Shown here piece after piece: positions 1 through 51,364 of a stretch of DNA of 51,364 nt (position 1 is its first letter; every line of letters begins with the position of its first letter). Made by a program: the position numbers and the translations under genes. Below the pieces are notes generated by a model that did not search any database, had not been told where the DNA came from, and was given only the letters and a program-made list of their open reading frames with translations. The stretch lies in NCBI GenBank assembly GCA_032718475.1, contig JAUCBJ010005124.1, positions 1-51,364 of the forward strand, written 5' to 3'. The stretch is from Nemertoderma westbladi. Lineage: Eukaryota > Animalia > Xenacoelomorpha.

Positions 1-2810
1 TAGGGTGTTACAAAAATCACTTTTTTGCCCCAATTGCTTGGAAACTTCGACATGTTTTGCCATTTTAATGTAGAAGTACAATGCAAAAAACCGTTTTGAA
101 AAATATTTAGTGGAAGAGGTGTCACACGAGTCACAAAATCTGAGAAATTTAACAAAATATAGCAGTTTTAATTTACCGATAAATCTAGCGATAGATGATT
201 GCAATGATCTGAAACTCATGTTATGTAATGCATTTATGATGGGCTTTCCAATAACGTTTTTGGCATTGTGAAATTGACAAGATCAGATGTGTCACATTGA
301 GTTTGAAAAATTGAATTTTTTTAAAAAATCTAAGAAATTTAACAAAATATAGCAGTTTTAATTTACTGCTAAATCTAGCGATAGATGATTGCAATGATCT
401 GAAACTCATGTTATGTAATGCATTTATCATGGGCTTTCCAATAACGTTTTTGGCAATGTGAAATTGACAAGATCAGATGTGTCACATTGAGTTTGAAAAC
501 TTAACTAATTCTATATGGGAATGTGCTGGTCCCCCCTGAGTTAGTTCAACTATTACTGACGTGGCCATCTTTACATTGCCGCGATACACAGTAACTAACC
601 TGTCATAAGCCCCCTCAGAGGCATTGTCATCACCTATAAACGTACTTACCAATTCCTTCAGTTGACCTCTCAACTGTTGGTATAAGTAGTTGAATTTCTC
701 AGTCGGTGAGAAATCCTGTTGAGCGACATTAGTCTTGATATAGTTGATGAAGGTTCTCCAATGTTTAGATAAACCAGTGAAGTGCGGAGGATGTAATGGT
801 GGAAGACTGTGTCTCGGACTGAACTTAGAAAACTCCACTGTGATTGAGTTGACCATAGTATTGTCTTCCCTTCCTACCCGTTGATGGACATAAGTTGGAA
901 TCGGTTCCAACTGATGAGTAGGATAACTTACCTGTGGACGAGTACGCGAATTCGTCCTGTGATAGGTTACCTTCTCACTGACTGGTGATCTATAGTCAGT
1001 CTCAAACTCTGAGTCTGCCTGAATATTTATAACTGGGCATTCTTGCCATTGTGGTGGTTTAAACTTGGGATGGTCTTCAGGACATTGGTACTGTTGTTCC
1101 TGTACTCTAAGCTTTTCATTCTCATGTTGAGCTCGTTCTACATTGTCATTGACCTCAGGGATATTACACCTAACATGGTCGAACTCCTTATCCACCTGCA
1201 CTTTGACGTACTGAATTCTTTGCTGCACTTCTTGCACAACACCACATAGTGACAGTTTGAACTTGTTCCTGCACCTGTTGGACGGACTTGTGACTGAATA
1301 TGTTGGACTTTACCTTTTTCTATGGATGACTTCATCCCACACATCCTTATTACCTTCCCTAATTGCTAAATTTAATTGATACATATGGATGTTGGGCTTA
1401 CCTGGAGTAGGACTTGGATTAAACCGCTCACTGTCTCGAGCTCCATCCCACTCGGCTTGATCGCCTTCGTTAGTCACAAATCTTTATCGAGACTCTACTT
1501 GAGGTCGTATGGGATTCAAGACAAAGGGTGTTACCTGAAGTGTGGTTGGTTCTAATTGGTGTCTAGGTTCGGGCTCATGGCAACCTCCGGGGTGACTTAC
1601 CTGGTTTCCAGGAGTCCCTGCATCAACTGGGTCCACCCAATCCTTGGCAACCAGTCTATAGATTTATTGCGCATAATGTTGATGTGCTTCTATGGTGTCG
1701 GCTCCATGTATCTCGTTGAAACGCACAATCGATGGTTCAGGCTGCTGATTAGTGACTCAGCGCCGTCATTGTTTAGCAGGGATTGAGCCTGCTCGAGTTC
1801 TTGAGCAGTCCGTTGCTGTCGATCCTCCAATTCATAGGCCTTCTGTTGCGATTTGGCCGCAGCCAACTGTCTTTGTTGTTCTAGAATTTATGCCTCCTTG
1901 TGTTGTTCCATCTCGAGTTTCTTCCTGGTGATGTCGCGTTGATGAGGCAAATGTTTGTTCTCTTCATTGACTGCTCACATTGAGTCGGGCTTACCGACTG
2001 CCTTCCAGCCTACCGATTTTAGCAGTCTTCCGACATTGGCAGTTTTCCATCCAAAAATTGGTAGTAGGCCTACCGGATCGGTTTAACTGTACGAATTTAA
2101 CAAAATCACCTATTATTAAATTTGTAATTTTAAAATATATGTAATTGTGGAAATGCTGCAATTTAATATTATTGTACTGTTGTTGTTGTAGTAACACACC
2201 TTACTGCCCTACTTCAGTACTTTGTTGCATGGCCTTTATGAATGAAGCAAAACAAAAGGGTCATGGAGTAACTTAGTAGTAGATGAAGTAGTAGTGTAGA
2301 AGTACATACAGTAGTACTGGTAAGGAGAGGAACACACTCAGTTTTCATACATTTTGATCTTCAATTTTGAAATTGTAGAAATGATAAATGCATTACATAA
2401 CATGAGTTTCAGATCATTGCAATCATCTATCGCTAGATTTATCAGTAAATTAAAACTGCTATATTTTGTTAAATTTCTTAGATTTTTTAAAAAAATTCAA
2501 TTTTTCAAACTCAATGTGACACATCTGATCTTGTCAATTTCACAATGCCAAAAACGTTATTGGAAAGCCCATCATAAATGCATTACATAACATGAGTTTC
2601 AGACCATTGCAATCATCTATCGCTAGATTTATCTGTAAATTAAAACTGCTATATTTTGTTAAATTTCTCAGATTTTGTGACTCGTGTGACACCTCTTCCA
2701 CTAAATATTTTTCAAAACGGTTTTTTGCATTCTACTTCTACATTAAAATGGCAAAACATGTCGAAGTTTCCAAGCAATTGGGGCAAAAAAGTGATTTTTG
2801 TAACACCCTA
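1..2810. mobile_element. Non-autonomous foldback-type DNA transposon with ~430-bp TIRs (TAGGGTG... termini, hAT-like), carrying a BEL/Pao fragment
   Basis: 1-430 is the near-exact reverse complement of 2381-2810 (TAGGGTGTTACAAAAATCAC...GTGATTTTTGTAACACCCTA). Each arm contains ~190-bp internal tandem subunits. The left TSD lies outside the window, so the superfamily is tentative. Confidence 0.85.
482..1237 (-). pseudogene. BEL/Pao gag fragment (DUF1759-like); degenerate upstream gag-like sequence continues to ~2050
   Basis: PPHFTGLSKHWRTF...FSPTEKFNYLYQQLRGQLKELV...AYDRLVTVY matches the BEL gag pattern P-x-F-x-G...W..F...EKF.YL...L.G. It is truncated at the TIR. Confidence 0.75.
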
Positions 2811-2910
2811 ATGCATAGTGCTACACCTAAATATATATATATATATATAGTCCTATAGGATATACCATTTCAAAAATAAACATGGATCTTAGTACAGTCT
2901 CCTACCCCTA
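2811..2910 (-). repeat. PPT (2897-2910) and start of the 3' LTR (TG at 2896) of the Gypsy element, interrupted at 2810 by the TIR element
   Basis: The minus strand reads AGGGGTAGGAGAC then TGTACTAAG, about 50 nt after the pol stop codon. Confidence 0.6.
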
Positions 2911-2959
2911 AGTATAGGTGGGGAAAAGACATCAATCCGGGCTGTACTGACAGCTTGTG

Positions 2960-5900
2960 TTAGTGACTCTCCTGAGAGGGGTACCCATAATAATCAGGCT
3001 GACGTCGAAGCCGTTTGGGACGTTGAGGGATAGGAGTAACTGGGGGGAACCCAACACTGCTGGGGCCTTGTTGGTCGGTAGACGAAATCTCAATCTCATC
3101 GGTAGTATTGTGGGGTGTGACGACCGCCTCGGGCTGAGTTGGAGTACCTTTTTCCAGTGTAGTCGATTTTGGACCAGAACCAAAAGCCAATTGAGACTCA
3201 GGAGTCTTTAAACTTATCTCATCCTCATCAGAGGACTCTGCAGACGGCATGTCATAGTCATTAAATGGTATAGTTGGTACAAGTAAACAATCAGCCTTCC
3301 GTACACGATAGGAGTGGGCACGTAATTGTGAACCAACGAACTTACGTACATTACACCACTCTCCATCAATGGCTGACACAATATAGCGGGGGCGTGCGCG
3401 TAAAGATATTGGGTCTGAGTATAAGTAAACTAAGTCTCCGACAGAGATAGAGCATGGTCGTGGAACAACTGTGGGCCGCTGTGCCTTTGAATGGGCACTG
3501 GGTCCATGATTGGCTAAACGATCACCATGACGTTGGGAAATAAGTTCAATGTCATTAATGGGTATCTGTTCACCAGTGAACTGGTCCCGTTGAAGCAGAA
3601 TCTCGCGGGAGGAGAGACCAGCAAAGCGTAGACGTGAATTTAGATTAGATACTGCAATAGCGACCATGGTAGAAGAATATGGGCCTCCTGTTGGTAAGAG
3701 CTTATGGAGCTCACCTTCCAATTCCTGGACAGCACGTTCAGCAACTGGGTTCTTGTCTGGGTTTTTGCGGCGCCCAACTTCAATCCGGAGGTGGTGCCGT
3801 TCTAGTATCGTGTCATCAGTAAGAGACTGAAACCCAGGGGCAGGATCAGTACGTATGACAGCGCACGGGCCACTCAGTGGACATAAGCCTGAACCTAGGA
3901 TGATGAGGGCATCACGAAGTGTAGACTTACATTCATCTGGTACTAAACATGCAGTGGTATATGAAGATGCACATTCACGGAGAAGCAAAATCCGCTGAGA
4001 ATACCGACGGATCACATCAGCCGCGAAACTAATGCCAAACGCAGCTGGGGGTTCGGATGAGGTCTGTGGACGTATGCAATGGGGGGCAGCTTGGAGTGCC
4101 ACACACTGGTGGCAGTGTGTAGATGTAGCCTCGATGGCACGGTCTAAGTCAAGTGCGTGGAAATATCGAGTGAATGTATTACGGAGTTGAGAGCGAGATG
4201 GATGATGCATCTCTAAATGCATGGATGTTAGCAAGCCAGAGAGTCCAGACCGAGGGATAACAATTACCTCATTGGGAGATGCAAATGGACGCTGACGTTT
4301 TACTACTAGCAATCCATCCCGTGCAATAGCACAACAGCCTAGATAACGTTTTACATCACGGCTGTGGGTATCACGCTTGGTTGGGCGGGTACCTTGGGAG
4401 AGATGCGCCTGTGTCCGTCGCAGATCGGCACACTCCTGTTGTGTAGCGCGCCAGGCTGTGCGACTGGCATATAGGGGACGGGGACTAGGGGAACCTGGTG
4501 TAGAAGGAGACTCATTTGTGAAGTCAGATGAAACACGAATCACTGGAGATGGGATGGTGTCCTGGAGAAACTTGCATACCTGACATGACTGTAAGGTACA
4601 CGGGGAAACATTCCGGCTTTGAAAGTCGGCGGGCAGGTTGGTAGTTCCCTTGATATGGTCAATAGAGACTAAGAACTGGCTTGAGACGGCTAAGAATGTG
4701 GATAAACGTGGGCTAGCTGAGTATGAACCACGGGATAACTTTTTAAATGCCTCCACACATGGCTTACTGTCCGTTAGAACCCGGGAAGGACGGCTGGATG
4801 CGACAATATAAGGAGCAAAATGGGTCACAGCAGCAGCAATGGCAAGGGCTTCGAGTTCGCAAGGTAGCCATGAATGTTGATGAGCTTTTAGTTTGGCCGA
4901 ATAGAAACCTGCTACAAGGAGTGATGGACCACGTTTCGCGTAGAGTACTGCACCAAGACCGTCAACACTGGATGCAGCGTCTGTGACAATGAATAACTCA
5001 TCACCAGGGTGGGGAATGGTAATAGACTGGCAGGATTGGACAGCAGCTTGTGAACGACGAAAGATGGAAGTCAACTCTGGGGTCCAAGCAGGTTCCTGAC
5101 TAGGGGAATCTGTTAAGATACTATCTAATGGGCCTACTAATGCAGAGCAATGGGGCAATACCCTAGCGAGTGTCTTGTAAGAGCCAAGATAGGAACGAAG
5201 GGCACGTGTAGTAGTTGGAAGTGGACAAGAAGCGAGAGCAGATGTAATATGTGTGGACGCTGTTAAAGTACCATGAGCCCACTTCCAGCCAAGGATTGTT
5301 GTAGAACGAGGGCAGATTACTGTTTTGTGAGCGGATAAACGGAGGTTAGAAAGCTGGAGTGCTGTTAGTAACTCACAAAAGGTTTGACGGAGCTCATCGA
5401 TTGTGTTCCCACCACAGTAAAGGTCATCGGCCAGCTTAAGGACTGTTCCCTTACAGAGGAGGTCACCAAGAACGCGGGTCATTAGTTCATCAAGGGCAGT
5501 CTCTGACCCTGGCATGCCCATGGCACAGCGTTGGTACACACGGACACCGCGAAATGGGGTTACTACTCCACAGAAACGCATGGATGCACGTTGAAGGGGG
5601 ATTTGGTAGAATGCACTAGTTAGGTCTGTGTGGATAAGATACTTAAAACGTCCAAGGGATCGTAGGGTTGAGTCAACATCTGGGAGTAGAGCAGGTGGAG
5701 GTTTACAATATTTAGCAACTTCGGTAAAGGCTGTCACTAACCGGGTGCCACCATTTGGCTTTGCGACGAGGAATGATGGATTTAAATATTCTACCGTGAC
5801 TCCAGCTGCCTCAGGGGTAGCAAATACACCGAGAGACTCGAGTTCATCGAAGCGGGTCTGGAGCTCAACTAAGCGATCACGGGAATATAAGGGAATACGT

Positions 5901-6148
5901 CCCTTATGTTGAGGGGGTAGGGTAGGGCCAACATTCACAATAGACTCAAAGGGGCCAGCATGTGCATTATAACCGGGGAAAGCTGGATTAAAAACTTCCT
6001 GGTAGGTCTTGAGTATGTCATGGAATGATGCACGTTCATGGTAAGATAGGACTTTATCAGGATCTAATCTAATAGACTCTTTAGGGTGCCGTAAATTCAA
6101 TTTGTACTTGCGACCGAAAACCCATCCCGTAATGACCTCAGGAACCAC
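2960..6148 (-). CDS. Ty3/Gypsy-type pol (RT-RNaseH-integrase), 5'-truncated (no gag or protease)
   Basis: RT motifs DLTSAFYQIPL, AMGMPGS and LADDLY; RNaseH VTDAAS, ELEALA, TDSKP and ADFQSR; integrase HHCC plus FAADV, TDPAPGF and NPVAERAV. The first ~20 codons are probably flanking DNA. Confidence 0.92.
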   Translation of the reverse strand: MVPEVITGWVFGRKYKLNLRHPKESIRLDPDKVLSYHERASFHDILKTYQEVFNPAFPGYNAHAGPFESIVNVGPTLPPQHKGRIPLYSRDRLVELQTRFDELESLGVFATPEAAGVTVEYLNPSFLVAKPNGGTRLVTAFTEVAKYCKPPPALLPDVDSTLRSLGRFKYLIHTDLTSAFYQIPLQRASMRFCGVVTPFRGVRVYQRCAMGMPGSETALDELMTRVLGDLLCKGTVLKLADDLYCGGNTIDELRQTFCELLTALQLSNLRLSAHKTVICPRSTTILGWKWAHGTLTASTHITSALASCPLPTTTRALRSYLGSYKTLARVLPHCSALVGPLDSILTDSPSQEPAWTPELTSIFRRSQAAVQSCQSITIPHPGDELFIVTDAASSVDGLGAVLYAKRGPSLLVAGFYSAKLKAHQHSWLPCELEALAIAAAVTHFAPYIVASSRPSRVLTDSKPCVEAFKKLSRGSYSASPRLSTFLAVSSQFLVSIDHIKGTTNLPADFQSRNVSPCTLQSCQVCKFLQDTIPSPVIRVSSDFTNESPSTPGSPSPRPLYASRTAWRATQQECADLRRTQAHLSQGTRPTKRDTHSRDVKRYLGCCAIARDGLLVVKRQRPFASPNEVIVIPRSGLSGLLTSMHLEMHHPSRSQLRNTFTRYFHALDLDRAIEATSTHCHQCVALQAAPHCIRPQTSSEPPAAFGISFAADVIRRYSQRILLLRECASSYTTACLVPDECKSTLRDALIILGSGLCPLSGPCAVIRTDPAPGFQSLTDDTILERHHLRIEVGRRKNPDKNPVAERAVQELEGELHKLLPTGGPYSSTMVAIAVSNLNSRLRFAGLSSREILLQRDQFTGEQIPINDIELISQRHGDRLANHGPSAHSKAQRPTVVPRPCSISVGDLVYLYSDPISLRARPRYIVSAIDGEWCNVRKFVGSQLRAHSYRVRKADCLLVPTIPFNDYDMPSAESSDEDEISLKTPESQLAFGSGPKSTTLEKGTPTQPEAVVTPHNTTDEIEISSTDQQGPSSVGFPPVTPIPQRPKRLRRQPDYYGYPSQESH

Positions 6149-6629
6149 AATAAATTTGATAAATTAATGGGAATATAGCTTCTATGCAACAACTGGCCAG
6201 CACACAAGTATCACTTTGTTGCCTGCATAATATTGTTCCCCGAGAATGCCTCTGCCTCTCAGTTAACTTACCACGAGCTGTCAATCAGGAATACCTCGGA
6301 GTTTATTTTCTCAAAGAATTAAAAGTGCCACAAACTACCTCAAAGTGACATTTCTCAAAGAATTCAATGTGCCTAAAAGCAGGAAATCACTTTGAGATTC
6401 CCAACTAAAAGTGTCTACAAGAATTCAAAGTGGCCGTTGGGAGTAATGTAATGACTTTTAGACACTTTTAGAAAAACTTTGAGAAAATCTCAAAGAACAG
6501 ATGCACTTTGAGACCCCGACTGTATATCGCTCTATTTTTTTATTAAAGAATTGATTAACAAAAAAGTACCAATAATTTAAGAATAAAATTACGTATTACT
6601 GTACATGGGAAAACTCGTTACTCGAAAAC

Positions 6630-8292
6630 TTGTTACTCGTTGTTGCTCGTTTTGTTGTACTTTATTATTGCTTGTTCAGTCGTTGTTCCTCATTGTTGCT
6701 CAGTGTTGCTTGTTGGTGCTCATTGTTGCTCGTTGTTGTACTTTATTATTGCTCGTTGTTGTACTGTACCTTATTATTGCTCATATTGCTCATTGTTGCT
6801 CATTGTACTTTATTACTACACGTTGTCGTTATTGCTCGTTGTTGCTCATTGTTGGTCATTGTTACTCGTTGTTGTTCGTTGTTCCTCATTGCTCCATTGT
6901 TGCTCGTTGTTGTACTTTATTACTACACGTTGTCGTTATTGCTCATTGTTGGTCATTGTTGCTCGTTGTTGTTCGTTATTCCTCATTGCTCCATTGTTGC
7001 TCGTTGTTGATCATTGTTGCTCTCTGTTGCTCATTGTTGCTCGTTGTTGTACTTTATTATAACACGTTGTCGTTATTGCTGGATAGATCTTTTTACAGAA
7101 CACAAGCGAACACAATAGAACACACCCGAACACACTCCAAAAACTGCCGAACACAATCGAACACAGTCGAAAATAGAAAGAGCACAAAAAAATAACACCG
7201 GGTACCAACTTTTAGATAAAATTAGCCACGCATTACTTTTCTATAAGAAAATTCCCGAAATTATTGAATAAAATTGTTGCGAAATTAAATATTCATTTCT
7301 TGTCAGATCGGGCCTAGCCTAAAATAAGCCTACAACTAATAATAATTTAACATAGTAGTAACCATAAATTAAGTGAGGTTAGCACCGGGACAGAGATCCC
7401 TACCGGTACCTGTCAGGGTAGGTACCTAACCGGGACCCAGCTCTTTATATTCCGGTGCAGTACTGCAGTAGTAGGCATGTAGGTACCGGTACCGGTACCT
7501 ATGTTGTAGCGTACGTCATGTACATTACGTACGGTAACGGGCCTAACTTCCTGATTCATATCCTCCTCAGCAATCAGTCCCAGACCAAGCTATTCCAGTA
7601 CACAGGCAAACAGGCCTATTAGCTAACGCTAACCCGCTATTACTATATATGTGACAGGTGCGCGTGCGGTACCCGGTAGGCTTCCCTACATAGTTTGTTA
7701 TACAGTACAGCAGTACACAACAAATGATAGGCCTACCTGATAAGAAATGAATATTTAATTTCGCGACAATTTTATTCAATAATTTCGGAAATTTTCTTAT
7801 AGAAAAGCAACGCGTGGCTAATTTTATCTAAAAGTTGGAACCCGGGATTATTTTTTTGTGCTCTTTCTATTTTCGACTGTGTTCGATTGTGTTCGGCAGT
7901 TTTTGGAGTGTGTTCGGGTGTGTTCTTGTGTGTTCGCTTGTGTTCTGTAAAAAGAACTATCCGTTATTGCTCGTTGTTGCTCATTGTTGGTCATTGTTGC
8001 ACGTTGTTTTTCGTTGTTCCTCATTGCTCCATTGTTGCTCATTGTTGCTCGTTGTTGTACTTTATTATTACACGTTGTCGTTATTGCTCGTTGTTGCTCA
8101 TTGTTAGTCATTGTTGCTCGTTGTTGTTCGCTGTTCCTCATTGCTCCCTTGTTGCTCGTTGTTGCTCATTGTTGCTCGTTGTGGTACTTTATTACTACAC
8201 CTTGCCGTTATTGCTCGTTGTCGTTATTGCTCGTTGTTGCTCATTTTTGGTCATTGTTGCTCGTTGTTGTTCGTTGTTCCTCATTGTTGGTC
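6630..8292. repeat. Degenerate minisatellite built from CATTGTTGCT/CGTTGTTG units, split by a MITE
   Basis: Visible reiteration at about 6630-7080 and 7963-8292. It explains the overlapping Cys/Leu-rich spurious ORFs. Confidence 0.9.
7081..7962. mobile_element. Mutator-like (MULE) non-autonomous element with ~230-bp TIRs and a 9-bp TSD
   Basis: GGATAG...CTATCC termini; 7081-~7315 is inverted to ~7731-7962; GTTATTGCT is duplicated at 7072-7080 and 7963-7971. Confidence 0.85.
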
Positions 8293-9340
8293 ATAGCCTC
8301 TGGTGTGTTCCAAAAAGGATACATTCCGTCTGGGCAAAGGTTATGATCAGTTTGTTTTCAATACACCATTGAGAGACTCTTTCCATCGTGTTAGTTAATG
8401 AAATAGATATATTTTCTGAGTGTGCGTCACTGTGGGCCAGTCCAGTATTGTCTGCGAATATGGGCGCTAGAGTGTCATCTTCAATTGCTTGGGGGATGTC
8501 ATTGGTACCGCTGATGTACAATAGTACTCCGAGGATCGATCCCTGTGGAACCCCAATATCAATTTGCTTGCAATCGGAATGAACATCTCCTATGGAAACA
8601 TACTGTTTAAAGATAAATATGACGTGAACCATTTACATGTACTTTTGGAAGCACCCATGGCCCTTAATTTGTTTATAACTGTTTGGTGGTCTACGCAGTC
8701 GAAGGCTTTGCTCAAATCGATGAGAACCATACCTCTGTTAGTTGACCTCTATCTATGGACACACGGATGTAATTATCTAATAACATAAGCGCAGACTCTG
8801 TTGAGTAACCGATTCGATAACTGGACTGAAACTTGTTTAGTGTGTTGTTGGATACTAGGTAGTACATCCATTGGTCAAACACAACGCGTTCTAGTATCTT
8901 GGACAGAATGGCTAATAGGGCAATTGGTCGGTAGTTACCACGCTCTAAATCGGACCCTTTTTCTTTATTGGATTAAGTTGCGCGACTTTGTAGCTTTGTG
9001 GAAATGTAGATGTTTCTATAGATAGATTAACTATGTGCCGGAAAGGAACTACTAGTGAGTTCAACCATCTTTAATAACTCGGGCGGGAACAGTCGGGCCT
9101 AGGTCGTAGGCAATTGTGGAGTAGAAGTTGTTAAATCCGTCGCATATAGTCTGGGTATCATTGGATGCTTTTCCGTCAATCATAATTGCATTGATTGGGG
9201 TCTTTCCCTGGTTACTTTTTGTTGGTGGTCCAATTGATTTCAGTAGTTTCCACAACTTCTTACTGTCAACAGTCGCGGCTTGGAGAGTTGTTCGGATGTA
9301 TGAAACTTTTGTCAATTTCATGGTATTGGTTGCGTGGTTA
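8291..9340 (-). pseudogene. Decayed non-LTR retrotransposon (CR1/L2-like) ORF2 reverse transcriptase
   Basis: Fragments KKLWKLLKSI...ICDGFNNFYSTIA, GMVLIDLSKAFDCVD, GVPQGSILG and IFADNT in shifting frames. Confidence 0.85.
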
Positions 9341-9369
9341 CGGATAATATATTATATAATATATAATAT

Positions 9370-10046
9370 ATTACATAATGCACAGTAGACATAATGTACA
9401 GTAGAAATAATGTACAGTAGACATAATGTACAGTAGACATAATGTACAGTATACATAATGTACAGTATACATAATGTACAGTAGACATAATGTACGTACA
9501 GTAGACATATTGTACAGTAGACATAATGTACGTACAGTAGACATATTGTACAGTAGACATAATGTACAGTAGACATAATGTACAGTCGACATAATGTACA
9601 GTATACGTAATGTACAGTAGACGTAATATACAGTAAATGTAATGTACAGTAGACATAATGTACAGTAGACATAATGTACAGTAGACATAATGTACAGTAG
9701 ACGTAATGTACAGTAGATGTAATGTACAGTAGACATAATGTACAGTAGACATACTGTAATGTACAGTAGACATAATGTACAGTAGACATAATGTACAGTA
9801 GACATAATGTACAGTAGACATAATGTACAGTAGACATAATGTACAGTAGACATAATGCACAGTAGATATAATGCACAGTAGACATAATGTACAGTAGACA
9901 TAATGTACAGTAGACATAATGTACAGTAGACATAATGTACAGTAGACATAATGTACAGTAGACATAATGTACAGTAGACATAATGTACGTACAGTAGACA
10001 TAATGTACAGTAGACATAATGTACAGTAGACATAATGTACAGTAGA
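9370..10046. repeat. 16-bp minisatellite (CATAATGTACAGTAGA)n, about 40 copies
   Basis: Direct head-to-tail repetition with no spacers. Confidence 0.97.
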
Positions 10047-12174
10047 AAAGGTAAAGAAAGAATTGCGTATAAAAGAAATAAAAAGAACTTACAATATTTA
10101 TCTTATGCTATAATTAAATTTACCAAAAAGGAAAATAAGGCGAAGGTAAGAACATACTGTAGAACAAATTAAATCTTATAATAAAAGTGTCGAAAATAAG
10201 AATAATGTACAGTAGAAAAGGTAAAGAATTGCGGAAGTAGATTAATTTCTTTCAGCGTACATGAAAATAAATGTTTATAGGTTATACTACTACTAATATA
10301 ATAATAGTACAGTACATATAGTTATTCGAGGAATTTTAGTTTTGATTCTCTATTGTGCAACCGATGTTAAGTACTTTTGACTGCCCCGAGTATTTTAGAA
10401 AATGATATCTGATGGAACGAGGGTCCTCCAGAAGTGGTTTCCGCATTTGCTTCGGAGCCGCCAGAGTTTGATGCTGTCTCGATGCAAAGACACAGTTCTC
10501 GACCCAGACGTTTATATACTTCTTCACTAGTTAACATTATCTGAAATAAAAATATTATTGGTTCTGTGTAATCCGAAATATGCTACTTGTGGTCGAGAAA
10601 TGTTTTAATAAATAATAATTACATAGAAATTATGATATATTTCAGGGCTAGCGTCGGGACGGTACTGCAGTACAGAATAAAAAGAGCATGAAGACAGGAA
10701 AAGTCAGTTCAGTATAATGGGGCGAGCCACGACGTCAGTTGAGTTAGAGGCGCCAGTTTTCTTGATTGTGTTGGCTATGATAATGTTTAATTGAACTCAT
10801 TTGAATAAAATAAATCACTTAATTACAGTAGGGTGAACAGATTTAGCTTAACTATATTTAACGATATTTAACTTAATTTAGGTTATTCTCAACTCAATTA
10901 ATATTTGATTATATATTCATGAATTATAATAAGAAATTTGCTCCCGATTTAAATATTCAGTAACCTTAATGAGAGTTGGTTCGTCCAGAGTACTGTACAA
11001 TTCCAGGTTAGTCCGGTTGCAGTGGTCACCTTAAATACAGTCTTCACTGTGTGGTCTCATCAGACACTACAAGTTTCACTATCCGTGAAGAATCGATTGA
11101 TCCACTACTAACTAGTGACTGGTTTCAGAGAGCGAACACCATATTCACTCAGATCTCCAAACATTAATTGTAGAAACTGTAACTTTAGCTTCGAGAACAA
11201 GGTGTCCGCGCCCAGGTTGAAGTCTGGTAAAAGTTGCGGGTCGTTCTGAATAGCTTTCTGAACGTGCTCGAGATTGTGAACATAAGTCAAACCAAACCTG
11301 AAAATTAGTTAATTATAATAAATTACTAGAAAGCTTGATATAAATGCTTGCTCTCAGTAAGTCAGTTGGGGTATAAAAAGTACAACACTTATTGCCAGTG
11401 TGGTCCCCCAGATCTATACTCCCCAGAGGAAACTCCAATGCATCCACTACACCAAGGTGGAACTTAAGTGGGGTGGGAACTCTTGACTCAATCCAATCAA
11501 AATACATACCTTTACGGAGGAAAGGGTGACATAGTTTAGAAACCCCCCAAAAAGATTATTATAATTATCTATCTATTTTTAAAATATTAAATATAACTCA
11601 ACTCTTAACCCAACACCCTACTGTAAGAAATATAGAAATAAACATACGCCAAAAGTCAGTAAAATAATAGTAAAATTAAAAAAAAGTACCTTGAAAAGTA
11701 AGAAACAAGAATTCTGCTCGAATTTCTTCACGTAATCGACTATTTCTTAATAAACATCAATATTGGTTCTGGTAGTTAAAAGTTGCGTTAAAAATGAATT
11801 TAGTTTTATATCAATTTCATTCAATATTGCACCCAAAATAGTATCTTAGTATGATTTTCAAAATATTGAACCAGTACACCACCCCACTCTCTTATTTGTA
11901 TTTCTGTTCGCGCTTTTAGACCTTTAGCAGTTTAACCTGCCAAATTTAGGTGTCTTCTAGGTTATAAATCGACTTTAGCCTATAACAAGTATTTGATACA
12001 CATAAAGTTACACGAAGTGGGGCCTTCGCGCAGCACGTGACTTAAATTTAATTTAAGTACTAATTCGAAAGTATTACTGTATTAGCAAATATTAGTCATA
12101 AGTGATAATTCTAGAAAGGCTTTTCTGCGAATGTAGGCTATTGTGTAATTCATTTCAGTACCGGTCTGCCTAAC

Positions 12175-12367
12175 TGTCTGCACCAGGTGTCTGCACCAGG
12201 TGTCTGCACCAGGTGTCTGCACCAGGTGTCTGCACCAGGTGTCTGCACCAGGTGTCTGCACCCACCAGGTGTCTGCACCAGGTGTCTGCACCAGGTGTCT
12301 GCACCAGGTGTCTGCACCAGTTGTCTGCACCAGGTGTCTGCACCAGGTGTCTGCACCAGGTGTCTGC
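12175..12367. repeat. 13-bp minisatellite (CACCAGGTGTCTG)n
   Basis: About 14 direct copies. Confidence 0.97.
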
Positions 12368-12494
12368 TTAACGTTTACACCCCAATTCCGCTTGGTTTAT
12401 ATCTTGATTATCAATAAAATAGTAACGTCAAATATTTATGGAGCGTATATTTGAGAATGTTGAAATAATGCGTTTAGTAGTGTGACCAGCGTCT

Positions 12495-14040
12495 TGAATT
12501 TCCGCTTACCTCTAGCGGCAGACTGGAGAAATGCAGATCGACCACCTTCCTCAGAAAGACGCAGCATGTGCTCTAGTACATATGCCAATATTCACTTTAA
12601 ATAAATTAATATCAAGGAATTGGGGACAGTTATACATTTCGCCCTCTAGCGGCAGACTGGAGGACTCCAGACCGTTTACTGCCCACCAAAGACTCAGGCC
12701 GACTTCTACTACATATCTGCTACGTTTCAGCTTGAACGGATCATAAATAACGAGATGGGAGAAAGATTTCACTTTCAAACATTTCGCCCTCTAGCGGCGG
12801 ACTGAAGAACTGCACACGGAGTAGCCTTCAATTCAATTCAATTCAATTCCTTCTTTCAAAGTCACAGCTAATGGTCTAGTACATATCTGCCAAATTTCAG
12901 CATAAATGGATTAAAAGCAAAGAAATGGGAGGACATTTAACGTTTAGACATGTGGCCCTCTAGCAGGAGACTATTGCTCTGATGGTGTCTGAAAGTCTCA
13001 CAAACGTCTCAACTTTAGCTCATATTGATACCTACAAATTTTCAACTTGGCAGCTTTAAATCCGACAAAGTTATTAGCATGTCAAAATCGTAACGACAAC
13101 AACGATTTCACTTTCAGACCTTTGGCCCTCTAGCGGCAGACTGGAGAACTGCAGATGGATTCGCCTCCTTTGAAAGTCACAGCTAATGGTCTAATACATA
13201 TCTGCCAAGTTTCAGCTTAAACGGATTAAAAGCAAAGAAATGGGAGGGCATTTAATGTTTAGACATGTGGCCCTCTAGCGGGAGACCATTGCACTGATGG
13301 TGTCTGAAAGTCTCTCAAAAATCTCAACTTTTGCTCATATTGATACCTACAAATTTTCAACTTGGCAGCTTTAAATCCGACAAAGTTATTAGCATGTCAA
13401 AATCGTAACGACGACAACGATTTCACTTTCAGACCTTTGGCCCTCTAGCGGCAGACTGGAGAACTGCAGATGGATTCGCCTCCTTTGAAAGTCACAGCTA
13501 ATGGTCTAATACATATCTGCCAAGTTTCAGCTTAAACGGATTAAAAGCAAAGAAATGGGAGGGCATTTAATGTTTAGACATGTGGCCCTCTAGCGGGAGA
13601 CCATTGCACTGATGGTGTCTGAAAGTCTCTCAAAAATCTCAACTTTTGCTCATATTGATACCTACAAATTTTCAACTTGGCAGCTTTAAATCCGACAAAG
13701 TTATTAGCATGTCAAAATCGTAACGACGACAACGATTTCACTTTCAGACCTTTGGCCCTCTAGCGGCAGACTGGAGAACTGCAGATGGATTCGCCTCCTT
13801 TGAAAGTCACAGCTAATGGTCTAATACATATCTGCCAAGTTTCAGCTTAAACGGATTAAAAGCAAAGAAATGGGAGGGCATTTAATGTTTAGACATGTGG
13901 CCCTCTAGCGGGAGACCATTGCACTGATGGTGTCTGAAAGTCTCTCAAAAATCTCAACTTTTGCTCATATTGATACCTACAAATTTTCAACTTGGCAGCT
14001 TTAAATCCGACAAAGTTATTAGCATGTCGAAATCGTAACG
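12495..14040. repeat. 315-bp tandem array (two subunits per unit), each subunit carrying GCCCTCTAGCGG
   Basis: Near-identical units recur at about 13124, 13439 and 13754, with diverged units upstream. Confidence 0.93.
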
Positions 14041-14444
14041 ACGACGACGACGACAATGACGACGACGACGACGACAACTATTTGCATAAATTGACCCACC
14101 CCCTAACAGTGTCAATTCGCTAAGGCTCCACCAACTTCGTGGCTCGCCCCACATTAGCCGAAGCCAGCCTATGCGCGACCATTCACCCACGGTTAAGGGA
14201 GACTGGATTCGGATGCTCTGACCTTATTGCGGTGTAGACTTACTGTATTATTCGATTGATCGTTAATATATAATCTCTGACAAATATTATTCACTTTCGG
14301 GAAATATTAACAGTTCCTTTAGGACGTGGCGCTCTAAGTATTTAAACAGAGTTATGACTTACACTAAACACAACGGGATGGCTAATGATTTACGTATAAA
14401 GCGCATTCTTTAGGAAATGCTTTGTTATCTATCACATTCATGCA

Positions 14445-15189
14445 CACTACCGCACACTGCTGCACACTGATCTGCCGACCTTCACTAAATTTGATCATAT
14501 ATAAAGAGAACAGCAACTGACACATGTAGGGTCTATGAAATAGCATTCAATTCACTCCAAAACCACTATAATGTAAGTCGCAATTGCTATATGTAACCGG
14601 TCTCTCTAACCTTTAGTATATCAAGAAGATTGGGGTTTTATGATTATTTATCGATATTCTCCAAATATAACAACATTCCATCAACTGATAACAATTAATA
14701 ACCGACAGTAAATAGCAGTAAAATAATGCGGTGAAAGGTACGTATAGTTATGATATGATAGGTGGTAGAGATGTGACAGGAAAGCCGATGTTCTGGGCTC
14801 AGGAAAAAGGTAAACAAAAAAAAACAAACATTTTTTTATTAACATCGTACATAACAATAACACAAACAGCATATTAAAAAACGGTATATGGAAATTGTAT
14901 GTTTTAAAAATAATGCAACCAACATAATATTAAATTATAGTACAGTACAATGTTAGGAATAGCCCCATGAGGTTATACCTCGTTTCCATGGAGGTTCCTT
15001 TAAATTAAACTGAATTAAACAGAAATTACGTGCAATAATTGTTTAACATGCAAATAAATAAAATATGGTTGACCATAGTACAGTACCTACATAATTAAAA
15101 AAATATACCAACAACTCGAAATATGGAAAACACTAGAAAATTAAGTTAATAGATATAGCAATAGTTATGATGTACCGACTGACACAAAG
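14445..15189 (+). repeat. 745-bp dispersed copy of an internal segment of the 37607-39429 LTR
   Basis: Matches 38236-38980 with only one substitution that I could find. Confidence 0.95.
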
Positions 15190-16444
15190 GACACTTATTC
15201 AAGGAGTTTCATTTCAATGTTTCACGAGCAGATTGGTATTGATATGCACATGTTAAAGAAATGTACAAAATCAAAGCGAATTGTTATGATTCTCAAGGAA
15301 GCAGCTGGGAAGTACTTAAGTGAAATATATATAGCAGCTAGTTCAGAAGATAGCATACCGACAGTTGTTAAATCGAATACTGACATTCAACATCTAAAAA
15401 GAGGTTCTTGTATATTTACTACGAACCGTTTTTTATTAGTGGGATCGTTTTCAATTATTCCTGATGGTTTAAAATTACGTCTAAAATTACATGGACATAT
15501 ACTTGATTTTGTGAGTCATTTGTTCCAGTTGCCATTTCCATGTCATATCAGTAGTTATGGTGAAGTTTTTTTCAAAATAGGAAAGGAATTCTCTAATTTA
15601 GTGATAGGAGATTGGACAGTATGCATCTGCTATACAAGTACATATAATGGGCAACATGTTTTCTATGTTTCAATGTTGTGTAATTAATTATAGTCATATA
15701 TATATATTTAATTTTTTCAGCATTTTTTTTCAGAAATTTTTCATTTAATTTTTTTATTAAATTTCAGCCTCACTGCTTAATGAGGTCGATGATTATGATG
15801 AGAGTGAACCGAAGATTAATGGCGGTGAATATGTTGTCACATATGAAGGGGAGAAATGTATCTGTAGAGTTTTAACTCATGTATTTCTGGAAGAGGAAGA
15901 ATATCTAGTCATCTTGGATAAGGCCCAAGAAATTTATAATATGGGATATAATTACACAACTGTTTTCAGCGTTTTCAGTTTTCAGCTAATCTAGCAGCGC
16001 CAGTTTCACAATACGACCAAACGCCCATTTCCCCTACCACATGGCGCATTGGATTGCATCAAACATCCTGGCTGCCTGGGCAAGGACCAAGAAAGACAAC
16101 CGAATCTCGACGTTAAACCTTATACATATACCCATACGTATTGTAATACGTAATCTTATTTTTAAATTGGTACTTTTTTTTGTTGCCTGGGGAAAAAGTT
16201 CTATTTTTTTTATTTTAATTATTTTTTTTTTTTATCTAGATAATATTTTTTTATTTTATATTATGATCAACCTAAATTATATTAATATTAATAATTAAAT
16301 AATGTAAACAATAAGATATTATAGTGGTCGGTGCTTGTCTCAACAATTCAAATAACCCATCCTATTCTTCTTGCTATAGAAGAATATGTAAAATAGAAAA
16401 TTTACCCACGTTTTCGTGGGTAAAATAAAAAAGTATTAGACATA

Positions 16445-17020
16445 GGGTGGGTGGGTGGGAAGGTGGGTTTAGATAGATGCAGTAATGTATATGGGTGGAG
16501 GGTGGGTTTATAGATAATGCAGTAATGTACAGTATATAGGTGGAGGGTGGGTTTAGATACATTCTGTAATGTATATGGGTGGAGGGTGGGTTTATAGATA
16601 ATGCAGTAATGTACAGTATATAGGTGGAGGGTGGGTTTAGATACATGCTGTAATGTATATTGTTGGAAGGTAGATTTATAGATAATGCAGTAATGTACAG
16701 TATATAGGTGGAGGGTGGGTTTAGACACATGCTGTCATGTATATGGGTGGAGGGTGGATTTATAGATAATGCAGTAATGTACAGTATATAGGTGGAGGGT
16801 GGGTTTAGATACATGCAGTATGCAGTAGTCTATATAGGTCGAGGGTGGGTTTGGATAATGCAGTAATAATATACAGTATATGTGTGGAGGGTGGGTTTAG
16901 ATATAAGCAGGTTGCAGTAGTCTATATGGGTGGAGGGTGGGTTTAGATATATGCAGGTTGCAGTAGTCTATATGGGTCGATGGTGGGTTTAGATAATGCA
17001 GTAATATACAGTATATGGGT
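16445..17020. repeat. G-rich minisatellite with an 84-bp dimeric unit containing GGTGGAGGGTGGG tracts
   Basis: The period is visible (e.g. 16491 and 16575) and degenerates toward 17020. Confidence 0.9.
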
Positions 17021-17039
17021 TACAAGGCGTTCAGATAAA

Positions 17040-17493
17040 TACCACAAGTAGTTTTCCAACTTATTGCGAGCAGAACCAACTAGTGAGCTGAAATTGACTG
17101 GCATCTGTAGCCTCTGTCTTGAAAAACACCTTCATTAAATTGAGGTCGTTCTGAGTGGCATCCTGTACAGAGGTAGAAGTCAGCCAGGCTTTAGTTAAGA
17201 ATACTGATATAAATATAGCCAGGCTGGTGATTGAATCAAGCTGATCAGTTGTATAAGTTGTATAAACATTCTGGATTTCAGATAGTAACAAGGCATCTTG
17301 ATTGGACATCCGTCTTGCATGATGGCATGCGCCTGGGCTTTAATTGTGATGGTTGGCCACCCACAATTAAAACATTGCCTTCTAAAAATAGGAGGGTAAA
17401 TTGAGCAAACTGTAGGTAATGATGTCTAATCGATTGCTTGGTGCTTTTTTCCAAGTATGAAGAAATGAAATAGTTGTCTATACAACTATCCAA
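17040..17493 (-). pseudogene. Decayed DNA transposase fragment (hAT-related, HARWM-type)
   Basis: RHHYLQFAQFTLLFLEG, PGACHHARRMS and FISVFLTKAWL...ATQNDLNLM correspond to the conserved RDDY.E..EL..IFLG / PGA.HHARWM / KAWF..AP.NDL motifs, here in broken frames. Confidence 0.65.
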
Positions 17494-17835
17494 CTATACA
17501 TCCGCTATTCGTATGGGTGGCACACTAAGCCACCGAGTTGAGGGCGGAAACGTTCTTGACTCGCATGGTATACATCTATCGGCTACTACTGGCCAAGGCA
17601 AGTTATACACCACACTACACCACGCCCTCTTCACAGCTGTAAAACACACTATAAAAAAAGTAAAAGCACTATTATATAATTTCTGAGTGGCTCTTTTAAT
17701 GTCAAATCAAATAATCAAACAATCAAATAATGAAAACAGCAGATGACTGACACCTGTGTGGATGTGGGGGTGGGGGAGGGGGGGTGGCGTGGGGGGTTGG
17801 TTTTGGAGGTGGGGGTGCGGTAGGGGTGGTTAGTG

Positions 17836-18182
17836 TAATAACCTGCCACAGTAACGTGATTATTTCCATTAGTCTGCTTATTCGTACCTGCAGTTCCTTG
17901 ACAACATCCTAGTACCAAATTATTTAGTCATTTAGTTTATAAATAATTATTTATAGCCTCAGACACAATCAATCCGTCACTAATGATGATGCACGGAATC
18001 ACATCCGTAAGGAACTGAAAAGATATCACGGTGGTTGGGTGATATCTGGATGGGCTCAGTCTGCTGTAATAGATGCAGCTACGGAGCAGGTAGAACCTGC
18101 CAGGTTCCATATAACAACATCCATCATAAAGAAGGACAAATTTTATCACTTCAATTTATTTATAAGTAAGTTTGAAGAAATT
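17836..18182 (+). repeat. ~345-bp dispersed repeat (second copy at 30645-30992)
   Basis: Near-identical sequence; both copies give the same short MIKFVLLYDGCC ORF. Confidence 0.9.
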
Positions 18183-19467
18183 AACTACATATTTTATGAT
18201 TATTATTACTATTATATTATATTAATTCATGTTTCTAACTGCTACTGAAAAGTAATTCTTTCGGAAACCCTCTCATCCCTATAATTTTCTTTTACAAATC
18301 TTAATGAGATACATTTGGTCGTGTCAGGATTTTTAATGTGATATTTATGTTACATTTGCAGTTATTCTTCTACCTAAATAGTTTTTTTTTATTTGAAAGC
18401 TGTTTGTGGTATGATTAGAATTAATACAATTATATACATTTATTTTTAAATGTAGTTGTGATAATTAAATTATTCTATTAAATAAATACACATATATAGT
18501 TCTGGAACATTTTGTTTCTATATAATAATTTATCTCAATTTTATATCATTTATCTCATCTACCTTGTTGTCCAGCGTATTGCAGCTGGGTAGGGATGGCA
18601 ATTTAAAGTGATCAATCTCTTCAGGAATTTTACGTGAATGAACCATCATTGAGCTACATATAATTATACTAACCAAATTTTCTTAATGTCTGTTTTTTAT
18701 GAAACATAATCGAATAATTAGTGAAAGTTTGACCAGTTTGAAAGATAATTGATGACCATTCACTTGCTATTTTTTTTGGGATGTGGTATGGAGTGGGATG
18801 ACTGCTGCCAACAATTTTGTGAGTCCCTTTACTGATTTCCTTTCTGGCCCAAACCCTGGGTCACCAGGGAGGCCAGATTGTGAGGGGGGGGGGGGGGGGG
18901 GGGGATTCTGGAGTTTGAGGTTCTGTCTGATTAACACTAATTTTGGTATATGGACTACAATTGTAGTTTCTAAATATCAATATCTTCGTAATTAATGCAT
19001 GTGGTTGCCTAAAATTTTGTGTATTCCTAAGGTTTCTACTTACCAACCTATGTATTGGATATTAAAAAATTTCGACCAATCACAGCAGAGAAAATTGCAA
19101 GTTTCACTTACTTTGATATATGGACTACATTTGTAGTCAATTGAACTAAGGTTAATTCTAAGCTTATATCACTATGAGATTCTAATTATAACAGCATAAT
19201 AGCTTTATAACAAACATGATATAGCCTACCCACCAGCCAGACAAGCAAAATAGGCAGCAATTGGCTGATACTGAAGCATCCTCCAGTACTGTACTGTATT
19301 ACAGTATTAGTCAATTAGCCTAGTATTATTATACTTTACATATATACATATACAATAGACGCATTGCAGAGTACTGAAGTATACAGTAGAATTGGTTTCA
19401 CACAGTGTCAGAGTGTAGTTCAATCTGATTATACTCTCAAGTTTCTACCAATAATTTATATTTTACA

Positions 19468-19990
19468 ATGAACGAAGACTTACGCACAATAAACATTGAT
19501 CAGTGGTTGGATGATGGGGAATTTGTAGGGGAAGTTCCGGTACAGTATCTGAACGCAAGTGAATCATCTTTACGACAAGAAGAAAATTCAGGTGATGAAA
19601 TATACTCCAGTATAACTCATTACTCTCATGAATCAGAAACTGATTCCGATAGTAATTATATTATATTATACCGAATCAGTCAGGAGGCAGGATCAGAGTC
19701 ATCCTAGAGTTCCTCTGGAAATGAAACTATTGCAGCCATTGAGCGCAATACCTATGTATCAAAATCCGGCATAAAATACTTTGATTCACCCCCTCTAGCC
19801 TCTACCTACCAAATGTGGGAGAGCTGACATTACAGCATTATAAAGTTTGTGCCTAAAGCGTTGATAAAACCGAAAAATGAGGACAGTTTTAATCTCTTTA
19901 TAACTGAAGAAATGCGATATTTAATTTTGCGAGAATCAAATCATAGAGGACAAATTGTCTACAATAAGACTATAAACGAAAGTGCAAGTA
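19468..19990 (+). pseudogene. piggyBac transposase N-terminal remnant
   Basis: Acidic N-terminus (SGDE..HESETDSDS), then YVSKSGIKY and FNLFITEEMRYLILRESN, typical of the PGBD N-terminal region. Contains stops and frameshifts. Confidence 0.65.
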
Positions 19991-20121
19991 TAAAAAAAAT
20001 TCAGACCATTTTCCATGCTAAAATTTAATTTTTGATTAGGTAGCTTAATCTAACACAGTACCAGTAACTGTCTATCTTAAACTGCGAGCTGAATTTTTAC
20101 AGTGTACCAATGTTTAACTGA

Positions 20122-20307
20122 TATAAGATATAATAAGTAATATCAATCACACACTACTCCAGAATCAGGTTTATATTAACTCCTGCACTCAATACACCAC
20201 CGGTAGGCCTACTCAGTCGTTCCACCCTAACTATCTACCTGTTTGAATTTACCGCCACCTTATATATATCGCAACTCAACCCACAGAGTCTCTTATTGTA
20301 CCTTATA
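20122..20307 (-). repeat. 3' LTR (TATAAG...CTTATA), preceded by a G-run PPT at 20308-20316
   Basis: Direct repeat of 24416-24601. Confidence 0.95.
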
Positions 20308-20370
20308 TCCCCCCCAGTTCTTTAATGAACTCCAATAACGTCTTATATTTTCTCAACAGTTCTACATTTC

Positions 20371-21561
20371 TCAATTGTTTAAGCCATACCGATTGGGAGG
20401 TTTAGATACGCGTCCCACTCGCGTAGTATAATTGATAGGGTTTAAACTATATTGATCGCCATTAGCTTGCATCACATTTCCGTCTACTTGATCGTCAATA
20501 AGTTCAATTCCAGTATGGGTTTCTTCATCACTATCATTATCTTCATTAACTATGGGCCGCAACCCTTCAATTATAGCTGGCTCTAATAGTTCTGTTCTTT
20601 CATAGTCTGCTCCAGCTTTACGAACATGCTGCCTATGACGTCTATAACCATCAACAACCACGGACCAAGAGTCTGGAATTGAATCAATTCTCAAGGGACC
20701 TCTCCAAACCTTATTACATCGTACTGTCTTTGCGGGTTTCACATACACCATATCCCCCACATTAAAATCACATATAATTTCATTGTCTTCTAATTTTTGT
20801 TCTGTTATACCCGGCAATTTTTGAATATGGTTTTCCGCCAACAATTTATATGGTGGGTCGCCTCCATGAGGTGCTGTTCTATTATACCAAAACGATATTT
20901 GAACCGGGTCTTTTCGTGCCCTGGCCGCCCAAGCCTTTATAGTCCGGTGTGACCTCTCAACTGGGTTCCCCTGTGGCCTGTAAGCACATGACGGTTTATT
21001 CTTCACCTCCCATCGTTTTAGAAACGCTTTGAACTCCTTACTGCGAAAAGCTGGACCATTATCATCTATTACTTCCTCTGGTGGTCCCCATTCCACAAAC
21101 ACTTGTTGTAATTCATTTATTAATGTTTGATGAGTCTGATTAGACACTTGCCGCCAAATTACAAATCCTGTTGCACAGTCAAGTATTGTTAGGTATTTTT
21201 TATTCTCATGTTCCGTAAAATCTGTAGATAGTCTCTCCCATCCTTTTTCAGTTTTACAGCTTCCTGAGGCCATTCTAATTGGAGTTGGATCGATCGATTT
21301 ACATCTCTCACAATCTAAACAACATTCTTTAATCCACTCCCTAGGAACATCAATTTCATCGAATTCCTGATCATTTTTACATAATATTTGAGTACGATCC
21401 GTACCTGTATGAGCAATTTGATGAATCTCTTTAATTCTCTCAATCACGCGTGCTTTGTTGCAAGGAACATTGTGTGCTTGTATTCCTATTCCTGCTATTT
21501 CCCTTATGTTTTTATTTTCGTCATTCCCCTTTACCATGATTTCGGAACTCTGGTTAAGCAA
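20371..21561 (-). CDS. Integrase portion of pol (HHCC, DDE, GPY/F-like C-terminus), out of frame with RT-RH
   Basis: IHQIAH...CLDCERC, STDFT, DDNGPAF, NPVERSHRTIK, GDMVYVK...WRGP. Confidence 0.93.
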   Translation of the reverse strand: MLNQSSEIMVKGNDENKNIREIAGIGIQAHNVPCNKARVIERIKEIHQIAHTGTDRTQILCKNDQEFDEIDVPREWIKECCLDCERCKSIDPTPIRMASGSCKTEKGWERLSTDFTEHENKKYLTILDCATGFVIWRQVSNQTHQTLINELQQVFVEWGPPEEVIDDNGPAFRSKEFKAFLKRWEVKNKPSCAYRPQGNPVERSHRTIKAWAARARKDPVQISFWYNRTAPHGGDPPYKLLAENHIQKLPGITEQKLEDNEIICDFNVGDMVYVKPAKTVRCNKVWRGPLRIDSIPDSWSVVVDGYRRHRQHVRKAGADYERTELLEPAIIEGLRPIVNEDNDSDEETHTGIELIDDQVDGNVMQANGDQYSLNPINYTTRVGRVSKPPNRYGLNN

Positions 21562-23351
21562 TCTGCCAGGTTCTTAGTAGATGTAATTTGCTGTATTGTC
21601 ACTTTTATGCCATATTCATCCACCGTCCTCTTTAATAGCTCTAATCGTCTTCTTATTAGCATTTTTGATAGACCTTTTGTCTTCAAACGGTGCTCATCAT
21701 TCAACATTGATTTGATCCAACCATATGCTGAGCTCGAATCTGTATATATTGTAATTGTTTTAAGACCCCACTCAATAGCAATGTTTAACCCCTCAATGAT
21801 CGCAGTCAGTTCTGCTGCATTTATATGCTCAGGGTCATTGTCTTTTCTCAACCATGCTCTATCCTCGGCGACTACCCCACCAATCTTCACTAACGCCCCA
21901 ATGGCTATTGTACTTGCGTCGGCCCATACTTCTCCTACCTGAGTCTTCATTATTGGCCACTGACCTTGTGAGGGATCTACTTTATTGACTCTATCTACCA
22001 CCTCAATGAGTTTCTTTCTAGTGTTCTTACTGATAGAATCATCCATGCTAACTGATGATTCTTGGCGTTGTAGCCACCCACATGCAACGCGCAACCAACC
22101 AGAAATTAAATAATTACCTCGGAGTTGACCAATCACAGCCAATAATTTTCGATGTGTGACTGTCCCTTGAATAGATTCTATTGTCGGTAAATCGCTGTCT
22201 CTGATCCATCGACCATCCTTCACATACACTCCCAATATTCGAGCCCCATTTTTAACCTCCACTGGTTCTTTAGATTCAAGCCCAAATTTCTTCAAATGAT
22301 TTCTAACATCATCAGCTGTAATTCCAGAATCCAGGTCCACATAGACATCATCACGGAAACTTTCTGTGGCTCTCTCAATCTTCTCGTCTTGTTTTAGCAC
22401 AGTCTCTACAATATTGTCAAGTATCTTTGGTGCTTGGCCCAGTCCAAAATCAAGCTTGGTCATACAATATCGTTTGTCCTTATACTCAACAACTTGGTAT
22501 GGATGCAGTTTAGAATCCACATTGACCTGCATATAGGCCCACTTCAAGTCAATCAGTGCTGTCCTTTCACCCATGGTAGCCCACTTTCTCAGTTTCTCAA
22601 CACTGGCAGCTGATTCCGTTCCAGGTTCATTTATAATAAATTGATTCAATTCTCGAAAATCCATTATCGGACGTACTCGATCTTTTTTTGGTTCATTTTT
22701 GTGCATTAGAGGAATGAGTGCTTTTGTTTCCCCGTGAAATTCTTTTAACCATCCTTTCGATATCCATTCACCCATGCCAATATCAAACTTCTCCCGTAGT
22801 TCCTGGGGAATTTTGTACTGCTTTACTCTATTAGTCAGTTTGTCTGGGCTTTGTCCAGTGATGAATCTATACTCTGTTTCCCACGTCTGCCCATTAAATT
22901 GAGCCACAAAGTCGCGCTTTTCTATTGTAATCAAAGGTTCAGGATTAATATTTCCAACTGCACTCATTAATTGTAAATTTGGGACTGAATTAAACAGCAC
23001 ACTAACAGTGTCTTTCGGCCCACATTGAATGGAGATCCCACCCATTTTTTTTATAATGTTCCATCCTATAACTAAGTCTAAGCCCCCAACCATGTCTTCA
23101 ATAACTAAAAATTCACATTTAGGCAAAGTGACATTATTAATTCTAATTTGTGTTTCAATTGTCCCCATAATCATATCTGTTTTTGTACCATCTAACATTG
23201 AAATAGTGTTTCCAGCCATCTTTCGATCTAAAATCCCATTAATCCTAGCACTATATTTATATGAGACAATCGACTGACTACAACCAGTATCTATCAACCC
23301 ATCTACTGCAATTCCACCACATTCTGCCATTATAATTGGCAGATCGCCCAT
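21531..23351 (-). CDS. pol: aspartic protease, RT and RNase H
   Basis: LIDTGCS; RPIMDFRELN, DLKWAYMQV, FGLGQAP, FRDDVY; WADAS, NAAELTA, YTDS, NLADCLTR. Confidence 0.93.
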   Translation of the reverse strand: MGDLPIIMAECGGIAVDGLIDTGCSQSIVSYKYSARINGILDRKMAGNTISMLDGTKTDMIMGTIETQIRINNVTLPKCEFLVIEDMVGGLDLVIGWNIIKKMGGISIQCGPKDTVSVLFNSVPNLQLMSAVGNINPEPLITIEKRDFVAQFNGQTWETEYRFITGQSPDKLTNRVKQYKIPQELREKFDIGMGEWISKGWLKEFHGETKALIPLMHKNEPKKDRVRPIMDFRELNQFIINEPGTESAASVEKLRKWATMGERTALIDLKWAYMQVNVDSKLHPYQVVEYKDKRYCMTKLDFGLGQAPKILDNIVETVLKQDEKIERATESFRDDVYVDLDSGITADDVRNHLKKFGLESKEPVEVKNGARILGVYVKDGRWIRDSDLPTIESIQGTVTHRKLLAVIGQLRGNYLISGWLRVACGWLQRQESSVSMDDSISKNTRKKLIEVVDRVNKVDPSQGQWPIMKTQVGEVWADASTIAIGALVKIGGVVAEDRAWLRKDNDPEHINAAELTAIIEGLNIAIEWGLKTITIYTDSSSAYGWIKSMLNDEHRLKTKGLSKMLIRRRLELLKRTVDEYGIKVTIQQITSTKNLADCLTRVPKSW

Positions 23352-23357
23352 TATTTT

Positions 23358-23405
23358 AGGGAAACGGCCACTAGCGCATATGCCGTTCCCCTCTACTCGT
23401 TTCCC
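23358..23405 (-). promoter_or_regulatory. Programmed -1 ribosomal frameshift signal (G GGA AAC plus a 3' stem-loop) at the gag/pol junction
   Basis: Slippery heptamer at 23405-23399, in the gag frame just before the gag stop. A hairpin GGGGAACGGC...GCCGTTTCCC follows, and the -1 frame is open into pol (GKRVEGNGICASGRFPKIMGDLP). Confidence 0.8.
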
Positions 23406-24400
23406 TGGCTCTGTAGCCTTCCACTTGGCCGCATGGAACTATCTGCTCCAGGTATGTTTGCAGTACAGTTGCGAGCTATGTGGTCTGGTCCTCCACATCT
23501 AAAACAATTACTGGCAATCGAATCCCTATAGTTGTGGTAACTTGATTCTCCCCAACATTCTCGTGCATAGTGTCCACTTTTTCCACATCTGAAGCAGTTA
23601 ATCCCAAATCCTTGGCCTCGACCCCAGGATATATTTACTTGCCCTCGGCCAATTCTGAAATTTCCTCCATCTCTACCACGACCAGTTGTAAGATTGCCTA
23701 TCTCTCGTCCCCGACCGAAACTTATCCCATCTCGCTCTCGATGGAAACTTCCACCTCCTCGGGGATTTTGGAAATTTCCAGGAAATCCTCCAGCAGCTCC
23801 AACAGATCCCATTGGATACGGTAGGCCAGCAACTAATCCCCCTGCAGCTCCTACGGTGCCAGAATCCTTATGTTGTTCTGACAATAGTCTGCGGGCCTGA
23901 ACAATTAGGTTGTTCAGTTCCAATCCATCAACTAAAGCTTTGACCTCCCCAGCTATCCTTTCAGGAAGTCCACTGACGAACTGCAGAGCAATAATTCTTC
24001 TATTAGCTACAACTGTCTCTACCGCGTTTAGTTTTATTTCACCAGCCACTAATCCAAACAGTCGTTTTAAATCGGCTAGGTACGTATCCGCTGCCTCCCC
24101 ATCCTGCAGTTTCCGAATCTTAAACAGTTCGTAGGCAGTATACTCGTTAACAGCAAATGCAGATATTAATGCCTTCTTTATTAGGTCACACTCTTGCTTT
24201 TCGGCGTTAGATAATTGACTCACTACTTCATACGCTGGCCCATCTAACGACAATCGTAAATAAGTTGCCCGCGCCTCCTCTTTTAATCCAGCCTCGACCA
24301 CTAATACATCATAAGTGTCATTAAATATCGCCAGCCACTGACTCGGATCTGTACTACCACCATTATACTTCTTAACATAATCTGAGAGTTTTGGAGCCAT
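23393..24400 (-). CDS. gag with two CCHC zinc knuckles and an RGG-rich region
   Basis: CFRCGKSGHYAREC and CFRCGGPDHIARNC, plus a capsid-like N-terminal region. Confidence 0.93.
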   Translation of the reverse strand: MAPKLSDYVKKYNGGSTDPSQWLAIFNDTYDVLVVEAGLKEEARATYLRLSLDGPAYEVVSQLSNAEKQECDLIKKALISAFAVNEYTAYELFKIRKLQDGEAADTYLADLKRLFGLVAGEIKLNAVETVVANRRIIALQFVSGLPERIAGEVKALVDGLELNNLIVQARRLLSEQHKDSGTVGAAGGLVAGLPYPMGSVGAAGGFPGNFQNPRGGGSFHRERDGISFGRGREIGNLTTGRGRDGGNFRIGRGQVNISWGRGQGFGINCFRCGKSGHYARECWGESSYHNYRDSIASNCFRCGGPDHIARNCTANIPGADSSMRPSGRLQSQGNE

Positions 24401-24415
24401 GTTGCCCGGTTAGCT

Positions 24416-24601
24416 TATAAGATATAATAAGTAATATCAATCACACACTTCTCCAGAATCAGGTTTATATTAACTCCTGCACTCAATACACCACCGGTAG
24501 GCCTACTCAGTCGTTCCACCCTAACTATCTACCTGTTTGAATTTACCGCCACCTTATATATATCGCAACTCAACCCACAGAGTCTCTTATTGTACCTTAT
24601 A
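24416..24601 (-). repeat. 5' LTR
   Basis: Direct repeat of 20122-20307; contains a TATA-like ATATATAAG. Confidence 0.95.
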
Positions 24602-25486
24602 GTCTTTATGATTTTATGACCTTGGGGGCCTAGCCACAAATAATATACATTAATTTGTACTTATATAATATACTGCAGATGGATATAATATAATTAATAT
24701 CCATTTAATTTAAAAGGAGATGTAAAATACTACAAACAAATGTAGTCCATATATCAAAATAAAAAGTTTGAAACCTGTATCAGAATTAGTGTTAAGGACA
24801 TGGGGGGGGGGGGGGAGGGGGTGGGGTTGCCTCATCATCCGTTCCCACTTCTCATGTTCTGGAAGACTGGTTGAGAAGTTTCATGTGGTTCTGATTGTGT
24901 GCTACTCTCTAACTAGTGTTGCCCCAGTAAAAGGGGGTGGAAAATTTCTACCACAATCTACAAGTAGCTACTGATTGGAGTAGCACGCATTCTTAACATT
25001 CCTGGGAGACTTTACTGCAAGTCACATCAATGCATTAATGCCAGTTACATTATGTATTAGTTGTTTGTCAGTCATATCCTGTGGAATGGCTCATATATGC
25101 AACAAATCTGCAACGATTTGAAAGATAATAGGAGCCATGTCTGCCGGTACCAACATCAAGAGAAAAGTGACGAATTAACTACTGTATATACTGGTACACT
25201 GGCGATTTTCATGACGGGATCTGAGTTGGCGAAGATCCCGACTGGTGTGTGTGTTTAAGTCTTACGGAAATACGCGTCGCCATGTCCGCTTGGCTACTGA
25301 AAGGCTGTGGTAGTTCTGAAAGGCCGGAGGCCGAATGAATAATTCGAAATATTTACGAACGAATAATTTAACCAACCCGACAGAGCTTCATGTGTCTGCT
25401 GGGAATTGCTTCATGGTCAAGGCATCACCTTCTAAACTGCTCGCCAACATGTTGAGTGAGACTCAACAGGGCTAGTGGGCTGTTAA

Positions 25487-26900
25487 CCCTATTACCACTG
25501 GGGTGTTTTGACCATTAGCACCACTGGGGGGGGGCCGATTCGGCCCACCCACTATATTTTTGTAGTCGTCCAATGAAATCCTACAAAATTTGGGCTGTTG
25601 GTGAAACAACTATAGATGAACACTACCAAACCTTAAAAAGTTAAAATTTCATAAGCAGGGACTCATAATTTTGATGAAAAATAAAAGTAGTCCCAGGACA
25701 AAATTACAAAATTTTTCGTTTTCTAAAAACTTATAGTGTGGCAGTGTTGGCTAGATTTAGTAGGTTTTTCAAGACGCTGAATCGAATGTGCTTATATTCC
25801 ACTTCCAAAAATTGAAGTGGATGCTATTTTTCGTGCACCTAAGAAGTGGGCGTGGCACTTCAAATTTTGAAAAATTAGATATTCAGAAAATGCCCCTAAT
25901 TTTTTTATTTCAACGCATCTTTATGGGTTTTCTGGGCCGCTGAATCGATTGAAAGTAATATAGAAGCCTGAAGACTGAGTGGTTCGCCATTTTTGGTGCA
26001 CCAAAAATAGGGCGTGGCACTTCAAATTTTGAAAAATATGAGATTCGGAAAATACACTAAAGTTTTGATTTGCAAAGCATTTTTATAGGTTTTCTGGAGC
26101 GCTGAATCGATTGAAAGTAATATAGAAGCCTGAAGACTTAGAAGTTAGCCATTTTTTGAAATCAAAACTTTAGTGTTTTTTCCGAATAAAGTAATTTTGA
26201 AAATTTGTAGTGCCACGCCCTAATTTTGGTGCACCGAAAATTACGTACACAAAGGATTTGAGGCTTCTATATTACTTTCAATCGATTCAGCGCTCCAGAA
26301 AACCTATAAAATTAATTTGAAATCAAAACTTTAGTGAATTTTTCGAATCTCGTATTTTTCAAAATTTGAAGTGCCACGCCCTAATTTTGGTGCACCAAAA
26401 ATGGCGAACCACTAAGTCTTCAGGCTTCTATATTACTTTCAATCGATTCAGCGCTCCAGAAAACCTATAAAAATGCTTCGAAATCAGAACTTTAGTAAAT
26501 TTTCCGAATAAAATAATTTTGAAATTTTAAAGTGCCACGCCCTAAATTTGGTGCTCCAAAAATGACGTACCACTACACTTACATGCTTGTATAGAGCATT
26601 AGAGTGATCCAAACCAATAAAAATAAATAAAAATAGCCCAAACATAAATAATTACTAAATCACAAATGATTTTGTAAAATTCGAAAATTTCAAAAATTTT
26701 GGTGCTGGAGACCAAATTTTGAGGTGGCACCCACATCGAAAAGTAGAAATCCAATTGCAACGGCGTTTTTTGCAAAAGATGCAGTATTAAATTTGGCTAA
26801 TTCTCACAAAAAATTGGGCCGGTACGTAATGTGGTTGCATAGTTACAGCAACTAAAAACTAGGAAGGGGCCGATTCGGCCCCCCCCCAGTGGTAATAGGG
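25487..26900. mobile_element. piggyBac-type MITE with TTAA TSD and internal ~120-bp subrepeats in foldback arrangement
   Basis: TTAA|CCCTATTACCACTGGGG...CCCCAGTGGTAATAGGG|TTAA. Subterminal GGGGCCGATTCGGCCC palindromes; GCTGAATCGATTGAAAG units switch orientation near 26160. Confidence 0.9.
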
Positions 26901-27144
26901 TTAAGGCTAAATCTGTTTTTATTTGGACGTCAAAGGCAAACGTTTCATAATTTTATTTCATTTAATTGTTGTGCGAATTTTATAGACCTTGCAATTTTAC
27001 CACTTATATAATAAATATAATTATAATATAATAAATATAAATTAAAATATTTATATGCCAAGAGCAGGCCCGTAGCCAGGATTTTCAAAGGGCGTACACA
27101 TTTAGGCGTTACGTAACGTTTCTTCCCAAACCCCCACCCCCAAC

Positions 27145-27870
27145 CCCCTGGCGGTGGGTCGATTCGGCCCCCCCGCTGTATTTTTGTTATCATCCAATAA
27201 AATCCTACGAAATTTGGGCTGTAGGTGAAAAAATTATCGAAGAAAATTTTCAAATCCAAAAAAATGAAAATTTCATAAGGTGGGTATAATAAATTTCATG
27301 AAAAATAGAAGTAGTCCTACGACAAAACATACATTTTTTTGATTTTCTAAAAACTAATAGTGTGGCATTGTTGGCTAGCATTAGTAGGTTTTTCACTACG
27401 CTGAATCGAATGTGATTATATTCCATTTCCGAAAATTGAACTGGATGCTATTTTTCGTGCACCTAAGAAGCAGGCATGGCACTTTTTTTATGGCAATTTT
27501 GAAAAATACGATATTCGGAAAATATCCCCATCTTTTGATTTCAACGTGTTTTTATAGGTTTTCTGGACCGCTGAATCGATTGAAAATATTATCGAAGCCT
27601 GAAGACTTAGTGGATCGTCCTTTTTGGAGCACCAAAATTAGGGTGTGGCACTTCAAATATTGAAAAATACGAGATTCAGAAAAGAAACCAAAGTTGAGAT
27701 TTCAACGCACATTTATAGGTTTTCTGAACTGCTGAATCAATTGAATGTATTATAGAATCAAAATTCTTTAATAGAGCACCAAAATTAGGGAGTGGCACTT
27801 ATTCAAATTTTGAACCGCAATTTTAGTACCACGCCCTAATTGTGGTGTACCAATAATGACGTAGCACTAA
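27145..27870 (+). mobile_element. Truncated, diverged second copy of the 25487-26900 MITE
   Basis: Colinear similarity to about 25525-26150, including the GATTCGGCCC and GCTGAATCGA units. Confidence 0.8.
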
Positions 27871-28698
27871 GACTTGAACTATGTGCTTTCCCACCCACTA
27901 TTGGTTTAACCTGATTAATTATCACCTCGCCACTCCCTGTTAGCATTGCCCCTTGGTGCTAGCCTTACTAGCTTGTTTCTCCCTCTGAGGTGGTTTGACC
28001 TCTCACCTCTCTCTGTGGCTTACGGCGTGTATCCCCCCCCCCCCCCCCCCCAGTTGGTTATGAGGTGAGATTATTATCGGTAATCTCACATTGCCAACTA
28101 TATTGGTAAAATGCCACACTAACCCCATTTTCGGTGGGTAGTGCACAGAATTGAATCCGCTTACCTATCATATTATTTATTTTGCAGCTTGGATCACGAT
28201 TCGATATCAGGATCAACATATTGAACCAAACGCAATCTCGATCTTGAAATTCAAGGACGTTTTGGTTGAGTATAGTCTTACTGTTCTCCAAAATTACAGT
28301 CAGTATGTCCCACTAGTCTATTAATATTTCTTTATATTTCTCTCTCTCTCTCTATATATATATACACCATGTCTCCTGTAGTAAATTGTATAAATATCAT
28401 ATTGTATCATATATGGGTGTTTGTATTGCAAAGTTCAGGTAGAAGATGTTCAATGTAGAATGAGAGCTAGTGCTTCATCAGGCGTTAGAGGACAGCCGCG
28501 CTGGGCTGTTGATGAATGTTCAGTACCGGTTGCTGAAATACAAACGACCCAATGGAGGAGTTGCTACGAGGATATAGTTCTCAGTCATTCTAGTGTACCT
28601 GTAGATGATGAAAGTGGGGATAGTGCTGGTAGGAGGGTACATGAACAGGAGGCTGCACAGGGGGGTATGGTAGGAGTAGGTTCAGCACACTATCTACT

Positions 28699-29538
28699 AT
28701 GTATTTCTATCATGCTCCACATTGCCAGAAGTGTAACTTAAAGCGCAGATTAAATGGAAGTAAATATTGTGCACGTTGTTTTATTATTCAACGTGAGCAA
28801 GAGAGGTCTAAATGTTGTAAGCCAAAACCTGTATTAAAAAAAGTTAAGAAAATTAGTTCAGATATTGATGAAACTGAAACTCTGCAGTCTGTCCCACTTC
28901 CTGGTCTAAAGAGAAAATGTAAAAACTGTTGTGTTTGTAGAAAACGCATAGCACGTGACTGCCTGTATTGTGGTACATGTGGCAACAAACTTAATAAGAA
29001 AAAGTTTGTTGCTAAGAAGTGCAGTAGCTCAACTGATGATAATGAACCTGTGTTAGAAGAGCCTACTATTGTGAGGGTGCCACAAAGCAAACGTTCTACA
29101 TTGGCTACCTGTGGTACTGTAGGCTGTTCCAACCATGTTGGAAAAGGAAGTACAAAGTGTAGACCCTGTTTGAATATTCAAAATAAGAAATATTGTAAGT
29201 GTGTAGAATGCAATAAAACACTGAGATATAAAGTAAATTTAAAGTATTGTAGAAATTGCATGAAGCATAAACGCTGGCTTGAAAGAGAAAGTTTATCAGA
29301 GAACAGTAATGTTTCTGTGAGTGATGAATCAATAAAAATCTTGCCTGATACACCAAAGAGAACTTGCAAATATTGCAGCAAAATTCTAACCCATCAATTT
29401 GTGCGGAAATTCTACAACAAAGTTTGTATGCAGAAACAAACAATGAAAGTTGGTAATAGTTCTGAGAGGGTCGATGTAGATGATACTGATAATGACACTG
29501 ATAATACTGACATATTACTAGATGCTGTGATTCCATGA
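28699..29538 (+). CDS. Unknown Cys/Lys-rich protein with many CxxC pairs (putative multi-zinc-binding); may extend upstream via 28421-28741
   Basis: 279-codon open frame with about 10 CxxC pairs separated by acidic/Ser linkers. It is not a simple tandem repeat. Confidence 0.5.
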   Translation: MYFYHAPHCQKCNLKRRLNGSKYCARCFIIQREQERSKCCKPKPVLKKVKKISSDIDETETLQSVPLPGLKRKCKNCCVCRKRIARDCLYCGTCGNKLNKKKFVAKKCSSSTDDNEPVLEEPTIVRVPQSKRSTLATCGTVGCSNHVGKGSTKCRPCLNIQNKKYCKCVECNKTLRYKVNLKYCRNCMKHKRWLERESLSENSNVSVSDESIKILPDTPKRTCKYCSKILTHQFVRKFYNKVCMQKQTMKVGNSSERVDVDDTDNDTDNTDILLDAVIP

Positions 29539-29967
29539 ACTTGTGAAGTACAAGGTCTCAATTGGCAAACCTTTCCATGTTTACCAGGCAAAGACGTTTT
29601 ATACATACCAAAATACCACAAACAAACACCCAGATCATGTAAATCATTTCCTTGTAACTTTCGACTGACCATCTTAAGTTCTCCACAACCCTTTGATATA
29701 ACTGATTTATTGTGCTGAAAGTTTCACTTATTTCGAATATAGTTCACAAGTGTAGTTCGAGCTTCGTATTGTGCATTTTCAGATGAGGTTTGATGATTCG
29801 TTGGATATTCTTTAGATCCAGGTCTTTGTTGAGATATATCAATCTAGTCACCTCAGGTTCAGATTGATGATTATCTTTCAAAGCATACACAGCTACAACT
29901 ACACAGCTTTGAGAGATGCGCCCTGGCTGGTCCCTTTAACGCATTCGTGCCGAAACGAAAACTGCCC

Positions 29968-30042
29968 TGGCCCATGTGAGGATCGAACCCACGACCTACG
30001 GGAGATGTGAATTCAATGCAACCACTACACCAAGGTGGAACC
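29968..30042 (-). ncRNA. tRNA-derived sequence (SINE head or tRNA pseudogene)
   Basis: A-box TGGTGTAGTGG and B-box GGTTCGATCC at tRNA-like spacing; T-arm GTGGG-TTCGATC-CTCAC pairs. The acceptor and anticodon stems are poor. Confidence 0.55.
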
Positions 30043-30644
30043 TAAATTTTATTATATAATATAAATATATTTTTGATACAGATTTCAATGGATTATGTTT
30101 GCGCCAGCAAGGGGGCAAGGAGCTGGTTAGAGTTCAACCATGCCCATGCTTTCGCACAGTTCACAAGGAGTGGGTAGTCTCGTTTCGACCTAAATGGGAC
30201 ATGATGATAATCGATAAGGAGGATAACATTATTATACCACACATGTTTTCGAACACTGAATTTCCGATGTTATTCTTCCCTAAAGATGTACTTCAAGTAA
30301 CAGATTTGGTATATATATCAAATAAAGATTAACATTAACTCCAAAGTAAATATACACACAATCAGATTGGTCTCGGGCATATAATTTAGTACCTCGTCGA
30401 GATATGGAGAGGGTGAGAAACTGGACGCAAATCCCATATCAGTGCGTACAGATACCTATAATGAAGCCTTATGTTATGTTAGTTAACGCATTTTATTACA
30501 CTGTAAGCTTTGTGCCCGAAATATAGGGTATTTTGTAGAAGTGCTGACTTTTACCACGCTATTAAGAGCTTTGTTTCATATTTTGTCATTAATATACATA
30601 TAAACTGAAACCCCTGATATTGACTTATTTAATTGTTTTGGTTA

Positions 30645-30992
30645 TAATAACCTGCCACAGTAACGTGATTATTTCCATTAGTCTGCTTATTCGCACCTTC
30701 AGATCCTTGACAACATCCTAGTACCAAATTATTTAGTTATTTAGTGTATAAATAATTATTTATAACCTCAGACACAATCAATCCGTCACTAATGATTAGG
30801 CACGGAATCACAACCGTAACAAACTGAAAAGATATCGCGGTGGTTGGGTGATATCTGGATGGGCTCAGTCTGCTGTAATAGATGCAGCTACGGAGCAGGT
30901 AGAACCTGCCAGGTTCCATATAACAACATCCATCATAAAGAAGGACAAACTTTATCACTTCAATTTATATAGAAGTAAGTTTGAAGAAATTT
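30645..30992 (+). repeat. Dispersed repeat, copy 2 of 17836-18182; abuts the truncated BEL element
   Basis: Direct sequence match. Confidence 0.9.
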
Positions 30993-33333
30993 GTTTGAGG
31001 ATGGTTGTTTGAGGATGTTGTTTGAGGAAAATGTTTGAGGAAAATGTTTGAGGATTTAAGAATGAAGTAACTTTATGTTGGTGAGAAACAACTGCACTAT
31101 AATCTCTCTGATTTCCAAGGAAAGGTAATCGGACTTGATAATGAGGTGGATCCTCTTTAGAGATTAAAGGAATAATTTCAGGTACAAAATGAATCTCACT
31201 CTCTTTAATTCCAATAGTTTCTAAGTTCCATAGATTGGACACTTCTATAGGTTCTGTTAATATTAAGGAAGGAGATAAACCCATATTAATGCAGGGGCTT
31301 ACAGTAATTGGGGAAGAAGGGCCAGTAAGTAAATGCCCAAAGAAAGTATCAACTATAGTAGGAGCATTTGGATACCGATAATAGGTACCTGTCAAAGCCC
31401 ATATTTGGTCAGCACCAATAATAAGATTAATAAGATAATTTGATAAATGGCAGATTGAAGAAAACATAGTTGGTAGATACTCCTGCTTAATGGAAGGACA
31501 GAGTTTGTTGGCTGTCCATGCGGTGAGGTCAATTGGTTCAGAAAAGAATTGGCTGAAAAGTTGAAATGACACTAAATTGGAGTCATGTGTAGTAATATGG
31601 TCTCCAAATGAACCCTTCGACATTATTCTGGTGTCTATAATGGGTAACTGGTAATTATTAGAAAGGTCGGATTTGATGTAGGTTCTCTTGGACCCATCAT
31701 CTAAATAAACATGGACCCACTGGCCATTATCACAAGAAGGTGAATAAAGATAGGCCATTGCCAGCTTAACAAAAACTTGATTATCTTGGCTGGAGTGAGT
31801 TGGCATCACTGGTATCACTGACATGGCAGGTCCACCAGATCGATTCCCTGATGGAATCCAACTAGTATCTAAAGCAGGAGGAGTTGGCTTTGACTGATCC
31901 CAAGGCTTGGTTGAATAATTAATTGGCTTTTGATACTGGAGGTACATACGCCTGGGAGGAAGGGAGCCTGGTATTACCAGAAGCTTGGTGGGTTTTAGGA
32001 TCACTAGAAGAGGTCGGGGTCTTTGGATCACGGTACTTTTTAAAACAAAGTAATGAGTTATGCCTCCCACCAGAATTATTGAAATTATATTTGGATTGGA
32101 CTTATGAGGTCCAAAGCAATTGGTACAAAGTTTCTTTGTTCTGATAAAGGTCCCTTTAGCATCAATGGACTTAGAAAGAAAATTTGGACAATCCTTAAGT
32201 CTATGGGGATGACCCTGACATGAAAGACAAGTTGGTTGCGGAGGAGCATTTTCAGTGACAGGCAATGATGAAGTAGTTAGAAGCTTGGGCAATTCTTTTA
32301 CCCTAGTATTCTGAGTTGGAGGTTTAGATAAATTGACTTGAGAATAAGCCAATGACTCCCTGGTTTCTAATTCTTGTCTAATGAACTCCAATATAAGATC
32401 TAAGTTAAATCTTTCACTGGGATTGTTTCTATTCCACACAATAATTAAATCCTGTGGAAGTTTTTGCTGTTGAAGTGGTGCTAACAGTAAAGAGGTGAGG
32501 TCTAAAGATAAAGCAGAATTGTCACTGGAGGTAACACTAGACTGCACCTCAGAAGATAACTGACGAATTTCCCTCAACCCACTTTAAAAAATATCCATCA
32601 TTTTGCGAAATGATTTAAGGTCTCCCTCCTTTATGGCTGGAAGGGAGCAAAGCTGTCTGGCATAGAGACCTATTAAAAGATGGGGGTTGCCATACCGACG
32701 TTTTAGGACTTCAATAGCAGTTTTATAATTGGCCGAGGTTGCTGGAAAACCAGACAAGGCATCCTTGGCTTCTCCCTCCAAGCTGTTACGCAAATAAATA
32801 AATTTCTGGACATCACTCAACCCGGGCTAAATGAATAAGCGCTTGAAATTGGTCCCAAAAAGGTCTCCAACTAAAATAATCACCACTAAAAGTCGGTAAA
32901 GAAATTTTCGGAAGACCACGAGTTGAGTTATTAGTCCCACTGGCTGACTGGGTTTCATCACTATGATGTGAACTGACAAGGCCTACCTTGTCTAAACGGG
33001 AAAGAACCCAGCCCATTTTGAACAAATAGCGGTCGAGATCACCAATTTATGTGTTGATGTCTTAGACTCATAATGGCCTATTTCGCTAAGTTCAGAATTT
33101 AAAGAATTTAATAAAATTAACTGGCGTTCACCAAGTTCAATCTGATAGGCCAGTTCATCTGAATCAAGTTCAGATTCATTTAGTTTAACAATATGTTCGA
33201 AATCAGTAATTAATTTAGATGCTTTTTGGCGTTCTGTTTTCCGCCTCCCTTTTATAAACTCTATCTGATCAATATTATCATCATCTATGTTGTCACCCTT
33301 ACCCCCACGGTTTTGAGTTTCACCATCTGCCAT
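30993..33333 (-). pseudogene. BEL/Pao gag-protease pseudogene, frameshifted and 3'-truncated before RT
   Basis: LPKISLPTFSGDYFSWRPFWDQF, QKFIYLRNSLEGEAK..NYKTAIEVLKRRYG, knuckles CLSCQGHPHRLKDC / CTNCFGPH, protease YLDDGSKRTYI..LIIGAD, LWNLETIGI. Spread over four ORFs. Confidence 0.9.
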
Positions 33334-33869
33334 GGTACTGATTGTTGCACATAAGTGGTAGTAGAAGGCAAAAAGAAAAAGTATAGAAGCAAGAACAGTC
33401 AGTTAAACGATGGTAATGAAAATCAATAACAAATATGCAGAATGGAAGGCGGGATACGGTAACTAAAGTCCCGGTCCTTCCCTAGCTAAACTATCTGACC
33501 TAAACTAGCACCAATATTGCACTGATATAACTGAAATGATATGATTACTGCCAAGTGGCTATATTGCACGGTTGGCCTTGTTACTCTACCTAATCGATGC
33601 CTTTCCCCCCTCTGATTGGTTGGTACCCTTGTTGGCGCCCTTTGGAGTGTTCCCGTTCACTCAACCTGTTCTCTCTGGGTTAGGGGTTTGGCCCCTGACC
33701 CTCATTGTGTGCTTCTCCTTCCCATTCTCATTGGGATGGCACGAGTTGGTTAATTGCCCAATCTCGTGGCTCCCAATATTGCTTATCGGCTTAACTTTAT
33801 GGGATGTTAGCGGGATTGAATAAGCTAACAGATTTGAAGTGGAATTCATTGTATTCATCGCAGTATGTT

Positions 33870-34300
33870 ATGTTGTCCGTTGCGTGCGCAGTTCGGGGCG
33901 TAGGCGGTGTAACTAGTCCAGCTGTAGATCCCGGATTGCCGCGCAACACCCCCTCTATCCCGTTATTCTGGTGGGTCCATGGTGCATCCACATGACTTCG
34001 ACGATAAATGGTTTTATGTTTCTCAGTCGCGTTATTCTGGTGGGACCGTTGCGTGGATTTTGGGGCGTAGGCGGTGTAACTAGTCCAGCTGTAGATCCCA
34101 GAATGTTGCGTAACCCCATCCCACATGACTTCGTCGACTGAGCTTTATGTTGTTGGGAGTGTTATTCTGGTGGGTCCCTGGTGCATCCACGTGACTTCAC
34201 TTCCAGCGTCTTCATTGTCCGTTACGTGCGCAGTTTGGGGCGTAGGCGGTGTAACTAGCCCAGCTGTAGATCCCAGATTGCCGCGTAACACCCCTTCCAC
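33870..34300. repeat. Three imperfect ~170-bp direct repeats with core GGGGCGTAGGCGGTGTAACTAG(T/C)CCAGCTGTAGATCCC
   Basis: Core at about 33895, 34062 and 34237. Confidence 0.85.
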
Positions 34301-34834
34301 GACAAAGATTTCACAAAGAAGATGATTGAATGTAGTTGGAAACGATGAAAAGGATCAGACAACTCAACTATAAACCTGAATGGTGATGCGTATGATGATG
34401 AAAATGAAATGATGCGCACCCTGGTGCTGCGCTTATAACAAATGATGATAGCCGGGGGGCTATAAACCCAATGATGATGTGGAAATAAACAAAATGTGAA
34501 ATAAATGGTGGAACTAAATGATGAAATATATGTGGAAATAAATGAAATGTGATGAAATAATAAAGAGAAATGAAAAAAGACAAAAAAAGGTATAAAAAAG
34601 TCTGAAGAAAAGAATTGGAAAAAAGAAAGGACATAAAAAGTCATAAAACTGGTTGGATATTAATGTATAGCTATAGTAACTGTAAATGCTGAATGTATTA
34701 GCAATAAGATGATAGATGCCTATATAGCAATGTTATTTAATAAACTGAACTGAATTATTCTGCAATCACTATAGTTTCAGACTTTCTGGACTTATAATTA
34801 ACTGATCTAATTTGTAACGGATATAATCGTAAAT

Positions 34835-37411
34835 ATGGACCCAAATCGCCAAATTATCGGCGAATTACGTAACACGATAGATCTACTGGAATATTCGCAA
34901 CCTGGATCCCCTGACTTTGATACAAATTGGAGCACCCTGCTAAATGAGAACGTGCGAGTCGTTAAATTCACCAGGCAAGAGGGACCGGATTCCAAGAATC
35001 TACGAGCCCTCCAGTTAGCCGATGCTAGTACGAGACTGAAAAGAACTCGGAACGCAAAGGCAACCGGAGGGGACGATTCGGCGTTTTGGGAAACGTTCCG
35101 ACAGAGCGTCTACAGATCCCGATGTTTGATCTACGACAACGAGGGAAACGCGACGCCCACCTCGAAAGCGATTACATTGGCGAGATGTCAAAGTTTCGTC
35201 GACGACAAGAGTACGTACCTCGCCCACTGGGGAAACCTGTCGGAGTGTACGGCGACGCTTCGAGAGGAACGTATATCGACCATCCAAAATCGCGACGACT
35301 ACCAAGAAAAATACGGGGCGAAAGAATACGGTCGATCCTTGGTCGTCGTCCTCGGAACCCTGGACGGTTTGGTATTGGTGTGTCGAATATTTCCGACACC
35401 CAGACAGGAAGTGCAGGCAGCCAGAGCGATCTGGTTGCTACCTCCGGATATCCAAAAGATCCTCTTCGACTTCGACGTCATTAAAATCGGGTCGGATATA
35501 AAGGCGGATGTCCGGAACGACTACGCGAACGCTCCCTCAGGAAGAAACCGACGGGACGACCTCAACGCCCTTAGCCATTGCGTCGACACTCAAACGCTAC
35601 TAGCCCTGTTACGATTCGCCGAGTTCATGCGAGGATTCCGGGAGGTAAGACCGACAAAATCCGGGATCGGCTACCTCGCTGTGCTAAACGGCGGCATCGA
35701 CTTCAAACCCCAGAAATTCCGGGACTATAATAAAATATATGGTGGATACCCGGGATTAGAAATAAAGAGCGAGCGAGAGGGTCGATGGAAGGACGTTGAT
35801 CGGAAGTGGACGATACACCAAAGGTGGGAGAATCCCGATCGACGGAACTACGTTTACGTCGTTATGGAGTGCTACACCGTCGCTAAGTTTATCTGTAAAA
35901 CTCTCGGTAACCTTATTATGGCGGTTCCCCTTTCCTTCGTCGACTACGACTGGAACGAGGTCATAAACCACGCGTTCAAAGCGGTCGAGAACATCACACC
36001 GGGAGAGACTAAAACGCTCGCCGTTATCGATTACTGGGACGAGAGCGGACCTTACGACATCCCCACGATTACCGATCTTCTCGGTGCGGAGGAGCCTCTG
36101 ATCTCTTCGGAAGGGGAAGAAATATGGCTAAACGAGGGTGTTCTTCTCTCCACCCCGAAGCGACAACTCGAGCCGGAGGCCGCTTACCAACCGGCCACCA
36201 AACGGGTTGCCTCCACCGAACCAACGACGGAAGCGGGCGTTTCCTCACCACTCGGCTTCGGTAGCCCTGCGAGGGAGTTGGTTACTACCTTCGCGTTAAA
36301 CGACTTCGGCGATACGTGCCAAAGGTTATCCCCGTATCCTTTCCCGGGTGGCGAAGACTGGTCGTCGGAGATTCCGAGTATCAGCAATCAACGGACCCGC
36401 TCAGCGATGTTGGTCGAGAAGGGCCCCAGCGCTGCGCCGACTCCCGATGATCTCCTCGGAATCCCTCCGTCGAAAACCCCGGCACCTCTTCGCCGACCAG
36501 CAGTGGCTACTACACCCTCCGTTCCTCAGGATCCTATGCGACTAACCCGTTGGTACGCCGAGCAAACCGAATGGATCCACCGCCAGAAACGGTCGTCCGA
36601 GTTGAGGCCGACGGGACACAAAGAAGGTTATCGGAGCGAAGAACTACTATGCCAAAGCCCAGCCTTCCGCGGGCTACCGACCACCGCGAATATCCAGAAG
36701 AGCGACCGACGACTCGAGTATCACGTCGGCATCCCGATTCCGATATTCCCCAGTCGAGAGATGCAGTTGGAGGTGTGCGGCGACTGTGGTTCGGAGCAGT
36801 GCCCACGCGGTAGAAGGAATCGGGTTACCGATTCATGCCTCCAGCTCCTCGGGATACTCTATTGCCCATACTGCGCGAAATCGGGCCACGACGTTTCCTT
36901 CTGTCCGATCCTATATAACCTCTGCACCACGTGCGGTTTCCGTGGACATTCCTCTAGCCCCCACTGTTATATCAAATGTCCTACCAAAGACGTTACCGCT
37001 ATGGGAAATATGGTCATGTTTGAAACATACGCAAACAGCCACATAAAGACCAAGGTTCGGAGAAACGCTCGGAATATCGCGCAGGAGATGGCGTGCGGGT
37101 ACTTCTCCTTCCCGGAACGCCTCCACACGTCGGCCACGTTGCCTTTCCATTACGTGGATTTGTTGCTGAGCGCTGGATTATTCGGTCCATTCGAAGTCAT
37201 TAGACGCTTATACTCGTATGAAGAGGAGTTCGGCGACGGAGAGTGGTTCCTCGAGGCTCGCAACTCCGAGTTGGAACGACGAACCGATATGCTACCGATG
37301 CCATCGAAAGGAAGAGCCGCCAGGAGACAAGCCGAAGCGTTGCTCACGATGGATGTTGACGCTCCTCTACCAGCTATAGCGATCGACGAGAGCCGACGGG
37401 CGAAGAGGTGA
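34835..37411 (+). CDS. 858-aa protein: divergent DnaQ/DEDDy-like 3'-5' exonuclease domain, Pro-rich linker and C-terminal Cys/His zinc-knuckle cluster
   Basis: LPPDIQKILFDFDVIKIGSDIKADV, CVDTQ, SGIGYLA and W..PDRRNYVYVVMEC follow the WRN/EXD2/Mut-7 exonuclease pattern. C-terminal CPYCAKSGHDVSFC and CTTCGFRGH. Intact, GC- and CpG-rich, intronless; an acceptor-like TTTCAG lies at 34775-34780. Confidence 0.75.
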   Translation: MDPNRQIIGELRNTIDLLEYSQPGSPDFDTNWSTLLNENVRVVKFTRQEGPDSKNLRALQLADASTRLKRTRNAKATGGDDSAFWETFRQSVYRSRCLIYDNEGNATPTSKAITLARCQSFVDDKSTYLAHWGNLSECTATLREERISTIQNRDDYQEKYGAKEYGRSLVVVLGTLDGLVLVCRIFPTPRQEVQAARAIWLLPPDIQKILFDFDVIKIGSDIKADVRNDYANAPSGRNRRDDLNALSHCVDTQTLLALLRFAEFMRGFREVRPTKSGIGYLAVLNGGIDFKPQKFRDYNKIYGGYPGLEIKSEREGRWKDVDRKWTIHQRWENPDRRNYVYVVMECYTVAKFICKTLGNLIMAVPLSFVDYDWNEVINHAFKAVENITPGETKTLAVIDYWDESGPYDIPTITDLLGAEEPLISSEGEEIWLNEGVLLSTPKRQLEPEAAYQPATKRVASTEPTTEAGVSSPLGFGSPARELVTTFALNDFGDTCQRLSPYPFPGGEDWSSEIPSISNQRTRSAMLVEKGPSAAPTPDDLLGIPPSKTPAPLRRPAVATTPSVPQDPMRLTRWYAEQTEWIHRQKRSSELRPTGHKEGYRSEELLCQSPAFRGLPTTANIQKSDRRLEYHVGIPIPIFPSREMQLEVCGDCGSEQCPRGRRNRVTDSCLQLLGILYCPYCAKSGHDVSFCPILYNLCTTCGFRGHSSSPHCYIKCPTKDVTAMGNMVMFETYANSHIKTKVRRNARNIAQEMACGYFSFPERLHTSATLPFHYVDLLLSAGLFGPFEVIRRLYSYEEEFGDGEWFLEARNSELERRTDMLPMPSKGRAARRQAEALLTMDVDAPLPAIAIDESRRAKR

Positions 37412-37606
37412 AAGGCGTATCAGAGAAAGAAATAGTGGATCGGGATATTCCAGGAACATTTATCGAACATTTATTTTATATATATATATAAACTCTAGGC
37501 CAAATTAATTAAAACTATGCAATATTAAATTTGGGTTTTTTATATTGGGAATGACCTACGCAAACTCAATCTACCGACAGACTTCACGAAGGTCATTGGG
37601 GGGGAC

Positions 37607-39429
37607 TGTTCGCGGTATTTCAACTTTCCATAACGCGAGTTGAATATTTTTTGTACTAATTTAAAATGATTATTCCGATATCACTACTGGGTGCGGGACC
37701 ATGGGTTTTGGGCACATTCTATAAACTGGGGGCGATTTATGGGCGAACTTTGGGGCGACTTACAGGGTACGGGACTAATTTCATGTTTATAAGGGCCAGG
37801 GAGGGATGGAAAATTCAAGCAGTATTCAGGTTAGCCTGATTACTATTAGGCCCTGGCCAACTTCCTGCTGCCTGTAGAGGTGGATTTGGTAACGCACCAG
37901 GCCTAAAGGACAAGGACTGCCCTTAGCGGTCCCTGGCCAACAGCAGTTATTACGAGACTGAAAAGAACTCGGAACGCTGACTGCTTGTGTCAGGGATTTG
38001 CGACGGGAAACGACACGACAGACCCCTAGCCAAGCCGTACTGGTTCTCGATGATCGTTCCCTTCGGGGTTCGTGAGGGATGGGACGGACACGCAAAAGGG
38101 TCTACCGACTTACGGAGGAAGGGTTTGACGAGGACTGCCCTTAGCGGTCTCTGGTCAACAGCAGTTATTATGAGCCTGAAAAGAACTCGGAACGCCGGCT
38201 GCTTGTACCAGGGATTTGCGACGGGATTTGCGATTCACTACCGCACACTGCTGCACACTGATCTGCCGACCTTCACTAAATTTGATCATATATAAAGAGA
38301 ACAGCAACTGACACATGTAGGGTCTATGAAATAGCATTCAATTCACTCCAAAACCACTATAATGTAAGTCGCAATTGCTATATGTAACCGGTCTCTCTAA
38401 CCTTTAGTATATCAAGAAGATTGGGGTTTTATGATTATTTATCGATATTCTCCAAATATAACAACATTCCATCAACTGATAACAATTAATAACCGACAGT
38501 AAATAGCAGTAAAATAATGCGGTGAAAGGTACGTATAGTTATGATATGATAGGTGGTAGAGATGTGACAGGAAAGCCGATGTTCTGGGCTCAGGAAAAAG
38601 GTAAACAAAAAAAAACAAACATTTTTTTATTAACATCGTACATAACAATAACACAAACAGCATATTAAAAAACGGTATATGGAAATTGTATGTTTTAAAA
38701 ATAATGCAACCAACATAATATTAAATTATAGTACAGTACAATGTTAGGAATAGCCCCATGAGGTTATACCTCGTTTCCATGGAGGTTCCTTTAAATTAAA
38801 CTGAATTAAACAGAAATTACGTGCAATAATTGTTTAACATGCAAATAAATAAAATATGGTAGACCATAGTACAGTACCTACATAATTAAAAAAATATACC
38901 AACAACTCGAAATATGGAAAACACTAGAAAATTAAGTTAATAGATATAGCAATAGTTATGATGTACCGACTGACACAAAGAAATAAAATATGGAAGACCG
39001 TAGTTCAGCTAGAAATTTAAAAATATAACAGAAAGAATTTAAAAATAAAGCAGAAAATATGTCATAAAATCGAGATATGTAAAACATAGGCAATAAATAT
39101 AGCAATAGTTATGAAGTACAGCGATACACACACAAGGAATAAAGTATTGTAGACCGTAATTTAAAAATAACGCAGCAAATAGGTCGTAAAATAGAAATAT
39201 ATGTAAAACCCTTCGGGGTTCGGGAGGGGTGGGACGGACACGCGACAGAGTCTACCGACTGGACTGACCATTAGCCAAGCCGTGCTGGTTCTCGATGATC
39301 GATCCCTTCGGGGTTCGGGAGGGGTGGAACGGACACGCGACAGGGTCGACCGACACCGACACTACGGCATCAAGACTAGGACCGAGGGAAAATCTGGGAA
39401 CATTAGTTAGGCTAAAATCTGAGCGAACA
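37607..39429 (+). repeat. Putative 1.8-kb 3' LTR (TGTTCGC...GCGAACA) preceded by a PPT
   Basis: GGGGGGGAC at 37598-37606 is immediately followed by TG. The ends form a 7-bp terminal inverted repeat. The partner LTR is not in the window. Confidence 0.65.
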
Positions 39430-40367
39430 GTGGGTAATTAAATAATATACTGTAGGGATTTATATTGTCGTGTATAATTATTGTGAATATTTGGTGTATA
39501 TTGATTTGGGGAAGCCCAAAATTATTCTCAATCAGGTTCAACAGAGTTCAGTTACATTAAAGAGTATATCCAACTAATGCAGCTTTTTCTCAACCGCAAC
39601 CTGCATCTCAGAAATCATTCCTTCTCCACAATCAATATCCGGTGACTGGCCGGGGCTCGGTGGTCTGTAAAGTCACGGCGTGTTTCCCCCCTGGTGTTGG
39701 GATAACGGCAACATACCACGCTGTTATATTATATTATATCGATTGCCAACTCATCGATTTACGCAGAACCCAATAATTTTCAATTGTACTGTATTTCCCT
39801 ACCAACTAATCAACCAACCAATAAACCGAATTTAGGCTATTTCTCAGAAAATTTCTCAGTTTTCTGAAAAAGCCAGGAAAGTTTTAAGCTCAATTGATAT
39901 TAATGCTTCTGATAATAGTATTCATCTCTTAGATTACAACCTGAAAGTTGAGCATGAGGGAAAATTAATCAATATCTTACTATTATCCATGATAGAGGGG
40001 TTAATTGTTATTACACAATACAACGAAGCTGGTGAAAAGTTTGAAATTTGGCTAAATCGGCATAATCCCTACGAAATTATGTCTTTCTTTATTGTAATGA
40101 TTTCAAAAGAATCCTTTGTCGAAACTGAAGAATCAACAGATAATGTTGAATATGTTGATAATATCATTGATTCTTGACTTTTCCCCCTATATTATAAATA
40201 TTTTATGATTATTTTTAAAATTTTGATCTTTTTAATTATGAAAAAAAATCAAATTTTAAATAATCGAAAATTGTAGTAGTATTTGTATATACAGTATATC
40301 AGATTTGTTTGTTGTGTATTGAGGTAATTATTTTCAATTTACTTTAAAATTTGGAAAATGGATATTT

Positions 40368-40772
40368 TTGCAACATCGAGATTATTATAAATGTGAAAAT
40401 AAACATGCAACTTGTGTACAATGTATTGTACAATATTCCGAAATGAATAATTATTGTTCTAAAATTTGTCCTATTTGTCGCGCGCCCATATCTAAGTTAA
40501 ATATGAAATTGGCGAGATACCAACCCTATTATTGGAAAGAGCTACGAAATATAACTTATATTTCTGCGGAAAGTAATGATCCTGGAGATTTATTTACAAT
40601 ATTGGAGAATATTTTTTATAGAAATGTAGTACGACGGTGTTGCTACTATATTCCTTATTTTTTTAGTAGCAAACATAAAAAAATCATTAGCGCGAAATTC
40701 CCGGGAGGTGATTTCCAAACCGCCGATGTTACCTATCATTATTTCGCGTATAAAGATGCTCACCATGCTTGA
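40368..40772 (+). CDS. RING-finger-like protein (probable Polinton accessory gene); N-terminus uncertain
   Basis: CENKHATCVQC...CPICRAPI; a CLLC-encoding stretch at ~40306 could supply the first Cys pair. Confidence 0.55.
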   Translation: MQHRDYYKCENKHATCVQCIVQYSEMNNYCSKICPICRAPISKLNMKLARYQPYYWKELRNITYISAESNDPGDLFTILENIFYRNVVRRCCYYIPYFFSSKHKKIISAKFPGGDFQTADVTYHYFAYKDAHHA

Positions 40773-40991
40773 AATTACATTGAAAATGAGTCTATACTAT
40801 AATTGGAAATAGCACCTTTTGTTGCAGCGAGCGTCACATACTGTAGTTGTGTCATATGTTAATTAAATATACAGTACTCTAATATTGTAGTTGCATCAAT
40901 TATTGTTATATACATAGTAATGGTGATGGTTTATTGATATTTATATTATATTATATTATATTGTATTGTTGATATATCTTAATAATAATAA

Positions 40992-41678
40992 ATGGCTGAC
41001 TTTAATTCAGGTCCATATAATTTAAACTTTCAAATGGGAACGAGTATGATAATTTCTGGCCCATCTGGTTCCGGAAAGTCTACATTTGTCGGCAATTTAA
41101 TTAAACACAAGAATGGTTGTTTCAACGAACCCCCCTTGCGAGTATTGTATTGTTACGGGAGCAATCCCCCAACTATTCCTGGTATTACACACCTTTACAA
41201 AGGTTTGCCTGAAAATATAGATAGTTTAGTGAATAGTCGAGATTTATTAATTATAGATGATTTATTAACAGAAACTGAGTCCAGTACAGCTTTAACTGTA
41301 TTGTTTACTAAGGTAGCTCATCATTCTAATATATTTATTTGTTTTATAACGCAAAACATGTTTTATGGTGGGAAGCATAACCGCACAAGATCAATTAATA
41401 GCCATACCTTAGTATTAATGAAAAATCCGCGAGACAGTTTATCGGTTTTAAATTTCGCGAAGCAGATGTTACCAGGGCAGACCAAATTTTTAGTAGATTC
41501 CTATCAAGATGCGACTATTGAACCATTTTCATATTTCTTAATTGATTTACGACAGGAAACACCCGAACATTTAAGATTTAGATCGGATATATTTTGTAAT
41601 CATAATTGTTGCATTAAAAATTACATTGACTATAAACGTAGCGAAAATAATAATAATAATAATAATAATAATAATTAA
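40992..41678 (+). CDS. Polinton/Maverick (adintovirus-like) A32/FtsK-HerA DNA packaging ATPase
   Basis: Walker A GPSGSGKS, Walker B LLIIDDL, then AHH.NI...FITQN.F, RT.S.N and LMKNPRD motifs. Confidence 0.92.
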   Translation: MADFNSGPYNLNFQMGTSMIISGPSGSGKSTFVGNLIKHKNGCFNEPPLRVLYCYGSNPPTIPGITHLYKGLPENIDSLVNSRDLLIIDDLLTETESSTALTVLFTKVAHHSNIFICFITQNMFYGGKHNRTRSINSHTLVLMKNPRDSLSVLNFAKQMLPGQTKFLVDSYQDATIEPFSYFLIDLRQETPEHLRFRSDIFCNHNCCIKNYIDYKRSENNNNNNNNNN

Positions 41679-41711
41679 TATTTTGTAACAATTTTCAATA
41701 ATGTTGCAACA

Positions 41712-42085
41712 ATGAATAGAAATATCGTAACGAGCTGGAATTTCTACGCAGCGCTACCCCTCAACAAAGAACTTATTTTATTAACCATACCGCGAGTTAC
41801 GAATTAATACGGCTCATTGTAAATACTACATTAAATGTTCTAAAAGGTAACGTACAATTGACCCCTCATTCATTTAGAAATATTCGCTGCTATAAAAAGG
41901 TATTAAAATCACTCAACTGCAAAACGAAAAATATATCAAGTTACAGAAAAAAGTTAAGCAATCAATCTGGAGGCATACTACCGTTTCTAATACCCTTACT
42001 CGGCATTGGTGCAAAACTCGCCGCGAGTGCTGGTGCCGCCGCCGCTGGAGCGGCTATTGCGAAAAAAATTAACCGCGGACGGTAA
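41712..42085 (+). CDS. Conserved Polinton small protein with a GG protease-site motif and amphipathic tail; 5' frameshift
   Basis: ...LIRLIVNTTLNVLKGNVQLT...KKVLKSL...KKLSNQSGGILPFLIPLL, directly downstream of the ATPase. Confidence 0.7.
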
Positions 42086-42306
42086 TAATGGTTAAAACAG
42101 GAGTAACATTTAGAAAATTATATTTAGTATCGAGTAAACCGTTAGCTACTGATTTAAAACCTCAAGATATACCTAGAGTAAATACTACAAAAAGAAAACC
42201 CTTTAAAACATCAACTTCAAAGAAAATAAAAAAATTTCAGCTGTTTTTACGGTGATGCCCTTTATAAGAGATTTGAATATACATATTACTTGCAGTTGTC
42301 GAAAAG

Positions 42307-42632
42307 ATGCCACGCAAGATGAGACCGATTTTAAGCTGAAGCTTAGACAAAAAACTGTTAAGAATTTATTTAGATCCTTCATCCCCTGCGGGTTTTGCAA
42401 GTATCGCAAAATTAGCAAAAGCCGCAAACATCAAACCAGCTCAAGCCCAGAAATGGTTGAGCGGGCACAAGACATACTCCCTTCACGCACCACGTAGACA
42501 TCATTATTCAACATCTAAAATATTTACGGGAGGGTTAAAAGATATATATATATATGATAGATCTGGTGGATATGCAGCAATATAAATCACAAAATAATAA
42601 TTATAACTATATATTAACATGTATTGATGCCA
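42307..42632 (+). pseudogene. Polinton retroviral-type (rve) integrase, N-terminal part only
   Basis: YLDPSSPAGF...KWLSGHKTYSLHAPRR, a frameshift in (AT)n, then IDLVDMQQYKSQNNNYNYILTCIDA. Similarity stops abruptly after this. Confidence 0.8.
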
Positions 42633-42894
42633 GCATTATGCAGGTATTTAATTTACTCAATTTCTATATCAATCTCTATTTACTTTGATCTACGAATTGT
42701 TCTAAGAATTTTATCAACTCAACTGCAATATTTACATTCTTCTATAAATATTATTTTTTCGATATACTCAAATTCCTATTATCTTTGATCTACGAATTGT
42801 TCTATTAACTTTATCACCTCAACTGCAATTTGATTTATTATTTCTTTTTTCACTCTCCACTCTTTCTTATCTAATATGTCTTATTCTGATTCAG

Positions 42895-44689
42895 ATGATT
42901 CTACCCCAACTGGCACTGGACCCCACTGGAGAAGTAATTCCTTCGAAATCAATCCGCTATATATACGACTGCACTATCTGCGATCCCCAAAGGCCACAGA
43001 AGTACCTCTCTACACATCTTCAGAAAGTTCATAATTTAAGTAAGGAAGAATCCAAACTACGAATACAAGAATTTAAAGAAGCATGGTCCCAATCTAAATC
43101 TACAAAGGTCATCAATAATCTAGAAGATTATATTTATACAGTAGTTAGGCAAATTATGGTTTCAAACAATGTTGGGGAGGGAGCTGAAGTATTGTCTGAT
43201 TGGGTTATTTTACGGCTAGGTAAAAAAGTTGATAAGGGTGTCCCAAACAAAGTTATATCATTAAGAGGCAATGACTTTATAAAATATAGAAACGTAGGAA
43301 GTCAGGCAGGTAATGGTATTGGCAACGGGAGACCTTAATGAGGGGCAGATTGCTGTAGATATTCCTTCAGCATCACCTAAACTTACATAAACTTGCATTC
43401 CCCTACCACACCTTGTTCAGTCATCCTTGCAAGGTGCGACTCTGTCCTTAAGGATAAAGGTTGTAGGAGGAACTTGAGTTTTTGGTTTTCCTCAGATGAT
43501 GCTGATAGTGAAGGAGAGATCATATGACCTCCTAAACGCCCCAGAGTGATGATGATAGTGATTGCGATGAGGTGGTAGGGAAGTGTGTCACAACTGGCTA
43601 TGACTGGGGTGCGCAATCGGTTAAGGGCAAGCTTGCTATACATGATTTTGACCTAAGGTTTGATCCAACCCATGTACAGGTTCTCCAGAAATGGAAGGAC
43701 TCCATGGTGGCGGATCAACGTAACAGTCAAAAATATGTCAAGCAAAACCTTAACACGGTTGCTACTATTGCATTCCAGTTTCAGAGGCGGTTGGGCACTA
43801 CTGATCAGGGTTTTGTAGAACTGTCAGTCTGTGACCTTGGGCAGTTGAAGTTGGTGATGGCAGAGGAGCATGAGAAATGTGGCATAAAGGGTGAAAGTTT
43901 AGATGGCCACCTGAAGTGCCTTCTGAGGTTCTTTCAGTTCAGATCTGGATCAACTGGTGCAGATGAAATATCATCTCACCTATGATCCAATATCTCCTTG
44001 GCCAGAGAGGCTATCAAGAGCTTCCACAAAACTCACCCTTTGGTCATCCCTAGAGAGACAGGGAAGGAGCTAAACTCAATGATTGAGTTTCATGATAAGA
44101 CTCCAGCAGATGCCCTGTTTCTTGTGAAGGATGAGAAAATCCTTCATTCTGTGATTGAGGCCCAGAGGAAACTTCACATAGGGTGGATTGATTGCACATT
44201 ATATTTGTTCTATGTTCAGTACCTTATGGCCATTATCATAGTTGGGGAGCACCAACGCCCTAGTGTTGCTGGAAAGATGAAGATGGTGGAATTCCATCGA
44301 GCATATAAGCCGCCCTTTGTGTCAGAATCAAGGCAGCACTTGATTTTGGTTGCTGACCATAAGACAAAGGCAACAAATAATGCTGCAGTTGTCCTCCCAC
44401 TACAGGATGATTCAACATTATTGCGATGTGATTAGACCGCGCATGCTAAAGCAAGCGGGTGTCTCACATAGCAACTATGTGTTCATCAATGGTAGAGGGA
44501 AGTTTTATGGGGTCTATCCCTCTCAGGAGATTGAGCGGATTCATGAAAGCCTCCATCTCGAGTTTAAGCCATCTGCCACTCAGATCCGGAAGATAGTTGA
44601 GACTGCTGCCTCTAAGCTATCTTGCCAAGAAAATCGAGATAAGCTGGCATCTTATCTGCCACTCTGTGGTTACGAGAGATCGTAATTAC
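42895..44689 (+). pseudogene. C2H2 zinc finger plus tyrosine recombinase (Crypton-like), disrupted
   Basis: CTIC..YLSTHLQKVH; catalytic motifs GEHQRPSV (R), VADHKT (K), SATQIRK (R) and, after a 1-nt shift, HSVVTRDRNY (H..Y). Confidence 0.85.
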
Positions 44690-47145
44690 ACGTTCGTGGG
44701 GCCTTCGCGCAGCACGAGGTACAGTTATGAGATACAAATTAAAATTAAGCGACTGTATCACAAAATCAGGTTTTGAGAAATTTACCCACACCACCAATCA
44801 ATCAAAGAAAGGGGGACAGTACGTGTTCACCCCTTTTAATCCCCCCCCCCCCCCCCCACCCTTCTCAACCACCAATACATAACCGTGACATCTACCACCC
44901 ACGGAAGGGTAGAACGAACTTATTTCCAATCGCACGTTAAATATGCAAAGCCAGGTGGTGTATATGAATATAATCAACGCCGTACTCGACTTAATTATTA
45001 TAAGCGTCGTTCAATCGTTGCGCTCGTCCAGAGTAAGTCCCCCCCCCCCCCCCCCCCCCCCTATCAGAAAGATTTACTCAACAAAAAATAGTGTAAATAA
45101 ATAAACAACTACAAGGATAAGAGGTCATGTGTAGGAAAGCTAATCAGACGATACCTTTACTAATATATTGAGCTGCATTGATCCATACATAGTAATGTTG
45201 GGTGATGGGGGGGGGGGGGTGAGGGGTAGGGGGTGTCTGGGTGGGTTGTTAGTATTAGGGTGCACAATATCGACGCACGCGCAGGAATGTGTTGATGTTT
45301 AATAGCACCGCATTCCCGCGTTAGAAAGCATCCCCAATTGGAATAAATAAATAAATTAAACGCGTTTCGTTATGTTCCTCGACTTATATTATTCTCTCCA
45401 CGGACGAGTTATTAGCTGCTAGACAGGTAGACCTAGTCCCCCACAACAACGGTCATACCTTCAATCAATCAATCAATTGAGCTCATATGAGCTCGTATAT
45501 TAGTTTTATTTATAAATTGAAATCTCACGAATTAATAGGCCTATTAGCTGATTAGTGAACTATCATATGTTAGACCATATATATATATTATATATTGGAC
45601 CTTATCAAAATAGCGGTTGTACTGGGGCGGTATATGTTGTTCTCTAACCCACTGCAAGCGCATTTGAGGGGCCGGTATGTTTTAATAACTTCTGGTACAA
45701 CGGGATGCAGTATTACAGCGCCAAGTAGATTTAATCTGATCAGAATATTCCGGACGCTAAGTTCATGTCATTCCCGATAAGTCGGGACTTTACAAAACTC
45801 GTGGATAAAACCGCGTGTAGCAGAGAGCAGATAAATTGGGTTGAATTGCAAAACAGAATAATATGGAACTGTAAGTGGAACTGCGGCGATTTGGGTTTTT
45901 TTGTTATGGTGAATAGTCAGCCTGTCCGCGATATGTTCAGCTGCCCTTTTTAATGGGTTGCAGGTACAAATGAAATACACATTGCAGTTACTAAAATAAA
46001 AGTGGCGCATATTATTGTACATTTACAACAACAATTATATAAATGCAATATGCCTGATCCCTATTAATGTACTTTGTACCGCCAATTCTGTAATTCAATA
46101 ACGCAAAGCCGCGTTTACTGTACAGCAGCACGTAATATATTTGATACTTATTATACTAACTAAACTAACAAACCGCAAGGCCTACTTACCGAAATAAATT
46201 AACTTTCAGTTAAATACAATATACTTGTTTGCTCTGTAAAAATTTTAATTAAAAACAATCCTGCCATTTAATATACCTAATTAGCATGGTTGCGTAAGCA
46301 GTATGAATTGGAATGAAATTGTGAAATAATTTATTTAAACTATTATGTACATTTAGATTAAATAATAATACAGTAAGTTGGCCTACAGAAATAAACATTG
46401 ATATTCGGAACAGTAAAACAATTATTTATTTCATTCATTCAACTAACCAGAGAGACTCATAGCTCCAGTGAATATTAACATCCCGACGTTACTTTAGTAA
46501 TAATATTAATGTCATTGAACCCGATACACACACACCTCCAATCAGCCAGTTCAATGGAGAGTGAGTGAATGGATGGCTACTAGCAGCAGCAGCAGTCTGC
46601 CTCTTACAAGCAAGGCTGACTGAATACCTCAAGTGTTGCTGGGAATCAAGCCAACTTGGATGTTAACCAATAAATGAGCAGTATTTAATGAGAATACATT
46701 TTTTATGCCGGTTTAATTACTTTAGATCAATTAAAGACACGATTATTAAAGCAAATCACTTGAACTAATTAAAAACTATAATAGAATGGAGTATGCGGAT
46801 TACATCTGTATATTTTTTAAGTATAATTATTGAAGTCTTATACTGTAAAACAATTAATTTCCTTTAAAAGGCAGGTTGAAAATGGTGTTTTTACCGTAAT
46901 CAACTTAATTAACTAATTAACTGCTATTATCTTAGCTTCTCGAAGGCCACACGGAAATTCTACTTGGAAAATTTCTAAACTTTTGCCATACAACATGTGT
47001 ACCAAGTTTGGATAGATTTCATCAAAGATTGGCCGAGTTATTAACGTTTAAAATTGAACACGACAGAACGACAGAACGACAGAACGACAGGTTGATTAAT
47101 GGTACCACTACGCTAAGGCTCACTCACTTCGTGGCTCGCCCCACA
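44688..47145 (+). mobile_element. DINE/HINE-like element, copy 2, inserted at the recombinase catalytic Tyr codon
   Basis: Same termini as 12008-14153, with (GACAGAAC)n before the 3' end. Removing it restores the recombinase reading frame. Confidence 0.7.
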
Positions 47146-47497
47146 TATTCGACACAACTAAGAGCTTTGATGGTCATGAATCTATTAAATTGCTGGCACA
47201 AGGCAACCAACCAGAGCTCATTTCTGAGATCTTTGATGGCTACCAGAATTTCCACCATATTATGGATGTGGTAACTCTTTTACTTGTGGAAGAGGAAGCT
47301 GTATATACCAAAGTAGGAACTTCTGGAACTACAAGTCCAAAGACTGCATCTTCTTCCAAATGACAGTGGACCAGTCCATTGAAAGGAAAGGATGCAGTAA
47401 TTCAGCTTAAAGAGGCCAAAGAGCAACTTCTGGCCATATACTCTCCAACACACAGTGTAAAGATTACCCTAAATGATCCCTTCTGCACTCTGGTTTA
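47145..47497 (+). pseudogene. Continuation of the recombinase ORF (linker region)
   Basis: IFDTTKSFDGHESIKLLAQG...SSSK*QWTSPL...KITLNDPFCTLV: about 117 codons with a single TGA, in frame with RNY. Confidence 0.7.
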
Positions 47498-47841
47498 CAG
47501 TCCCAATCCCAATAAACATTAACTTGGTCGTTTTGGCGGCCAAAATGACCAAAATCACCAAAAAAATGTAGTGTATTCCTATGGGCTACTTGGCCGTTTT
47601 GGCGAAGCGATTCAACTCGAATCAGCTCAATCCAGACAGTCTGTCTCCTTGGCCATCCATTTGGTGGATCTGACTAAATGTCGGCTCGCTTTCATTTTTA
47701 TTATTGACAGATTGTTAACTTACCCGGCGCTGAGCCTTGCAGTACTGGAGTCCGCCCACTGAGGCATTGATAGAGTACACAGTCTTATAAAAGGAGTTGA
47801 ATGGGGCTTCGTTAAAGGAGGAGTATGTATAATAATCTGAA

Positions 47842-48080
47842 CGTCCCGAAATTAATTTATGGACGTCCCGAAATTAATTTATGGACGTCCCGAAATTAAC
47901 TTATGGACGTCCTGAAATTAACTTATGGACGTCCCGAAATTAATTTATAGACGTCCCGAAATTAACTTATGGACGTCCCGAAATTAATTTATGGACGTCC
48001 CGAAATTAATCTATCAACTAATCAGAATCGTAATGAAATAACTAATTAATGGACGTCCATAAATTAATTTCGGGATGTTA
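47842..48080. repeat. 22-bp minisatellite (GGACGTCCCGAAATTAATTTAT)n with one inverted unit
   Basis: About 7.5 direct copies to 48012; inverted copy at about 48050-48076. Confidence 0.93.
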
Positions 48081-48164
48081 ATTTCGGAAATTAATTTCAA
48101 TAATACTTTTTTTTATAATAAAAATTTTTTTAAATATTTTTTTACAATGTATAATTAGCGGACA

Positions 48165-48575
48165 CTGCGGGGTGACTACAAAACAAAGACCCAATTATAA
48201 AGACCTGCATAATCTTGTTACATGTGTTAACTTTCGTTAATTGTTTTGAATCCCCCGCCACGCCTCTGTAACTTGCTCCTTTACTAACCTGCTCCTTTAA
48301 ATAGCAATGGTACATAACGCTCATTATGACCTGTATAAAACAAAGAGGTTAAGTCGCGTTACGTCCCAAAGAGCGTTAGGTTCCGAAGAGCTTTAGGTCC
48401 CATTGCCAGAGAGCGTGAGATCACATTGCCATTTAAAGGAGCAGGTTAGTAAAGAAGCAGGTTACAGAGGCGTGTTGGGGAACCAAAACAATAAACGAGA
48501 GTTAACACATGTGTTTTGTATTTGTACAGGTCTTTATTATTTGGGTCGTTGGTCTTTGTTTTGTAGTCACCCGAC
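48165..48575. mobile_element. MITE with ~145-bp imperfect inverted arms
   Basis: GGGTGACTACAAAACAAAGACC...CCTTTAAAT is inverted at ATTTAAAGG...GGTCTTTGTTTTGTAGTCACCC. TSD not resolved. Confidence 0.75.
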
Positions 48576-48688
48576 ACGGCGGTGTTGCGTGGGGGCCACC
48601 AATGCACCCACCCACACTCAACTCCCAACTTCCTGGACACTAGGATACTGAGTGAAAGCGTCTGAAACTACTACAGGAACTCCATGAC

Positions 48689-49805
48689 GGGTAACAGACG
48701 TTTCGGTCTAAGACGTTTTGGCCTAGGACGTTTCGGCCCAATAACTGGAACATCCAATTTGCTTGTCGGACGTTTTGGCCCAACCCAAAGAGTCAATCAA
48801 TCCCATAAATAAATCAAATTGAGTTTTGCATTCTTGCAGTAATTAATTATTACACTTTGAATATGTACAGTAGGTCATTCACACTCAACTCACACATTCA
48901 TTATTTTAATTAATTAAACTGTTTGATCCCTAATCGCTATTATACTGCGCAATATAGTATCTGTTGGAGAAATGGGCTTGTATGTTATTAATGTTGTTGT
49001 TAATAGGTCATACAGTCACAACTTGTAGAATCGCTATCACTTTTTTTAGTTAATGGATTATTTTAATTAACCTCCAATAGAAAGATACTGGATTGTTGCA
49101 ATTTTAAATCAATTATTTTATATTTTATTTTGAATTATTTTATTTAACTTCAATTTTTATGCTCTTCAACTATTTTAAATATGTCATCATCATCACCTCT
49201 CCTTACTAAGAGGAAACCAGCCAAACTTAATTTCGCATTCTCTGAATTGCTGAGTTCACACAAGCCAAGCAAGCAAGCAAGTTACTGGCACAGTTATCGG
49301 TGGCAACTGATCCACCTATTAGGAAGTTTGTTAAGATCGAAGCTTTACATAAGCGTTTGTGAACGATCACTCAGCAAAGGGCAACCGGCGCTCGTTCCAT
49401 ACCAAACTTCATGGAAGCCATTGATTGGGTTTAATCTGGCAGATAAAAATTATATTCCTGAATAAATAGAATTACCTCTCATTGGTTATACTGTATACGG
49501 TTATTTTTATAATTGTGAATAATATTGATTGTGTTTGAATTTCTATTAATTATGAAATAAACGTATGTTATTGTGTTATACAGTAGCTTAATGTGAAAAT
49601 GATAATTATAATTTTAATGAATAATTATTGTGATTAAAGTACCTGGTCTTTTCATTCATTGTCAACCATTAGCCGAAACTTCCACACTGAAAAGTCCAGG
49701 GCGAATCGTCCGGGCCGAAACGTCCGGGCCGAATCGTCCGGGCCGAATCGTCCGGGCCGAAACGTCCTGGGCCGAAACGTCCTAGGCCGAAACGTCTGTA
49801 TACCC
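48689..49805. mobile_element. Non-autonomous DNA transposon with an 8-bp TSD and 15-bp subterminal repeats
   Basis: TCCATGAC|GGGTAACAGACG...CGTCTGTATACCC|TCCATGAC, with GGCCGAAACGTCC arrays inverted at the two ends. Confidence 0.88.
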
Positions 49806-50869
49806 TCCATGACAGACTATGGGCTAGCGACTAGGGACTAGCGCCCTTGAACATGTAAACTGTAGTACCTACTGTACCACCTACCTTAAAGTGACCTTTG
49901 GGACCAGCCCATTATTAGTGAGGTCGGCATTTCTCTTTATCCTGCCGCTCTTTGTATTACAATAGCATACAGCTAACCAATGGCAATGGTCTACCCCCAG
50001 TGCGGGAAAGACAATCTGGCTACCATTGAAATGGATAGGGGAAGGATAATATGGTGTGTTCGTGTTCCCAACCTAATGTCTGTCGTCTTGGCTCAGCTAA
50101 GCTTAAACAGAGCCACAGCCTACAATAGAGCTTTACCTAAATACACTTCCAGTGAGCCAAGCAGTAGTGGCGGGTTAGCTCCAAAATGCCCATGTAGGAT
50201 TTCTTTGAAAAAGGACCAATTGATTGAGTTACGAGTTACAGCGAAAAAGTATTCATGATTAGATTTTGCTTTGAACAGGAGAAACAGATGGAATATATAG
50301 GTCATCTAATTAATTGTTTAAAGATTAGCAAACAATACAGTGTAATTGAATTGATGAAATCCATAAATAAAATGTGGATACAAAATGTAAAATCGGGATG
50401 CATAATATAAATTTCTGAGCTAAGAAAGGGAAATTGGATACTGTACAACTTGTCTGGATACAAGCGGTCCGTTTACCTTACAAAATGAAAAATAAACGTG
50501 CGAAATATAAAACAGTAGTGTCTTACTCGAACGGAACGGAACTGTCCGGGGGGGGGGGAATGTAGGGAAATCGAAGCCTTTTTCTATCTGCCAACATCCT
50601 TGGCTTTACTTACACTCAGCCTCTATTCACTGGCTGTGATTGACAAGCCAACTTGCCTCAGAAGTTCCTTTCATGAATGCCGCAATTTATATTTGGCCAT
50701 TTTGGTCGTTTTGGCCGCCAAAATGACCAAGTTAATGTTTATTGGGATTGGGACTGTAGAGTGCAGTCGCTCTCTCAAAGAAATCTAAGAACATACTGGG
50801 GGCATCGGCAGACCATCGAAAGGCAACACTATATACAAAGTGTATAAAAGATGTCAGCACTCATTAGGA

Positions 50870-51283
50870 CACCTCAAAGTCGAGACACATCCCTCTGAAG
50901 TTTTTGGTCAGTGTCTTATAACTACCAAATCCTTCATATGTGGTGATGTGATATGCGACTACAATGGGGAACTAATCCTGACAACCAAGTCTGTATAATT
51001 TACAGAGAAACAAAAAAAAAATGAGGAATTAGACAATTGCTACAATTTCTTCTTCCAACACAGATCACAATATTATTATATTAACCCCCAAGATGTATCT
51101 TCCTTTGGCAAGTTCATTATGCATTCCAAGGATGGCAATGTACGGCCAAAGCAAGAAATACATCTTGGAAAGGCTTGTATTATATTTTATGCGATCAAGA
51201 ACATAAAGGTTGGAGAAATTCTGGCATATGATTATAATGATAGGAGATCTTGCTCCGCAGTTGCAGATTTCTGCAATGCTTGA
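50870..51283 (+). pseudogene. SET-domain lysine methyltransferase (SETD8/PR-Set7-like), one in-frame stop; not in the ORF track
   Basis: My translation: FGQCLITTKSFICGDVICDYNGELI...(TAA 50996)...CYNFFF...FGKFIMHSKDGNV...IIFYAIKNIKVGEILAYDYND. This covers SET motifs I-IV (RxxNHS and ELxYDY equivalents). Confidence 0.85.
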
Positions 51284-51364
51284 TTTGCAACTATGTAACG
51301 TTACAGCTGTTGTTCCTGGGCTCCACGTCAGTTGGCCCCCTGGCTGATGAGTCTCTACTCAGGC

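What the first reader, a model, noticed from the sequence alone, without database searches (positions are those of the whole stretch)
42895..51283. Hidden C2H2 - tyrosine recombinase - SET methyltransferase gene, reassembled across two insertions
Seen: removing the HINE-like insert (44688-47145) and the TA-flanked Tc1-like insert (47498-50756) leaves one colinear plus-strand coding region. It runs C2H2 finger, YR with R-K-R-H-Y motifs, a linker continuing in frame from the catalytic Tyr (RNY|IFDTTK...), then RNLRTYW..RQ and a SETD8-like SET domain that the ORF track misses. Established: Crypton-type DNA transposons use YRs, and SETD8/PR-Set7 methylates H4K20. Inference: this is a YR-mobilised element with its own histone methyltransferase, which could mark chromatin at its integration site or on excised circles, or counter host silencing. 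This copy is dead (several stops and frameshifts). Similar fusions may already exist as uncharacterised predictions, so novelty needs checking.
Basis: partly seen in the sequence, partly recalled or inferred. Interest (0 to 1): 0.8.

Follow-up and report, generated by a model that had tools for sequence, protein, structure and literature searches.

The report
Dead recombinase-methyltransferase transposon, twice interrupted
A broken, repeated gene in an invertebrate genome, split by two later insertions, joins a likely DNA cut-and-rejoin enzyme to a domain resembling the histone-marking enzyme SETD8; it is likely a dead jumping gene that would have marked its own chromatin, a pairing already visible, though not read as a transposon, in a published table of hydroid genes.

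Summary
The anatomy holds. Contigs from three public runs (two samples) join the sequence across both inserts, so uninterrupted sibling copies exist and the recombinase-like part, linker and SET part are colinear. The SET domain is solid and SETD8-like (Pfam E 1.6e-11, PDB E 1.4e-15). The tyrosine-recombinase call is likely but unproven: residue order and spacing fit and language-model neighbours are recombinases, yet profile and fold tests were not significant and no homologue was retrieved. Corrections: insert 1 fits a HINE only partly (ACA at both ends, no TT target); the linker does not run in frame into the SET part, which needs a short intron or a frameshift; no intact copy and no element ends were found. 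The unit abuts a broken Polinton-like integrase but is not a normal part of that element. SETD8-like SET plus recombinase in one protein is listed in a Hydractinia supplement (PMC10368294, SET first), SET capture by other transposons is known, and this scan noted recombinase-SET fusions before on other DNA. Verdict: a dead member of an under-described Crypton-like group.

The parts
42646..42835 (+). Tandem units of about 85 bp upstream of the gene; siblings hold more units, so the true left end may be missing here
   Evidence: (joints going back to 42646)
42876..43595 (+). N-terminal coding region: acidic start, C2H2-like motif (42970-43032), low-complexity spacer; broken by frameshifts, stops and a deletion of about 190 bp at 43319
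   Evidence: motif not supported by Pfam, weak PDB rows E 0.29-1.8
43596..44687 (+). Likely tyrosine recombinase: R 44256, HKT 44358-44366, TxxR 44578-44589, H 44660, Y codon starting 44687 and split by insert 1; stop at 43983, frameshifts near 44032/44062, 44410, 44659
   Evidence: spacing; language-model neighbours; profile tests not significant
44688..47145 (.). Insert 1: very high-copy non-coding element with ACA at both ends (net 2455 bp), terminal hairpin, short microsatellite, 7-bp subterminal inverted match
   Evidence: (joint, depth, loose ends)
47146..47497 (+). Linker after the catalytic Tyr; stop at 47361; possible splice donor at 47457 (inferred)
   Evidence: no family match
47498..50756 (.). 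Insert 2: non-coding element with 65-bp inverted ends and TA duplication (Tc1/mariner-like), itself holding nested elements
48689..49804 (.). Nested element with a 9-bp target duplication and inverted ends (Mutator-like by recalled convention)
   Evidence: (joint 48679-49805, 9 letters fit both sides)
50757..50851 (+). Pre-SET segment (RNLRTYW..RQ); possible splice acceptor at 50764-50766 (inferred); frameshift near 50845
   Evidence: (record 5)
50852..51283 (+). SETD8-like SET domain (core about 50906-51238), stop inside at 50996, end stop 51281-51283
39836..42631 (+). Neighbour, not part of the unit: Polinton-like gene run (RING protein, A32-like ATPase, protein-X-like core protein, broken integrase) cut at 42631
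   Evidence: (Pox_A32 E 0.0027, Adeno_PX E 0.012, both under cut-off); family label partly from my own knowledge

Best explanation
This is a dead, twice-interrupted copy of a repeated gene that joins a likely tyrosine recombinase to a SETD8-like SET domain, and it is likely the single gene of a Crypton-like DNA transposon. Shown: colinearity across both inserts, several copies, the SET domain, neutral decay. Inferred by analogy with Cryptons: the recombinase would bind the element ends (helped by the zinc finger), excise a circle and insert it elsewhere through a 3'-phosphotyrosine. Inferred from SETD8: the tethered SET domain would monomethylate H4K20 on nucleosomes near the element or its circle, keeping it open or repair-competent rather than silenced. 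The gene was probably spliced (a 65-nt intron would join linker and SET part in frame, with insert 2 inside it). This copy then landed in or was joined by deletion to a Polinton-like integrase and collected two non-autonomous insertions.
For: Joins across both inserts in 3 of 4 runs laid, two samples. Further copies L001 (86-93% identical) and L002 (85%) in assembly B1 and several contig classes. Two stops, the 190-bp deletion and a compensating frameshift pair are absent from the dominant sibling contigs. SET: Pfam 45 bits against cut-off 22.4; the 14 best of 43 PDB rows are SETD8, next family E 9e-7. Spacing R2-H 73 nt, H-Y 9 residues, against 22-24 and 9-10 in 14 of 18 reference recombinases (one more gave 27 by a pattern artefact, three had no pattern match). 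Atlas: 30 of 30 hits lack a common Pfam family, best three 0.96-0.98 in eukaryote clusters (Chordata, Arthropoda, Mollusca); nearest named clusters all recombinase-type at 0.86-0.87; second piece, 9 of 30 hits carry PF00589 or PF12835 on 10-13% of members at 0.91-0.92. The motif chain occurs in 156 of 20000 shuffles (pattern written after seeing the sequence). SET_SETD8 plus DNA_BRE_C in 3 of 24 Hydractinia proteins.
Against: No homologue retrieved; the one locus is a stand-alone bacterial SET. A profile of 18 bacterial and phage recombinases scores the read-through domain at -0.3 bits, matched by 130 of 1376 reported shuffles; the C-terminal box at -1.1, matched by 1463 of 4184; hhalign probability 1%, 1 of 150 shuffles as high. 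No element ends or target site. No intact copy: in run X1 the dominant contigs show no gap across the frameshifts near 44410 and 44659 (records 6 and 8), and window versus L001 differences fall evenly on codon positions (13/18/15; 8 silent, 30 replacing), so the copies could have multiplied after death. In this copy the SET cofactor motifs are damaged (Asn of NHS is Met, last Gly of GxG is Cys).
Confidence: 0.72

Rival explanations
1. A once-mobile or host recombinase-SET gene multiplied passively, by segmental or tandem duplication or as a passenger of other elements, after it died.
For: Dominant contigs in run X1 share two frameshifts with the window; neutral divergence from L001; no termini seen; L001 and L002 are fragments bounded by unrelated repeats.
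Against: At least three divergence classes (about 2-3%, 7-14%, 15%) with different neighbours; some contigs carry 8 more letters across the 44410 break, which keeps the frame (run X2 records 15 and 16); the left neighbour here is not shared by Polinton-like contigs.
Confidence: 0.12
2. The gene is cargo of a larger virus-like element (the adjacent Polinton-like element or an unseen large recombinase-integrated DNA virus), with the SET domain serving that element.
For: It begins 14 bp after a broken Polinton-like integrase; SET and recombinase genes are each annotated in some MELD viruses (PMC8502044, passages); the right end lies beyond the window.
Against: Polinton-like contigs in all three runs leave the window's sequence at 42631 and go on with a common, different sequence, so the join is peculiar to this locus; GC differs (31% against 43%); no capsid or polymerase gene is attached in the window; no match in viral contigs.
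Confidence: 0.08
3. The middle region is not a tyrosine recombinase; the motifs are chance, and the gene is some other SET-bearing repeat protein.
For: All profile tests were non-significant.
Against: Five residues in the right order and spacing; two separate pieces point to recombinase clusters in the Atlas; both local alignments fall on the same strand after the catalytic Lys; the references were bacterial and distant.
Confidence: 0.06
4. The SET part is a processed pseudogene of host SETD8 lying next to an unrelated recombinase relic.
For: Host SETD8 was not retrieved for direct comparison (one search found nothing in B1); the frame between linker and SET part is not continuous.
Against: Siblings without insert 2 join linker and SET part at the same depth as the other join; only 40 of 118 identities to human SETD8, in line with the divergent extra copies rather than the canonical genes of PMC10368294 (CD-Search E about 1e-18 to 1e-40 against 1e-58 to 1e-82; a different method).
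Confidence: 0.02

Closest known systems
Crypton DNA transposons (CryptonF, S, A, I; Kojima and Jurka 2011, PMC3212892, passages)
   Same: One recombinase-type gene, no reverse transcriptase, no long inverted ends seen, repeated copies.
   Different: Animal CryptonA and I are described as having no C-terminal domain; this gene has a zinc-finger-like motif in front and a linker plus SET domain behind. No DUF3504 or other Crypton Pfam match. Terminal direct repeats could not be examined.
CryptonV (Kapitonov and Jurka 2012, Repbase Reports; seen only as a title and one sentence in PMC8869645)
   Same: Animal recombinase transposons; the likely home of this group according to earlier scan notes (unchecked).
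   Different: Some families target microsatellites; no microsatellite lies at the left junction here and the ends are unknown. Whether Repbase entries carry SET domains could not be seen.
Extra SETD8-like genes of Hydractinia, Hydra and sea urchin (PMC10368294; passages, section 9, S8 table)
   Same: Divergent, dispersed SETD8-like SET in long proteins; 3 of 24 listed Hydractinia proteins also have a DNA_BRE_C recombinase domain.
   Different: In those three the SET is N-terminal and the recombinase C-terminal, the reverse of this gene; the authors discuss them as chromatin regulators, not as transposon genes, in the parts I read.
SET-carrying HarbingerS, MuDR and proto-Helentron elements of Phytophthora (PMC12730594 and PMC4067079, passages)
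   Same: A transposon carrying a histone methyltransferase domain, read as a counter to host silencing.
   Different: Other transposases, oomycete hosts; the Helentron SET is a separate ORF compared with Clr4, not a SETD8-like domain fused to a recombinase.
SETD8/PR-Set7/KMT5A (PMC5034662, passages)
   Same: Best sequence match; the aromatic residues of the lysine channel and the C-terminal YDY are kept.
   Different: About a third identical; repeated; fused behind a recombinase-like domain; lacks an obvious basic N-terminal nucleosome-binding stretch; cofactor motifs damaged in this copy.

Membership tests
Crypton | Tyrosine recombinase with catalytic R-(K)-H-R-(H/W)-Y | tested here: inconclusive
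   Order and spacing fit, HxxR His is Thr; Atlas neighbours are recombinases; profile and fold tests not significant
Crypton | No reverse transcriptase/RNase H (separates it from DIRS and Ngaro) | tested here: met
   About 2.7 kb of coding span, none of it RT-like, between 42632 and the window end; sequence beyond 51364 not seen
Crypton | Short 4-6 bp direct repeats at the ends, no TIR | not testable with these tools
   No genome held; left side ends in a tandem array, right side runs off the window
Crypton | Dispersed multiple copies | tested here: met
   L001, L002 and several contig classes; common ends not shown
CryptonA / CryptonI | No C-terminal domain after the recombinase | tested here: not met
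   Linker and SET domain follow
CryptonV | Recombinase groups with CryptonV; some families insert in microsatellites | not testable with these tools
   No CryptonV sequence or Repbase text held; no homologue retrieved for a tree
SETD8/KMT5A-like SET | SET domain closest to SETD8 | tested here: met
SETD8/KMT5A-like SET | Intact cofactor motifs (GxG, NHS) and H4K20 activity | tested here: not met
   Both motifs altered in this dead copy; state in siblings not read; activity untested
HINE / DINE-1-like (insert 1) | Insertion between T nucleotides, no target change | tested here: not met
   ACA ends the element in 10 of 10 B1 loci, also begins it (loose ends), and the empty site keeps one ACA
HINE / DINE-1-like (insert 1) | 12-15 bp subterminal inverted repeats, terminal palindrome, microsatellite | tested here: inconclusive
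   7-bp inverted match, a hairpin at the left end and a short microsatellite; criteria from PMC4067079
Tc1/mariner non-autonomous (insert 2) | TA duplication and terminal inverted repeats | tested here: met
   no transposase ORF inside, partner not sought
Polinton/adintovirus cargo | Gene is a regular part of the neighbouring Polinton-like element | tested here: not met
   Polinton-like contigs diverge at 42631 in all three runs

The most novel reading that the evidence does not exclude
A widespread, formally undescribed group of animal recombinase transposons carries its own active SETD8-type H4K20 methyltransferase, fused at either end of the recombinase, writes H4K20me1 on its own insertions or circles, and accounts for the unexplained expansions of 'extra' KMT5A genes switched on at genome activation in hydroids and sea urchins; this locus documents the SET-last form.
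Probability: 0.35. Interest if true: 0.75.

Novelty: new variant of a known kind. Interest (0 to 1): 0.45.

Why it matters
If such elements are active they would be animal transposons that write a histone mark themselves, and dozens of genes now counted as host H4K20 methyltransferases in some invertebrates would be transposon genes. That is testable on intact, expressed relatives. This copy adds the SET-last arrangement and clean empty-site evidence, but it is dead, without ends, and a poor handle for experiments.

Tried and rejected
Homologue searches that found nothing: protein collection with the recombinase piece (longer; near) and SET piece (longer); 1.84 billion representatives (the query held a 10-residue wrong-frame stretch later seen); 15 invertebrate assemblies by protein, matches only in B1; SET piece in B1; DNA index (outside B1 only 25-49 base chance matches); viral and metagenome contigs (one search gave a bacterial SET, rejected); phage records; Pfam, PHROGs, NCBIfam, PDB for the recombinase pieces. 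These blanks do not show absence. Single-sequence folds were poor (pLDDT 35 and 55) and the fold searches uninformative (best Z 3.5; no E under 1). No RNA holder listed, so expression and the proposed intron are untested. Rfam: no match. The rest of the Polinton-like integrase was not found in the window. An intron at the 44410 break was rejected (18 nt, and it would cut conserved coding sequence). ALOG-type DIRS elements (PMC3537659, parts 1-2 of 5) do not fit: they have RT and an adenine methylase. Papers searched for a description of recombinase-SET transposons; none found; Repbase Reports and bioRxiv supplements are not held and may describe them. PMC9406493, PMC11071296 and PMC12153100 (passages) added nothing on the fusion.
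Full report
Setting. The window is repeat-rich invertebrate DNA: several LTR-retrotransposon ORFs, tandem arrays and non-coding insertions. No whole genome is held. A second assembly of the same species (B1) and public contig sets (X1, X3 one sample; X2 another study; X5 a third, with next to none of the gene) were reachable.

The inserts are real and siblings lack them. Laying contigs on 42560-51364 gave two joints that skip the inserts in 3 of 4 runs: 44687 to 47143 (2455 bases; depth 200, 169, 118) and 47477 to 50757 (depth 184, 117, 93). The insert ends lie at summed depths of thousands to hundreds of thousands, the gene parts at a few hundred to about 1200. Insert 2 has a TA duplication and 65-bp inverted ends (61 of 65) and holds a nested element with a 9-bp duplication. 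Insert 1 ends in ACA in 10 of 10 B1 loci fetched (of 12 or more matches), begins with ACA before unrelated flanks (table 7), and leaves one ACA in the empty site.

The gene. With the inserts skipped about 2.7 kb of coding sequence remains: an acidic start from 42876, a C2H2-like motif, a recombinase-like region, a linker and a SET domain. The SET domain passes Pfam's cut-off (45 bits, E 1.6e-11); its 14 best PDB rows of 43 are SETD8/KMT5A, with 40 of 118 identities by my count. Its cofactor motifs are damaged in this copy. The recombinase is less secure. R, K, R, H, Y stand in order; R2 to H is 73 nt across a frameshift and H to Y nine residues, against 22-24 and 9-10 residues in 14 of 18 fetched references. 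The Atlas places one piece among unnamed eukaryote clusters at 0.96-0.98 with recombinase families as nearest named clusters, and a second piece near phage-integrase-bearing clusters. Against this, profiles built from the 18 bacterial and phage references did not separate the read-through domain from shuffles, hhalign gave 1%, folds were poor, and no homologue was retrieved. I put the recombinase identity at about 0.9, partly on recalled resemblance to animal recombinase-SET proteins, which no call tested.

Frame into the SET part. Sibling contigs have 34 letters between 47477 and 50757 and two extra letters within 50757-50884 (record 5). The two extra letters would link the RNLRTYW frame to the SET frame, but the 34 do not link the linker frame to RNLRTYW. 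A GT at 47457 and a CAG at 50764-50766 would make a 65-nt phase-0 intron that does; this is inference, with no RNA run listed. Otherwise the siblings share a frameshift there.

Copies and state. L001 (86-93%) and L002 (85%) are fragments at other sites. Contigs fall into several classes; the joined class lies at about four to six times the depth of a diverged class that I take to be L001 (45 in X1, 18 in X3), which hints at a handful of copies, though depth is not copy number. At several diagnostic places all laid depth carried another letter than the window, so the window's own copy was not seen there. Stops at 43525 and 43983, the deletion at 43319 and the frameshift pair at 44032/44062 are absent from the dominant contigs; but in X1 those contigs show no gap across the breaks near 44410 and 44659, while two X2 contigs keep the frame at 44410 (60 substitution rows and 13 gap rows were not shown). 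Differences to L001 are neutral (13/18/15 by codon position). No intact copy was shown.

Boundaries. On the left the gene is preceded by tandem units of about 85 bp from 42646, more numerous in siblings, then 14 unassigned bases and a Polinton-like integrase broken at 42631; contigs of that element leave the window there in all three runs. The Polinton label rests on weak Pfam rows (Pox_A32 E 0.0027, Adeno_PX E 0.012), gene order and my own knowledge. The right side runs off the window at unchanged depth. Ends and target site are therefore unknown.

Mechanism. Most likely (0.72) a Crypton-like element: recombinase-driven excision as a circle and reinsertion, as proposed for Cryptons (PMC3212892, passages), with a tethered SETD8-like domain that would mark H4K20 locally (SETD8 function from PMC5034662, passages). 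Only colinearity, repetition and domain identity of the SET are shown.

Relation to what is known. Transposon-borne SET genes are in print for HarbingerS, MuDR and a proto-Helentron. PMC10368294 reports 65, 24 and 61 KMT5A-like genes in Hydractinia, Hydra and sea urchin (section 9); its S8 table lists DNA_BRE_C in 3 of 24 Hydractinia proteins, SET first. Nine paper searches found no description of recombinase-SET transposons; Repbase Reports are not held. Earlier notes of this scan describe such fusions in at least six other windows; they are unchecked leads, and one pointed me to the extra-methyltransferase literature.

Verdict. Observation largely right, interpretation plausible but unproven, novelty moderate: a new variant of a known kind, seen here in a dead copy. 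Interest 0.45.

Noticed in passing
window 44688-47145; L026-L035: Insert 1 is a very high-copy element with ACA at both ends and one ACA in the empty site. Joined end to end, its termini would give 7-bp inverted arms around a 6-bp spacer, like a tyrosine-recombinase site; it may be a non-autonomous Crypton-type element rather than a HINE. Short subterminal repeats would give the same picture.
   Followed up: partly
window 39836-42631: Polinton/adintovirus-like gene run (RING protein, A32-like ATPase, protein-X-like core protein, broken integrase), cut at 42631.
   Followed up: partly
window 34811-37411: Intact-looking 866-codon ORF, GC-rich, with exonuclease-like and Cys/His-rich stretches by eye; no Pfam match.
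   Followed up: partly
window 28645-29538: 297-codon Cys-rich ORF with many CxxC pairs; no Pfam match over E 0.06.
   Followed up: partly
window 2960-6163 (-), 20371-24409 (-), 30955-33402 (-), 482-1309 (-): Near-intact Gypsy-like and BEL/Pao-like retrotransposon ORFs, labelled by eye from the translations.
   Followed up: no
window 47838-48079, 48160-48570, 48689-49804: Nested repeats inside insert 2: a 22-bp tandem array with an inverted copy, a very high-copy palindromic element, and an element with a 9-bp duplication.
   Followed up: partly
L001 3102-4199 (-): 365-codon ORF of another element interrupts the second copy; no Pfam match.
   Followed up: partly
PMC10368294 supplements: Hydractinia HyS0050.113, neighbour in number of the SETD8-like HyS0050.112, has a weak XerA hit and is strongly activated at genome activation: possibly a split model of one more SET-recombinase gene.
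   Followed up: no
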